A DNA stretch of 64,000 nucleotides, taken from Euglena gracilis (lineage: Eukaryota). Below are positions 1 to 64,000 of the stretch, piece after piece. The stretch spans positions 11,340,716 to 11,404,715 of the forward strand of contig CP154954.1 in assembly GCA_039621445.1 (NCBI GenBank). The letters are read 5' to 3'. Numbering within the stretch: the first letter of the stretch is position 1; every line of letters starts with the position of its first letter. The notes under the pieces were generated by a model. The model was not told where the DNA came from. It worked only from the letters and a program-made list of their open reading frames with translations, and ran no database searches. A program made the translations under genes and the position numbers.

Positions 1-517
1 ACGGTATGGCAAGCGCTGAGTCTAACGTTGGCCAGGGAATTGGCTCGCCAGCTGGCTTGGGGGGCAGTGGCGGAGCCATCAGGCGACGTTGATCTCACTA
101 CCCACACCCCATATGCCACGGAGTAAAAAAGGGGGGGTCAGGGCGAACACCATGTAAACACCTGCGGCCGCTGAGGCCAAGCCAGGCAGCCTACACCGGC
201 CACCAAGGGCCGGTATTATTGGCTTTGTCCCGATGACACAACATGGTAAGCACACCTGAGAGAAAGCCGAAAGGCCAGACGAACCCGAAACCTCCATTGA
301 GCACACCGGGGAACAGCCTGCCCCCAACAAGGCCACCCCACCCCGCCTGCTCCCTGCCACCTCACCCCTCGGGCCCTGGCCCCCACATGGCCGATTCTGG
401 GTTCACCTGACCACCTTACCCTGAGACTGTCGCTTCTGTACATAGCCTTACCCCCTGAACACGTCAAATCCAGTAGGCAGTGCCACTGGTCGGTGGACTT
501 GGTTCGCCCCACCACCG
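1..517 (+). mobile_element. 3' end of a CRE-like non-LTR retrotransposon (plus strand, truncated by window edge)
   Basis: Frame 1 reads TVWQALSLTLARELARQLAWGQ, homologous to the C-terminus of ORF 9942-10784 (TCWQGLSMTLAREVGRQLVWGQ). Ends in the conserved 3'-terminal motif at ~457-517 shared with the minus-strand copies. Confidence 0.8.
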
Positions 518-849
518 TAGCGTAGTTTAACCCCGACTTTCTGCAGAGCATGGAATAGTACTATCTAGCATGACGTTGTACATTCTGCAGACTACTTCTA
601 TGCATAGTGTCATGTTCGTGCTGCCTGGTACACAGTGTGCAGTGATTGGGGGGTCAATGTTGGAGGGGGCCTTTTCAGGCCCATAGCCTTTTTTTGCCAC
701 TGGCTGGTTTGTGGGGGCCTTTTCAGGCCAAAAGACTGGGGGGGCCTTTTCTGGCCCGGTGGCTGGAGGGGCCTTTTCAGGCCCATTAGCAGGACCAGGG
801 CCTTTTCAGGCAAGAGGCCCGGTTGAGGGGGCCTTTTCATGCCCAATAC

Positions 850-1127
850 AGCACATAGAAGCAAGACCAAAAAGGGCTGAGAAGGCCAAGAACTTCAACC
901 GCACGTTGAACTGCTCGAGCTGGAGTTCTTGTATGTCTTGTCTTGAGCTTGTACTTGTGCTTGACTTCTATTTCTGCCTGCACCAGCAGGACTTCTTCTG
1001 CCTGCACCAGCAGGACTTGTAAGTAACTTCGATGATATTTGAACTCTTAACTTGGATATTGACCCCACCTGGGGCTTTCAATTGTCCGCCATGTATTATG
1101 TGAAAAAAATAGACACTCAGAAAGTGC
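850..1127 (-). pseudogene. SL-capped processed pseudogene (retrocopy of a trans-spliced mRNA); 3' limit uncertain
   Basis: Minus strand 1127-1101 reads GCACTTTCTGAGTGTCTATTTTTTTCA (SL exon). It is followed not by the GT of the SL intron but by CATAATAC-ATG (ATG at 1092). Downstream is a disrupted reading frame (...VNIQVKSSNIIEVTYKSCWCRQK...QDIQELQLEQFNVRLKFLAFSALFG). Confidence 0.65.
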
Positions 1128-1546
1128 TTGTGGAGCTACACTCCGCCATGGGACACTAGCCCTAGGGTTCGCCTTGCCTCAGCTCCTGACGCTTGGCGAT
1201 GGTGTGCTTGATAGGGGTGGCTTGTCCTGGCGCCGAAGTGGAAATCAGCAACCAGAGGCTTGACCCTGGCGTGCCTGATGGGTAAGGGCCGGTGAACCAT
1301 CGGTTCACCAGCGGTTGCCTACCTGACCTGTCACGATTAAACCATTGCGGCTTTGGCCGAGCAGTAACACTAATCGGAACTTCCCGCCGTACGGCGGCCA
1401 TTCCTGACTGGCAGCCCCGCAAACCATGGTTGGTTCAAGTCCTGTGCACTCCCGACTTGAAGTTTAGCTTATAGGGACTCGAACCCGCGCGTCCAGAAGA
1501 TTGCACCGATCGCAGCCGGCCATATGTCTGGTGGATTAACACAGGA
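1128..1546 (-). mobile_element. SINE-like insertion in the SL sequence with a 13-bp target-site duplication
   Basis: Direct repeat ACTCAGAAAGTGC at 1115-1127 and 1547-1559. Pol III B-box GGTTCGAGTCCC on the minus strand at 1485-1474, about 60 nt from the 5' end. No coding capacity. Confidence 0.6.
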
Positions 1547-1569
1547 ACTCAGAAAGTGCATGAAAAACG

Positions 1570-2380
1570 CGGTGGTGGGGCGAACCGAATCCACCGACCA
1601 CTGGCACAGCCTACTGGGTTTGAGTGTGCAGGAGAGAGGGAGGCTATATACAGATAGGGAAGCCCCATGGATACTCAGAGGGGTTACAATGCCCCCCATA
1701 TTGTACCCCCCCATAATGTACCCCCCATGGGGTACCCCCCCACCATGGACCATGACCTTGGCCCCGCCCATATTGTACCCCCCCCCATAATGTACCTCCC
1801 CGCCAGAAAATGGCTCCCAGGGGGGTACAATATGGGGGGGGCATGGTAAGCAGAGGCTGAGGGCGGTTTGGTTGCCGTGGACCCCGGGGGAGCGAGTGGC
1901 GGGGGTGTGTAGGGCAAGGCTGGTCGAGGTTCAGGGCGGCTCCTCTCATTCGATTGGTTCGAGTATTGGGGAGATGTGGTGGCGGTGCGTGGCTGCGGTT
2001 GTGGCTGTCGGCAGCCGTTGCCATGGTCCGCGGACGATGCTGTGGGGATCGTGCTTCGTCTGTTTTTTTTACCGCAGCGGCTGAGCAGTTTCATCGCACG
2101 ATGTGCTTCGCGCAGCATTTGCGCAATCCGCCAGAAGAGGGCGCCAGTAGCTCGTAGCTCTCGGCTTGGTGTGTGGAGCGGATGTCGCCATGGTCCCAAG
2201 AGGTCGCACGTTTGACCATCCTTGTCAGCAGGGTCGCGCTTTCCGGGTCCAGGCCGCCCCATGTGCCCATCGCCAGGGTGGGGAAGGACCCCGTTTCTAC
2301 AGGGGATGTGGTATATCGTGTGCTTGGCAGTCTCCTTCCTTTTGAACGTCCTCCACCGCTCCCGTGTTGCCTTTGAGAAA
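1570..2380 (-). mobile_element. 5'-truncated CRE-like retrotransposon (C-terminal stub + 3' UTR + terminal motif)
   Basis: Minus-strand peptide FPTLAMGTWGGLDPE matches FTPFALGTWGGMGPE of the other copies. Terminal motif at 1570-1628. Confidence 0.75.
1687..1846. mobile_element. TA-flanked MITE (Tc1/mariner-type)
   Basis: TIRs CAATGCCCCCCATATTGTACCCCCC / GGGGGGTACAATATGGGGGGGGCATGG, with TA on both flanks. Confidence 0.65.
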
Positions 2381-2414
2381 GTGCATTTTGCTTTTCGCCA
2401 CTTTTCTGGCAGAA

Positions 2415-4290
2415 GATCAGGGCGGGTAGCGCAGCTTCACCCAGACCGTGCCCCGGGCCGGTAGCGTTTCTTTTGGCCCTCGCCACAAGAGGAACCCCCT
2501 TGTGACTTCCCGTGCCGCCACAGGTCGCGGGTGTGCATACTGCTGGTAGTGTACATGACAACGTACGGTACCTGTTGGTGGTTAGTGGTTAGCCGAAAGT
2601 GGGCAAAGCCCACTTTGGATATATAGTGCGCGCGGGGGGGGTTTGGTGGGTGCCTGCCTGGCGGGGCGTGTTTGTGTCGTATTGCCTCGGTTGTTGGTGC
2701 GATTTGTCTTTTTGACCTTTCGGTGCCGTAGGAGCCTCTTCCTTGTGATTAGTGTTTTTGTGTTTGGGGTGCTTGGGTGCTTGGGGTTTTTCCTGGCTAC
2801 CTCCTGTTCGTGGAGCTTTTGGCGGCTTCTGGGTATCCTGTTTAACAAACAGCATGCTTTACGCCGAGTAGTTGCCAGATTTGGCGAATCAGTGCGACTG
2901 CGATGGCTTGATAGCATTCGGACTGTTTCAGGACCCTGTTTTCACCTTCTTGCCATGCAGTGGCTCCTTTTATGATGCGGCCAAGCAGGCGGGCGGCCTC
3001 TGGCCCCAGGGCCCCCCACGTGCCCATTGCCAAGGTTGTGAAGGACCAACCGGCGTTTTGACAAGTGACTTTGCGTTGTAAAAAGGACCTCCGTCGTTCC
3101 CGTGAGGTGTTTTGTTCTTGGACTTGCAAACCATGGCAGATTGTGATGTCCAGGGCTGTGGGTTTGCCATCCTGCCAACACGATAGTAGGAGATCAGCGG
3201 GGCGCAGGTTGGCATCCGGAGCATTGGGGATCGTGACTTCCTTTTGGACACCTTGGCCTGTGGAGGACAAAAGAGTAAAAATTGCATCCTGAACGGCCGT
3301 GTGTCTGGCGGTGAAGTTGTTTCGAGGGCAGCAGATGAGGTGGTCCCCTTCCCTGTCCAGCGGTGCTGAGCAGCCTTGGCATTTCTGCGTTTCATCGTCA
3401 ATGATGGGCAGCCCAATCCAGCATTTGAGCCCAAGACAGTACTCATCACTTAAAAAGTCTGTGTGTAGAGCCAGTGAGGGGGGAGAGGCCATCCAGCCAT
3501 GACCAATTCCTGAGGACTGTTCCAAAAGGCGGGCTTGGTCCCGTGGCTTGCATTGATTAATCAGGTTGTCCATTGTGGTTTTGCCTATTTCTTTGGACCA
3601 CCATTTTTGGGACTGCTCATCTTTTCCTGCGGTCTGGGTTGTTGCCAGGTTTCCTAGCAGTCTCGGGGCTGTCGGATGGTTGGGTAGGGCAGCACACAGT
3701 TCTCTCAGTGAGATCTGCCACGGGACTTCCTGTATATTGGGCAGACCAATTTTCCGATGCCCCTCAGTGTAGAAAGCGCAAAGTGCTGCTGTGCGGGCCG
3801 CTGCTTGGTTGTGTCAGGGGACGTGCAGCCCACATCCTCCTTTAGAGAGTGGTAGTGTTGCTTGCAGTCTCTGTGTCGTGTTCAGTACGACTCCCACCAC
3901 GTCCTCAAAGGCTTGTAAGATGACTTCGGAGGACCGAAGCATCTGCAAGACGCAATCAAGCGCCCAGGTAGAGGGGCACACCTGATCTCAGCTCTCGCCA
4001 AGCTCACCAACACATGGGTTAATGGGGACCTCCCCTCAGCACACTCCCCGTTCTGGTGCGGTGCCAACCTCACACCCCTTCGGAAAAAGGATGACGGGGT
4101 CAGACCGGTGGCAGTGGGGGAAACCGTACGGAGATTGATTGGCAAAGCCCTATTGGCAACAGGCACGGCTAAAGACCAGGTGGGCAATGGGACGAAGCCC
4201 AGAGGGTCCTGGGGCTGACGTACGCGGGAATTTCAGGATAGCCTCGTGCAAGATGGGTTCCCATGTAATTGATTCCATCCTGGAACGGTG
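2415..4290 (-). mobile_element. Rearranged CRE-like retrotransposon (RT fragments + REL endonuclease) with an internal inversion
   Basis: ORF 2842-3573 has a CxxC...HxxCC knuckle and the REL motif RPADLL...ALDITI. 4183-4290 (-) encodes FPRTSAPGPSGLRP. 3982-4182 encodes WCGANLTPLRKKDDGVRPVAVGETVRRLIGK on the opposite (+) strand. Confidence 0.85.
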
Positions 4291-4328
4291 TGATTTTCTT
4301 TTGCTTAGTGGCAGATCAGGAAGAAATA

Positions 4329-4558
4329 CGGTGGTGGGGCGAACCGAATCCACCGACCAGTGGCACAGCCTACTGGATTTGAGTGTTCCGGGGAGACGGG
4401 GGCTATGGACAGATGGGGGAACCCCATGGATAGGCAGAGGTGTCGACTGTCGCAGGGCTCAACGGGTGGAAAACGGGCAACCCCATCTTCAATATAAAGC
4501 GCAGGGGGAGGACAGGGTGAGGAGGTTCGCGGGGCGTGGGTGGGGCGTCGGTTGGTCG

Positions 4559-4592
<34 letters not shown>

Positions 4593-4760
4593 TCCTCTGC
4601 TCTTTGTTTTGTTGTTCTTCTTCTCTTCATCATTTTTTTTTTAGCGGAGTAGGTGCTTGGGTTGTAGGAGGTGGAATACCTCCCGTAGCAGGGCGATGGC
4701 CACGTTTTGGTAGATTTCCGCCTCCTTGATTTCGCGCTTCATTTCGGTGTGATTTTTCTT
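4329..4760 (-). mobile_element. Short 3' stub of a CRE-like retrotransposon
   Basis: Encodes ...QNVAIALLREVFHLLQPKHLLR*, the same C-terminus as ORF 5158-5754. Terminal motif at 4329-4387. Confidence 0.8.
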
Positions 4761-7700
4761 TTTTTTTTAACCAGAAAGAGGGAAGGCCACCCGGTGGTGG
4801 GGCGAGCCGAATCCACCGACTAGTTTCACAGCCTACTGGATTTGTCAGAGTTCGTGGGAGGGGAGCTATGTACACATGGGCGAGGCCCATGGGCAGCATA
4901 GGTATAAGCGGTGGCGGATGAGGGGAGAGGAGAGCAGTCGAGGGTGAGGGGGACTGCGTGTGCTCGAGGTGGTCGTGCGGGTGCCCGGCTGCCGGATTGG
5001 TGAGCTGCTCGGAGGGCGCCCCGGTTTGTGCTGGCGCTCTCTCGGTGGCGCTCCTTCTGTGGCGGGTGTGTGCGGTTGGGTGGCCACGTGGGCCACCATT
5101 CGGCGTCTGTGGCGTTTGTGTTCCCTTGCTGTTGTTGTTGTAGATGTTGTTGTTTGTTTAACGGAGCAGATGCTTGGGCTGCAGGAGGTGGAAGACCTCT
5201 CGTAGCAGGGCGATGGCCACGTTCTGATGAATCTCTGCCTCCTTGATTTCTCGTTCGGCGCCCTGTTGCCAGGACGAGGCGCGTTTGGCCACTCGGCCTA
5301 GCGTCTTGGCTGTTTCGGGGCCCATGCCGCCCCATGTCCCCAGGGCGAACGGCGTGAAGCCCCACCCTGCTTGCTGGCAGGGGATGGTGTACTTCTGCTT
5401 CTTGGCCTCCTCCCTTCTCTTTAGGAAGGACCTCCAGCGCTCGCGGGTGGCATTCTGTTCTGTGGTCTGCCATCCGTGGCAGACGGTGACGTCCAGTGCC
5501 GTTGGCTTTCCCTCAGACCAGCAGTCAAGTAGGAGGTCCGCCGGGCGGAGGTGACTGTCGCGGGCCGTTGGCAGGGAGACGTCCTTCTGTACCCGCTGTC
5601 CGCTGTTGGACAAGGTTTGAAATAGTGCGTCCTGTACAGCGTTGTGGCAGGTTGCGAAGTTGTTCCTCCGGCGTCGCCCTCCTTGTCCAGGGGTTGGCCG
5701 CAGCCTGTGCACGGCTGGCTGATATCCGCAAGCACCGGGAGGCCCAACCACCATTTTAGTCCCAGGCTATAGTCTTCGCTGGTGAAGGTGGCATAAGAGT
5801 TGTTCGATGGGGAGGCCGCCATCCAGCCGTGTCCGAAACCCGTGGCCTGTTCCAGCAGGCGGTTCTGGTCCCGGGGCCGAGCCTGGTCCAGTAGGTCGTC
5901 CATTGCCTTCTTGCCCAGCTCGTGATTCCACCACTTCTGCTTCCGCGGCTCCTGGTCCGCGGACACGATTCGGTGTGGGTTGTTTAGGAAGGTGGTCATG
6001 GTGGCATGGTTGGATCCCAGCCTGCCCCTGAGGTCGTCCAAAACGGGTGTGACCAAGGTAAGCTGCGGGCTGACTGCGTAGTCGGGCACTCCAACCCACC
6101 GGTCTGAATAGAAGTCTGCGAGGCAGGAAATCCTTGCCGCGGGTTGGGTGTATGACAGTATGCGTAGGCCGCAGCCGCCACTTGACAGGGGCAGCGAGGC
6201 CTGTGTCCACTGTTGCGAGTTTAGCGCCGTGCCCAGTATGTCCTCGAAGGCGTTCATGATTGCCTCCGAGCAGCTGCTTACTTGGTCTTGGCTGCCATAG
6301 GAGTTGGACGCACGCAGAAGATGGTTCACCTTGCAGCCGTCCAGGCAGCTCCGTAGCAGATGATGCGCTTCCTGGGCGTCGGTCAGGGAAGTTATTGTGG
6401 ATGCGGCCTTCTCAATTTTGGCGGCAGCGTCTTCCCACGCTGTCTTGGTGGTGTCTGAAGATGCCTGGTGGTCAACTGGGATGCCGAGGACAGCAATGCC
6501 CTCCCCTGGTGTCCAAGGGACAAGTTGTAATGTGTCGCGGCTGGGTGTGCTTTTTGCTCCCGGGCCCCATAGGACGCATTTTCGCAGGTTCAGGCCGAGA
6601 CCTACACGGTGGGACTCTTGCAGCAGGAAACGTAGGGAGTGCTCAATCCTGTCCGGGGTCCCGACCAAAAGGCCGCCGTCCAGGTACCAGCTGTTCCACA
6701 GCTGCTGGCCGTCCCTGGTAATCTGCTCCAGTAGGGGCTGTAGTGCCAGGGCGAACCCAATGGGGCCCAGAGGATAGACTTGGTCCGTCCCCCGTTGTGA
6801 GAGGATGGACCGGCAGCCGCAGAAAAGGGGTACGGGTGCGCTGTAGGCAAACCTCAAGAAATTGAACAGGCTGGGGGTCCGTGTCTCTGCTTCCGTGAGG
6901 ATTGCCCCGCGGTCCACTGTGTTGAACGCGTTGGAGTAGTCCACCTGGAGAGGTACCCAGGGCGATGTGTCCCCTAACCGATTGACGAGGTGTTGCATGC
7001 CCAGGGCGACGGCTTCAGCCGCATTTTGTACCCCTACCCCGACCTGTGTGGGTGCGAGGGTTGCGACCTCCGACCGTGCATTTGGTGTCTGGAGCAACGC
7101 CTTCCCAACCAGGCGTCGAATGGTCTCCCCCACCGCTACGGGTCGCACCCCGTTGTCCTTCTTGCGGAGGGGTGTCAGGTTTGCGCAGCACCAGGCCGCA
7201 TCGTGGTCCGGTGGCAGCTGACCGTGAACCTAGACGTGGGTCAGTCGTGCAAGGGCTGTGATCAGCTTCGCCCCCCGGTCCGGTCTTCGCAGGCAGCCTT
7301 GGAGGTGGCTAGGCCGCAGGCCTGATGGACCTGGTGCGGATCCCCGTGGGAAGCGGCGGATGGCCTCCTTCAGTCTGTCCTCCCATTCTGGGCTGTAGTT
7401 CTCTGGGAAAGGCCGCACGCGTCGTGGGAGGCGGTTGGTGTCGACATGTCTGCCAGCCGGATGCAGCTTCTCCAGGGCGGCCCAGACTTCCGGGTCGTCT
7501 GGCTAGTGAGCGCCCTCGGAGAGCAGGACCTAGACCGCCTTCGCAGACGCCCCGTCGCCCGTGAGGGTGCGAACACGTCTCGTCATAGCCTCACTGAGGG
7601 CAGACGGCTGTGTTCTAGAGCGTTTCTCCGCCCTTGTCTCCACGACGGAGTGTCGTGTTTGTGTGTCCTTCATTGCCTCTGACAGGAGGCTGGCGTAATC

Positions 7701-8138
7701 CCCCTCGCGGAAAAGCCTGGTGCGTCTCAGCAGGATAGACTCCAGCTCAGCAGCCGGCGGCGGTGTGCTTGTTGAAGCCGGTCGTAGGACGAGCTTTGGG
7801 AAGGAGAGTACCCCGAACAATGCTGCGTCTGAGGGTGCGTGGGCATAGGTACTGATGGCATCTGCCATGGTGTCAAAGACAGGTTGTTGGCAGGCCGAAG
7901 GTAGGTGAAGGAGGGTCGGGATTCTATGTTGTAGGATGTGGGTGATGTCGCAAGGGGGGGTGCCCACGACGAGGGTGTGCGTGGATTGCCCCCGGAGATT
8001 GGACTCCTGCGCGGCGCTGTCGATGACCACTGCGGCGTCGTGTTACGGGTGTGCAAGGTCTAGCAACAGGAGGTCCTGGTCCCGGACAGCTGCCACCGCC
8101 GGTGCGGCGCGGGGTGACGCAGGTGCTGGGCGCTTGGC

Positions 8139-8192
8139 TGGTCCGGGATTCTCCTCTACGTCCCCACAGGTGAGGAGGCTGCCCCGTCCGTC
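8139..8192 (-). other. 2A (StopGo) peptide
   Basis: DGRGSLLTCGDVEENPGP: full DxExNPGP consensus, 17/18 identical to T2A (EGRGSLLTCGDVEENPGP). Confidence 0.93.
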
Positions 8193-8574
8193 ACGTCTGC
8201 CCTGGCAGGGGGCTGTGGGGCGCATCCCACTTGTAATCTGAAAGGCGGGCGGGCCCGATGCGGCACGTGGGAGGGGGCCGATCAGCCGGATGAGGGTGTG
8301 GCAGTCCCAAGGCCAGTGACTTTGGCCACAGTGCGGGCACTGTTCTGGTGGCGGTAAGCGAATGTCCCAGAGATACCTCTTTTGCAACAAGAAGAGGCGT
8401 GAGGCGAATGGAATGAGGCGGAAGGATCCTTTGGCGCAGTCGAGGGCGACCCATGCCTCGGGCGGCGGCACATCCGTGGCCCTGATGTGCGGGATTTGGG
8501 TGGGGCGTGACCGCTGATACGGCGGTGTCATCCGACACGTCGGGCGGGCGGATGTGCGGGACAGGGGCTTCGTG

Positions 8575-8981
8575 TGTATCCGCATGGCCCATGTGGACCA
8601 CGGTGGCGGTTCCAAAGGCAGATTCCCCTGGGCACGATACAATGGGGTTCCGGTAGGTAAGCGGAAAGAGGTTTCCGCAATCAGCAGGAGGTGGTGCAGT
8701 TCTGGCCGCGTGGATGGACATAGGAGAAGGACAGGCCCTCCTTCTGTCTTGAGCTTGTTTAGAATCTGGGGTAGCAAGTGCCACGGCGGGTTCATCCATA
8801 CCGGGTTTCTCCGATTCCAGTCCTGCAGAAGCGCATTTGTGCTCTTATCCCAGAAGTGAGGGTAATGAGTGTTATGTGCAGCCGCGAAGGCGTCTATTCC
8901 GGGCTCCATTATTGGGCTCAGCCTATGGACAACTCTTCGTTGCCACGGGGCGTCCAGCATGTAGTCCCCGTCAGCTGAGGC
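8575..8981 (-). CDS. DNA N6-adenine methyltransferase domain (phage-Dam/DIRS-type) within the CRE polyprotein
   Basis: GDYMLD...IDAFAAAHN...NAL...WMNPPW...PPPW aligns motif by motif with the DIRS MTase in this window (GDYSLD...TDLFASPGN...DAL...YANPPW...PPRW). NPPW is the amino-MTase catalytic motif IV. Confidence 0.85.
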
Positions 8982-9032
8982 CGGCCCAGGATTCTCCTCC
9001 ACACAGCCCCCAACAGTTGCCGTCCCCCGTCC
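8982..9032 (-). other. Second, variant 2A-like peptide
   Basis: GGCVEENPGP is in frame with the MTase. Adding one G in a G-run gives DGGRQLLGGCVEENPGP. The consensus D is replaced by C. Confidence 0.7.
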
Positions 9033-9475
9033 AAGCGACTCAATTTACTCTGCCTCTTGCATAAATTGTGTTGTGCACACGAAAAAATGTTGATTTAGCG
9101 TTTTGGGTGTGCCGGGCAGAAGGCGATGGCAGAGTCACAGCGCACCTTGAAGCGCCTGTTCCAGCAGTCTTTTTGGAAGAGGAAACATTGTTCCCGCTTG
9201 CACCATACCGTGTGATTTTCTTGAAAGTCAGATCTGAGGGGGCGCGGCCTAGGAGGATCACTCCGAGCCGAAGTCCTGTGCGGGTGAGAGTAATGCACAT
9301 AACAAGTTCTCAAGGTGGGAGGGGGGGGAGTCGAGGGTGAAGTAGAAGGGCGGTGAAGCGCACAGTACGCAGGGGGAGATATCGAGTGTGAGAGGAAAGT
9401 GTACAGCGGCAGGGAAGGTTCAAGGGAAGTGAAGGGAAGGTTGAAGGGAAGTGATTTTGCAGAAAGAAGAAGAGC

Positions 9476-10790
9476 GGTGGTGGGGCGAACCGAATCCACC
9501 GACCAGTGGCACTGCCTACTGGATTTGTGTGTTCAGGGGAGAGGTGAGGTATGTACAAATGGGGCGACGCCCATGGACAGTAAGAAGTGGTTTAGCAGAG
9601 GCAGCGGGGGCTTTAGTAGCCGGTGTATGAGGGTGACCAAGTGGCTGGGTGTGACGGCGCTCAGAAATTCATCGCTTGTCCATTGACCGCCACATCCTCC
9701 TGCATCCGACGGTTGGTTTTGGAAGGCGGACCCTTCGTTCCCCACTCCAACACGTGCGGGTTAGGTTTTCCCGTGAGCTTGGAGAGGTTGTAAGGTAGAC
9801 CTTGTGGGCACTTGGCTTGAGGTCCCTCGCGGGGGTTCAGCCCCCAATCGATTGTGTGTGACTTCTTTACCTTCATGGGGGACGTCCAGAGAGGTTTGGT
9901 GTTTTATTTTTTGTGTTTGGTCGTGTTGCTGAGCCTCGGTGTTATGACGTACGGTAGGGTATATGAGATTCCGGGGAGCTATGGTCAGCGAGCTCTTCGG
10001 GGCATTGACCCCAGACCAATTGTCGTCCGACCTCCCGGGCCAGAGTCATGCTTAATCCTTGCCAGCAGGTCCCCTCGACGCCCCTCCTCTCCCAGGCGTC
10101 GTGTTGGCCTGCCAGCAGCTTGATGCAGTTACCAACAAAGGCGAGCGCACCATCTCCCATGCCACCATAACAGTCCAAGACAAAAGGAATGAATGCCCAG
10201 CCCCTTCTTTGGCAAGTGTCACCATACTTCCGTATTTTGTCCTCCTCTTGTGCCTCATGCCACCTGCCAATATCTTCCAAGACAGTGCGGTTTCGCGAAG
10301 GCGCAAGTGGGTGACGAACGGTGACGTCGATGGCCGCCGGGCCGTTTGCGTCGTACCTCATGACGAATACGTCGCCTGGTCGTGAACCATCTGGGGCGCT
10401 TTCTTCCCTTCTGGCTGGGAAGCCTGCACGCTGCGCGAGCCCGAGGATGTGCGATTGAACCGCATTGTGCCGCCTGACAATGTTGTTTTTGTGGCAGCAA
10501 ACAAGGTGGTGGCCTCTAACATCTGTGGCGTTGTGGCATCGTGGGCAGGCAGGTGGGCTGTCCGTTGCGCTGACCACTGGGGCACCCAGAGACCACTGGA
10601 CGATGGCCTGAAATTCTCTGGTTGGAATCAGTGTTTTGGTCGAGGCAGTGTCAGAGGCCCATGCCATGGCGTGTGGCTTCATCTGGCACGAGAACTTCAA
10701 TTTTTCCGTCCCTTCCAAGGCGGCATGCAGCCTTTGCTGCCGTGCTTCAGCACAAGCATTTCCCCAGAAACGCTGTGTCAGCATCTCGGA
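9476..10790 (-). mobile_element. 5'-truncated CRE-like retrotransposon, second family (Zn knuckle + REL endonuclease)
   Basis: ORF 9942-10784: CPRC...HLVCC, RHNAV, RPGDVF, AIDVTV, EEDKIRKY. Terminal motif at 9476-9533. Confidence 0.88.
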
Positions 10791-10799
10791 AGTGATTTT

Positions 10800-10903
10800 C
10801 TTTTTTTTTTTTTTGTGCTGTATAACAACAACACGGCGGGTAGCACAGCTTCACCCAGACCGTGCCCCGGGCCCAGGGAGATGTCTCTTTTGGCCCTCGC
10901 CAC
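10800..10903 (-). mobile_element. Very short 3' stub of a non-LTR element with poly(A)
   Basis: 10835-10903 matches the 3'-terminal motif at 2419-2485 and is followed on the minus strand by an A14 tail (T-run 10801-10814). Confidence 0.6.
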
Positions 10904-11291
10904 TTTCTTTTGCTTTTCACGCAATTCCGAATTTTCGCGTGAATTCGAGCACATGACAAAAAGAAAAGTTCACCACTCCATTTGAGTCGAATTCTGGGTC
11001 CAACCACGCCTCCCATCAGCCGTTATTTCATTTCCAGAGAATCGGTCAAATTTCACATGCACTGAAATTTGATGTTTGATGATAGTTGTTTTAAACTTGG
11101 ACCAGTCTGGTTTGCAACAGGGGGACCTTGGGGTTTTCTGGATTTTTTTGCTTCAAACCAAAGGGTCCAGTGATTCTGTTTTTCCCATTCTCAACACTTG
11201 CCCATTAATATTTTTTTTAGCACAATTGTTGAAGTTGTCTAAGTTAGTTCCGAATTCAACTTCTTCACCAGTGGTTTTTTTCCAGAGCAAA

Positions 11292-11641
11292 ATGATCGGT
11301 CACGCCCTGCAAGCCGCCACCGGCCGACGTGAGCACCACCCTGCTTTGGTTATGTACCTTCTCACCATCCTTCTCCTCTGTCTTGCCATCCTCCTGGGGT
11401 TCATTGCGCTGTTTGTTCCCTGGGTTCAAATGGATGCCGCCATCGGCACCCGTGTCTTTTCGTACCCATTCAAGACGTGCTATGTTCAAACCTTCAGCCC
11501 TGTACATCAGCAGACTTGCATGGACAACGACTTCATCGTCGGCCCCAAGGGTGCCCCCTTGACCGGAGGAAACAACACGTGCAAGCAATTCCTCCTTGTT
11601 GCGATCGCCCTTGGGTTCGTTGGCTTCCTTATTGCACTTCT
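11292..11641 (+). CDS. Exon 1 of a claudin/PMP22/amastin-like tetraspan membrane protein (257 aa spliced)
   Basis: Polypyrimidine tract + AG (trans-splice acceptor, 11284-11285) just before the ATG at 11292. TM1, a Cys-containing loop and the start of TM2. Splices in frame to 27046; the junction has a CTG repeat, so the boundary is +/-2 nt. Confidence 0.8.
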
Positions 11642-12223
11642 GACAAGGGTTTCGGCTCTCATACTCATACTCTTTCACGCACTTTTCCTCAGTCGATCCA
11701 CACCAAAACTACTCGATTCACACCCTTTCTTCCCCCTATGCTTTGACGTCACAAATCACAGATGATGTTGACCTTATGACGTCATTCCTCAGCTGCACAC
11801 TCCTGTGTGACGTCACACGGTTCCAACTGAACAAGGCGGAATAGGGTGTGGATGGACTTATGAAATTGATGCACAGGCATGAGATATGGAGGTCGGTCTG
11901 ACCAGGTCGGCCCGTCCTCCACTTTTTCATTTGATTGGTTCAAAATGAAAGGAACCACAGCGTTCAAACAAAACTTCCAAAAATGGCCAAAAAAGCCAGC
12001 TCCATAAATCCTGGCATAAGTCCTGGCATCATAAACTGAAAATATTTCGGAAACAAGATTCTTGCTGATACTGCGGGAACAGATGGGAAATTTTGTTTTT
12101 GAACCCTTTTCGGGGAAACCAACCCTCACGGTTCCAGAGCGGCTCGGTGTTTGACCCGGTCCAAAATCCATGTTTCTTTTCCCATCCATGTTTCATTTTA
12201 GCTTGTTGTGTGTGGAGCACTTT

Positions 12224-12386
12224 GGGTACCCCTTCGTTAAACGACCCCCACCGAAAATTTTCAAGTTGGATGGGTTATTTGAGGAGTAGGGTTAGGGCAA
12301 CATGGCCATGTTGCCCTAACCCTACCTCCTTCAAATGACCCAATGATAACCCATTTGGGTGGGGGTCGTTTAGCGAAGGAGTACCC
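12224..12386. mobile_element. Small TIR element with a 5-bp TSD
   Basis: TIRs GGGTACCCCTTCGTTAAACGACCCCCACC / GGTGGGGGTCGTTTAGCGAAGGAGTACCC; ACTTT at 12219-12223 and 12387-12391. Confidence 0.65.
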
Positions 12387-12646
12387 ACTTTTGTTACTCC
12401 TTCGCTAAACGACCCCCACCCAGAATTTTACAAGTCGGCCTTGGAAAAGAATAAAAAGAAAAACAGGGTTAGGGTTCGGGTTGGGTCAGGGTCAGGGTGG
12501 GGTTAGGGTCAGGGTGCATCGCACAATAACGTGATAAATTGGCCCCTACAGGGTACCAGCTACCCCAAAGACCCGCCCAACCAGGGTTAATACACATGGG
12601 TGGACCCTCGCTCTGCGCCTTCGGCGCCTTGCTCGGGTCCACCCAT

Positions 12647-15600
12647 GTTTTTTATACACAAATTGTGGCTGAGCCCAGATTTCAGCCTGAAAACGTGTTC
12701 AGCCAGGGGGCCCCCGAAGGGGGCCCCCTGGCTGAACACGTTTTCAGGCTGAAATCTGGGCTCAGCCACAATTTGTGTATAAAAAACGTGTTCAGAGCCC
12801 GCCAAATGCCTGCCCTGAAATTCGTGGTCATGATTCACGCAAGGGGTCAAAAACGCGAATTTGTGAAATTCGGACCCAAAAAAACGGCGCCCTCACTGAA
12901 AACGTGCCTGAACACAGATGCCTTCACTGAAAACGTGTCATTGCCACAAATGCCCTCACTGAAAACGTGCCTGAACACAGATGCCTTCACTGAAAACGTG
13001 TCATTGCCACAAATGCCCTCACTGAAAACGTGTCACCCCCCCTTTTTTTCTTTTTTTCCTTTTTCCCACAGCCCTGCCAATATGGCCAAACGCACGGCAA
13101 ACTTTGTGAATGGTCTTTTGCCACCACCCCCTAGGACGAAACTGTTCCTGGCTGCTTGCCAAGAAGCCGAAGGTTGACCCTTCATGGCACCTTGCTGGCA
13201 CAGGGCAACACAAAGAAAAAGTCCGGCTCCGTGGGTGCAGAGCTTGCTGCTGTTGCCAACTGTTTGGAGTTCGCCAAACTGTGTCAACATCGGCAAGCCT
13301 CTTATCCTGAGCTGGATGCTTTCTTTGTTGCCTGGACGGGATGGGAGCTGGAACCCAGCCTGTTGTTCGATCAGGCGAGCGTCATCGAACAATGTGTGGC
13401 TCAACGTGAGCAGCAGTCGGGTCGAAAATCAGGACCTGACCAGTGTTCCCTCTGTCTTTCCCACCGCCGAGCAACGTTCCGCTCCTGCGGTCAGCTCTGT
13501 TCCCTCCCCTGACCAACCCCCTGTGCCTCGTGCTGTGTCGACTGCCTATAAAACAGGAGAAATGTGGTTTTTGTGGTGTTGCCATTCCGAAAAATCCAAA
13601 TTGTGTGGAGCTGAACAAAGTTGTGTGTGACGCCTGCGGTTTGGCATATCATTTTCATTGCCAAGATTTGCGGCGGCCAAAGTATGGCTCTTTTTTGTGT
13701 AAAGCCTGTCGTGTGCCGTGATTTTTGCCCCTTCCCTGTCGTTGTGCCAAGGCAACCTAGCCTTCTTGTTGTCGTCTTCTTCGTGTTGTAGAGTGCCCCC
13801 GACCTGCCTCACCCGTTGAGGACCACCCGGCCTCTCAACCGCACGCCGATTTTTCCTGATAGCGATTTTCGTTTCTTGCTGGGGGTTGCCACAGATGCCC
13901 TCACTGAAAACGTGCCTGAACACAGATGCCTTCACTGAAACCGTGTATTGGGGCTCTGGCTTCACGCCCGAACCGGCGTTCCAGAACGCCGGTTCGGCGC
14001 AGAAATTTTTGCGCCGAACCGGCGTTCTGGAACGCCGGTTCGGGCGGGAAGATAGCGTCCAGGGGACCGAAAATAAAAAGTGCCAAAAAGTGTTCAAAAT
14101 GCTTAGTAGACATGTGGCAATCACATTTGAGCAGTTTTTGGGGGGTAATTGGCCAGATATTGGGGTATTTTGTGCAACAATTTCCATTCGGCCAAATTTA
14201 GGGAATTTTTGAAATAGAATACCATGCAGCACACCTGAAATCTGAGGCCATCTGCTGAAAGCCCCTGAGAAGAGCTTTCGATCGATGGGCAACATGGCCG
14301 GTGAAACATGGGAATTTCGACTTTGAAAACAGGGTCGGAAAATGCTATCGCCGATTTTCAGAGTGCTCTGCAGTATAGCTGAGTTCTGTGGGTACCAAAT
14401 GAAAGGCCTTGGCGAGAGCTTTCGATTGATGTGCTGTATGGCACCTCAGGTGTGGGATTTCACAAATTAGGATGTCAAATTTTGGAATGCACGATCGCTG
14501 AAAATAAGCGCTGTGTGGATTATTGCTGAATCCTGTGGCCATCTGCCAAAAGCACTTGAGAAGAGCTTTCGATCGATGGGTAACATGGCACCAGACGTTT
14601 GAAAACTTCAATCGGCCGGTCGATATGGCCATGCGCCCAAAGGAGCCCAAAAATGCTCCAAAATGTTCGAAAAATGGGTATTTAGGCCGAAATTGGCCTG
14701 GATTCCTTGAACGCCGGTTCGGGCGTGAAGCCAGAGCCCCTAATCCACGGTTTCAACAACTGTGTCCAGAACGCCGGTTCGGACCAGGGAACTGTGTTCC
14801 AGAACGCCGGTTCGGGCTGCCGCCCGAACCGGCGTTCTGGAACACAGTTCCGTGGTCCGAACCGGCGTTCTGGACACAGTTTTCGTATCAGAAGGCTCCG
14901 TGCGGATTTCCGGTGGTCGTCATCGTGGAGGTCGGGCCGACCATGATCGGGTCGTACAATTTAGTCGGCCGTCCATGGTCGGCCCGACCTGTGGAGGTCC
15001 GGCCGCCCACCATTTTTTTCGCACCACCCCCCCCCCCCCGGTTCCGTGCGGATTTCTGGTGGTCGCCATCGTGGAGGTCGGGCCGACCATAACCTAACCC
15101 TACCTCCTCCTACTCCTTCATTGACCGGCTTGAAAAATTTCAAGTCATCTGACCAGTCATCTGACCAGTTCAGGTCCCAATCTGACCAGCAACAGATTTC
15201 AAGTCAGAGGACAACAGGCCGGCTGTTCAGAAACGTGATAAATTGGGCCCTACAAGGTACCAGCTACCCCAAAGAGCCGCCCAACTAGGGTTAATACACA
15301 TGGGGGGACCCTCGCTCGGCGCCTTCGGCGCCTCGCTCGGGTCCCCCCATGTTTTTAACCCTAGTTGGGCGGCTCTTTGGGTTCGCTGGGTACCTTGTAG
15401 AGACCAATCTAACAACGTTGAGCGGGAAATGTTCTGCTGTTTGGATAAGAATCGTAACCCTAACCCTACTCCTTCAAATAACCTCATAAATTCTCTTTGG
15501 ACACAGGAAAACGCCATCAGCATACTTGAGTGCTAAGTCCTTTTTGTGCAAAATTTTGCCATTATATTGAAAATCCGATGGGGAGAGGTGTTCTTTTGCC

Positions 15601-16048
15601 AAAAGTGGCCCAAAATGGGCATATCCCCCCCAAGTTTTTTCATATCCACCCCCGATTGGGGGGTTCTGGAGCCATTTGGGTGGGTTTTGACTGGTGTTGG
15701 GGTGATTTGGACAAAAGTTTTTTTCAGGGGGGGGGGGGCTTAAATCTCCAAAAAGGGGGGGGGGGGAGTGCAAAAAAATGGTGGTCGGGCCGACCAGGTC
15801 GGGCCGACCTCCACAGGGGGTCATGGTCGGGCCGACCATGGTCGGCCCGACCTCCACAGCGACCACCACCGGAAATCCGCTCGGGGCCTTCACTGAAAAC
15901 GTGTCATTGCCACAAATGCCCTCATTGAAAACGTGCCTGAACACAGATGCCTTCACTGAAAACGTGCCATTGCCACAAATGCCCTCATTGAAAACGTGTT
16001 CATGACCACGAATTTCAGGGCAGGCATTTGGCGCTGAACACGTTTTTA
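12647..16048 (+). mobile_element. Hairpin+TIR element carrying a PHD-finger pseudogene
   Basis: Perfect 141-bp palindrome 12647-12787 with a GAA loop. Inverted repeats 12780-12833 / 16000-16048. Subterminal CACTGAAAACGTG repeats. Interrupts a foldback repeat whose intact copy is at 15234-15410. Confidence 0.75.
13082..13721 (+). pseudogene. Frameshifted PHD-finger protein gene
   Basis: Pyrimidine tract + CAG acceptor, then ATG at 13082. C-terminal C4HC3: CGFC...CDACGLAYHFHC...CKAC. Confidence 0.75.
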
Positions 16049-16164
16049 ACCTTGGTTGGGCGGCTCTTTGGGTTCGCTAGAGGCCAATATAACGAACCTG
16101 AGTGGGAATGGTTCAACTGTTTGCATGAGACTCTTAACCCCAACCCTACTCCTTTAAATTATAT

Positions 16165-17381
16165 AAAAATCGTGGGCATAACCCGTATACAGGCCGTATA
16201 ACGGGTCAAGGGCGCCGTAGGCGCCCTTGACCCGTTATACGGCCTGTATACGGGTTATAGCCCACGATTTTTCTGTAACCGTTAATTAAGAGGCCCGGCG
16301 CCTGCCCTGTATTTCGTTGATGTGCTTCACGCCATGGTTTAGGGCACTTTTGGGGCGTTTTTTTTTGCCCAAAATTTTCAAAAAATCCAATTCACGAAAT
16401 ACAGGCTGTATTTCGTGAATACCCAATTCACAAATACAGCCTGTATTCGTGAATTGAAAATAACGCCCTGTATTCCGTGAATAGACACCAAAATGTGAAA
16501 ACATTGGCCAGATGACCTGGAACACATTGATAACACACCCCTGGTCCTGGAAAACGAGATATGGATGTAAAGCCAAGTTATAGGGGGGCACTTTGGGGGG
16601 GGGGGGGGCGGCGCCGAAGGCGGCCGGTCCCCCCGCAAAGGCCCCCACAATGCTTTTCGTTTTTAGAGCTTTTTAGTGCCATTTTCACACCTTCACACCA
16701 TGTTTCTCCTCACACTGTTCTCCAAAAAATGGCGAAGAAAGCGGCAAACACCATGGACAGAATGTTCACACAACCCCAAAAGTTGCTGAATTTTTGGCCA
16801 CAATTAAGCAGGGTTGGGAGAACAGAAAGAACCCTACTGTTGACCCCCTGCACGATGACCTTCTGCTGGAGGCTGACAAAAAGAAAGCGTCCGGAATGGA
16901 AGGGACAGAGCAATCCGCATTTGCTCACCTCCTTGAAATCGAGTGCAGTGCGATGTTTGTTCCCTTTCATACCACTGGCGTTGTGTGCATTTATGCATGA
17001 GCCCAAACATGGGTCATGGGTGTGTCATTCGTGCAAACCTCGTTAGCTTTCCCGGCGTAAATCCACGGCACTTTGCTATCTGACGTTGCACTAGTTGTGC
17101 ACCGCCTTCATTTATCACCTAGGACATGCCATTCGATTTTCTTTTGCTTTGTGCATTTGGTTTTTTTCTGAATTACTTCAGACGATGTGATGCAAGAAGG
17201 TTTCTAGTTTCAGAAGCTGTTATAAAAACAAAAAAATACAATTCACGAAATACGGCCTGTATTTCGTGAATACCCAATTCACAAATACAGCCTGTATTCG
17301 TGAATTGAAAATAACGCCCTGTATTTCGTGTTCACACCCACGAAATACAGGGCAGGCTCCGGGCCTCAATTCACGGTTACA
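16165..17381 (+). mobile_element. Second hairpin+TIR element with an internally deleted PHD-gene homolog
   Basis: Palindrome 16165-16272 with a GTA loop. Inverted repeats 16274-16317 / 17340-17381. Subterminal CACGAAATACAG repeats. Confidence 0.75.
16729..17046 (+). pseudogene. Deleted homolog of the 13082-13721 PHD protein
   Basis: MAKKAAN vs MAKRTAN; VDPLHDDLLLEADKKKASGMEGTEQSAFAHLLE vs VDP-HGTLLAQGNTKKKSGSVGAELAAVANCLE; PKHGSWVCHSCKP vs PKYGSFLCKACRV. Confidence 0.7.
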
Positions 17382-17395
17382 ACGTCATTACTACA

Positions 17396-18315
17396 AAAAA
17401 GAGGTGGCGGACGCCGGTTCTGTCCAAAGCCCGGCGTCCGGAACGGCGGGCTTTGGACAGAACCGGCGTCCGCCACTTCTTGTTTAAGCCGGCGTTTTAG
17501 AGACGCCGGGCTCAGGACAGAACCGGCGTCCCCAACCTTCGGCCAAAGGACACTCCCAGGACCAATCTCCGACCACTGATCTGCAATGTCACACCACTTT
17601 GCACTTCACCAAATTCCGGCGATCGCGAGGGTATTTCTGGCTGTGTCAATCGTCCAGGTATAAAATCACCCCTCGATCAAAAGCTCTTTTCATCAGACGA
17701 CTGGCGATCACCACCAAATTCAGCCACGTCGCCTGGAGCTCTTATTTTCTGTCAGTGGGAAATCCTAATTTCACAACTCTGGTGCCCCCCCAAGGCCCTC
17801 AGGTCGTTGATTCGAAGAGGAAAAACGTTTCTGTAGGGTTTATTCAGCATCTTAAACCAAAAGTCACTGAAGATTGCTACAAATTTCGACTCAGATTCTG
17901 GCCGATCCGACCATCGCGAGCGTATCTCGGGCTGCGTGCAACGTTAGGGTACCAAGTTACCCCTCGATCGAAAGCTCTTTTCAACAGACGACCAGCGGTG
18001 CTCATCAGATCTTTCCACGCTGCACGGTACTCTATTTCCAAATCTGGGCCGATTTTCATGAGATTTGGATATCCACCCCACTGGTCCCCAGATGGCAAAA
18101 TTCATTGTCTTTGATGGTTGAAACACTCATACCAGCACCTTAGGGCCACTTTTGGGCACTTTTGGTGACATTTTTAGGAATGAAAATCGGACGCCGGGCT
18201 TTGGACAAAACCGGCGTTCCTAATGCCGGGCTTTAGGACAGAACCGGCGTCCGGAAAGCCCGTGGGGGGGGACGCCGGTTCTGTCCTGAGCCCGGCGTCT
18301 CAAACGCCGGCTTAA
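17396..18315. mobile_element. Third hairpin+TIR element (non-coding)
   Basis: Palindrome ~17396-17483 abuts the TIR TTAAGCCGGCGTTT...GACGCCGGGCTCAGGACAGAACCGGCGTCCC (17484-). Its inverse ends in CTTAA at 18315. Confidence 0.7.
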
Positions 18316-18401
18316 TACCAAATTTTGGGGCTCAAGGGGGCTTCCTTGTCCACATGGGTGGAACGAGTGTATACTGAAAAAAATAGACACTCAGACAGTG
18401 T
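18316..18401 (-). ncRNA. Spliced-leader (SL) RNA gene copy, possibly a pseudogene, 3' end abutting a TIR element
   Basis: Minus strand: 27-nt exon ACACTGTCTGAGTGTCTATTTTTTTCA, then donor GTATAC, a TCCAC/GTGGA stem-loop and an Sm-like site AAAATTTGG (18326-18318). The exon matches the SL at 1101-1127 in 25/27 positions. Confidence 0.85.
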
Positions 18402-18687
18402 ACACAGTACACGGAGCGGGGCGGACAAGGAGCCCCACCGGGCATTCACTAAGGTGGGCGGGCGGTTTGACGGTTTCGGCGCTTGCTCTTTGATTTCGCT
18501 GGATGTCAAATTTTTGGCTCGGCGCTTCGCACCGGGCCGAAAATCGGTCACCCGGACCACGTTTAGGTGGGGGGGGCCCCCCCCCCCCCCAGCTGTCCTT
18601 ATATCGAACCCTGGTCGACCCCCCCCACCAGGCCCTCCTGTTTTGCCCTGCCAGAGGGTCACGGTGAGAGGTGCGGTTGGGGTTTTA

Positions 18688-18950
18688 CCCCCCCCCCCCC
18701 TAGTCGTACGACCACCCCTCATTTACGACGACCCCCCCGGTCACAGGTTGCAGGTCATGGGGGTGTTATGACCCCCCCCCCCCCGGTCACAGGTTGCAGG
18801 TTGCGAAAAACTTAACACCACCTTCCCTATGACCGCCACCTCATTTACGACCACCCCCCGGTCACAGGTTGCAGGTTATGGGGGTGTTATGACCCCCCCC
18901 CCCCCCGGTCACAGGTTGCAGGAACCCGGTCATACGACTAGGGGGGGGGG
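18688..18950. mobile_element. TA-flanked MITE
   Basis: TIRs C13-TAGTCGTACGACC / GGTCATACGACTA-G10, TA on both sides, internal tandem duplication. Confidence 0.65.
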
Positions 18951-19608
18951 TAGTCTTTTTTCGAATTGGGCCAAATTTTGACAAATTACCCTGTTTCTCA
19001 ATGTTCAGGATAGCAAATCCCCTTTTGGGCCGAAGGGTCGGTGGGCTTTATCTTTCTTCACCCCTGTTCATCTGCCGCCTTTGGGTTTCTGCCGCCTTTG
19101 GGTTTCCTTCTGTGTGCCAAGGTACGGCAGTGCCATGTGCAAACCCTACCCCCAGGGTTGGATGGGCAGCCCTTCGGTATTGAGGTAGGTGGTAGGGGGG
19201 GGGGTCGCTGAGCTCTTATCCCTTTATGGGTAAGAGCGAAGCTCACCCCTGGGGGAAAACCCCCCGAACCCCCCCCCCCCCCCGTCGGGGCCACCTCGGG
19301 AACCGGCGGATTATCACCATGATCCCGGCCCCGTTCCCGAAATTTTTTTTCAGTCGCGAGCGGCTGGATTTCTAGTTTCCGAATCACCTGGGTTTGACCC
19401 CCAACTCCCCGCCAGGCCCGAGTTATTCACGCGCGAAGGGGTCCAAACTGGGTAGGATCGGCCAGCCCCCCTTTTTAAGCCCCCCCCCCTTTGGACTCTG
19501 CCATTTCGGCCAAAAAAAAATGTCAATTTTCAAAATATCTCCAAAATGAAGCAAAATCAAAGGAAATGTCCGGAGACCTAATTTGAAGCCCTTGGAACGC
19601 CCCATCTA

Positions 19609-19789
19609 CCACCCCCCCCCCTTTATTGTCCCCCCCCCCCTTTATTGTCCCTGGGCCCCGGCCGACGGGGGGTTTTTTTGGCCCGGCCAATGAAATTCCT
19701 TTGGTACCCCTTTATTGTCCCCCCCCCCTTTATTGTCCGGTCGGGCCTCCCGGGGGCAGGTCGGTGGGACAATAAAGGGGGGGGGGTGG
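19609..19789. mobile_element. TA-flanked MITE
   Basis: TIRs CCA-Cn-TTTATTGTCCC / GGGACAATAAA-Gn-TGG, TA on both sides. Confidence 0.65.
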
Positions 19790-20109
19790 TACTGGTATTT
19801 TGATTTCCCCGCAACTCCCCGCCTAGCCCAAGATACGGCCGTTTTCGGCGCAGATGGCCGTTTTGTACACTTTTCCCACTGTTCGACCAAGTCGTTTTCG
19901 GGGGGGGGGTGGTCAAAAAATCGATGTTTTCAACATTCCTCAAAAATGATGCAAAATCAAAGGAAATGTCTGGAGACCTAAATTGAAGCCCTTGGAACGC
20001 TCTATCTACTGGGATTTGGTTTCCCCGCAGCTCACCGCCCAGCCCGAGATACGGGCGTTTTTTTGGCCAATTTAGGCCATTTTGTACACTTTTCGACTTA
20101 GCCGTTTTC

Positions 20110-20530
20110 GGCCAAAAAAGTCGAAATTTTTTTTGCCCGGAAGGATGTTTTTTTAGCCTCCCGGACCCAGAAAAACTGTTTTTGAGCCGAAAACGAGCGT
20201 TTTCCGACCTGCCGGCGCCCCGTTTTGGGCCGCCAACTTTGGGTCAAAACCGGGTCAAAAAAGTCGAAAAAAATCGAAAAATATGCTTTTTGCCCGAAAC
20301 GATGTTTTTTGGCCTGCCGGACCCAGAAAAACTGTTTTTGAGCCGAAAACGAGCGTTTTCCGACCTGCCGGCGCCCCGTTTTGGGCCGCCAACTTTGGGT
20401 CAAAACCGGGTCAAAAAAGTCGAAAAAAATCGAAAAATATGCTTTTTGCCCGAAACGATGTTTTTTGGCCTGCCGGACCCAGAAAAACTGTTTTTGAGCC
20501 GAAAACGAGCGTTTTTCGACCCGCCAGCGC
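20110..20530. repeat. 156-bp tandem repeat (~2.7 copies; resumes at 23596)
   Basis: AGCCGAAAACGAGCG recurs at 20185, 20341 and 20497. Confidence 0.85.
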
Positions 20531-23500
20531 GGCCCCGAGCGAGAAATTGGTGATGGACTTTTTGGTGGTCGCTAGCGACTAGTCGCTAGCGACCATGGTC
20601 GCTAGCGACCATTTTCTAGCGACTAGTCGCTAGCGACCATTGGTGATAGGGTCGCTAGCGACCACCAATTTTAAGTCCACCCCGGTCCTAGGCGGTAGAC
20701 TGGGGGGGGGGGTCCTGGGTGGTCGGCCGACTAGTCGGCCGACCACCCAATTGGTCGGCCGACTAGGACTGGTCGGCAGCTAGTCGGCGAGACGGGGGGG
20801 GGGGGCCTGGGTGGTCGGCGGACTAGTCGGCCGACCACCCACTCTAATGTAGTTACGGGCCAGTCTCGCCGACTTTTTATGAAGAAAATTGTATGCAAAC
20901 TAGTCGGTGGCTAGTCGGTGGGCATAAAAATGGTCTGTGGCGGGTCCAAACCACCCGGAAATGGTCCGGATGGGGCCAAATAAGTGCCTTACACCAACAG
21001 GAACACCCTCAGATGGAAATTTTTGGTCGGTGGGGGGTCGGTGGGCCCTTGATGGGGTCCGGAGGGGTAAAAAACCAATGACAAAACAGGGATTACATGA
21101 AAATCCTTTAGAAATGCAAGCATTCTGCATCAGGACAGGCTGAAAACTCCCCCCTCCACCCCCACCCGAGCCCAGATAACAAAATCCCTTCTATGTTGGC
21201 AACATACTCGGGGGCTAAGTCACTTTTGTGGCTCACTTTGGCATAGGCGGGGGGGGCTCCGCCCCCCCCCCCCCCGCACCCCCCCCTCAAATAACAAAAT
21301 CCCTTCTATGTTGGCAACATACTCCGGGGCTAAGTCGTTTTTGTGGCTCACTTTGGCATAGGCGGGGGGGGGCTCCGCCCCCCCGCACCCCCCCCCCTCA
21401 AATAACAAAATCCCTTCTATGTTGGCAACATACTCCGGGGTTAAGTCGTTTTTGTGGCTAACTTTGGCATAGGCGGGGGGGGGCTCCGCCCCCCCCGCAC
21501 CCCCCCCCTCAAATAACAAAATCCCTTCTATGTTGGCAATATACTTGGAGGGCTAAGTCCTTTTGTGCAAAATTTGACTTATATTGACTTATATACAACG
21601 GATAGAGGTGTTCTTTTGCCAAAAGTGGCCCAAAATGGACATTTTCCCCCAATTTTTTTGCATATTCACCCCCGATTGGGGGGTTTTGGAGCCATTTGGG
21701 TGGGTTTTGACTGGTTTTGGGGTGATTTGGACAAATTTTTTTCTCGGGGGGGGGCTTAAAAGTCGGCGAAACTGGCCCGTAACTACATTAGAGTGGGTGG
21801 TCGGCCGACTAGTCGGCCGACCACCCAGGACCCCCCCCGCCTGTTTCGCCGACTAACTGCCGACCAGGCCTAGTCTGCCGACCAATTGGGTGGTCGGCCG
21901 ACTAGTCGACCGACCCCCCAGGGCCCCCCCCCCCAGTCTACCGTTTGCCACTGTCCACCCCCCCCCTCTAAAAAAGTTTTTAAGCCCCCCCCCTCCAAAA
22001 AAAATTCATTCAAATATGAAGGAAAATGACTCGAAACCCACCCAAATGCCTTCAGAAACCCCCATTCGGGGGTCCATCTGCAAAAAATTTTGGGTAATAT
22101 CTTCTTTTTGCGCCAGTTCTGTGAAAGTTGTCTTTGTCCAGGAGATAAGGAGCACGATTCGGCCTTCCTTGCCTTGCACACACAAGGGGATTTTGTTATT
22201 GGAGGGCGGGGGGGTGCGGGGGAGGGGGGGCAGCCCCCCCCCCCGCTAGACGACCAAGGGCGCCGAAGGCGCCTTAGGACTGTTTTGTTTACGGTGCGCG
22301 TGGCATTACATGCGCGCCTGGCGCTTGGGTCGGTTACCCCCGGAGGGGATTTTGTTTTTGGAGGGCGGGGGGGGGTGCGGGGGGGGGCGGCAGCCCCCCC
22401 CCCCTCTAGACGACCAAGGGCGCCGAAGGCGCCTTAGGACTGTTTTGTTTACGGTGCGCGTGGCATTACATGCGCGCCTGGCCCTTGGGTCGGTTACCCC
22501 CGGAGGGGATTTTGTTATTGGAGGGCGGGGGGGTGCGGGGGGGGGGGGGGCGGCAGCCCCCCCCCCGCTAGACGACCAAGGGCGCCGAAGGCGCCTTAGG
22601 ACTGTTTTGTTTACGGTGCGCGTGGCATTACATGCGCGCCTGGCCCTTGGGTCGGTTACCCCCCGGAGGGGAGTTTGTTATTGGAGGGCGGGGGGGGGGT
22701 GCGGGGGGGGGGCGGCAGCCCCCCCCCGCTAGACGACCAAGGGCGCCGAAGGCGCCTTAGGACTGTTTTGTTTACGGTGCGCGTGGCATTACATGCGCGC
22801 CTGGCCCTTGGGTCGGTTACACCACGGAGGGGATTTTGTTATTGGCGGGCGGGGGGGGTGCGGGGGGGGGCGGCAGCCCCCCCCCCCCCCCGCTAGACGA
22901 CCAAGGGCGCCGAAGGCGCCTTAGGACTGTTTTGTTTACGGTGCGCGTGGCATTACATGCGCGCCTGGCCCTTGGGTCGGTTACCCCCCGGAGGGGATTT
23001 TGTTATTGGAGGGCGGGGGGGAGGGTGCGGGGGGGGGGCGGCAGCCCCCCCCCCCCCCGCTAGACGACCAAGGGCGCCGAAGGCGCCTTAGGACTGTTTC
23101 GTTTACGGTGCGCGCCTGGCTTTTGTTTACAGTGCGCGTGGGCCGACTGAGTTCGCATATCGGGGTTCCTTCGGGAGCACAGTTTGGCCCTCCTACTGCA
23201 GCCTTCTCCGGGGGGGGGGTGTCAACCCCCCCCCCCCCCGCACCCCCACCCGTCCAACTGAACTCCTGGACAAAGACAACTTTCACAGAACTGGCGCAAA
23301 AAGAAGATATTACCCATTTTTTTTGCAAATGGACCCCCGAATGGGGGTTTCTGAAGGCATTTGGGTGGGTTTCGAGTCGTTTTCCTTCATATTTCAATGA
23401 AAAAAATTTGGAGGGGGGGGGCTTAAAAATTTTTTTAGAGGGGGGGGGTGGACTTAAAATTGGTGGTCGGGCCGACTAGTCGGCCCGACCACCAATGGTC

Positions 23501-23595
23501 GCTAGGCCATCACCAACAGTCGCTAGCGACTAGTCGCTAGCGACTAGTCGCTAGCGACCACCAAAAAATCCATCACCAATTTCCCGCAATGAGCC
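20531..23595. mobile_element. Non-autonomous TIR element with a 9-bp TSD (Mutator-like)
   Basis: TSD CGCCAGCGC at 20522-20530 and 23596-23604. TIRs ...GAAATTGGTGATGGA...GGTGGTCGCTAGCGACTAGTCG. Contains ~115-bp (21170-21560) and ~163-bp tandem arrays. Confidence 0.8.
22185..23115. repeat. ~163-bp tandem array, 6 units
   Basis: CTAGACGACCAAGGGCGCCGAAGGCGCCTTAGGACTG recurs six times; units differ mainly in G/C homopolymer length. Confidence 0.9.
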
Positions 23596-23930
23596 CGCCA
23601 GCGCCCCGTTTTGGGCTGCCGACCCATTGACTTTGGGTCAAAACCGGGTCAAAAAAGTGGAAAAAAGTCGAAATTTTTTTTGCCCGAAACGATGTTTTTG
23701 GGCCTCCCGGACGCCAAAAAAAATGTTCAAAAAATTTCAAAAAATGAGCATTTTTTGGATCAATTTTCAAAGAAAAATCAGGGAAAAGAAAAATTGACCG
23801 ATTTCGACCCGATTTTCGGCCCTTTGCCCGTCCGTGAAATCGAAAAATTTTCCCCCCCCCCCCCCCAGTTTCGAGGTAGGAGGGGGGGTCCGACCCCCCC
23901 CCCCCTTCGTGTCGGGGGGGTCCAACCCCC

Positions 23931-25704
23931 GGCTCCGTGCGGATTACTGGCCATGCTAGTTCTGGAGGTCGGGCCGACCTAGGTCGGGCCGACCTTTGGC
24001 CATGGCTTATCGACCTCTGGTGGTCGGGCCGACCAGGTCGGCCCGACCTCCAAAAATCCGCATTACCCCCCCCCCCATTTTCAATTTTTAAGCCCCCCCC
24101 CCTCAAAATTTTGATTCGCTTAATTCAATGTAAAATGCAAGGAAACCCATCAAAATGTCCCTAAAAAAGTCGGAAAATGTCCCATATTGAAAAAAAAGGG
24201 GGTGAAAGGCCAAATCAGTTCCATGGCCAACCCCAAACCATAATCCCAACCCCAAATAAAACCCTTTTATCCCTTTCATTAACAAAATAAACCCCTTTTA
24301 TCTGCCAATCCCTTTTATCCGCCAACCCCTTTTCCGGTGCAAGCCGACCTAACCCTATCCCTTTCATTAACAAAATAAACCCCTATTATCTGCCAACCCC
24401 TTTTCGGGTGCAAGTCGACCTAACCCTATCCCTTTCATTAACAAAATAAACCCCTTTTATCTGCCAACCCCTTTTATCTGCCAACCCCTTTTCGGGTGCA
24501 AGTCGACCTAACCCTATCCCTTTCATTAACAAAATAAGCCCCTTTTATCCGCCAACCCCTTTTCGGGTGCAAGTCGACCTAACCCTATCCCTTTCATTAA
24601 CAAAATAAACCCCTTTTATCTGCCAACCCCTTCTCGGGTGCAAGTCGACCTAACCCTATCCCTTTCATTAACAAAATAAACCCCTTTTATCTGCCAACCC
24701 CTTTTATCTGCCAACCCCTTTTCGGGTGCAAGTCGACCTAACCCTATCCCTTTCATTAACAAAATAAACCCGTTTTATTCGCCAACCCCTTCTCGGGTGC
24801 AAGTCGACCGAACCCTATCCCTTTCATTAACAAAATAAACCCGTTTTATCCGCCAACCCCTTCTCGGGTGCAAGTCGACCTAACCCTATCCCTTTCATTA
24901 ACAAAATAAACCCCTTTTATCTGCCAACCCCTTTCATCTGCCAACCCCTTTTCGGGTGCAAGTCGACCTAACCCTATCCCTTTCATTAACAAAATAAACC
25001 CCTTTTATCTGCCAACCCCTTTTATCTGCCAACCCCTTCTCGGGTGCAAGTCGACCTAACCCTATCCCTTTCATTAACAAAATAAGCCCCTTTTATCCGC
25101 CAACCCCTTTTCGGGTGCAAGTCGACCTAACCCTATCCCATTCATTAACAAAATAAACCCCTTTTATCTGCCAACCCCTTCTCGGGTGCAAGTCGACCTA
25201 ACCCTATCCCTTTCATTAACAAAATAAACCCCTTTTATCTGCCAACCCCTTCTCGGGTGCAAGTCGACCTAACCCTATCCCTTTCATTAACAAAATAAAC
25301 CCCTTTTATCTGCCAACCCCTTGTCGGGTGCAAGTCGACCTAACCCTATCCCTTTCATTAACAAAATAAACCCCTTTTATCTGCCAACCCCTTTTATCTG
25401 CCAACCCCTTCTCGGGTGCAAGTCGACCTAACCCTATCCCTAACCTAACCTAACCTAACCCTTTTCCATCCCCAACCTTGACATTTTGGCAGTTTGCAAA
25501 CCAAATTGAGAGGAATTTGGTTGGGGGGGGGGGGCTTAAATTTCAAAAAAGGGGGGGGTAATGCGGAATAGTGGAGGTCGGGCCGACCTAGGTCGGCCCG
25601 ACCACCAAAGGTCGATAACACCTAGGTCGGGCCGACCATGGTCGGGCCGACCATAGGTCGGCCCGACCTCCAGAACTAGCAAGGCCAATATTCCGCCCGG
25701 GGCC
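23931..25704. mobile_element. Non-autonomous TIR element with a 9-bp TSD (Mutator-like) enclosing a minisatellite
   Basis: TSD CCAACCCCC at 23922-23930 and 25705-25713. Ends GGCTCCGTGCGGA / TCCGCCCGGGGCC; GGTCGGGCCGACC subterminal motifs. Confidence 0.72.
24270..25460. repeat. Minisatellite of 71/88-bp units (~15 copies) ending in (TAACC)n
   Basis: Unit CCCTATCCCTTTCATTAACAAAATAAACCCCTTTTATCTGCCAACCCCTTTTCGGGTGCAAGTCGACCTAA with an optional 17-bp internal duplication. Confidence 0.92.
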
Positions 25705-26240
25705 CCAACCCCCCCCCCCCCAAGGCTTCCCATCCATCCCTGCCTACCCCAGAAATAATTAATTTTTTAAGTAATTTAAGTAATTATTTCTGTATGTGCG
25801 AAATGGGATTTTTTCTCGATTTTCGGTATCTTTCTGGTGATACGTTGGTTTTTGAGGGTGGGTGGGCGAGGGCCGCTGGACCTGTTGTTCCAAACTTCCA
25901 ACAGGTCGGTCCGACCTCAGGTTGGCTGCCGGGCAGACCAGGCCAGGGCGTCGCTAAAGCCGAAGGGGACCCCATCCCCCAGGGGGTTCCGCCCAGCCAG
26001 TCTTTTTCCATCCCCGGACCCCCATCCCCCACCCCATCGACGAGAATATTTTCCAGCCTCTGAGCTGGACCCCCTTGGGGAGTCGCAAAGCAACGCGGGG
26101 GGGGGGGGGTTGATGCAGTGGACTTGGGCATCCTCATTGACCACGAGAGGTCAGCCCAACCACCAAAACCGCCACGGCCAAAAATCCACCCAGGGTGCTC
26201 TGAGACACCCCAGCCTGTCCTCCATTTCTTTGTCTTCTTA

Positions 26241-27009
26241 CCTCCCCCCCCCCAAGCCCAATGAACACCCTTGCCCAATGAACAGGGGGTGTTCGGACCG
26301 TCTAGATTGTCACCATATACTTTTTTTGCGTCGGCAAGGAAATATTCCTTTGTTGCTGTTGTGAGGATGCCAGTGATTCTGATTCAGGTCATGGAACTGA
26401 TTCAAGTCAGGCTTCCGTATTTGCGGGGGGTCGACCCCCCCCACCCCCCTGCATGGTGGGTGGGGGGGGGGGGTCGACCCCCCCCACCACCCTTCCCGCA
26501 TTTTCGGGAGCACCAATTTTTTGGACACAAAAAAAAATTCCGGCGCCTTCGGCGCCGGGTGGTTTTTTTTTTGACCCGTTTTGGGACCCATGTAGGGGGT
26601 CCCCCCAAAAACCACCCAAACCTCAATTTTTTCACACCTTCCAAAAATTCAACGTTTTCTCAAAATTTTGATTTTGAGAGTTTTTTGAAGCAAAAAATGC
26701 CATTGAAAGTCCAAAAAAAATCCAAAGAGAAAAAATGTCAGTAAAATTTGATTCTGCCAAAGAAAGAAATTTTTTTCTGGCCAACATCCCCGTTTTCCCA
26801 AAATCGGTGAAAATGCTGTGGTGGGTGGGGGGGGGTCGACCCCCCCCACCAGGCCTTCCCGTTCTGCCCTGACGTGCACTGTACATGCACGTTTCAAGGC
26901 TACACTGAGAAGGTGACAGGATTAGTGAACACCCATGTCCAATGAACGCCCCCCGTTCGGACCGTCTAGATTGTCACCTTAGTGTTCATTGGGCTTGGGG
27001 GGGGGGAGG
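26241..27009. mobile_element. TA-flanked MITE
   Basis: TIRs CCT-Cn-AAGCCCAATGAACAC / GTGTTCATTGGGCTT-Gn-AGG, TA on both sides. A related end is at ~62886-63035. Confidence 0.72.
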
Positions 27010-27045
27010 TACCTGGCATTGAAAACGGGCCGAAATTCTTCCACT

Positions 27046-27118
27046 GGTCTTGATTCCACTTGTGTTTGTGATCCTCAGACTGTGGTCACGCCCTTTGATC
27101 CTGGCCATCATTTGCCAG
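27046..27118 (+). CDS. Exon 2 of the claudin/amastin-like gene
   Basis: Encodes (L)VLIPLVFVILRLWSRPLILAIICQ. Both flanks base-pair with the distant intron ends (11645-11658 with 27027-27040; 27122-27135 region with 31607-31620). Confidence 0.75.
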
Positions 27119-30100
27119 GTCCAGGCATTTTCTGAAGTCAGGATGTCCCACCCGCCATTGGCAGCACTTTCTCTGTGCGGATTTCCACGGATCCTAACTG
27201 GGTGGGGCGCAAGGTTGGCATTTTTTTTAAAAGAAAGCAAAAAAAAGTTTTTTTCCCAAAAAAAAAACACACCAAAAAGCAAAATGCAAAAATGAAAAAT
27301 TTGCATTTGAATGCATTTGAAAATGCAAAAATTGTTTGTTTTTTTCATTGAAGAACACCAATCAAAAAAAAAACCCTCAAAAAATGTTTTTTTTTTGGAA
27401 ATTGACAAAGAATGTTTTTTTGGTCAAATCGGGGAAATTCACCCGTTTAGGTCAGTGGATTTCCATTCAGGGGCCCACTTCGGTCAGTCGATTTCCAAGA
27501 CACTGAAATCTGTTGTTGGTAAGATTCGGAATTTTAGTGAAATTTTGGATTTCCACCTTTTTTCGACATTTTTTTGGTTGTGCGGGGTTATGGAAGCGTT
27601 TTGGACCAGACAATGGCTAAATCTTGCAGTCAGATGGCCCCAAGCGGATTTCCGGTGGTCGTCCTTGTGGTGGTCGGCCCGACCTTGTCGACCTGTGGTG
27701 GTCGGCCCGACCACCATTTTTTTGCACTACCCCCCCCTTCTGGAGATTTAAGCCCCCCCCCCCTGAAAAAACTTTTGTCCAAATCACCCCAACACCAGTC
27801 AAAACCCACTTAAATGGCTCCAGAACCCCCCAATCGGGGGCGAATATGCAAAAAGTTGGGGGGAAAATGCCCATTTTGGGCCACTTTTGGCAAAAGAATA
27901 CCTCTCCCCATCGGATTTTCAATATAATTGCAAAATTCTGCGCAAAAAGGACTTATCCCTCCAAGTATGTTGCCAACATAGAGGGGATTTTGTTATCTGA
28001 GGGGGGGGGCGGGGGGGGGGGGGGCGGAGCCCCCCCCCCCCCCGCCTATGCCAAAGTGAGCCACAAAAACGACTTGGCCCCCGAGTATGTTGCCAACTCG
28101 GAAGGGATTTTGTTATTTGAGGTTCGGATGGGGGTCGAGGGAGGAGTTTCCTGCCTCTCGTGATGCAGAGCAGGGAATTTCTTAAGCCGGAGGGTACCCT
28201 ACCCCCCGGGGGGGGGGGGCCCAGCCAGCCAGCACCGCAAATCCAGCCAGCAGCCCAAATTCGGGCTGGGAGCCCCCCCCCCCCCGGGGTCGGGTGAAAT
28301 AAAGTTGGGTCCAGCCCGGCCGGAGGCCGGGCCAGCCGGCCGAAGGCCGGGCCAGCCGGCCGCAGGCTGGCCCGCCAACTGGGCTGCCCAGCTCACTTAT
28401 CCTTGCATTTTTTTCCCCTCATCACAGCCCCTCCATCACAACCCCCCAGTCTTGATCTAGCTCCACCCATCAAAATGTCGAAAATGGCAAAAATGTGTTA
28501 GAAAATTTTGGTTTTCCTCGACCCAGCCCAGCCCAGCCCCCTCCAGCCCCGGACCCACCCCCCCCGGGGGGGTCCAGCCAGCAGCTCAAATCCAGCCAGC
28601 AGCCTTTTTGCCAGCCGGAGGCTGGACCCCCCCCCGGGGGGGTCCTTAAGAAATTCCCTGGTGGTCATAAAAATGGTCTGTGGCGGGCCCAAATCACCCG
28701 GAAATGGTCCGGATGGGTCCAAATAAATGTCTTACACCAACATAAACACCCCCAGATGGAAATCTTTGGTCGGTGGGGGTCGGTGGGCCCTTGATGAGGG
28801 GTAAAAAACCAATGATGAAACAGGGATTACATGAAAATCCTTTAGAAATGCAAGCATTCTGCATCAGGGAATTTCTTAAGGATTTTCTTCATAGACTTAA
28901 ATGTCGGCGGTACTGACCCGTTAGTACATTAGAGTGGGTAGTCGGCCGACTACCCAATACCCCCCCCACCCCGTCTCGCCGACTAGCTACCGACCATTAG
29001 TCGGCCGACTACCCCCCCTCCCAGTCTACCGCCATGCGCCCCGAAGGCCGCCTGGCCGAAGGCCGAAGGCCGCGCAGTTTCAGAACCTGATCAGTTATGA
29101 TGTTATTTAAAGACGTAGGGTTAGGGTCAAGTTTCTATTCCTAACTGTCCCATCCCCTCAACGTTTTTCAACTGGTGTCTGCGGGGGACCAAGCGAACCC
29201 AAAGAGGCGCCCAATTGGGGTTAAAAACGTTGGAGGACCCGAGCGAGGCGCCGACGGCGCCGAGCGAGTGTCCTCCAATGTATATTAACCCTAGTTGGGC
29301 GTCTCTTTGGGGTAGCTGGTCCCCTGCAGGCACCAATTTATCACGCATCAGTCACCGACCCCTCAACTGGTCGATCGACCCTTCAACTAGTTGGTGGTAG
29401 GCTGGAGGGGGGGCTGGCTAGTCGGCTGACTAGCCAATTGGTCGGCCGACCGACCACGCCAATTGGTCGGTCGGCCTAGTCGGCGAGACAGGGGGGGGGG
29501 GCAGTTGGCCGACTAGTCGGCGAAATACCCACTCTAATGTGCTGGTGAGTCAACCACCGACTTTTAAGCCCCCCCCCCCCCTGAAAAAAACTTCGGATGC
29601 GGGTGGAGGGGGGAGTTTTCTGCCTCTCGTAAGAGTCATGGCCAGTTTCCCCCCCCCAGGACCCCCCCAGGACCCACCGCCACCGGGAGGCGGTACCCAC
29701 TGCAAAGTAACCTGAATTTGTGCTGCAAAATTTCTGCCAAAAAGTTGCGGGACCCACCCAGGACCCCCCCCCCCCCAGCACCCCCCCAGGACAGGGTCCT
29801 GGGGGGGGAACTGGCCACAAGTGCATTTCCGGGTGATTTGGGCCCGCCACAGACCATTTTTATGCCCACCGACTAGCCACCGACCAGGGGGGGGGGCTTA
29901 AAAGTTCAAAAAGGGGGGGGTATTGCGGGAAAATGGTGGTCGGCCCGACCACCACAGGTCGGTCGACCACCACCACAGGTCGGGCCGACCATGGTCGGCC
30001 CGACCACCACGACGGCGACCACCGGAAATCCGCACGGAGCCAGATGTCACAACTGGCTAACAGGCCGAATTTAGGATGTCCGTTTCATTTTCTGGAACTT

Positions 30101-30158
30101 CAGAATAAGCATTCTGTACAATTTGGCCAGATTCCGTTGTCATCGCTGGACGCCTGAT

Positions 30159-30376
30159 CAGGCTGTATTTTAGTCGGGTGCCGACCCCACCCAGGGGTGG
30201 GGGGTGCCTGCCTGTGCAGGCACAACCCCGGCGCGGGGAGCCAAAAATAGCCTGTTTTCAAAGGAATGTGCCTGGGCACAGGCCGAAATCCGACCCCCCC
30301 CCCGGGGGGGGGCCTGCCTCGGCAGGCACTCAGACCCCTCCTCCCCCACCCCCTGGGTTGCTAAAAAAACAGCCTG
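30159..30376. mobile_element. hAT-like MITE, 8-bp TSD
   Basis: TSD CGCCTGAT at 30151-30158 and 30377-30384; ends CAGGCTGT...ACAGCCTG. Confidence 0.82.
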
Positions 30377-30636
30377 CGCCTGATGAGAAGCTTTCGATCG
30401 GGGGTGTTTTGGCAACTGTTAAAACCTATTTCCATGGCCCGACGCCTGTCTTGAAATTCCACTGACATCAACGGATTTCAGGCTGAAATTGTTTATGTTG
30501 ATCGCTTTCCAAGACGGCGCCCATTTATGTCGTTTGATCAATTGATTGGCTTCGATTTCAGCAGAGGGCGCCGGGCGGCTTGCTTCGCTCGCTCGCACCC
30601 GGAGCCCCTGCTGAAACCGTTGGTGTCGGTCGATTT

Positions 30637-31245
30637 TTGAAACAGACGGATACAATCCCGATCGTCTAAATTCAGGAATTTCATCTTCATTGGTCAAGGA
30701 ATTGGGGAAATCTGGATATTGCCAAAAAGGCACAAATCGATTCCCAAGGCATCGGAATCCGTTTACGTCGGTCGATTTCCATTCAGGCGCCCGTTTACGT
30801 CAGTTGATTTCCATTCAGGCGGCTGTTAATGGGCCAAAAACCACTTTTTTTGGCTATAGTTCCGTCCAGGCGGTTCGGTCGAATGAAATTCAAGAATCAG
30901 GCCCAGACAAAATAGCAGGGGCGCCCGGCGCCCCTGCTGAATCTGTTAGTGTCGGTCGATTTTTTGTATAAAAATCTATTTTGTCTGGGCCCGATGCCTG
31001 TCTTGAATTTTGTTCGACGGAATTATAGCCAAAAAAGTGGTTTTTGGCCCATTAACAGCCGCCTGAATGGAAATCAACTGACGTAAACGGGCGCCTGAAT
31101 GGAAATCGACCGACGTAAACGGATTCCGATGCCTTGGGAATCGATTTGTGCCTTTTTGGCAATATCCAGATTTCCCCAATTCCTTGACCAATGAAGATGA
31201 AATTCCTGAATTTAGACGATCGGGATTGTATCCGTCTGTTTCAAA
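30637..31245. repeat. Foldback: ~230-bp near-perfect inverted duplication
   Basis: 30637-30866 is the reverse complement of 31016-31245; further partial direct copies run to ~31480. Confidence 0.85.
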
Positions 31246-31625
31246 GCTGAATCTGTTAGTGTCGGTCGATTTTTTGTATAAAAATCTATTTTGTCTGGGC
31301 CCGATGCCTGTCTTGAATTTTGTTCGACCGAACCGCCTGGACGGAATTATAGCCAAAAAAGTGGTTTTTGGCCCATTAACAGCCGCCTGAATGGAAATCG
31401 ACTGACGTAAGCGGGCGCCTGAATGGAAATTGACTGACCTAAACGGATTCCGATGTCTTTGAAATTGACCAACCTTTTTATGACGCTTTGTTCCATTTTT
31501 GGCAACATCTAGATTTCCCCAAATTCTTGACCAACGAAACTGAAATTTCTGATTTTATTAATTTAAGTCTGAATTTTGTTCATCCCAATGGTCAAGGGGT
31601 TGTTGCTCAGAAAGGGCCTGGCCGG

Positions 31626-31811
31626 GTGTTCATCATCATGGTACCTGCCTCCTCCATCTGCTCCTATTCTGTCTTCATCGCGTATGCCGAAATGACCTGC
31701 CACGCCAATAGTATTTTCCCAGTGCATGGCTACTCTTATGGGTTCATCCTGCTTGTCTTCTCCTCTGCCTTTTCGCTTGGAGCCACTGCGACTGGCTTTT
31801 TGGGCATTAGG
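31626..31811 (+). CDS. Exon 3 of the claudin/amastin-like gene
   Basis: VFIIMVPASSICSYSVFIAYAEMTCHANSIFPVHGYSYGFILLVFSSAFSLGATATGFLGIR: TM3, loop, GYSYGF motif and TM4. Confidence 0.8.
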
Positions 31812-32028
31812 GATCAGGGAATTGGACAGCATTAAGGTACTGCATGGCCCTTTTTTTGCACGACATGCATGTCAGAGCATTTTTCCTGCTGTTGTGTTTT
31901 TTTTTGAAGAATTCAAAAATCAAGAATTCAAGAATTCATATTTCCGCTTTTTTAAAAAAAAAGGTTGCTTAAATAGATTTTTTTTTGATTGAGCTCACTA
32001 ATTGCCAGTTGTCCAGCACCCTGTTGCC

Positions 32029-32193
32029 AAGCTGAAGAAGTACCAGCTGCTTGATCTCGATGTGAAGGAGAAGGAGTTCTATGTGGATGGGCAGGAGGTC
32101 CCGTTTGACGGGGTGTACGAGGAGTACAACCCGCATGCTGCCCCAACCCCCGTTCCGACCACTGACTCTCCGCACCACGTGGTTCTCTACTGA
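32029..32193 (+). CDS. Exon 4 (cytoplasmic tail) of the claudin/amastin-like gene
   Basis: KLKKYQLLDLDVKEKEFYVDGQEVPFDGVYEEYNPH...VLY*. In frame after intron 31812-32028 (CAG at +4..+6, CTG at -8..-6). The four exons sum to 774 nt. Confidence 0.82.
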   Translation, partial: KLKKYQLLDLDVKEKEFYVDGQEVPFDGVYEEYNPHAAPTPVPTTDSPHHVVLY

Positions 32194-32335
32194 GCTCTCC
32201 AGCCTGCTCCTCTACCCCGTGCTTGACCAAGCCGCAGTGATGTATCCTGTGAATGAGGAGTTTCTCGTGTTTTGTGTTGTTCCAAGAGCTCACAACACAC
32301 GCTCAGCCGCGCGCACACACACGCACACGCGCGCG

Positions 32336-32385
<50 letters not shown>

Positions 32386-32404
32386 CAGCACAAAGTCCAC
32401 AAAG

Positions 32405-33005
32405 CAGGGGTGGGGGAATGCGTTTCGCATTTTTTCGCATTTTTGCGCATTTTTTGCGCATTTTTGTCAATTTTTCAAAAATGCGCATTTTTGCGCATTT
32501 TTTGCAATTTCCCCCCCCCATTTTTGCACATTGTCCTGAGTTTGTGACATTCCTAAGGGAAAAAGGACTTAGACAAAATTTTTTTTCCAACAGTAAACCC
32601 AAAATTAAACCAAAATCACCAAAAAGAGCTGAAATGAAGGCATTTTGGCCAAAAAAGTGCGAAAATGGGTTCGTTGGTTACAGAAATGGGTCAGTTGAAC
32701 GTAGGCAAAATTCGGTGAGCATGTGATTTGGGTGGAAAATGTGCAAAAATGGCAAAATGTGCAAAATTGGGCAAAAAAAGGCGCAAAAAAGGCGCAAAAT
32801 TGAAAATGTGCAAAATTGGGCAAAAAAGGCGCAAAAAAGGCGCAAAATTGAAAATATGCAAAATTGGGCATAAAAATGCGCAAAAAAGGCGCAAAAATTG
32901 AAATGTGCAAAATTGGGCAAAAAATGCGCAAAAAATGCATTTTTTGCGCATTTTTTTGCGCATTTTTTCCGAGGGCCGTCCAGCGCATTTCCCCCCCCCC
33001 CCCTG
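32405..33005. mobile_element. MITE with GCGCAAAAA-type subterminal repeats
   Basis: Ends CAGGGG...AATGCG / CGCATTT-Cn-TG; CACAAAG duplicated on both flanks. Confidence 0.6.
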
Positions 33006-36000
33006 CACAAAGACAAACCCAAAGTGCACAGAAGGAGAAAATAAAGAAATGAAGATGGTTGGTGTTTCGTCGCTTTGTTTACACCCCAACCCCTGAAATT
33101 TTCACTCTTCACACCGTATATTATTGCACTTCCGGTCAATTTTTTGCATTTTATCTCAAAAATGTTTGCGTGCCAATTACTTGTTTGCACTTTACACATA
33201 TGGCATAAAGTGGAGCCCCCACAGTCGAGTGTGGGGTACTGTGGGGGGTAAGTGTGGGAGGTAAGTGTGGGGTGACAGTGGGGGGGAGTGTGGGGTGACA
33301 GTAGGGGGGAGTGTGGGGTGACAGTGGGGGGGAGTCAATCTGGGCTAAATTCTGTCCACCCCTTTCGATCCTAGTGTATTTTATACCGGCCGTCACTGCT
33401 GCACCAGATCACACACCCACGGCCGAAACTCCTCCCGCATGAGAGCGCACCTGCCCCTGAAGGGTTTTGTTCACTTGCCGCTATTTTCTATCTTCGTGTT
33501 CGGAAGATATGGATTTTGTTAATTTGGATCTGGGGGAGGGTCCGCCCCCCCCCCCCCCCAGGACGAGGCCAAAGGCCCAGTGAGTCAAAAAATGACACTC
33601 AAATGTTGGGCCACATGCAGGAATCTGGCAATTTCCTTTTCACACAAAAGGGGAGTGTGGGGGTTAAGTGTGGGGTGACAGTGGGGGGGGGGAGTATGGG
33701 AGGGGGGGCAGGGTTCGATACAAGGAGGGCGTACATGGTTTAGGTGGGGGGGGGGTCCCCCCCACCCCCCCCCCCTCCTGGCCCGCAGGGGGGGGGTCCG
33801 GACCACCCCCCCCCACCTGCAAGGGGGGTCCGGACCGACCCTCGGGGGGTACCCAGGACCCCCCCCCAAAAAAGGGTCAATTTTTTCCTCCGGCGCTTTG
33901 CGCCGAAATTTTTTTTGCATTTTTGGCCAATTTTTGCCCAAAAAGTGCCCAAAATGGCACTTTTGGTCGTTTTGGGGGGTCAAAAATTTTCGGCCCGGCG
34001 CTTTGCGCCGGGCCGAAAATCGGTCACCCTGACCGCGCCACTGTTTAGGTGGGGGGGGTGTCCCCCCCCCCCACCCCCCCCCCCCCCGTCCCGCAGGGGG
34101 GGGGGGGCGGGCCACCCCCCCCCCCTCCTCTCCTTATATCGAACCCCGGGGGGGGGGACCAGCCAGCCAGCCGGCTCTGTACAGATGATTGGCTGCGACA
34201 ATTCTGGAGGTCGGGCCGACCATGAGTGAAAATTTTGTGCTAACCTAGTCGTCTTTCGGTCCTCTGGGTGGGCCCCCCCCCCCCTGCTAATGATAAACTC
34301 CCCCCCCCCCTTTATGTGCTGCCATTTAAGGTTGCCATGACCGAACCCCCCGGGGCATTGGTTTTTGAACAGTGAACTGACTGGTTTTTTGAAAGTGGAA
34401 AGTGACCCCTTGGGGGGGTCACAAAGGAATGCTATGGTTGGAAGCACCAAAACACCACAAAGCACCAAACTTTTGGGTCTGCCGGACCCCACCCTCCCCG
34501 GATGAAGGGGTCCCCCATTTGGTTGGTGGGGGGGGGGGCTGGTCCTCCCACAAGGCCCCAGCTGGGTCCAAAGCAAAACAGAGACAAGAACGTGGCGTGA
34601 GAGGCTCCTCACCAGGGGCTGACGGTTGCCGCAGCATTGTTTCAAGAAAACATCATCTCACATATACCAAAGCAGACGTGAAATGCTCTTTGCCCTGTTT
34701 TTTTTGAATATCTTTTTTCCACCTGTGAGCACCAAGCCCCCCCCTCCCGATAGTGTCCCATGCCCCCTGCCTCAGGACCTGGCCGGCTGGTCCTAAAGGA
34801 ATTTTATTGACCCCCCCCCCCCCGATAGTGTCCCATACCAGGGAGGGGCAAAATATGCACCGTGCAGTTTTTGCAGTTTTTTTTGCAGTTTTCACATTTT
34901 GGGTTTTTTTGCAGCTTTTTTCTGAAAAAACTGCACACGTGCAGTTTTTTTGCAGTTTTTTTTTTGATTTCAGTTTTGAGGAAACCTGAGGTGCTCATTT
35001 TTGGTGCTCTGCGCCTTGTTACGCTGGATTATATTGTTTGAAGGGTGTTTCTCAAGAAAAAGTCTCTCTCAGAAAATCTCTTCATGGGTTGTGTTGTCTA
35101 CAGTAATCCCACCAGTTGTCTTGCCCCCAACTGTTTTGCCAACTGCCTTTTTTGGCACCTCCGTGGGCATGGTTGTCACAAGCTTTGGTGCAGGAAAACC
35201 AGTGTGAACCAGCATCCAAACCAAACACATGATTTGTGTTTCAGTGCATGAAAACCCGTGTACAGTGTACCTTGATTGATTGCTTTCATTTTTATTGTTA
35301 TCAGCTCCAAAGCTGTACAAAAGTTAGGTGAATTGGGGAGCTTGTTTATTGTTATTTCTTGTTGATGTGCAGTTTTTTGCAGTTTTTTTTTGCAGTTTTT
35401 TGCAGTTTTTGACCTGCCCGTGTGCAGTTTTTGCAACCCACCCTGCAAAATATGCTCTGCATATCCCCCCCATGAGACTGTTTTGTCAATTTTTTTTCAG
35501 CAGATTTTGGTCCTTTTTGCTGGACAGTGGGTGTAGACTTGTTTGGTGTTTTGACAGGAAACCTGAGGGCTTGGGGGGGGATGAACAACTTTTTCGGCGC
35601 TGTGGGCTGCCCAGCACTCCTGCAAAAGCTGCTGCCCCCCTCCCCTTCACCTGAACACGACCAAAAATGATATATTTTTCCGCATCTTTTCAGCACAATT
35701 TTCATATATTTCAGCACATATTTTGTGGTCCGGTCCACCTGAGGTCTCCAAAATTTCTTTTTTTCTTTGTGCATTTTATTCTGGGGATTTTTCAGGCCCA
35801 GAGGTGACCACACAGTTTTTATATTTTGAAAAGTCCTCTCTCGTCTGCAGGTTCCAGCCATAGGGTCATTCCACTTTTCGAAAAACCAGTCAGTCACTAC
35901 CCCCCCCCTGGGGGGTCGGCCACTAAATTTGACCAAAAACATGGAAAAAAGGCCAAAATTCTTCCGGCGCCTTCTGCACCGGGTCACTTTAGTGGTTTTT

Positions 36001-38661
36001 TGCCGGCCCCCCCAGGGGGGGGGTCCGGGCCAAAAACCAGTCAAAAACAGTCAGTCACTCCGAAAAAATCAGTCACTCACCCCCCAGGGGGGGTTGGCCA
36101 GTGCTTAAGCAATTGTCTGGTTCCAGTCCAAAAGAAATCTGTTTGGTTGCATTGGTTCAGTTTGCCAATTCCCTCTGTTCCACAAGAGCATTTCCTCATC
36201 ATCATGCGTATAAAAACCAAACCAACCGACACTGTACTTGTACTTTGGTGGGCCATGTTGTCTGCAAATCGGACCCATTGCCTTTCTGTGTTGTTGTCAG
36301 TTTTGTTTCTTCACCTGTTCCGAACTTGAGAAGGGAATGGGGGGCAGGGGCGAACTCAGAATCACCAGAACAATCCAATGATGTCTGAAGAAAACCTTGC
36401 TCCCCTCATAGTTGGCAACCTGTTTTTTTTGGACTTTGTTTTTTTGTTTTTTTTAAATTCTAACAATGTTTTTTTAAAAAAAACAAAAAAAACGCCAACA
36501 AGGTTTTGCTCGGAAAATTTTTTGAATGCATATTTTCAATCATTTTTGGCAAGTTTTGGGGCATTTCTGCCAAATATTTCCTTAAACAAAAAATGAAAAA
36601 AGTCCTACAGTTGCATTTTTTGCATTTTTTGAATGTTTTTGACCATTTTTTTTGGCAATTTTTGAACTTAGTAGGATTCGAAGTATGGTTTGGGTGTTTC
36701 ATAACGAGTTTTTTCAATGAAATTTTCCTTTTGTTTTTTTTGATGTTTTTTTTGGTGTTTTTTTTTAAAACACGTTGTTTTGTTTTTTTAAAAAAAACAA
36801 AAAAAATGCCAAGTATGGCTCCCCTGAATTTGGACAGACCCGAAGCATGTTCCTCACAGAAGAACGACGGAATGCCCAAATTGTGCAAAAATAACAGCAG
36901 AGGACTCTGGAAAGTGAAACAAAAATGAGGGTTTCAGCAATGATCCCCGCAAGCTTTCAGTAAGGTTCCATCCTCCCCTCTCACCCCCCCTGTTCTTCTC
37001 AGTCTTTCCTCCTTTTCTTTTCTTTGCACAAGGAATCAGGTCCATTGTGGGCACATTCACCCCCGTCAAGCAGCGACATGCACCATCCATAGCGCACAGG
37101 ATTACGGAAGCGGAATGCAATCCCTTCCGTCCCTTCGCTCTCATTTTGCACGCGACAAAAGTGGGAGTTCAGGGAACCCCCAGGACGACTGGATCTCCCC
37201 TGGCATGTCTTATTGTCTTTCTTCTCTTCTGGTCCACGTTTGTGTTTGCAAAAATGTGCCATTGATGGGCTGGCTCATTGCGGGAAATTGGTGATGGATT
37301 TTTGGTGGTAGCGACTAGTCGCTAGCGACCATTGGTGGTCGGGTCGACCACCAATAATAACTCCACCCCCCCCCTCTAAAGAAATTTTTAAGCCCCCCCC
37401 CCAAATTTTTCAATCAAATGTGAAGGAAAATGACTCAAAACCCACCCAAATGCCTTCCAAAACCTCCATTTGAGGGTTAATGTGCAATGTGTGAAGGCAA
37501 GGATGGCCGAGTTGGGCTGGCTCAAGAAGAATTCAAGATAATTCATGGTTTTCGACATGGGATTTGAAGAACTCAAGCAAACACCTGAATTTTCCCACTC
37601 AGGGTTTTTGCTGTCGAGTGTGAAGTTCGGCTCCCAGTCGCCCTGCTTCATCTTTTGTATATTTCGCTGTGTATTTGTCCAGTCAGCGATTCGGGCCCAA
37701 ATGGGATCTCATCCAATGTTCAGGAAATGAACTCTGGATACAGGTGTTGCGCATCTGAATCTACCCCAGGTGATTGCACCGGATCGGACCCAGCCGGTGC
37801 AAAAGGGTATATTTGAGCCATCGACTGCAGTCATTTGAATGTGTTGGGACGGGGAACTTTTTTTTTGCTTCAGGACCGCCCAGGATGGATGTAAAATACT
37901 TGTGCAAAGTGATGGACTTGCCGCAATCAATTTGTGTTGGGACTTGGTGTCGTGCAAGGATGGATGGGTGTGGCCCGCCTATCTCATGCCTTGATTCATA
38001 TGAGATCAGTGGGAATCTCAGTTCCCCCCATCATATTCCATGGATGCCCGCCTGGCATTATGGATTGTCACCCCATTTTGGGGACAGAACACCATATGCA
38101 CTCATCAGGCTTCATTATTTCATTACCAAAGTTACACATTAGATGGAATCATTGCCATCAGGGATTTCCAAATTAATAGCAATCAGGGCTGGCCAAAACG
38201 CATTTTGAGGTCAAAAACTGATGTGTTTTTTTTGCATAAGGACCCACCTATGGAGCCCAAAATTTCATTTTCGGTCATTTTCGGCCATTTTCGGCCATTT
38301 TTACTACAGGTGCTTGGCCGTAAAGCCCCCGCCAAGGGGGGGGGGAGAAATTGCACATCGGGAGGTCGAAAATTGCAGTACAAAAAATTGCACAACATTG
38401 CACACAGCAGAAAAGCCATACCAGAACCAGAAAAGCTGCATATTCTGCCAGTTTACCCAGTCGGTTCGCCCAAAAAGTTGCAACCCAACCAGCCGTGGCA
38501 ATATGCGATGGCACTACTTACGTCATTCATCCTGAATTTGTTCATCATCCAGCGGAAAAACACCACAATTCATACTTAGAAATTACCAAGGCACAAAATA
38601 TGAACCTGTTTGTAGACGCCTATTGCTCCTTTGCCAATTGGCCGATTGGGTTTGAAAACTG

Positions 38662-38668
38662 AGTAGTA

Positions 38669-38718
<50 letters not shown>

Positions 38719-38734
38719 AAGTAGTAGTAGTAGT
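38662..38734. repeat. (TAG)n microsatellite
   Basis: Direct inspection. Confidence 0.95.
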
Positions 38735-40541
38735 AAACCAACGATAACAGCCTTTGAACGGAAATTTTCACTGCACAAATCAGTTTCCCAGCAAAAAAAC
38801 CCCCGGTAAGTTCTCAATTTGCATCAAAAACTGACATATTCCAAAGCAAAATGTCCCGGGCCATGCGCAACTGATTGCACAAAATGTAGATGTGCAAAAA
38901 TTGCACATTTTGGGAAAATCCAAAATTGCAAAAAATTCACCGTGCAATTTTTCCCCCTTCCCCCCCCCCCCCCCCCCGGGAAAATGAGCTGTTGAAAAGT
39001 TTCTAAAAAAAAACCGAAACTGCCCCGAAAACCACCAATGTTAAATGGCCGAAAATGGCCGAAAATGAGAAAAAAATTGGTGCAAATTTTTTTCGAGTTT
39101 TTTTGCCTGACAGTTTCTTTTTTTCTGGCAACTTATTCTTGTCTCTGTGCAGCTTCTCTGCTTTTGTTATTATGCCTGGCCCTACAACACATGCTGCTCA
39201 AAGAAACACCTCCGAAAGGGTTATTTGGAGATTTGTGGAGAAATCTTAATTTAATTCTTCAAAATATACAAAAAAAATTGCCGGCATCGCCCTTGTCTCC
39301 AAAATTTTCTGAAATGCCATCAAAACATTCAGCCTTGGCCCTGATGGTTTTGATGACATTTCAGAATTGTGGTGACAAGGTGCAACCAGGCAAAGTATGG
39401 GAAGCGTTTTTTTTCTCTGTCAAAGGTGTGATTCCTGCGTTAGGTTTATTGCACACAAGTGGATTGGATCTAACAGTGCCACCATCAAACAATGTTGCTT
39501 GGAGTATCATTGTTGGAAAAGCTGGAATAGGTGAGGGGAAGTTGTTTGTGAAAAGCATCCACGCCAAGAGGCTTGAAGAGGAAAGCACCAGTTTTGGTGT
39601 TGCCACCCACCATTGTGGTTAATATGTCATGTGCCAACCGCTCTCATGAAGTGTCCCAAGAACCCCCAGCAAAAAAAGCGAAATTTGGTAACCCAGACCG
39701 CGCAATTGTTTAGGTGGGGGGTGTCCCCCCCCCACCCCCCCTCCTGGCCCGCAGGGGGGGGCTCCGGACCACCCCCCCCACCTGTCCTTATATCGAACCC
39801 TGCTGTACCCCCCCCCTGCATTCAAGTCCAAATTGTGCTCAGTGGAAATCTTTGTGGACCCCCCAGGAGAGGTCCAGGGTTCGATGTAAGGAGGGCGTAC
39901 AGGGTTTGGTGGGGGGGGGGGCTGCCGCCCACCCGGACCCCCCACCAAAATAACAAAATCCCCTTGCGTGTGCAAGGCAAGGATGGCCAAAACGCACCCC
40001 CTGATGAACTTAGTCGGCCTTCGAATTTAGGTGTCTGGCAGGTGAAATAGCCCCTCTGCACGTTATACAGGGTTTGGCCAAGGATTTGGATGCTTCTGAA
40101 ATGGATAACCATGGAGGTCGTTCCTACCGACCACATGGTCGGCTCGACCTCCAATATGGTCGGAAACAAACAGGTTGGGCCGACCATGGTCGGCCCGACC
40201 TACAGTCAAAAGTCCTTTGAAAAAGGGGGGGTAATGCGGTTCATTGGCTGTATTTATCGACCTCCAGAGGTCGGCCCGACCTCCGGGATCGTCATAGCCA
40301 ATCACCCGGGGCCTCCCCCCAACGGGGAGGGGGGTTCAGACCACCCCCCTCCGGTGTGAAGATTTTTTTTCTTCCTTGGCGCTTTGCGCTTTGTGCCGGC
40401 AGACTTTCTTCATCACCTGTTTTTTTGTCAAATTGGAGAAAATCATCACCTGAAAACACAATTTTGGGCTCTAGAGGAAGCCCCTCAAAATTTTTTCGGC
40501 GCTTTGCGCCATTCTTTTTTTCACCCAGAGGGGGTCGACAC

Positions 40542-41852
40542 CAGGCAATTGCTTAAGCACTGACCGCCCCCCCCCCCCCCCCCCGGGGGGGGTGGGTGAC
40601 TGGTTTTTTCAGAGTGACTGACTGGTTTTTGGCCCGGACCCCCTCCCCCCCCCCCCCGGGGGGGGGTCGGCCAGGAGTGGGCAAAAGTGGCTTGAGTGAC
40701 CCCGGCGCCGAAGGCGCCGGAAAATTTTTTTTTGGCCTAAAATGGCCTAAAGTGACTGGAAAGTGGCCGTTTTTCTGAGTGGCCGACCCCCCCCCCCCCC
40801 GGGGGGGGGGGAGTGACCAGGCACCTATGGCCGACCAGGGCCGACCAGGGCCGACCAGGGCCGACTATGAGTTTCAGGACCCCCGTAGGTGGGGGTTCCG
40901 ACCAGGGCCGACCAGGGCCGACCAGGGCCGACTTGCATGTGGTTGGCCGACGGAAGGGGAATGGATGAAGGAATTCAGCAGCTTTCCCTCTGGACCAAGC
41001 ACCTCTGATGATGCTGGGCGATGCTTGGCCCGGCAGCATCGACCGCAGGTTACCGCAGCCGACCGCAGCCGACCGCAGCCGACCGCAGCCGACCGCGCAA
41101 CTTTTTTCTAATTGATGTCAATTTTTCAGTGAGAATGAGGAATTAGGCTCATTTTTATCCCAGATTTTGAGTTTTTTCTGGCTCGTCTGGCTCTTGTTGT
41201 CACTTTTGGCTGCTTTTGGTCGCTTTTGGCCATTTTAGGTCGCTTTTGTCCCCTTTTGGCCCATTTGTCACCATAATTCACCAATTTTGACTTATTTTGA
41301 CCATTTTTGGCCATTTTTTGCGCACTTCTTGTAATTTTGGGCCATTTTGTCCTGCTCTTGGGCCATTTTTGACCATTTAAAGCCATTTTCGACGTTGTTT
41401 TGTTATTTTGCCCATTTTTTTGGTCTCTTTTTGGTCCAATTTGACCATTTTTGAGCATTTTGCGCCAGGTGCAGCTTCTGGATTTGCAAAAACAGTGGCC
41501 AAAACAGTTTTTCTTTGGCCTTTGCCCATTTTTGGCCATTTTTAACCATTTTCAGCCGACCGCAGTCACTGATTTGGCAAATATTGGGCTAATTTGGGTC
41601 AATATGAGCATATTTTATGGCATTTTGCCCATTTTGTGCCCTTTCGGTTATTTTGGGTCATTTTTCGCAATCTTTTTTTCTGTGACGGATTCCCCCACCT
41701 ATGGCCGACTATTTGCCGACCAGGGCCGACCAGGGCCGACCAGAGCACCAAAATGGGAAGTGACCATAGGTGCCTGGTAGTGACTGGCTGGTTTTTTGTG
41801 GAGTGGCCCCCCCCCCCCCCCCCCCCCCCCGGGGTCGGTAAGCAATTGTATG
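40542..41852. mobile_element. hAT-like MITE (8-bp TSD) with a second MITE nested at 40818-41776
   Basis: TSD GTCGACAC at 40534-40541 and 41853-41860. Inner TIRs CAGGCACCTATGG / CCATAGGTGCCTG with a 7/8 TSD. A related uninterrupted copy is at 43302-43641. Confidence 0.78.
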
Positions 41853-41904
41853 GTCGACACCACTTAATATCCTGGTGGGGTCGACCACCCCCGGGGGTCC
41901 CCCC

Positions 41905-42214
41905 CAGGCTGTATTTTAATCGGGTGCCGACCCCACCCCGGGGGGGGGGGTGCCTGCCTGGGCAGGCACCCCAAGGCACTCCAAATCCGCCCCCCCCCCC
42001 GGGGGGGGGGGGGGTAGGGCACACGGCCAAAAGTGCCCTAGCACAACCCCGGCGCCGAAGGCGCCGGGGAGCCAAAAATGGCCTATTTTCAAAGGAATGT
42101 GCCCGGGCACAGGCCGAAATCCGACCCCCCCCCCGGGGGGGGTAGTGCCTGCCTGGGCAGGCACTCACAGGCACTCCGGACCCCCCCCCCCCGGGGTTGG
42201 TAAAAAACAGCCTG
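41905..42214. mobile_element. hAT-like MITE, same family as 30159-30376
   Basis: TSD GTCCCCCC on both sides; CAGGCTGT...ACAGCCTG ends. Confidence 0.8.
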
Positions 42215-43864
42215 GTCCCCCCCCGCATTTCCGGTGGCACCGATTTTTAGGCCAGAATTTTCTTTCGGTGCCTTTGGCACCGAAGGAGTTTCTTTGAGCG
42301 GGCACCATGGTGTGGGGGTGGGCTTCCCACACAGCTTTGACCCCAGTGTCTTTGAGCAAAAGCCTGGTTGTGTCCCAAGAACATGGTGCAAGAATCTCCT
42401 TTTCTGTTTCTTTTCCCCCATGGACGGGATTTTGAAGATACTTTGGATTTACGTCCCCCCCCCCTGTTGAGGCCACATGCACTCCACAGCTCCAACCCCC
42501 CCCCCACCTCGTCAATTGGCCAATTTCAGCCTGGTTCCATCGCCTGACTGAGTTGGGAGAATGCAAATGAGGCCTGAGTCTGACCCCAAGAATTGCAGTC
42601 GTTCATAGCTGTTGGCAGTGCCATATGCTATGGAATCAGCGAGAACAGCGTTGCCGAATATCCGCCGCTGTTTGCCCTCCAGCTTTGCAAAGCTTTGCCA
42701 CGCCATAAAAGATTCAAGGTGTTTTGCTGTTTCAATTTCCATTTTTTGCTGTTTTCAATTTCCACTCTTATGTAACATGCTCACCATGTTTGACTCCGCC
42801 CCTCGGGACTGGCTTTTGCGGGGGTGGGTCAGTCAGAGGAAATGGCAAGAAGTGTCCAGAACAGACAATCGCTTCAGCACCGGCGGGGGGGCTGGTTTTT
42901 TTCAGAGTGACTGGCTGGTTTTTTGGCCCAGACCCCCCCTCCCCGGGGGTCGACCAGGGGTGGGGAAAAGCTTGCTGGTGCCGGGGGGGGATTTTTTTTG
43001 CCCAAAGTGACCGGAGCACACAATTTTTTACTGCCCCCCCCCCCAGGGGTCACTCCACATTTTTTTTTAAAACCAGTCAGTCAATTATTTTCGGAAACCA
43101 GCCAGCCACTAACCCCCACCCAAGGGGGGGAATCAGCCACTCAGAAAAAACGGCCACTTTGGGCCACTGGCCAAAAAAAATTTCCGGCGCCGGGGCCACT
43201 TTTGCCCACTCCTGGCGGAATCCCCCCGCCCCCCCGGGGGGGGGGGCGGAGTCCGGGCCAAAACCAGCCAGCCAGTTGGGGGAAAAAACCTATCACCCCA
43301 CCAGGAAATTGCTTAAGAACTGACCGACCCCCCCCCGGGGGGGTGGGCGACTGGTTTTTTCAGAGTGACTGACTGGTTTTTGGCCCGGACCCCCTCCTCC
43401 CCCCCGGGGGGGTCGGCCAGGAGTGGGCAAAAGTGGCTTGAGTGACCCCGGCGCCGAAGGCGCCGGAAAATTTTTTTGGCCTAAAGTGACTGGAAAGTGG
43501 CCGTTTTTCTGAGTGGCCGACCCCCCCCCCGGGGGGGTAGTGACTGGCTGGTTTTTTTGAAAATGAGTGAGTGACTGGTTTTTTTAAAAAGTGGAGTGAC
43601 CCCCCCTCTCTCCCCCCCGGGGGTCGGTAAGCAATTGTATGCACCCCGCTCGCCCCCCCCCAGGGGGGTCGGCCAGTGCTTAGTACAACCCACAGTGGGC
43701 CTTTTCGCACCCCTAAGCCGAAACGGCTTATAGGTAACCGCGATAAGCGGTGACCTTTTGCGCGCTCTCGGGTTTTTGGGTTGCGCCGCTTTGGAGAAAA
43801 GAGATCCGTGCTCTGGAGAGCAGAACCCGATCAGGACTGTGTCCGAATTGACCGGACCGGAGGG

Positions 43865-43962
43865 TCGTACTCCCTCGAGGGAAAAAAACGACTAGGGAGG
43901 AAGAGACACCGAGGGCAAAGCACAAGACCTTGTGAGGCCATGCCTTGCTCGCCCGAGGTGTC
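43865..43962 (-). mobile_element. 98-bp DIRS remnant consisting only of fused left and right termini
   Basis: Minus strand begins GACACCTCGGGC (left end of the DIRS at 46445/56514) and continues directly into GAGCAAGGCATGGCCTCACAAGG...GGGAGTACGA (right end). Confidence 0.85.
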
Positions 43963-46444
43963 TGACCGACCCTTCGGGGGTGGTTAAAAATTGTATGGTC
44001 CAGAAAGTCGCCAAAATTTTTTTGGGGTTTGTGAAAAATCCCCCCTGTTGACCCAAAAGTGGGCAACAGCCAGCTTTGCGGCAGGCCTGCGCACGAAAGA
44101 CGCAGGCAAACACTGAAACTTCCCCGAGTGGCAGGTGGTGCGCAGATGGTTCAGGCAGACAGCATTCCCGGACCATCCCCTCCCCTTTTGGTCGGCCCTG
44201 GTCGGCCCTGGTCGGCAAATAGTCGGCCGTAGGTGGAAAAAATGTGCAGGGATGCAATGATTTTCTGAATTGTCTCGCCAAGATCAAAAGGAAATGCCCC
44301 ATAAGGCCTGCATTGGTTGGCTCCCAAAAAGCAACCAAAATGACCAAAAATGGCTTGAAACAAAAATTTCCCAAAAACGCCAACAAAATACACAAAAGAC
44401 TTTGAAAATGACCCAAAATTACCAAAAGAGCGCAAAATGGCCAAAAAAAATACCATAAAAAAGGCCATATTGGCCCAAATTAGCCGAATATTTGCCAAAT
44501 CAGTGACAAATAGCCCCCAAATAAGCAAAAACTGATCCATAACGGCCAAAGTTGGTGTAAAACTGGCGATTTGTGAGAAAATTATCTAAAAATGGGTTTA
44601 GTCCTTCAAAATATACGAAAAAAATACCGGCATCACCCAGCATCGCCCAGCATCGGAACCCCACCTGGACTCCAAAAATCGGCATCACCCAGCATCGCCC
44701 AGCATCATCAGAGGTGCTTTATCCAGGGGGGAAGCTGCCGAATTCCTTCATCCATTCCCCTTCGGTCGGCCAACCAAATGCAAGTCGGCCCTAGTCGGAA
44801 CCCCCACCTACGGGGGTACTGAAAATCATAGTCGCCCCCTGGTCGGCCGTGGGTGCCTGTCGGTGTCCCCTCCTCCCTTTTCGGTTTGCCTCGAGGGCCT
44901 TTTGGGCCGAATTTAGCCGGCGGTGGTTGGCCCAAATTGCCCCTGCGGTCCCCCCCCAGTCTATGTGAAGTGGTGAAGTGGTGGAAACCAAAATACCCAG
45001 CAGACAAATATGCGACGGCCATTTTTTCCCATTCTGCTCGGCGAGCTTGCGGTGTAAACCGGGGACCCGCCAGCCTCCCCAATATCCTCACCAGTCTGTG
45101 CCCCCCCCCATTTTCCAGGAGGTCCCGAACAGACATTCATTTAGTGTGGTTCACAAAAGACGTGTGAACCACAAATTTTTTTCTGGTGTCCACAGGTGAA
45201 CCACAAATTTTTTTTTGGTGTCCACAGGTGAACCACAAAAAAATTTCTGGTGTCCACAGGTGAACCACAAAAATTTTTGTGGTGTCCACAAAAAAATTTG
45301 TGGGCCACAAAAATTGATTGAGGATCGAAAAAAAATTACACCTAAAGGCGGATTGATCTTTAGACACCTCAGCCACTTTCGGGGCCTACGGCAGCAGAAA
45401 AAAACGCTTTTTTTTGTCGGTTCCTACTGTTCATGTATTTCTTGGTTTGATTTGATTGGTTTTGTGGATTACTAGAATTCGAAAGTAAATTGGCCTTCTT
45501 AGGTCTGTTTTCGACTGTATAGGTGAAATCAGAACCTCTTCAAAAAAAATGAAAACTATGACCCTTTTTTGGAAGTGGCCTCTTCTGTTTTTAGAGCACC
45601 AGAATTTTTGGTCAACTCACGCCGCCTGAGTCAAACATGTTCTATAAGAAAAATCGTGATTGAACCCCGATTTTGGCTTAAAAACGTTACCCAAATTCAC
45701 GGGCTTCCCCACAGTACCTAGCGGTTCCTAACGAGATCCCTATCAGCCAAAAATCGCGTTTTTAGCATTCACTAGTGAACTTTGGGCATTCACTAGTGCG
45801 CTATAGTGCACTAGTGAATGGCCACTTTTGATCATTAGTGCCCACGTGTGAAGGGAACATATCACTAGTGCGCACGTGTTCTCTGGTGATTGGAATCCGA
45901 ATTTTTTTATTATGTTTTTTTACCCTCCAATCTTTTTCCCTCACAGTCCAATGAAGCGTTTTGCCAACGTGATGGAAGCTCAGATGCCCCACCCCCCAAA
46001 TGTAGATGATTTTTTGACTGTCTTACGTGGTGCTGGGTCCCTGGGAGCCACAGTAGTGGATGCCCTTTTGGGCTCCCTCCCCACCGGTGGTGAAAATGAA
46101 GCCCTAGGCCCAAGAACCATGCTGCGTTGAAATGTTTTTTGGAGTACATTGATGTTTGCAACCGGCATGGCGTTATTTTTGCCTCTTTGGAAGAAGTTTT
46201 GGTGGGATGGGCCAGATGGTGCATTGATGCTTGCGAACTTTTTAAAACGCAGCAGGAAGCTGATGCCTGGGCCAAAACAAGGCAGGAGAAGGCTGGAAAA
46301 GATGGCCGCCTTCGATTCATGCCAGTGTCCAGTTTTCAGACATATTTAAATGCTGTGAGCAACATTTACTATAAGAAAAATCGGGGTTCAATCACGTTTC
46401 CCGGTGCGGAAACGGGGGGCGCCGAAAGGCGTGGGTTTGTTCGG

Positions 46445-49400
46445 GACACCTCGGGCTTCGCACTTTGCCCTTGTGAGGCCATGCCTTGCTCGCCGGCGGT
46501 GTTGTTTGGATTCTTTGCTGCGTTGGGTTAGGAGTCCCTGCTTAGTGCCTTTTTTCGCCGGAGTTGGCTGATTCCTAATTTGCCCTTCGACACCCAGAAG
46601 AATCAATCAATTCAAATTATCCAGAAAGTCACGCTCGTGCACAAACTCAAATCAAAAGTTGTTGAATGTTCGAAAGAGTTCAAGGAGAGATGCAACTTCA
46701 AAGAAGCACAGTGCGGGAGAACTTCAAGAGGCAGCAGCAGCAGCTGGACAACCTGACGACGCGGGTCGACTGTGGCGAACCGTGGCTGCCCCTGCCCCAA
46801 AAGAAATTTTCCCCACAGAAATTTCCAACACCCAAACCCCCCAAAGTGATGGCCACGGACCCTGGCAGACAGTGGTCAGAAGACCCCGCAAGGGGCAGAG
46901 ACAACAACCAGCTGGCCTCTACGGCCATTGGAACCAGGGCCATGGCGGCCATCGGTTCAAAACACACAATACATTCATGCGGAGCTATGGCAGCCAAAAC
47001 CGCGCAGGCCATGACGGCACAACTGGCCATGACGGCATCTACAGCATCAAAAGTCGCTGGAACAAAGGCCAAGGTGGCCACCAGCACCAGGGCCCCACAG
47101 GACATGGCAGGGGCAGAAAACGTCAAACACCCCCCCCCCACCCTTTCTCATTCATATCACCCCTCAGGGGTCAAGGGTGGGGCCCCAAGAACCCCTCCAG
47201 ATTTCAAATGGGCATGGCGACCCAGAACCGAATCAGGCCATTGGGGCCTTTATCATCAAGGCCACTGGGGCCAGAAAATTCAACAAGAAGATCAGAAATT
47301 ACAACAAAGCCACAAGGGGGGTCCTTCACAGGCCCCCCAGAAGCTAATGGTCAGCCCTGCAAGGGCTTTGTACTTAAATGGGCAGCCCCCTGCCCAGCCC
47401 CAGGAGGAAGATTGCCCCCCAGGGGCCAGCTGGCAACAGGAAGGGGGAGACTCCCCACCAGCATTTATTCAATCAAAAAGGGGGGACCCTCAGAGGCCCC
47501 CCTATGGTATGGCTACCAACCCCATCAACATCAAGCAGACCAGATAGGCCAAACAGGGGCAGTAAGCCTTATGGTATGTATTCCAACAACAAGATGCTCC
47601 AGAGAGAGAGTGAGAAGAGAGGAGAGTGCATGCACACACCCCCAGGAACATTTACTTTTTCCAAGGGCTCAAGCCCTAGGGGCTATAAGGAAATGTCCAA
47701 CACCCCCCACCCAGCCCCTAAACAATCATCTGATTCAGGAAATAAATTCCATGGAGGAAAAATGGGGAGATACCCTCCTGTACCAGAGACTTCAGAAAAG
47801 TCTAAAATGGTGGTCAAAAAATGCCCCCCCCCCAGCAACATGTCAATTAATCAAAAATGGAATTCAACCCCCCTGGGTAAATCCCCCAAAATTGTCCACA
47901 CACCCAAAGCCCAGAGCCAATCTGGAGCTGAACCAGGCAGAAAAAATTCTGCTGGATTACGAAAAAACTGGGTCAATAAAACGATTTTGGGATTCAGAAT
48001 CCCTGCATTTAATCCCATGGTTTCTAATTTCGAAACCAGAGGGGGGAAGAACAAAATGGAGAATTATCAGCGACTGAAGAGAAATAAATTAGCAGTTTCA
48101 AGCAAAACCTTTCAAGCTGGATCATATCCAGCACATTTTCCCAGTTTTGGAAAAAGGCCACTGGGCAGCAAAAATAGACCTCAAGGATGCCTATTTCCAT
48201 ATTCCATTAAGTCCTGGCCTAAGGCCATTTTTAAGGCATCAGGTAGGGGGGCAGACCTGGGAATTTCAAACAGGCTGCTTTGGGCTAAATGTAATGCCCC
48301 AAATTTTCATGTCAGTAATGAAGACATTCGAAAAACTGTGGAGAAAAAGGGGCATCCAGGTCTTTAATTACCTGGACGACATTTTACTGGTGGCCCCCAC
48401 CCAAAACATTTTGCAAAGTCACCTGAACAGAGTTGTCACAGATTTGCTGGATTCTGGGTTCCAAATCAATGTGAAAAAGTCTACCCTGCAGCCCACCCAA
48501 GTGGTAACCCACCTGGGTTTTCAACTGAACTTCCAGGAAGGAAAGTTACAAGTGCCCCCCCAGAAAGTCAAAACTATAAAAAAGTAGAAAAAAGGAGCTG
48601 GGAAAAATCGTGAAAAAGATTACATGTCAAAAAGGCAGTTGGCTGCCATTTTGGGTCAAATAAGATGCAATCTAATGGCCCTGCCCTTTTTAAGGGCTTT
48701 TACAGACACCCTGGCAAATTTTTTGGTGGCAAAGTCCACAGCCCCCTGGGAGTCAAAGCACCCCATTTCCCAGGAAATCAAGGCCCAATTAAGGGAAATA
48801 AAAACTCTATTGGACACCTGGGGGGGCAGACCCTTCCCCCAAAATGCAACCAGGGAGTTGCACTCAGACAGCAGCACCCATGCCTGGGGGGGGGGGCTGG
48901 ACATCCACACAGGAGAAATTGTGCAGGAATTTTGGAGAAAAGACTCCATTTTACACATCAATGCAAAGGAGCTCAGTGCAGCAATAAACACTGTGAAAAG
49001 TTTGAGCGAACCTGGAGAAACAGTTTCTTTGTCTGTGGACAACCAGGTAATCTACTATTACCTAACAAAAGGGGGGGCAGAAAAGACCCCTTCAACAAAA
49101 TGCTAAGACCATTTTTCAAATGGTGCATGGAGCACCAAGTAAACCTCCAAGTCAACTGGGTGCCTTCAAAGGAATGCCTAGCAGACCCCATAAGCAGATT
49201 GGAAATGGACAGGGGGGATTATTCTTTAGACCCCCAACTTTTTCAATGGTTAAGACAGCAATTCCAAAATTTCATAAATCTGGAAACAGATTTATTTGCC
49301 TCCCCAGGCAACAAAAAACTGCCCAATTTTGTGGTCAGGTGGCCCCATTGGGAGGGCACAGCAGTAAATGCACTACAATGTCCACTGGACAACATGGGGG

Positions 49401-50970
49401 ACCTTTATGCAAACCCCCCCTGGTCAATAATCCAAAAATTTCTGCCCAGGTTGAAGATGTTTCCCCAGACCAAAGTTTTGATGGTCACCCCCTACTGGGA
49501 TTCAGCCACATGGTGGCCCCAATTAATAAAAATGAAAGTGCCAGGGACCCCCTGCCTGAAAATCACCCCCTACAGGGGTATGTTCACCAAATGCAGGGGG
49601 GAACAAATGCCACCCCCCAGGTGGCCCCTACTTTGCATGATTTGCTCAGGCAAATTTTAGAGGGGAAACAAATTCAGGTTAAAACCATTGAAGATTTCCT
49701 GGGGAGAAACCCCAGTTTAAAACGTTATCAGAGTGCTTTTGCACTTCTGTGGGTAATTTTGGAACACATGGGGGTGCCCCCCCCCTGAAGTCACCACTGA
49801 CCAAGTGGCTGACGCTTTAATACAATTATTCCAATTTTCAAAGGCCCAAGCCCGTAATGCATACAGTGCAATGCTTTTGATTCCTGGGTTTGGTGGACTG
49901 AGATTCCACACCCTGTTAACCCCCTACAAGAGGCTTTGGAACCAAAACCTGGAGAAGTATGGGGCATTTTGGGATCCCCTCCCAATCCTCCTGGGGCTGG
50001 CCAAGACACCTATGCCCACTGATATTTGTACATTGCGTACCCAGCTGATTTTTTGCTCACGAATTCTCTGTTTATATCAATCCTCTGACTTGGCACAAGT
50101 CAAACGAACCACCAGTGTGTTGGGTAGGGCACCCTACATCAAAATTAAGCGTAAAGGGCAAAAATTTCACAAGTGGGAGAGGGTTGTGTCCATAGCCCAG
50201 TGTCCCCAAATAAGCCCATTTCATTTAATGATGTGTTATGTGGCTGCCACACGTTCATTCGTCAGACCTGGGGGCCCCCTCTTGATTTCATTAAAACCCC
50301 CCTTCAGAGCCATAAGTGCAGACACTGTTGCTTCTATCACAAAAGATTTTTTGGCCAAACATGGGGTGAATCCCCAGGTGTGGGGGGCCCACTCCACCAG
50401 AGGGGCAGGATTTGGTTTACTCAAAAAATTGGGCCTTTCTGCCCAAGAAGTTTGTGAAATTGGCCAGTGGAGGGGGGTGGAGGCTTTTACAGCCCACTAT
50501 CAACGACTGGGTGCCCAAGGTGCCCTGGAAAACGCCCTGGCCCCCCTAATTTCAGTGCACAATCTGGCCTCACAAGGGCAAAGTGCGAAGCCCGAGGTGT
50601 CTCGTACTCCCTCGAAGAAAACCGACCAGGGAGGAAGGGACACCGAGGGCGAAGCACAAAGACCTTGTGAGCCCGACCCCCCCCACCCGTAAAAGAAAAT
50701 TTGTCTTCAAAAGCCCTCGGTCAGAGAGTGGGGGCCAGGGGGGGGGGAGAGGGGGGGGACCCCCCCCAGGGGCAAGAAGTCACGTCGCCAAGTCGGAGCA
50801 GCATCGTCAGCCAACTCCGGCGAGGCGGCACTAAGCAGGGACTCCTAACCCAACGCAGCAAAAACAATCCAAACAACACCGCCGGCGAGCAAGGCGTGGC
50901 CTCACAAGGTCTTTGTGCTTCGCCCTCGGTGTCCCTTCCTCCCTGGTCGGTTTTCCTCGAGGGAGTACGA
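46445..50970 (+). mobile_element. DIRS1-type tyrosine-recombinase retrotransposon, family A, decayed
   Basis: RT (KIDLKDAYFH, YLDD), RNase H, MTase (NPPW) and YR (HSTRG; first R mutated to Q) broken by stops and frameshifts. ITRs and ICR (~50565-50672); ends GACACC...GTACGA. Confidence 0.93.
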
Positions 50971-51383
50971 GTTGCCGTTGAGTTCTGCTGTTTGTTGTCC
51001 ATTAACCATGCCAAGAATGGCATCGCGAGCATGTCTTAGGCGGCGCGAATTGCCCAAATTTTTTGCGATTTTTTGCACGCTTGGGGTGCGCGGGTTTCCG
51101 TTTACGAAACTCACTGTTATGTGCTCGAAATTTTGAGAGGATGGCACCAGCACGAAAATTTGGGTCGTTAAGGGTCCATTTTAGGCATTTTGACAAAGTG
51201 GCGGTATTGAGAATGGTTGTTTTAGGGGGGGTTTTGGAAAACACCCCCCTGGAACGCCCTCAAATTTTGAAAAAGCAGAAAACGGTGGGAGAACACCTGG
51301 CCTCCAGAGCCCCGGTTATTTGGTGAGGCTATCGGACCCCCCCTTTGGAGGGGGGGGCGACACGGTGTTGCAGTGTCTCGCAC

Positions 51384-54300
51384 TCGGACTACCACGACAG
51401 AGGAAGGGGGAGGAAGCGACCAAGAGGGCGAAGCACAAGAAGATGGTGAGGTCCTGCTTTCCTTGCCGGCTGTTCTGTTCTGGTGTGTTTGTGCGTGCGC
51501 GGGGGGTGCTTCTTACTGCGCCGTTGTTGCCGGAGTTGGCGATGATGAGGCCTCGTCCGACACCTTGACGAAGTGGAACCGTCGTGGCCCCGCCCCCCCC
51601 CCCCTCACGCATGGTTGCTTGGTGGGCCCCCCCCCTTGATGGGGATGGTTTTCTCTTTCTGGTGTGTTTCTGGGTGGGTGGTTGGGGCTGCTTGGTTGGG
51701 GGTCCCCTTTCTGGTTGGGGTGTTTTTCGTTTTCTGCTGATTTTTTGGGTGGGGGGGTTGGGCTCACCATCTTCTTGTGCTTCGCCCTCTTGGTCCCTTC
51801 CTCCCCCATCCTGTGTCGTGGGAGTCCGAGACCATTCGGGCTCCGCACTGCGAGATGGTGAGGTACTGTGCACCCCCCTTTGGGCCATAATTTTTTGAAT
51901 TTTTGAAACGACACCCAGTCTCAAGTAATGCGCTTGGAAGGCCCCAAATTTTTCCACTGGCCCAGCTGCTGGACTTCTTCCACTTGTAAACCAGCATTTT
52001 TCCACCATAAAATCCCCGCCCCTCTGGTGCTGTGGGGTTTCCAGTGGGTGGTGTCCACCCCCCCCCTCTTGCAGAATTTCTCTGGTAAGGGAATTCACCC
52101 TTTCTGATGTCAAAGGTCGTTTACCATCCAAAGACCACAATAAATTATTTTTGTGCCCAACCATGTGGGCTGTCCTTTCCACATACTCTTTCAACAAATT
52201 CCAGGGGCTTATGAGGGGTGTGTGTGGCAAATTCAAAATTTCCTCCCATCTTGGGAATTACCACCCTTTCCTTTGCAATAAAATGAAATTTTTTTCTCTC
52301 ACGAAACTGATTTTTCGCTGTGTCCTGGCTAGATCAACCCCCCTGTGGAGGGCCAGCAGCCTCCAACAGATGATGAGTCTGTTTCTGAGCTGTTTCACAG
52401 ATAGGTCTGAGAGAGGTTTGAAATTTCTCATGATGCTTTCCAGGAAATCAGAGGGGCCCCAAAAGTGGGCATACTTGCAGACATTGGAATTCCATTTCCT
52501 TTTCAATGGAGCCAGAAGAGGTGAAAATCTCAATGACCCAAACCCTGGGAGTAATATGGCTGCTGAATATGCATTTCGTGCAGTATTGATGCTATGAACA
52601 GCAAGATCAAGGATGGCTTCAGCCATCCTGTGGACTGTGCAGTCCTGCAGGGGCACCCCTTTGTGAAACAACTGGCCCACCAATGCCCTGAAGGCTGAGT
52701 CATATCTTTTGACATTTCCCAGATTTTTTATGTAAGTGTCGAAACTGGACATCGAAACTTCCTGGGATTGTAATATTTGCCTGACACAATCAAGCAGGCC
52801 AAATTACACCTTGGGGGGGGCATCTCCTCCCCCCAGCAGTTGGTGAACAGACCCCATTGGGGGGGTACCAGCAAAACTCTGCTGCCTGGCTGCCTGATTG
52901 ACATTAATTGGCGCCACCATGATGTCGAAGCCCAGTGGGGTACGATCAACAGACAAATCAGGTCTGGGTTTAACATCAGTCTCTGAACCCATTGGGGAAT
53001 GATGCTCCAGGGGGGGGTTTGCATAAAATGGGGGGAGGCCCCTCAAATCTGCCTTTAAGGTATCCACCAGTAAAGCCCCTTGGTGGGGGTATCGACAAAC
53101 AAACTGGGGGAATTTTTTGTTGCTGGGTGTGCAAAACATGTCCACCTCTGGGGTTATATCCTTTCTGAAAAATTGAAGAATGTGGTGAAAGATGTTCAGG
53201 TTGAGGGTGTAATCCCCTGGATCCTTTTGCTCCCTGGTCAGGGAGTCTGCCAATTGCTCTGTTGTTGGAACCCAAAGCACCTGCAAATTGATTTGTTTTT
53301 CCTGGCAATGATACAACAGGGGTTTTAGGATGGAATTTAGGTATGGCTTTTTTCCTCCCCATTTTGTCAGATAACTGACAGCCACCTGGCTGTCCACATG
53401 AAGCACAATCGTTTGCTTTGGTTTGGCCAGAGATTTTACAGTTTCCACTGCAGCCTGCAACTCTTTTTGATTGATATGAAGGACATGCAGGTCCCTCCAA
53501 AAATCTTGCACCTTTTGGCCTGAATCTTTGTCCAGCCCCCCCCACTGCCAGGTGCTGCTGTCTGAAAAGAGTGTTTGGGAGGCCTGGGATTGAAATGCTC
53601 TGCCCACGCCTGGCTGCAAAAAAGCCTTTAACTCCACAATTTGATCTTTGACCCCTTGGGGAATGGTCAGGGTGTGGTCCCAACCCCACTTTGTATGTAG
53701 ATCCACCATTTTGCAAAGTTGATCTGTCAGAATTCTGAGAAATGGCATTGAAACTAAATAGCTTCTGACTTGTCCCACAATAGAACTGAGTTTTCTGCAG
53801 CTCATTTTTTGTGCTGTGAGTACTTTGCCAAGCTCCTTTCTTAAGGATTTTAGTTTTTTCCTGAGTAATTTCCAGCTGGCCTTTTTTCAAATTGATCCAT
53901 TGGCCCAAATGCTTTATTTCCTGTTTGGGTTCCAGACAGGATTTGGGGAGGTTTAATCTGAAATCTGCCAGTAAAAGGTCTGTCTTTACCTCTGCAAATG
54001 TTGGGCTGCTGTCTTTTTGCTGGGGGCTAACAGTAAAATGTCGTCCAGGTAGATGAAAACTACCTTTCCTTCCTTTCTCCATTTTCTTTCCCAGACTCTC
54101 ATGAGTGTCATAAATTTCTGTGGCAGGCTGCTTATACCAAAGCATGCAGCTTGAAATTGCCAAGTTTCCCCCCCCACCTGCATGCAAACATGTTTTTCCA
54201 GGCTGCTGTGCAGTTTTAGGTGAAAATAAGCATCTTTCAGGTCTATTTTCCCACAGAACCACCCTTTTCTTAAGTATGGGAAAATGTTTCCCATGTGTTC

Positions 54301-56502
54301 CAGTCTGAACTTCTGGGGGTTGAAATACTGATTTAACTGTCGACAATCTGAAATTAGTCTTTCCTTTGTCGTTTCCCCTTCCTTTTTGGAAATGATGAAA
54401 TAGGGGACAAAATGTTTTGCCTCCTCTGGGGTGATTTGCCTGGTTGCCCATGCACATTCGTATTCTCTCAGAATTTTTTGGGCAGTCATTATTTCCTGGG
54501 GGGTTTTGAAGGGAACTTTTAAGGACATTTGAGGGGGGAGGGGAAGATCTGCCATAAACCCTTCCCTTATCAGGTTTAATACCTCTCTGCTGGCTCCTGC
54601 CTTTTCCCAATGGGGGATACTGGCCTGCAGGGCTCTGAAAGGGGGTACCCCTGGGTGTAATGTGTCTGGGGATTTCACAGGCCCCGTCACTGGGGGCCTT
54701 CCCCCTGGCTGCCCCATCACTGGGGTCCCCTCTGGCTGCCCCATCACTGGGGTCATCTCTGGCCCTGCCATAGGGCTGCTCAATGACAGGCTTTCCCCCT
54801 GTTTCTGAAAGATGGGGGAAGGTCTGTGGTGGGGAGGTACATATAATGCTGGGGGGTGAGGGCTGATTATCTTCTGGGGGGGCCCTGGTGTAGCCAATCT
54901 TGGGCCTCCCCCCCAAGGGCTGATATCTTGAATGGACTGGCCTCCAGTGGCCACCTGAATTTGCTTGAAATGGCCTCCATTGGCCTTGATATCTTGATTG
55001 TAATGGCCTCCATTGGCCTTCAGGGCCATCTGGCCTTCTTGGTCTCCATTGACCTTCTCTCCAGCACTTTTCTTTCTTTTTCCCTCTTGGTTCCCCAGAT
55101 AAGCCACCATGGCTGAATTTCCCTGGGGGTTTCGATGCCACCTGTCTTGGCTGTGGCTTGCTTCCCCTGGGGGGAATGATTTTGAGGGTTCTGGGGGGAT
55201 AGTTGGACATACCTCTCCCCACTGGGGTCGCCTGCTGGGATTCTGGGTTCTGTGTCTTTGAAATTGGGCACCATGCCCTTTTGAATGATGGCTGCCATAG
55301 CCTTGGGCCCCAGGCCTTGTAGATGGATTGCCGCCATGGCCATTTTGAGGAGGGTGTCCCCCTTCCTGACTTGAACCCTTTGAACTTGTCATATTTCCCC
55401 TGCCATAGGGGTGGGGATGAGAAGGGGGATGGGTAGTCTGCCAGACCTGTTTTTCCCTCTCCTGACAATGTTTCCTTGATTGATGACTGTGATGGGTCCC
55501 CATGACCCAATGGGCCTTGCCCTGGATGGCTTCTCCGTCGCTTTGCTCTGACCACAAGTGTCCAGGGTCCATGGCCGTCACAAAAGTTTTGTTGAAAACA
55601 GGAAATATCTGACGAACTGGGGGGCGGAAGGGTTGCGACGGCCACGGACGGACGTGTTGGCCCTGCTCCATCAGGTACTCCAGTGCCTGCAGTTCCTCGG
55701 TGTTTCCCAGCTTCGGCTGTCTGTCTGGAGCTTCCTTGTGTTCCCACTTCCTCTTGACAGCTTGAAATTTTTTCCAACACATCTTTCATTGAATTCCGTT
55801 GAACACGTGTTTGATTTTTTGAATGTCTTTGTCTTCCGTATTGACCGCACTCGTAGAGTTGAAATTCTTTTTTCCTTGAGGTCGAAGGGCAGAAATAGGA
55901 ATCAGCCAACTCCGGCAACAAAAAGCAGTAAGAAGCACCCCCCGCGCACGCACAAACACACCAGAGCAGAGCAGCCGGCAAGGAAAGCAGGACCTCACCC
56001 ATACATCTCTCTAAGGACCCCGGGGGGGGGGTTGCTGGGCTAGGGCTAGAAATTTGGGCTAGCTAGAAATTTGGGCTAGCTAGCCCCCCCCCCCCCCCCG
56101 GGGGGGGGGGGCTGGACCCCGGCTGGACCCGAACTGGGGCGAGCTGGACTGAAATCGGAAAAATGCCCAAAAATGACCTGCAAAACACAGTTTTGAAAAA
56201 ATGATGCATCTGAAACCCCCCAAAAATGCCCCAAACACCCCCCAAACCCCATTTTTGGCCACTTTTGAACACATTTTTTCAAAATTTTTCGGCGCTTTGC
56301 GCCGAAAAATTTTGGGCTGGACCCCCAAAAAAGGGGCTGGCTAGCTGGGCTAGCAGCACCCCCCCCCCCCCAGGGGGGGTGCTGCTGCGGCTGGGCTGGG
56401 CCCAAATCGGGGCTGGCTGCAGCAGCCCCCCCCGGGGGGGGTTCGCAAAACCTTAGAGAGATGTATGACCTCACCATCTCGCAGTGCGGAGCCCGAATGG
56501 TC
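51384..56502 (-). mobile_element. DIRS1-type retrotransposon, family B, decayed
   Basis: ORF 53986-55782 RT (KIDLKDAYFH, YLDD); 52804-53805 RNase H/MTase; 52258-52752 YR (LHRGVDL). ICR at ~51762-51863 is complementary to both termini. The 5' terminus is split by a MITE. Confidence 0.92.
56000..56467. mobile_element. hAT-like MITE inserted in the 5' terminal repeat of DIRS family B
   Basis: TIRs CATACATCTCTCTAAGG / CCTTAGAGAGATGTATG; TSD ACCTCACC at 55992-55999 and 56468-56475. Confidence 0.9.
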
Positions 56503-56783
56503 TGAAAATTTCCGACACCTCGGGCTCCGCACTTTGCCATTGTGAGGCCATGCCTTGCTCGCCGGCGGTGTTGTGTGATTGTTCGTTACGCTGGGTTAGG
56601 CGTCTCCCCTTAGTGCCTTTCTTCGCCGGAGTTGGCTGATTCCTAATCTTGCCCTTCGACACGGAAGAAGACAGAAACTTTGAAGAACAGAGTTGGAAGA
56701 GATCAAGACAATACAATATCAATATTCAGAACTTGTAGAACCTGAAGAATATCACATTCAAGAAAATATTTCAACTTTGACAT

Positions 56784-59700
56784 TTGAAGTCAATGCAGCA
56801 TGTGGAGAACAAATTGGAATTATCCAGTCGACAACCTGGACGCAGTGCAGAACAAGAAACGCCAGCTGGAGAACGTGGAGATGCGGTTTCAACGTGGCGA
56901 ACCGTGGCCATCACTCCCCCCCCACACATCTCAGCAGAAAAAATTTTTCAGCAGCAGACAGCCACACACAGTGATGGCCATGGACCCTGGCAGACAGTGG
57001 GCAAAAAGCCCAGACGACAACGGAAGACATTGGGTACCAAGGGTCAAGACCCATTACATTTCAAATTGGGGTGCAGGAAACCTTCAAAATTGGCAGACCC
57101 AGCCCAGAGGGCAAAAGCCCCAACCCACAGGGCAAATGCCCCCAACCCATCGAGATGGAATAAAGGACAAGGGGGCCAGTACAACATTGGGAAGCCAGAT
57201 GGCCCAGTCTGGAGCAGAAGGCCAATCCAAGGGCTATGGCAGCCTACAGGAAGGGGCAAAAGAGGTCTGTACCAACCATCTTTTTCAAATTCAGCCCACA
57301 ACCCCATTCCAGGGGGGAGGGGGGAGGCCCAGCAACAGGGCTCCCCCAGACTTCAATTGGGCATGGCAAGAAGCCAGAACTTACAGCCCCGGCCATGGAG
57401 GCCAGAGCAAAAGGGGCTTGGGCCAAAGAGACCAATCCAAGGGCTATGGCAGCCATACAAGGGGTGGACCTCCAGAGGCCCCCCAGAAGCTAAAGGGCAG
57501 CCCCACAGGGGCTTTGTATTCAACACATGCCCAGCCCCAGGAGGAACAGGGGGAAGGGGAAGGACCCCCACAAGTATTTATTCATCATTCTTCAAATCCC
57601 CCAGTGGAATCAAGAAGGGGGGGACCCACAGAGGCCCCCCTATGGTATGGATACCAACACCATCATCATCAAGGAGGCCTGATAGGCAAAACAGGGGCAG
57701 TAAGCCCTATGGTATGCATTCCAACAACAAGATCCTCCAGAGAGAGAGTGAGAAGAGAGGAGAGTGCATGCACACCCCCCCAGGAAAACTTTCCCTTTCC
57801 AAGGGCTCAAGCCCTAGGGGCCCTAAGGGTGCAATGTCCAACACCCCCAGCCCAGCCCCCCCAAAATCATCTTATGCAGGAAATAAACTCCATGGAGGAG
57901 AAATGGGGAGACACCCCCCTGCATCAAAGGCTGCAAAAAAGCCTAAAATGGTGGAAAAATCATGCCACCCCAGCAACATGTCAACTCATCAGGGATGGCA
58001 TTCAACCCCCCTGGGTAAATCCCCCAAAATTGTCCACCCACCCAAAACCCAGAGCCAACCTGGACCTGAATCAGGCAGAAAAAATTCTGCTGGATTACGA
58101 AAAATCTGGGTCAATAAAACGAGTTTGGGATTCAAAAACCCTGCATTTAATCCCCTGGTTTCTAATTTCAAAACCAGAAGGGGGAACAACCAAATGGAGA
58201 ATGATCAGCGACTGCAGAGAAATCAATCAGCAGTTTCAAGTAAAACCTTTCAAGCTGGATCACATCCAGCACATTTTTCCTGTTTTGGAAAAAGGCCACT
58301 GGGCAGCCAAAATAGATTTAAAAGATGCCTACTTCCACATCCCAGTGAGCCAGGCCTTAAGGCCATTTTTAAGGCATCAAGTGGGGGGGCAGACCTGGGA
58401 ATTCCAGGCAGGCTGTTTTGGCCTAAATATAATGCCCCAAATTTTCATGTCAGTAATGAAGACATTCGAAAAACTGTGGAGAAAAAGGGGCATCCAGGTA
58501 TTTATTTACCTGGACGACATTTTACTGGTGGCCCCAACACAAAACATCTTACAAAATCACCTGAACACAGTCGTCAGGGATTTAATCAAATCAGGTTTCA
58601 AAATCAATGTGAAAAAGTCCACCCTCCAGCCCAGCCAAATCGTAAATCATCTTGGATTTCAACTAAACTTCCAAGAGGGAAAATTACAGGTGCCCCCCCA
58701 GAAAATAAAAACCGTAAAAAAGGAGCTGGGAAAAATGGTGAAAAAAGATTACATGTCAAAAAGGCAACTGGCTGCCATTTTGGGCCAAATCAGATGCAAT
58801 CTAATGGCCCTGCCCTTTCTAAGGGCCTTTACGGATGCCCTGGCAAATTTTTTGGTGGAAAATTCCACAGCCCCCTGGGACTCAAAACACCCCATTTCCC
58901 AAAGGATAAAGGATCAATTAAGGGAAATAAAAATTCTGCTGGACACCTGGGGGGGCAGACCCTTCCCTCAAAGTGCAACCAGAGAGTTGCACTCAGACAG
59001 CAGCACCCATGCCTGGGGGGGGCTGGACATTCGAACAGGCAACATTGTGCAGGAATTTTGGAGGGAAAACTCCATTTTGCACATAAACGTCAAAGAATTA
59101 AGTGCAGCAATAAGCACAGTACAAAGCCTAAGCAAACCAGGAGAAACTGTGTCCCTGTCAGTGGACAATCAAGTAATTTACTATTACTTAACAAAAGGGG
59201 GGGGCAGAAAAGACCCTTTCAATTCCATGCTAAGGCCCTTCTTCAAATGGTGCATGGAGCACCAAGTAAACCTGCAAGTAAAGTGGGTCCCCTCAAAAGA
59301 ATGCCTGGCAGACCCCATAAGCAGGTGGGAGATAGACAGGGGGGATTATTCCCTGGACCCCCAACTCTTTCAATGGCTGAGGCAGCAGTTCAAAAATTAC
59401 ATAGACCTGAAAACAGACCTTTTTGCCTCACCAGGCAACAAAAAAATGCCACAATTTGTGGCAAGGTGGCCCCACTGGGAAGCCACAGCAGTGGATGCAT
59501 TGCAATGCCCACTGGACAACATGGGGGGCCTTTATGCAAACCCCCCCTGGTCTGTCATTCAAAAATTTCTCCCCAGATTAAAAATGTTTCCACAAGCCAA
59601 AGTTTTGATGGTCACCCCCTACTGGGATTCAGCCACATGGTGGCCCCAGTTAATAAAAATGAAAGTTCCAGGGACCCCCTGCCTAAAAATCACCCCCTAC

Positions 59701-60962
59701 AGGGGTATGTTCACCAATTGCAGGGGGGAAAAAATGCCACCCCCCAGGTGGCCCCTCCTTTGCATGATTTGCTCAGGCAAATTTTGGAGGGGAAACAAAT
59801 ACAAAATTCAACCATTGAAGATTTCCTGGGAAGAAACCCCAGTTTAAAAAGGTACCAAAGTGCCTTTACCCTTTTATGGGTGATTCTGGACAGAATGGGG
59901 GTGCCCCCCCCTGAAGCCACCACTGACCAAGTGGCTGATGCTTTAATCCAACTTTTTCAATTTTCAAAGGCCCAAGCCCGTAATGCATACAGTGCTATGC
60001 TTTTGATCCCTGGGTTTGGTGGCCTAAGGTTTAATACCTTATTAGCACCTTACAAAAGGCTTTGGAACCAAAATCTGGAAAAATATGGTGCTTTCTGGGA
60101 CCCACTCCCAATCCTCCTGGGGCTGGCAAGGCAGCCTGTGCCCACTGATATTTGTGCATTGCGCACTCAGCTCATTTTTTGTTCACGCATCCTCTGTTTA
60201 TATCGTTCATCCGATTTGGCACAAGTCAAAAGAACCACAAGTGTGTTGGGGGGGGCACCCTACATTCAAATCAAACGTAAAGGACAAAAATTCCACAAGT
60301 GGGAAAGAGTTGTCTCAATTCCCCAATGTCCCCAAATCAGTCCCTTTCATTTGATTATGGCTTATGTGGCAGCCACACGGTTCTTTATGAAACCTGGGGG
60401 CCCCCTTTTGATAACGCTAAAACCCCCCTACAGAGCCATTAAGGCAGATACCATTGCTTCTATCACCAAAGAATTTTTGACCAAACAGGGGGTACCCCCC
60501 CAGGTGTGGGGACCCCACTCCACCAGAGGGGCAGGGGTTGGTTTGCTCAAAAAATTGGGCCTTTCTGCCCAAGAAGTTTGTGAAATTGGTCAGTGGAAGG
60601 GGGTGGAGGCTTTTACAGCCCATTATCAACGACTTGGTGCCCAAGGTGCCTTGGAAAATGCCCTGGCCCCCCTTTTTTCAGTGCACAATCTGGCCTCACA
60701 ATGGCAAAGTGCGGAGCCCGAGGTGTCTCGTACTCCCTCGAGGCAAACCGACAAGGGAGGAAGGGACACCGAGGGCGAAGCACAAAGACATTGTGAGCCC
60801 GACCCCCCCCTCCCATTGAAAAAATTTGTCTTCAAACGCCCTCGGTCAGCAAGTGGGGGCCAGGGGGGGGAACCCCCCCAGGGGAAGAGACAGCGCCACG
60901 GTCGCCACGTCGGAGACAAAGCAGCCAACTCCGGCGAGGTGGCACTAAGGGGAGACGCCTAA
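56784..60962 (+). CDS. Overlapping DIRS ORF with a C-terminal tyrosine recombinase; true start uncertain
   Basis: LYRSSDL (R), KRK (K), HSTRG (HxxR), GQW (W), HY (Y) in the last ~390 aa. Confidence 0.9.
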   Translation: MKSMQHVENKLELSSRQPGRSAEQETPAGERGDAVSTWRTVAITPPPHISAEKIFQQQTATHSDGHGPWQTVGKKPRRQRKTLGTKGQDPLHFKLGCRKPSKLADPAQRAKAPTHRANAPNPSRWNKGQGGQYNIGKPDGPVWSRRPIQGLWQPTGRGKRGLYQPSFSNSAHNPIPGGRGEAQQQGSPRLQLGMARSQNLQPRPWRPEQKGLGPKRPIQGLWQPYKGWTSRGPPEAKGQPHRGFVFNTCPAPGGTGGRGRTPTSIYSSFFKSPSGIKKGGTHRGPPMVWIPTPSSSRRPDRQNRGSKPYGMHSNNKILQRESEKRGECMHTPPGKLSLSKGSSPRGPKGAMSNTPSPAPPKSSYAGNKLHGGEMGRHPPASKAAKKPKMVEKSCHPSNMSTHQGWHSTPLGKSPKIVHPPKTQSQPGPESGRKNSAGLRKIWVNKTSLGFKNPAFNPLVSNFKTRRGNNQMENDQRLQRNQSAVSSKTFQAGSHPAHFSCFGKRPLGSQNRFKRCLLPHPSEPGLKAIFKASSGGADLGIPGRLFWPKYNAPNFHVSNEDIRKTVEKKGHPGIYLPGRHFTGGPNTKHLTKSPEHSRQGFNQIRFQNQCEKVHPPAQPNRKSSWISTKLPRGKITGAPPENKNRKKGAGKNGEKRLHVKKATGCHFGPNQMQSNGPALSKGLYGCPGKFFGGKFHSPLGLKTPHFPKDKGSIKGNKNSAGHLGGQTLPSKCNQRVALRQQHPCLGGAGHSNRQHCAGILEGKLHFAHKRQRIKCSNKHSTKPKQTRRNCVPVSGQSSNLLLLNKRGGQKRPFQFHAKALLQMVHGAPSKPASKVGPLKRMPGRPHKQVGDRQGGLFPGPPTLSMAEAAVQKLHRPENRPFCLTRQQKNATICGKVAPLGSHSSGCIAMPTGQHGGPLCKPPLVCHSKISPQIKNVSTSQSFDGHPLLGFSHMVAPVNKNESSRDPLPKNHPLQGYVHQLQGGKNATPQVAPPLHDLLRQILEGKQIQNSTIEDFLGRNPSLKRYQSAFTLLWVILDRMGVPPPEATTDQVADALIQLFQFSKAQARNAYSAMLLIPGFGGLRFNTLLAPYKRLWNQNLEKYGAFWDPLPILLGLARQPVPTDICALRTQLIFCSRILCLYRSSDLAQVKRTTSVLGGAPYIQIKRKGQKFHKWERVVSIPQCPQISPFHLIMAYVAATRFFMKPGGPLLITLKPPYRAIKADTIASITKEFLTKQGVPPQVWGPHSTRGAGVGLLKKLGLSAQEVCEIGQWKGVEAFTAHYQRLGAQGALENALAPLFSVHNLASQWQSAEPEVSRTPSRQTDKGGRDTEGEAQRHCEPDPPLPLKKFVFKRPRSASGGQGGEPPQGKRQRHGRHVGDKAANSGEVALRGDA
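56800..59847 (+). CDS. DIRS polyprotein: N-terminal region + reverse transcriptase + RNase H + N6-adenine methyltransferase
   Basis: KIDLKDAYFH, FGL, IYLDDIL, HLG; HSDSS/KEL/VDN/LAD RNase H; DLFA...YANPPW MTase. Confidence 0.93.
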   Translation: MWRTNWNYPVDNLDAVQNKKRQLENVEMRFQRGEPWPSLPPHTSQQKKFFSSRQPHTVMAMDPGRQWAKSPDDNGRHWVPRVKTHYISNWGAGNLQNWQTQPRGQKPQPTGQMPPTHRDGIKDKGASTTLGSQMAQSGAEGQSKGYGSLQEGAKEVCTNHLFQIQPTTPFQGGGGRPSNRAPPDFNWAWQEARTYSPGHGGQSKRGLGQRDQSKGYGSHTRGGPPEAPQKLKGSPTGALYSTHAQPQEEQGEGEGPPQVFIHHSSNPPVESRRGGPTEAPLWYGYQHHHHQGGLIGKTGAVSPMVCIPTTRSSRERVRREESACTPPQENFPFPRAQALGALRVQCPTPPAQPPQNHLMQEINSMEEKWGDTPLHQRLQKSLKWWKNHATPATCQLIRDGIQPPWVNPPKLSTHPKPRANLDLNQAEKILLDYEKSGSIKRVWDSKTLHLIPWFLISKPEGGTTKWRMISDCREINQQFQVKPFKLDHIQHIFPVLEKGHWAAKIDLKDAYFHIPVSQALRPFLRHQVGGQTWEFQAGCFGLNIMPQIFMSVMKTFEKLWRKRGIQVFIYLDDILLVAPTQNILQNHLNTVVRDLIKSGFKINVKKSTLQPSQIVNHLGFQLNFQEGKLQVPPQKIKTVKKELGKMVKKDYMSKRQLAAILGQIRCNLMALPFLRAFTDALANFLVENSTAPWDSKHPISQRIKDQLREIKILLDTWGGRPFPQSATRELHSDSSTHAWGGLDIRTGNIVQEFWRENSILHINVKELSAAISTVQSLSKPGETVSLSVDNQVIYYYLTKGGGRKDPFNSMLRPFFKWCMEHQVNLQVKWVPSKECLADPISRWEIDRGDYSLDPQLFQWLRQQFKNYIDLKTDLFASPGNKKMPQFVARWPHWEATAVDALQCPLDNMGGLYANPPWSVIQKFLPRLKMFPQAKVLMVTPYWDSATWWPQLIKMKVPGTPCLKITPYRGMFTNCRGEKMPPPRWPLLCMICSGKFWRGNKYKIQPLKISWEETPV

Positions 60963-62050
60963 CCCAGCGTAACGAACAATCACACAACACCGCCGGCGAG
61001 CAAGGCATGGCCTCACAATGTCTTTGTGCTTCGCCCTCGGTGTCCCTTCCTCCCTTGTCGGTTTGCCTCGAGGGAGTACGATTCGCCGTGCCAATTCAGC
61101 CATTTGCATTGCCTTTTTTGCTTATGACATGTTGAGGTCGGCCTCCTGCTCCAATTACATTGACGAAATTTCAGAATTTTTTTGGGCCACGATTCCTCGG
61201 TGAGCACCCGCAGGTGTTCGCTAGTGAACCATTCACTACTGCCGCAGTGTTGACTAGTGAATGGACCCCGATTCCTCACGTGGGGAAGCCCATGAATGGT
61301 TAACGTTTTTAAAGAAGATTGCTTCATTGCTGTTGATGAGAAAGAAAATGATGCAAATGTCAGCAGGCGGTGGAAAAAATTTTGGTGTCCACATGTGAAC
61401 CACAAATATTACTTTGGTGTCCACAGATGAACCACAAAAAATTTTTTTGGTGTCCACAAGTGAACCACAAAAAAATTTTTGGTGTCCACAGGTGAACCAC
61501 AAAATTTTTTGTGGTGCCCACAGTGAACCACAGAATGACAACCTTGGTGTACCACACTAAATGAATGTCTGGTCCCGAAAGGAAGCCCGACGCCGTCAGG
61601 CCTGTGGCCCGGCCCGGCGAGGCAAAAAATTGAGCAATTTCAAAAAAAATTGTACTTTGGACACTTTTGCAAAAATGTGGTGGCGTAAATTGGCCATATC
61701 TGCGAGGAATGGGGAAGAAAGCGTGGGATTGGACGGTGATTGCGCAATTTTTTGAGCCCAGCTTTGGCAAAATTGGCCATCCATCCAAACCAAAATACAG
61801 TCAGCTGGGCGAGCGCTCTAAGGGAGCTCAATTCAATGTTTTGAACCTTTTTGTTGAATTTTGCTTGACCTTCTGAAGATTTTTAAAGCGGCCAAAAAAT
61901 TGGCCAAAAAAGGCGTCGAAAAACGGGTTGAGGAAAGGTGGCGCTGGCCAAAACTTGATGAGCTCCTCCAAACGCTGGTCGACCAAAGGCCTGGCACCAG
62001 AAAATTGGCAGCGGTGACGTCGAGTGTGCGTGCAGACAATTCCACGGGGG

Positions 62051-62149
62051 TCACCGCTGCTTGTTCTCTCCGCCGAGGCTCTCCATGAAATTGAAGCTGG
62101 ACATGCTGCCCGTGGCCGCGTGGGCGAAATTGAGGAACGCCGTGGGGAC
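62051..62149 (-). CDS. Last exon of an erlin/SPFH (band 7)-like gene
   Basis: VPTAFLNF...KQR* after a canonical CTCTCTCCAG acceptor. Joined FFGEK|VPTAF resembles the erlin IYFG..IP.MF tail. Confidence 0.7.
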   Translation of the reverse strand, partial: VPTAFLNFAHAATGSMSSFNFMESLGGENKQR

Positions 62150-62460
62150 CTGGAGAGAGCGCCGCAGGGGGGCGAGCAGGGCTGGACGGGAAAGCCTGGT
62201 GGAGGGGGGGGGTCGGACCCCCACCCACCACCCATGGGGTTGTGGGGATTTTCGTACAGCCTTGGGGAGGAAGAAGGACGGGGGGTGTCAGTCTAAATGG
62301 GGGGCTACTTTTTCCCCCAAGGTCCATTTTGTAACATATTCCATTTGGATGAAATGGGCATTCAGCTTGGGGCTTCCTCTCCAAATGTGAAACCCCTGCG
62401 GGTCGTGAAATGCCGCCCAACATGAAGCTGGGAGGGTGGGTGGAAGATCGGTGCGTCGAC

Positions 62461-62555
62461 CTTCTCGCCGAAGAAGAACTTGGTGTTGTTGCCGAGGCTC
62501 TGTGCGAACGCCTGGATGAGGGACCACTGCATGAACTCCGGCGTTAGGCGCTTCT
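62461..62555 (-). CDS. Penultimate exon of the erlin/SPFH-like gene
   Basis: QKRLTPEFMQWSLIQAFAQSLGNNTKFFFGEK resembles erlin KLTPEYL...AIA.N.KIYFG; GT donor at 62460. Confidence 0.75.
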
Positions 62556-63634
62556 GGCCCCAGGGCCCACCCTCGCTGGCGATGCACCGCCTGGCATCGG
62601 CTGGCATCGAGCCCCCTCCCCCCCGGGCAATTGCGGAAAATTGCGGAAATTGTTGAAAAATTGCGGAATCTGCGGAAAATTGCGAAAATTGCGGAAAATT
62701 GGGGAAATGGCGGAAAATTGTGGAAATTGCGGAAAAACTGCGGAATTTGCGGAAAATTGCGGAAATTGCGGAAAATTGTGGAAAATCGATATCCACCCTC
62801 CCCCCCTACCCCTCCCTGCCCCCTACCCCCCGTCTTGCCCCAAGGCCTCCCCAATCACAAAACCGGTTGTTATGGCCTATTCCTGCTCCCCCCAAGCCCA
62901 ATGAACACGAAATGGCAATCTAGACGGTACGGACGGGGAACGTTCATGGGGCATGGGGCCCACTTACAACTGAATTGCTGCAACAGACAACAATCTAGAC
63001 GGTCCGGACGCCCCCGGGTTCATTGGACATGGGGGGGGGGGGCGCAATCCTGCCGTGATTTCCATGCATTTCATTCAGCTCCCCCAGCAGCCACACCGGT
63101 AATTAACAGGAAAGCTTTGACCTCGGAAGATTCAGGGGGAAGAAAGAGCAAAAGACGGTGGGGATGGGACCGTCAACAGCTTTGCAGCACAGGTCGCTAA
63201 AATGACGGCGACCCCAACTTCTGAGAAATGGTTCTGGTTCTGAGAAGCGGAGGTCTCTCAAGTGTCGAACGCTCCCATCCCGCCCCCACAGTGATTGGAT
63301 GGGCACCAGACCCGACGCCGAGCCACTGCTCCCAGGGCCAAACGGTGCGCCGGTGCGCTTTACGAGTACTTGGCCGAGGCGATCGCCACCACCCGTGTGG
63401 CAACGACCCAGCCCCTCAAACCGGGTGAACAGCCCAGACCCATGACTGACGCTGGGGGGAGGGTGGGGGAAAACAGAACATGGGACCTCAAAAAACGCGA
63501 TGCAAAAACGCGCAGCTAAATGCAAATAAACACACAAATATGCAAAAAATTGCAAAATTTGCCAAATCAAAAAACCCACAAAAAATGCAAAAAAAATGCG
63601 TCCCCCCCCCCTGCTGGGGGGGGCGGCCCTGGCC

Positions 63635-63714
63635 GGAACGTCGCGGCCTCCGTCTCCGCAGTGTAGCGGCGGGCGTCGGCCTCTGCGCGCTGCCTCACCT
63701 GCAAGATGTCGCTC
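63635..63714 (-). CDS. Upstream exon of the erlin/SPFH-like gene (gene continues beyond the window)
   Basis: SDILQVRQRAEADARRYTAETEAATF resembles the erlin coiled coil (AREKAKADAEYY...EA). Non-conventional intron 63634-62556 (CAG +4..+6, CTG -8..-6) joins it in frame. The 5' boundary could instead be the AG acceptor at 63698. Confidence 0.7.
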
Positions 63715-64000
63715 CCCGGCAGAGGCCATTTTGGATCCGGGGGGGGGGCCTGGGCTGTCCGGGAATTTCGGGTGGGGGGGACCACCCTCCCACCACAGCA
63801 CCATGTCTGGAAAAATTCCTCTGGCGCTGAAAAAACATGTTGACCCAAGTATTGACACCTCCGGCAAAGAACCCCCTTTTTGGCAAAAATGCCCCCCCCC
63901 CCCCCCGGAGTCGGTATACCGCCACCAGGCCCCGAAAACTTGAACAAAGAACCCCCCCCCCCGACTGAGTCCCTGGAAGAACCCTTCAATCATCAGCGCC

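Follow-up and report, generated by a model that had tools for sequence, protein, structure and literature searches.

The model of euglenid non-conventional introns was reportedly derived by Milanowski et al. from the tubA, tubB, hsp90, and gapC genes. Introns of this kind make up 71.8% of the introns in E. agilis. According to the model, positions +4, +5, and +6 of the intron pair with positions −8, −7, and −6 (PMC4770533, PMC6221363, PMC12501133), and Y|R at both junctions is usual, but not obligatory (PMC6221363). The CAG/CTG type accounts for 33 of the 55 introns described in PMC4770533, where the question of structure versus sequence was already raised in print. Nomura et al. (2025) formulated the splicing code 5'-N3CDG-/-CH'GN5-6|Rexon-3'; as they report, splicing was lost when CAG or CTG was altered at one position, knock-in tests revealed sequence constraints on top of pairing, and 38.8% of non-conventional introns are not described by the code (PMC12501133). 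The catalogue of Gao et al. (2024), based on a fragmented draft genome of E. gracilis, gives maximum lengths of 4,682 nt for "ss-invariant" and 5,931 nt for "ss-variant" introns (PMC11170887).

Here we describe an intron of this known euglenid type that is unusually long and carries an off-consensus motif. It is intron 1 (11642–27045, + strand, 15,404 nt) of a gene in a 64-kb stretch of Euglena gracilis DNA, the whole of which is referred to below as the window. Like other euglenid non-conventional introns, it is without GT-AG and has Y|R, a direct repeat at the junctions, an inward stem, and efficient removal; in the catalogue it would be an "ss-variant" (slidable) intron with terminal pairing, at 2.6 times the maximum length given there (PMC11170887). 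It shares with the code of Nomura et al. the 3-nt donor spacer, the 5-nt acceptor spacer, the purine that opens the exon, and pairing that continues past the trinucleotides. However, it has AAG/CTT in place of the CAG/CTG of the common type (PMC4770533), so that the C required by the code at +4 is an A and the G required at −6 is a T, and CDG/CH'G occurs in none of its slide registers; since the +4/−6 pair is A-U, intron 1 belongs among the 38.8% outside the code. The introns on which the code was tested are cassettes of about 50 nt (PMC12501133), as against 15 kb here.

Host gene and the RNA join across intron 1

The mRNA is spliced-leader-capped and combines four exons encoding a 257-aa four-helix membrane protein. 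The acceptor for spliced-leader trans-splicing is the AG at 11270–11271 (+ strand): ATTTTTTTTC stands before 11271 in 166 X21 reads and one X5 contig, and together with the G at 11271 it reproduces the conserved 3' terminus of the spliced leader of E. gracilis, TATTTTTTTTCG (PMC4778363). Exon 1 (11272–11641, +) has its ATG at 11292 and comprises 116 codons and 2 bases, encoding the first transmembrane helix, a Cys-containing loop, and the start of the second helix. Contigs of X1, X6, and X5, starting at 11271, 11289, or 11292 and running to 11639, differ from it in 0–1 letters, and the mean X21 depth is 114+154 (bin 10900–11563). A 3-base variant occurs at 11289 in 37 of 264 reads.

Exon 2 (27046–27118, +; 73 nt; X5 contig piece 27044–27120) encodes ...VLIPLVFVILRLWSRPLILAIICQ, in which RLWSRP is conserved in paralogues, as the alignment to P0002 and P0003 shows. 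It is followed by the RNA-supported intron 2 (27119–31625, +; 4,507 nt), non-conventional or "intermediate" (GT..GG), with CAG at +4 to +6 and CTG at −8 to −6, an end duplex of −22.4 kcal/mol, and borders that slide −1 to +2 over GGT. The loose end behind 27120, seen in X21 (472 reads) and in the X1, X6, and X5 contigs, has its unique match at 31628–31657; this match and the alignment define exon 3 (31626–31811, +). Intron 3 (31812–32028, +; 217 nt) is predicted without RNA from its motif, GAT-CAGG ... CCTG-TTGCC|A, an exact fit to the published code, and from the gap-free P0002 alignment across the junction. The coding part of exon 4 (32029–32193, +), placed by alignment, ends in a TGA stop. 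A shorter version with three exons, giving 210 aa and a stop at 31835, ended incorrectly on the 3' side and gave way to the four-exon model.

The gene is best explained as a member of a euglenid-restricted, unnamed family. The spliced protein aligns to P0002, a Euglena gracilis transcript according to EukProt, without gaps at all three junctions, and the alignment score to the paralogue is 783 for the spliced form vs 411 for unspliced read-through. With phmmer, 20 relatives were found at E ≤ 1e-3, which is evidence for exon 1, while a word-index homologue search at near lengths gave 64 candidates, 0 of them at E ≤ 0.01, the full-length relatives lying just above the length window. Searches against Pfam returned only sub-threshold rows for the exon peptides and an upstream 302-aa ORF, none at the curated cut-off, and four full-length relatives went unmatched. 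A metagenome scan yielded one locus (L001) from 19 pattern matches, an uninterrupted 1,037-nt contig that is uninformative about introns.

Four runs from four studies bear on the splicing of intron 1: X21 consists of raw reads, and X1, X5, and X6 of contigs, X5 being a soil metatranscriptome and the RNA nature of two of the three contig sets being a guess. A joint 11639→27044, which skips exactly 15,404 bases, is carried by 152+252 = 404 reads with 140 start places in the raw RNA-seq run X21 and by one contig each in X1 (depth 2237), X6 (590), and X5 (11.3); a single X5 contig record runs from the spliced-leader tail through exons 1 and 2 into the sequence beyond. The exact join of exons 1 and 2 in RNA, CTTCT|GGTCTTGATT, is that predicted by the first-pass annotation, and neither a joint from the GT at 11649, whose use would have refuted that prediction, nor any other alternative exon 1 joint appears among the 15 best-supported of 99 joints. 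The frame is kept as proposed: exon 1 ends in ...IALL and exon 2 starts with VLIP..., at the same junction as in RNA, and the join also makes coding sense.

The borders of intron 1 are slidable. The cut can shift by −2 to +1 over a CTG direct repeat, where three letters fit either side, and the four resulting registers are CT..CA, TG..AC, GA..CT, and AC..TG; none of these four mRNA-compatible registers (0/4) has GT-AG, GC-AG, or AT-AC borders. In the register 11642–27045, the ends are GA..CT, and each junction reads T|G and is thus of the Y|R kind. Read depth in the flanking bins is wholly explained by their exon parts (for example, in X1, 256.1 = 2237 × 76/664), and unspliced RNA of intron 1 is therefore not detectable; reads of pre-mRNA over either junction are absent from the four runs. 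Removal of intron 1 is thus near-complete. It probably proceeds in one step, and the product may be circular; a back-joint of the intron is absent among the 15 best-supported of 99 joints. Overall, the join in four runs and the gap-free colinearity of the spliced protein with its paralogue support the original reading of a 15.4-kb non-conventional intron.

Predicted terminal helix of intron 1

The 5' arm of the terminal helix, AAGGGTTTCGGCTC (11645–11658, +; intron positions +4 to +17), and the 3' arm, GGGCCGAAATTCTT (27027–27040, +; positions −19 to −6), can form 14 uninterrupted antiparallel pairs, three of them G-U, just as the first-pass annotation had described. Its register was also correct: AAG occupies +4 to +6 and CTT occupies −8 to −6, replacing CAG/CTG. 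Counted from +4/−6, there are 14 pairs inward and 0 outward. The 3' arm is followed by the 5-nt spacer CCACT and the purine-first exon, giving spacers of 3 nt at the donor (GAC | AAG...) and 5 nt at the acceptor (...CTT | CCACT | G). In this register, all structural features of the euglenid non-conventional intron model are present, and only the +4/−6 pair deviates, being A-U, not C-G.

In an anchored chance test, a run of at least 14 pairs in the +4/−6 register was found in 2 of 200,000 random donor/acceptor pairs from the window, and allowing for the four slide registers raises the chance to about 4e-5. The true acceptor ranks first of 28,319 candidate end positions (11682–40000), the runners-up having 13 pairs. 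The unanchored test was much weaker: as the window abounds in G/C-run palindromes, 114 of 5,000 random 25 × 25-nt pairs had energies of −20.7 kcal/mol or lower. Thirty-nine positions in a few clusters match or beat the true partner in pairing with the donor 20-mer, and better unanchored donor partners lie inside the intron, e.g., −26.8 kcal/mol around 13357–13362 and −24.7 at 21052; therefore, pairing energy alone cannot pick the acceptor. The CTT at 21048–21050 is an example of a decoy in register.

The foot of the helix is weak, its first eight pairs being A-U, A-U, G-C, G-U, G-U, U-A, U-A, and U-A. A fold of the terminal 10+10 nt gives only −0.5 kcal/mol for intron 1 vs −12.7 for intron 2, and most catalogue introns lie between −10 and −2 in the 10+U7+10 fold (PMC11170887), in which intron 1 likewise reaches only −0.5. 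Intron 2 shares with intron 1 the gene, the register, the paired ends, and the 3-nt slide; unlike intron 1, it has textbook CAG/CTG, a GT 5' end, and a length of 4.5 kb. The ends of intron 1 have the potential to pair in the register of the family, and the helix probably forms and is needed for splicing.

Repeats inside intron 1 and alternative readings

Intron 1 consists of repeats to 60%, with 53% (8,171 of 15,404 nt) inside blocks bracketed by inverted repeats and more than 7 kb outside them; sequence that is unique in the window is confined to 576 nt at its start and 34 nt at its end. The largest block (12782–16047) is bracketed by inverted repeats of about 50 nt (92%) and encloses smaller nested blocks at 13936–14755 and 15044–15884. 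It is followed by a 1.1-kb block with 51-nt inverted repeats (16274–17381; 88%), an 832-bp block with 50-nt inverted repeats (17484–18315; 96%), a 3-kb nest of inverted repeats with tandem arrays of ~111 nt and ~161 nt inside (20596–23560), and a 1.2-kb satellite with units of 17/71/88/159 nt (24268–25441). Target-site duplications of the bracketed blocks were not obvious at their BLAST-defined ends, no Pfam family of transposon proteins was found at E ≤ 0.01 in the 10 longest of the 32 intron ORFs of at least 130 aa, and Rfam gave 0 matches at gathering scores over the whole window. Accordingly, of the "nested TEs" suggested earlier, the repeat and inverted-repeat structure stands, while a transposon protein domain was not found in the 10 longest ORFs with Pfam. 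That self-folding inserts bring the intron ends close is a conjecture: more than 7 kb sits outside the long inverted-repeat brackets.

Intron 1 itself resembles MITE-like elements in its sub-terminal inverted repeat and the 3-nt direct repeat (CTG) at its borders. Unlike in those elements, its arms are asymmetric, lying 3 vs 5 nt from the borders, and its arm mismatches are all three G-T, which RNA pairing tolerates whereas a repeat in DNA does not. Within the 64-kb window, the intron termini have no further copy.

The lack of any exon–intron read, with junction-adjacent depth fully explained by exons, would also fit an mRNA transcribed from an allele or near-identical paralogue with a much shorter intron, the 15.4-kb form being a bloated haplotype, a silent copy, or a mis-assembly. 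The interior, 60% repeats with kilobase satellites, is hard to assemble, intron length varies between strains, e.g., from 247 to 2343 bp at one hsp90 position (PMC4770533), and the variant at 11289 (37/264 reads) shows that the expressed sequence exists in at least two forms. However, we consider such an origin quite unlikely: the exon contigs of X1, X6, and X5 match the window with 0–1 other letters over ~350 nt, the helix, spacers, and CTG repeat lie in unique sequence right at the assembled junctions, and rapid removal, hence few precursors, is reported for non-conventional introns (PMC6221363). The transcribed allele probably does contain all 15.4 kb. Removal could also be stepwise, with the inverted-repeat-bounded inserts excised as nested non-conventional introns and the final cut made on a much shorter RNA. 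An origin of non-conventional introns from MITE-like elements has been proposed (PMC12501133; PMC6221363), and two internal RNA joints fit this course: the first, 19606→19790, leaves out 183 nt, an element that has perfect terminal inverted repeats together with a direct repeat of TAC, and one of its slides shows an anchored run of 21; the second, 26276→26960 (25 reads and two contigs), skips 683 nt with an end duplex of −26.5 kcal/mol. Yet the skipped stretches are repeated, so the reads may stem from insert-free genomic copies elsewhere, the other internal joints checked are without anchored pairing, and among the 15 best of 99 joints none links an internal site with exon 1 or exon 2. Stepwise removal is therefore judged unlikely.

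A direct repeat plus a stem at a junction is the classic setting for template-switch artefacts of reverse transcriptase, and a CTG direct repeat and a stem are both found here. That the join arose by such a switch, across a hairpin with 3-nt repeat flanks, is nevertheless hardly credible: virtually the whole coverage in the four libraries, each from a different study, comes from joined molecules; joining gives back a conserved protein with the RLWSRP motif and without a gap at the junction; and a jump of 15.4 kb is implausible in itself. The last alternative takes intron 1 for a spliceosomal intron with degenerate sites and incidental terminal pairing; according to PMC11170887, experiments still allow for a dependence of non-conventional splicing on the spliceosome. 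Against it, GT/GC-AG or AT-AC is found in no register, the pairing falls in the exact register of the family (chance ~1e-5), and two further introns of the same gene bear the non-conventional motif, which makes the spliceosomal reading very improbable.

Proposed model and its significance

Taken together, the data make it very probable that 11642–27045 is one non-conventional intron of a spliced-leader trans-spliced four-exon euglenid nuclear gene, with ends that probably pair for its removal. In the proposed mechanism, intron positions +4 to +17 would pair with −19 to −6 after transcription, and the 14-bp helix would place the junctions 3 nt and 5 nt from its foot. The non-conventional splicing machinery would then cut at T|G and T|G and ligate the exons, the intron probably being released as a circle. 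Its present size was probably reached by the insertion of inverted-repeat-bounded non-autonomous elements and satellites into a short ancestral intron.

Models of intron removal must handle pairing partners that are 15.4 kb apart in intron 1, stronger decoy partners between its ends, and a helix foot without the C:G pair that knock-in genetics has called critical. The intron is also relevant to whether removal takes place after transcription, in a single step, and with a circular product, and it offers the EgGSL2 knock-in assay, already in place, a concrete substrate for comparing AAG/CTT with CAG/CTG and a long with a short helix. Its size shows that the length ceiling in the printed catalogue of E. 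gracilis introns stems from the fragmentation of the assembly. It should be noted that the gain is incremental: large numbers of introns are already known to depart from the code, and gene sets that are unpublished or supplementary probably contain long introns.

The first-pass annotation gave structure more weight than sequence, a view that has a single natural example behind it. A broader and still doubtful extension of our model is that the splice site may be set by the register of a long-enough helix, not by C:G at +4/−6, that such a helix may span at least 15 kb, and that inverted-repeat inserts may be excisable by the same pathway. If this is true, register-based recognition and nested excision would explain how Euglena genes tolerate a massive transposon load.

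Removal of intron 1 from the RNA

Exon 1 (11272–11641) is present in 18 listed runs, with 3 further runs listed as additions, and four runs from four studies were aligned to positions 10900–30800: raw reads from RNA-seq (X21), two sets of contigs from the same organism whose RNA status is our guess (X1 and X6), and a soil metatranscriptome (X5). The best-supported joint, 11639→27044, skips 15,404 bases, with three letters fitting both sides; it was found in 152 + 252 reads of X21 (140 start places) and in one contig each of X1 (depth 2237), X6 (590), and X5 (11.3). It is the very junction, CTTCT joined to GGTCTTGATT, that the first-pass annotation had predicted. The depth of junction-containing bins is predicted by the exon parts alone (in X1, 2237 × 76/664 = 256, with 256.1 observed), indicating that unspliced RNA at intron 1 is below detection in the four runs, and no alternative joint of exon 1 occurs among the best 15 of the 99 joints in this region.

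The X5 soil contig contains the exact mRNA (spliced-leader tail, exon 1, exon 2, and the sequence beyond), so this organism, or a relative almost identical to it, was active in the soil sampled. Bases 11289–11291, just 5' of the ATG, are missing in 37 of 264 X21 reads (12 starts), which is an expressed allelic or paralogous 5' UTR variant. Downstream, long G-run/C-run palindromes at 28001–28043 show hundreds of loose ends, as well as strand-switch and "goes back" joints in RNA-seq, all of them probable artefacts of mapping or of the library, caused by homopolymer hairpins that recur across the window.

Class and terminal helix of intron 1

Because the cut can slide from −2 to +1 across a CTG repeat, four cuts yield the same mRNA, with intron ends CT..CA, TG..AC, GA..CT, and AC..TG; none of these four registers has canonical borders. 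The register 11642..27045 has T/G at both the 5' and 3' junctions, a 3-nt spacer followed by AAG at +4..+6 on the donor side, and CTT at −8..−6 followed by a 5-nt spacer and an exon starting with a purine on the acceptor side. The same geometry is described for euglenid non-conventional introns, in which positions +4, 5, 6 pair with −8, −7, −6 (PMC4770533), junctions are Y/R (PMC6221363), and spacers of 3 and 5–6 nt precede a purine (PMC12501133). Together with the RNA joint, these features bear out the class and register first proposed from the sequence. The sole departure from the published code, 5'-N3CDG-/-CH'GN5-6 followed by R, is at +4/−6, which is A-U in intron 1 and C-G in the code; the latter accounts for 61.2% of E. 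agilis non-conventional introns (PMC12501133).

The 5' arm AAGGGTTTCGGCTC (11645–11658) and the 3' arm GGGCCGAAATTCTT (27027–27040) form 14 uninterrupted antiparallel pairs, 3 of them G-U, and a scripted count from +4/−6 gave 14 pairs inward and 0 outward, confirming the end pairing noted earlier. The foot of the helix is rich in A-U and G-U pairs, and the outer 10 + 10 nt of the intron have a fold energy of only −0.5 kcal/mol.

As RNA sets both junctions independently, the fair test of chance is one anchored on them. Of 200,000 random donor/acceptor pairs drawn from the window, 2 reached a run of at least 14 in the +4/−6 register, and the real end ranked first among 28,319 candidate positions (11682–40000 scanned); the runners-up, 23683 and 20136, have 13 pairs each, and in both a pyrimidine comes next. 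The unanchored tests give weak results, which counts against the pairing reading: −20.7 kcal/mol was reached by 114 of 5,000 random 25-mer pairs, and 39 positions match or beat the true partner in pairing with the donor 20-mer (the best, −26.8 kcal/mol, at ~13357–13362), with an in-register decoy containing a bulge at 21048–21055.

Interior of intron 1

Repeats within the window or the intron itself make up 9,212 of the 15,404 nt, 4,317 nt of these in inverted orientation, while only the first 576 nt and the last 34 nt are unique relative to the window. Four blocks bracketed by inverted repeats (at least 40 nt, at least 85% identity), some of them nested, hold 8,171 nt, with no evident target-site duplications, and satellites occupy 0.9 kb and 1.2 kb. 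The ten longest ORFs of the intron gave no Pfam match, and the Rfam scan was also negative. The nested transposable elements of the first-pass annotation are thus seen as repeats and nested brackets and can be inferred from structure only; the bracketed elements look non-autonomous. Folding of such inserts, if it keeps the intron ends close, would cover about half of the length at most.

Three smaller features were observed in the interior. About 8.8 copies of AGGGTT-like hexamers form a short interstitial telomere-repeat-like array (12464–12516). RNA skips a 183-nt element at 19607–19792 that has a TAC direct repeat and, with C-run/G-run ends, perfect terminal inverted repeats; the joints are 19606→19790, 19607→19794, and 19610→19794 (a few to 11 X21 reads, X1 and X6 contigs). 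In one slide, the ends of this element pair over 21 positions in the +4/−6 register, and it is either a MITE that other expressed copies lack or a non-conventional intron in its own right. A 683/684-nt stretch at 26277–26960, with pairing ends (−26.5 kcal/mol), is likewise skipped (25 + 9 X21 reads, X1 and X6 contigs); it sits in a repeated element only ~85 nt 5' of the 3' end of intron 1.

The gene and its place among euglenid introns

In 166 X21 reads, ATTTTTTTTC precedes 11271, the leader joining behind an AG at 11270–71; together with the genomic G, it gives the conserved end of the spliced leader of E. gracilis (leader as in PMC4778363). The open frame upstream of intron 1 ends in FLIALL and continues from 27046 as VLIPLVFVILRLWSRP. 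Exon 2 ends at 27118–27120, and the 30 loose letters past it (472 X21 reads, three contigs) have one window match, at 31628. These RNA loose ends define intron 2 (27119–31625, 4,507 nt), which slides over GGT and reads GT..GG, with CAG at +4..+6, CTG at −8..−6, and an end duplex of −22.4 kcal/mol. Alignment to relatives revealed the fourth exon and a predicted intron 3 (31812–32028, 217 nt; GAT-CAGG...CCTG-TTGCC, then A), an exact fit to the N3CDG/CH'GN5 code with its purine, so that all three introns of the gene appear to be non-conventional.

The relatives come from a phmmer search with the exon-1 peptide (20 proteins at E ≤ 1e-3, 11 at E ≤ 1e-10), in which, by EukProt names, the top match is a Euglena gracilis transcript and the second is from Euglena longa. 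The four-exon product of 257 aa aligns with its 254-aa paralogue without gaps at any junction, the spliced form scoring 783 versus 411 for unspliced read-through. Exon peptides and full-length relatives matched no Pfam family at the curated cut-off. Hydropathy, calculated on an earlier three-exon model, gives three to four hydrophobic stretches, and with the paralogue alignment we read the product as a putative four-helix membrane protein. The gene and its relatives (P0002–P0021) make up a small unnamed family of 240–300-aa membrane proteins, seen in environmental data as well as in Euglena gracilis and E. longa; it has no Pfam family, and its conserved features include the motifs FVPW, CxDNDF, LW..P, and GYSYGF as well as Cys residues. 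Just 5' of the gene, a 302-aa open frame on the minus strand (9942–10850), without a Pfam match, may be a piece of a mobile element.

Non-conventional introns have been well described in euglenids and make up 71.8% of the 649,158 introns of E. agilis (PMC12501133) and 16,151 of 28,337 in an E. gracilis catalogue (PMC11170887). In the literature searched, we found no printed one of such length, and the supplements of PMC12501133, with an improved E. gracilis gene set, may well list it; the word "intron" is absent from the main text of the genome paper (PMC11252322). In 2016, CAG/CTG was found in 33 of 55 introns, and it was asked whether it is a signal or a fingerprint permitting compensatory change (PMC4770533). 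In the test intron of 2025, every single-base change of CAG or CTG abolished splicing, and just one complementary swap at the middle position was functional, which implies that sequence matters besides pairing (PMC12501133).

Taken together, our results support the core interpretation of intron 1 as a genuine intron of a known class, unusually long and off-code, its 15.4-kb length being that of the assembly and probably that of the expressed allele. As hypotheses, structure may outweigh sequence in non-conventional splicing, and folding of the inserts may keep the intron ends close.

What the first reader, a model, noticed from the sequence alone, without database searches (positions are those of the whole stretch)
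45646..61312. Hidden tyrosine-recombinase DNA element with hairpin+TIR ends, reconstructed from four fragments
Seen: removing the three DIRS elements at their ICR-defined ends leaves ~1.45 kb bounded by ~33-bp inverted repeats. It holds a ~1.1-kb decayed gene with YR-like motifs in the right order (TYLNAV helix; LHAWGARVS; TENFLRRA; ISEF-LGHDSSVSTRRC). The first junction is in frame (GFVR|VAVE), and the NFLRR motif exists only after joining 51383|56503-56513|61082. No RT or DDE domain is visible. Known: Cryptons are YR-only DNA transposons but are described with short direct repeats, not TIRs. Inference: possibly an undescribed YR DNA-transposon type, and the candidate mobilizer of the hairpin+TIR elements at 12.6-18.3 kb. 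Its TAAAAACGT...ACGTTTTTA ends match the 12647-16048 element, and its hairpin starts AAAAATCGTG like the 16165 element.
Basis: partly seen in the sequence, partly recalled or inferred. Interest (0 to 1): 0.85.

Follow-up and report, generated by a model that had tools for sequence, protein, structure and literature searches.

The report
Truncated tyrosine-recombinase transposon relic

Summary
The nesting is real. Three DIRS retroelements (46445-50970 +, 51384-56502 -, 56514-61081 +) interrupt a ~1.46-kb element (45643-61312) bounded by a 33-35-nt inverted repeat. Contigs from three public runs join 46444 directly to 50971.

The "1.1-kb decayed YR gene" is only partly real. Window 45951-46369 encodes the first ~140 residues, with one frameshift, of a protein family whose full-length members are 395-512 aa. 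The closest homolog is 92% identical, and its 90% cluster contains a Euglena gracilis transcript. Homology stops exactly at 46369 (…AVSNIY). A family profile finds nothing for its positions 156-414 in the reconstruction or anywhere in the window. The motifs LHAWGARVS, TENFLRRA and LGHDSSVSTRRC are therefore chance; only TYLNAV (the family's SFRTYVNAV) is genuine.

The family itself does have a tyrosine-recombinase fold. Foldseek on an AlphaFold model returns Cre, Xer, IntI and Tn1549 Int, and R, K, R and Y are invariant.

Two other decayed elements (12.6 kb and 16.2 kb) share the layout: TATA, hairpin, TIR, then the 5' gene fragment. In all three, the joined ends fold into one long palindrome.

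Verdict: a non-autonomous relic of a probably undescribed, Crypton-like-by-enzyme but TIR/hairpin-ended YR transposon family. This copy could not mobilise anything.

The parts
45643..45677 (+). Left terminus of the hidden element: TATAAG, then a small hairpin (stem AAAATCG/CGATTTT with an 11-nt loop), then GGCT.
   Evidence: Sequence read. X11 contig record 9 from another copy starts matching exactly at 45643. The same TATA-plus-hairpin start occurs at 12653 and 16160.
45678..45712 (+). Left terminal inverted repeat (TTAAAAACGTTACCCAAATTCACGGGCTTCCCCAC).
   Evidence: 35-nt alignment, 88.6%, to 61312-61280, E=1.2e-5; 0 chance matches.
45766..45875 (.). Subterminal palindromic CATTCACTAGTGAATG-type repeats. 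Matching copies lie at 61216-61264.
   Evidence: 45787-45820 self-complementary at 94%; several 9-12-nt exact copies at both ends. Their role as protein-binding sites is inference.
45951..46369 (+). Pseudogene fragment: the first ~140 codons of the recombinase family. ATG at 45951, a one-base deletion near 46109, end at ...AVSNIY.
   Evidence: 92% to P0003. (P0048 and P0049 begin MKRFANMMEAQMP...). (HMM positions 1-29 and 59-155, E=8e-35).
46370..46399 (+). Second, internal copy of the terminal TATAAGAAAAATCG plus hairpin, with the loop flipped. The preceding 9 nt (AACATTTAC) resemble the left flank (AACATGTTC).
   Evidence: 39 nt, 79.5%, direct. (20/20 in inverted orientation). (2 exact copies in the window; 0.38 matches at <=2 mismatches expected by chance).
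46400..46444 (+). Non-coding body, part 1 (up to DIRS#1).
   Evidence: No family or Pfam similarity.
46445..50970 (+). DIRS#1 retroelement insertion.
   Evidence: I3, I8; 79-91% identical to DIRS#3 over long stretches. Sub-threshold Dam-like hit. Joint 46444->50971.
50971..51383 (+).
   Evidence: In-frame stops. No hit to the family HMM, to homologs or to Pfam.
51384..56502 (-). DIRS#2 retroelement insertion.
   Evidence: I2, I7. Ends read. RT-region similarity to DIRS#1 and #3 (I19, I22).
56503..56513 (+). 11-nt remnant of the host element between DIRS#2 and DIRS#3.
   Evidence: with the ends fixed by the ICR junctions.
56514..61081 (+). DIRS#3 retroelement insertion: RT, Dam-like region and DIRS-type YR in overlapping frames.
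   Evidence: (RVT_1 E=2.4e-23; Dam 0.0023, sub-threshold). (I1, I4).
61082..61279 (+).
61280..61312 (-). Right terminal inverted repeat. The exact last base (61310-61313) is not fixed.
45130..45642 (+). Left part of the host element: a hAT-like MITE with TIR CAGACATTCATTTAGTGTGG, 32-nt subterminal tandem repeats and an 8-bp TSD GTCCCGAA at 45122-45129.
   Evidence: (D2). (2 exact matches; 0.02 expected).
61313..61571 (+). Right part of the same MITE. The TSD copy lies at 61572-61579.
12653..16047 (+). Sister element ('12.6 kb'). It has a 140-nt perfect hairpin, a TIR (12800-12833 / 16000-16033, 100%), subterminal repeats, a decayed 5' recombinase fragment (13082-13485) and a PHD-finger ORF. 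It is inserted in a MITE that has an intact paralog at 15232-15480.
   Evidence: (I1, I11). (HMM positions 1-29 and 41-123)..
16160..17381 (+). Sister element ('16.2 kb'). It has a 105-nt hairpin, a TIR (16290-16324 / 17333-17367, 91%) and a very decayed 5' gene fragment starting MAKKAAN.
   Evidence: (I7, I16). (HMM positions 13-69, E=2.8e-4)..

Best explanation
WHAT IT IS. Window 45643-61312 is one non-autonomous, dead copy of a DNA-transposon family of a Euglena-like genome. Without the three DIRS it is about 1.46 kb. Autonomous members of the family should encode a ~400-510-aa, Cre-fold tyrosine recombinase.

WHAT THE COPY KEEPS.
- Both ends. The left end is TATAAG, a small hairpin and a ~34-nt TIR. 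The right end is the matching TIR.
- Palindromic subterminal repeats.
- A polypyrimidine-CAG tract upstream of the ATG.
- Only the first ~140 codons of the recombinase gene (45951-46369), with one frameshift.

WHAT IT LACKS. The catalytic domain is missing.

HISTORY. The copy sits inside a hAT-like MITE and was later hit by three DIRS retroelements.

MECHANISM (inferred, not shown).
1. Full-length recombinase supplied in trans excises such elements as circles.
2. In the circle, the right TIR, the hairpin and the left TIR form one long palindrome, which serves as the recombination site.
3. Strand exchange occurs at the edge between the right TIR and the hairpin.
4. Integration occurs without a target-site duplication, into sites whose left half resembles the element's right terminus. 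This is a Crypton-like microhomology.
For: SHOWN.
1. Gene fragment. 45951-46369 is 92% identical to P0003 (E=5.9e-48). It matches family HMM positions 1-29 and 59-155. P0048 and P0049, from the same 90% cluster, start with the same MKRFAN...; P0049 is a Euglena gracilis transcript.
2. Missing catalytic domain. Nothing downstream matches the family. Other copies diverge exactly at 46369 (record 11).
3. Recombinase fold of the family. The AlphaFold model of P0032 has pLDDT 76.6. Foldseek against the PDB gives 38 hits at E<=1e-3, and all 28 listed rows are tyrosine recombinases (Cre 2.3e-5, XerA, XerH, IntI, Tn1549 Int). R234, K267, D358, R361, R362 and Y392 are invariant in 10 full-length members. 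The nearest ESM-Atlas clusters carry Phage_integrase.
4. Shared architecture. All 3 elements of this type in the window have TATA, hairpin, TIR, subterminal repeats and then the 5' gene fragment in the same orientation, although their sequences have diverged.
5. Palindromic joined ends. Joined right and left ends fold into one continuous palindrome in 3 of 3 elements, with z = -9.4, -34 and -21 against shuffles.
6. Multi-copy, uninterrupted form. The left boundary at 45643 and the joint 46444->50971 are seen in contigs from other copies.
7. Empty-site comparison with the MITE paralog at 15232-15480. The 12.6-kb element sits at CATGTTTTT^AACC. Its left flank CATGTTTTT matches its own right terminus CACGTTTTT at 8 of 9 positions. 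The hidden element's flank AACATGTTC matches its terminus AACGTTTTT at 6 of 9 (read by eye).
8. No RT or DDE domain in any ORF scanned.
Against: - No full-length copy with its flanks could be examined. The link between the intact gene and these ends rests on three truncated copies.
- Sequence-level support for a YR is weak. Pfam Phage_integrase is only sub-threshold, in 3 of 8 members (13.9-15.8 bits against a cut-off of 27.1). The PDB profile search gave 0 hits at E<=10. PHROGs gave no integrase family.
- The first conserved His of the YR pentad is Asp/Lys here.
- Foldseek TM-scores are modest (0.44 query-normalised, 0.57 target-normalised).
- The no-TSD claim is soft. At the 12.6-kb site, TTTTT lies on both sides and could be a 5-bp duplication. 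At the 16.2-kb site, the right flank is only 13 nt before another insertion (10 of 14 matches by eye), and there the flank/terminus similarity is 3 of 9.
- The internal second hairpin copy at 46370 is not explained by a simple deletion.
- The joint 46444->50971 has only 20 nt on its shorter side.
Confidence: 0.68

Rival explanations
1. One reading: the four fragments together are one complete, decayed ~1.1-kb tyrosine-recombinase gene, with box I, HxxR and Tyr motifs in order.
For: The motif-like strings do occur in the stated order, and one of them appears only after the DIRS are removed. TYLNAV is genuinely the family's SFRTYVNAV motif.
Against: The 92%-identical homolog continues KALAPVFAIIVPSS... 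after NIY, not YKKNRGS.... The family HMM finds no match for positions 156-414, even with --max and E<=10. tblastn with three homologs is negative. The stretch has five in-frame stops plus a frameshift.
Confidence: 0.03
2. The hidden element is a composite of two family members. A second element integrated at the gene-internal pseudo-target AACATTTAC^AAG of a full-length element. The outer left end and the inner right end were then used together, giving L1 - gene 5' part - L2 - body2 - R2. This composite spread as a non-autonomous family. This is a variant of the best explanation that concerns origin only.
For: A second TATAAGAAAAATCG-plus-hairpin lies exactly where gene homology stops. The 9 nt before it resemble both the left flank and the right terminus (6 of 9 each, by eye). 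The A-tail|B junction is present in other copies.
Against: No left TIR follows the internal hairpin, and the loop is flipped. An internal deletion with filler DNA copied from the terminus would give the same picture.
Confidence: 0.3
3. The hairpin-plus-TIR elements are moved by an unrelated enzyme encoded elsewhere (a DDE or HUH transposase). On this view the recombinase-gene fragment is captured or passenger DNA.
For: TIRs and subterminal repeats are classic cut-and-paste features. TTTTT on both sides of the 12.6-kb element could be a 5-bp TSD. No intact recombinase lies in the window.
Against: Three diverged elements keep the same gene fragment at the same place and in the same orientation next to the left end, so ends and gene have diverged together. 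No DDE or HUH domain was found. No TSD is evident at the hidden element or the 16.2-kb element.
Confidence: 0.15
4. The break at 46369|46370 is an intron of the euglenid nonconventional type, and the gene continues downstream.
For: The organism is Euglena-like. Euglenid nonconventional introns lack GT-AG and are thought to derive from TIR elements (passages of PMC11282704). The homologs are transcript-derived.
Against: No downstream exon exists anywhere in the 64-kb window. The element's right TIR closes it at 61312.
Confidence: 0.03

Closest known systems
Crypton DNA transposons (tyrosine-recombinase-only, eukaryotic)
   Same: Both are DNA elements whose only recognisable enzyme is a tyrosine recombinase, with no RT. 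No clear target-site duplication is seen. The left flank resembles the element's right terminus in 2 of 3 elements, like the short terminal direct repeats or target microhomology described for Cryptons (passages of PMC3212892 and PMC13465315).
   Different: Cryptons are described as lacking TIRs. These elements have 33-50-nt TIRs, subterminal repeats and a hairpin of up to 140 nt at one end. No DUF3504 or GCR1_C domain was detected. The phylogenetic position relative to CryptonF, S, A and I was not tested because no reference sequences were available. Additional file 1 of PMC3212892, which lists the termini, could not be seen.
DIRS retroelements (the three inserts in this same locus)
   Same: Both encode a tyrosine recombinase, and in both the inverted terminal sequences are thought to define a circular-junction recombination site.
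   Different: The hidden element has no RT, RNase H or methyltransferase. Profile comparison of the family with the window's own DIRS recombinase shows no similarity (hhalign probability 0.07%).
Cre/lox, and the folded-hairpin substrates of integron integrases (IntI-attC)
   Same: The fold matches Cre, Xer and IntI. The inferred site is two inverted arms around a central region, and a hairpin-forming substrate recalls attC. The attC comparison is recalled knowledge, not tested here.
   Different: The palindrome is 100-240 nt rather than 34 nt. The inferred exchange point lies at one edge, not in a 6-8-bp central spacer. No biochemical data exist.
Starship and Tec elements (tyrosine-recombinase elements that can have TIRs)
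   Same: Both are tyrosine-recombinase-associated DNA elements in which TIRs occur (passage of PMC13465315 for Starships; Tec is recalled).
   Different: Starships are giant fungal elements whose 'captain' carries DUF3435, and no such Pfam hit was found here. Tec elements also carry a DDE transposase (recalled). The elements here are 1-3.5 kb, in a euglenid-like genome.

Membership tests
Tyrosine recombinase superfamily (the protein family of full-length homologs) | Two-domain Cre/Xer-like fold | tested here: met
   AlphaFold model of P0032, pLDDT 76.6. Foldseek against the PDB: 38 hits at E<=1e-3, and all 28 listed rows are tyrosine recombinases.
Tyrosine recombinase superfamily (the protein family of full-length homologs) | Catalytic R...K...HxxR...H/W...Y residues conserved | tested here: inconclusive
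   R234, K267, R361/R362 and Y392 are invariant in 10 of 10 members. The first His position is Asp358/Lys357, and the second His/Trp is not conserved. Assignment is by motif order and the model's secondary structure, not by superposition.
Tyrosine recombinase superfamily (the protein family of full-length homologs) | Pfam Phage_integrase (PF00589) above the gathering score | tested here: not met
   Sub-threshold hits in 3 of 8 members only (13.9-15.8 bits against 27.1).
Tyrosine recombinase (the window's own copy, 45646-61312) | Catalytic domain present, even if decayed | tested here: not met
   Only HMM positions 1-29 and 59-155 match. tblastn is negative for the rest.
Crypton | DNA element encoding a YR and no RT or DDE | tested here: inconclusive
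   No RT or DDE in the ORFs of the three window elements. All three are truncated, and no full-length element was available.
Crypton | No TIRs; 4-6-bp terminal direct repeats | tested here: not met
   TIRs of 33-35 nt (88.6% over the 35-nt alignment), 34 nt (100%) and 35 nt (91%) plus terminal hairpins. Flank/terminus similarity is present in 2 of 3 elements.
Crypton | YR groups with CryptonF/S/A/I in a tree, or carries DUF3504/GCR1_C | tested here: inconclusive
   No DUF3504 or GCR1_C hit at E<=1 in 8 members. No tree was built because no Crypton reference sequences were available.
DIRS | RT/RNase H with a DIRS-type YR and ITR plus ICR | tested here: not met
   No RT. hhalign against the window's DIRS YR gives probability 0.07%.
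Starship | Captain YR with DUF3435 | tested here: not met
   No DUF3435 hit.
hAT superfamily (outer host MITE only) | 8-bp TSD and short TIRs | tested here: met
   GTCCCGAA at 45122-45129 and 61572-61579. 20-nt perfect TIR. No transposase is present, so the superfamily assignment is by TSD length only.

The most novel reading that the evidence does not exclude
Euglenids harbour a so-far-undescribed superfamily of tyrosine-recombinase DNA transposons. Unlike Cryptons, these have TIRs and a terminal hairpin. Their joined ends form a long palindromic recombination site cut at one edge, and they integrate without a target duplication into sites resembling their own right terminus. Because they are abundant, end-pairing and often land inside genes, they or their non-autonomous derivatives could be one source of euglenid nonconventional introns.
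Probability: 0.35. Interest if true: 0.75.

Novelty: new variant of a known kind. Interest (0 to 1): 0.55.

Why it matters
Tyrosine-recombinase DNA transposons of eukaryotes (Cryptons) are poorly understood. Their ends are hard to define, and no excision or integration site has been characterised. This family has sharply defined ends: TIRs, a hairpin and a palindromic joined-end site. It also has an expressed, unannotated Cre-fold recombinase. Together these would give a tractable system for eukaryotic YR transposition.

It would also add a mobile-element class to Euglena. That genome is very repeat-rich, and its odd introns are suspected to come from TIR elements with no known transposase.

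The specific copy in this window has no function of its own. It is useful only as a marker of the family and of the order of insertions: MITE first, then the YR element, then three DIRS.

Tried and rejected
- Whole-genome search of the window's own assembly: no genome is held.
- The search for related loci with P0003 and with alignment A1 in metagenome contigs, and with A1 in viral contigs: no loci. The flanks of full-length genes therefore could not be read.
- Pfam on the 7 fragment translations: only noise (DUF6415 at 0.15, DUF3085 at 0.1).
- Pfam on P0003: no family.
- PDB sequence-profile search with A1: 0 hits at E<=10.
- PHROGs on 10 full-length members: no integrase family, only two weak 'DNA binding protein' hits.
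- hhalign of A1 against the window's DIRS recombinase: no similarity.
- tblastx of the reconstruction against the window: only a weak N-terminal match to the 12.6-kb element (E=0.085). The profile search later made this match significant.
- Rfam on the whole window: 0 families.
- Earlier-findings look-ups by place, sequence and words: nothing.
- The look-up of sequencing runs: no RNA holder listed. RNA raw reads of X24 give depth 0-1.4 over the gene fragment, which is no evidence either way on expression.
- Considered and rejected: an intron at 46370, because there is no downstream exon.
- Considered and rejected: that the TATACAAAAAATCG matches at 30957 and 31267 are the same family. They lie in a different palindromic repeat.
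Full report
SETTING. The window is eukaryotic and packed with nested repeats. A protein in the same 90%-identity cluster as the best homolog of the finding's gene is named by its source as a Euglena gracilis transcript. The organism is therefore most likely E. gracilis or a close relative. No whole genome is held for the window.

THE NESTING IS REAL.
- Three DIRS-type retroelements occupy 46445-50970 (+), 51384-56502 (-) and 56514-61081 (+).
- Each has inverted termini and an internal complementary region whose junction fixes both ends to the base. See (I3, I4, I7, I1, I2, I8) and the sequences read.
- DIRS#3 carries RVT_1 (E=2.4e-23), a sub-threshold Dam-like region and a DIRS-type recombinase in an overlapping frame.
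- Contigs of public runs were laid on 45300-51500. The joint 46444->50971 appears in X1, X2 and X11 (one contig each, 20 nt on the shorter side). A 46442-AG-50971 variant appears in X1 and X2. Copies of the host element without DIRS#1 therefore exist.
- The other two junctions rest on the ICR logic only.

THE ENDS ARE REAL.
- 45678-45712 and 61312-61280 align over 35 nt at 88.6% (E=1.2e-5). The left 34-mer has no chance match in 100 shuffles.
- A contig from another copy begins matching exactly at 45643 (record 9).
- Both ends carry palindromic CACTAGTG-type subterminal repeats.
- The element lies inside a hAT-like MITE at 45130-61571. That MITE has a perfect 20-nt TIR (2 matches against 0.02 expected) and an 8-bp TSD, GTCCCGAA.

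THE GENE IS ONLY ONE THIRD REAL.
- The ORF piece 46100-46444 finds P0003 at 92% identity, E=5.9e-48.
- With P0048 and P0049 the reading is as follows. The ATG is at 45951 (MKRFANVMEAQMP...), a one-base deletion lies near 46109, and the frame then runs to ...SSFQTYLNAVSNIY at 46369.
- There the homolog continues KALAPVFAIIVPSS..., whereas the window continues YKKNRGS....
- A ~90%-identical contig also stops matching at exactly 46369 (record 11).
- Residues 106-259 of P0003 have no match anywhere in the 64 kb: the only hits over those residues have E>=4.6 and look unrelated. The C-terminal halves of P0004 and P0005 have none at E<=5.
- A 414-position HMM of 13 family members was run with all filters off at E<=10. 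It hits only positions 1-29 and 59-155 of the reconstruction.
- The stretch holding LHAWGARVS, TENFLRRA and LGHDSSVSTRRC has five in-frame stops and a frameshift. It bears no resemblance to the family's true motifs. Those three motifs are chance; TYLNAV is the family's SFRTYVNAV.

THE FAMILY IS A TYROSINE RECOMBINASE BY FOLD.
- An exhaustive phmmer search with the 115-aa piece found 44 proteins at E<=1e-3.
- Word-indexed searches found full-length members of 395-512 aa. All are unnamed or 'hypothetical', and one is filed under Genlisea aurea.
- Sequence methods barely see an integrase. Pfam Phage_integrase is sub-threshold in 3 of 8 members. The PDB profile search found nothing. PHROGs found nothing relevant.
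- An AlphaFold model of P0032 (pLDDT 76.6) gives 38 Foldseek hits at E<=1e-3. All 28 listed rows are tyrosine recombinases: Cre, Tre, XerA, XerH, IntI and Tn1549 Int.
- In 10 full-length members, R234 (TGxRxE), K267 (MKN), D358, R361, R362 (FKDVxRR) and Y392 (VYH) are invariant.
- The first His of the canonical set is replaced, and the second is not conserved.
- ESM-Atlas neighbours are eukaryotic clusters carrying Phage_integrase or ALOG.
- The family is not close to the DIRS recombinases of the same window (hhalign probability 0.07%).

A FAMILY OF ELEMENTS.
- Two more elements in the window, at 12653-16047 and 16160-17381, have the same plan: TATA, then a perfect hairpin (140 and 105 nt), a TIR, subterminal repeats, a polypyrimidine-CAG tract, and a decayed 5' fragment of the same gene family. 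That fragment matches HMM positions 1-29 and 41-123, and 13-69, respectively.
- The first also has a PHD-finger ORF (sub-threshold, E=0.002-0.003).
- None has an RT or DDE domain.
- Ends and gene fragments have diverged together. This argues that the gene is the elements' own.
- When right and left ends are joined, as in a circle, all three fold into one continuous palindrome. MFE is -33, -151 and -113 kcal/mol, with z = -9.4, -34 and -21.
- On its own, the hidden element's hairpin is weak (z = -1.6).

INSERTION SITES.
- The 12.6-kb and 16.2-kb elements sit in a MITE that has an intact paralog at 15232-15480.
- The first site is CATGTTTTT^AACC. TTTTT stands on both sides, so it could be a 5-bp duplication or part of the TIR. 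Because the TIR of all three elements includes AAAAACG, I read it as part of the TIR. This remains ambiguous.
- On that reading, the left flank (CATGTTTTT) repeats the element's right terminus (CACGTTTTT) at 8 of 9 positions.
- For the hidden element the flank/terminus match is 6 of 9 (AACATGTTC against AACGTTTTT).
- For the 16.2-kb element it is 3 of 9, with no duplication, but only 13 nt of flank are readable.
- This pattern resembles the short terminal direct repeats or microhomology reported for Cryptons (passages of PMC3212892 and PMC13465315). The support is suggestive only.

UNEXPLAINED.
- Exactly where gene homology stops (46370) lies a second copy of TATAAGAAAAATCG plus the hairpin. 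It matches 20 of 20 in inverted orientation, that is, with the loop flipped.
- It is preceded by AACATTTAC, which resembles both the left flank and the right terminus.
- There are two possible origins. One is a nested self-insertion followed by mobilisation of the outer left end with the inner right end. The other is an internal deletion with filler DNA copied from the terminus.
- The absence of a TIR after the internal hairpin fits neither neatly.

COMPARISON WITH KNOWN FAMILIES. By enzyme and by lack of RT, the closest known kind is Crypton. However, a defining Crypton trait (no TIRs) is not met, and no DUF3504 or GCR1_C domain is present. The elements are not DIRS, not Starships (no DUF3435), and too small and simple for Tec.

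LITERATURE.
- A search for 'Euglena' with 'tyrosine recombinase' returned 6 papers. A search for 'Euglena gracilis' with 'transposable elements', 'genome assembly' and 'DIRS' returned 2. None describes such elements, judging by title and abstract listing.
- Of PMC3212892, PMC13465315 and PMC11282704 I read only passages.
- The Crypton paper's additional file listing the termini could not be seen.

VERDICT. The family behind it is probably a new variant of YR DNA transposon.

Noticed in passing
45122-45642 and 61313-61579: The host of the hidden element is a ~770-bp hAT-like MITE with termini CAG...CTG, an 8-bp TSD (GTCCCGAA) and four to five 32-nt subterminal repeats (GGTGTCCACAGGTGAACCAC...). 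According to a passage of PMC11282704, euglenid nonconventional introns have CAG at +4 to +6 and CTG at -8 to -6. That spacing (3 + 5 = 8) is what an element with CAG...CTG termini plus one 8-bp TSD copy would give. This is my own inference and is untested.
   Followed up: partly
15232-15480; also 12528-12652 with 16048-16159: Two paralogous copies of a MITE with ~35-nt TIRs ending in GGGTTAA/TTAACCC and a central 50-nt hairpin. One copy is intact. The other is split by the 12.6-kb element and abutted by the 16.2-kb element. This gives in-window empty and filled sites.
   Followed up: yes
56781-60962 and 56788-59847: DIRS#3 has two very long overlapping open frames of 1393 and 1019 codons. One holds RT (RVT_1) and a sub-threshold Dam-like adenine methyltransferase region; the other holds the DIRS recombinase at its end. 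A 2026 preprint (10.64898/2026.05.21.726589, seen as listing and abstract only) reports adenine methyltransferases in eukaryotic retrotransposons; its search listing counts many occurrences of 'DIRS' and 'Euglena' in the text.
   Followed up: partly
51384-56513: DIRS#2 and DIRS#3 inserted only 11 nt apart and in opposite orientation. Contigs also show DIRS head-to-tail or circle-like joints (50970->46475).
   Followed up: no
13440-13721: A PHD-finger-like ORF (CGFCG...HFHC...CKAC; Pfam PHD E=0.003, sub-threshold) lies downstream of the truncated recombinase fragment in the 12.6-kb element. A similar ...H..C...WVCHSC tail ends the ORF of the 16.2-kb element (about 17000-17046). None of the full-length homologs fetched shows a PHD finger.
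   Followed up: partly
30500-31400 (minus strand): Two tandem ~310-nt repeat units, then a long palindrome centred on CAGCAGGGGCGCCGGGCGCCCCTGCT. Each unit starts with TATACAAAAAATCG, which is similar to the left-end motif of the YR elements, but the rest is unrelated.
   Followed up: no
13951-14060, 14758-14881, 17395-17485, 18190-18310: Many short, perfect or near-perfect palindromic (foldback) MITE-like units built on CCGAACCGGCGTTCCAGAACGCCGGTTCGG or GACGCCGGTTCTGTCC motifs. Some are inserted inside the YR elements.
   Followed up: no
50743-50772, 51210-51250, 51336-51360, 56425-56445: Recurrent G-run/C-run mini-palindromes (for example GGGGGGGGACCCCCCCC and CCCCCCCGGGGGGGG) occur inside DIRS and in the hidden element's body.
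   Followed up: no
12464-12509 and 62625-62797: TTAGGG-like degenerate repeats (GGGTTAGGGTCAGGG) lie next to the MITE at 12.5 kb. A 9-10-nt tandem array (GCGGAAAATT, at least 17 units) lies at 62.6 kb.
   Followed up: no
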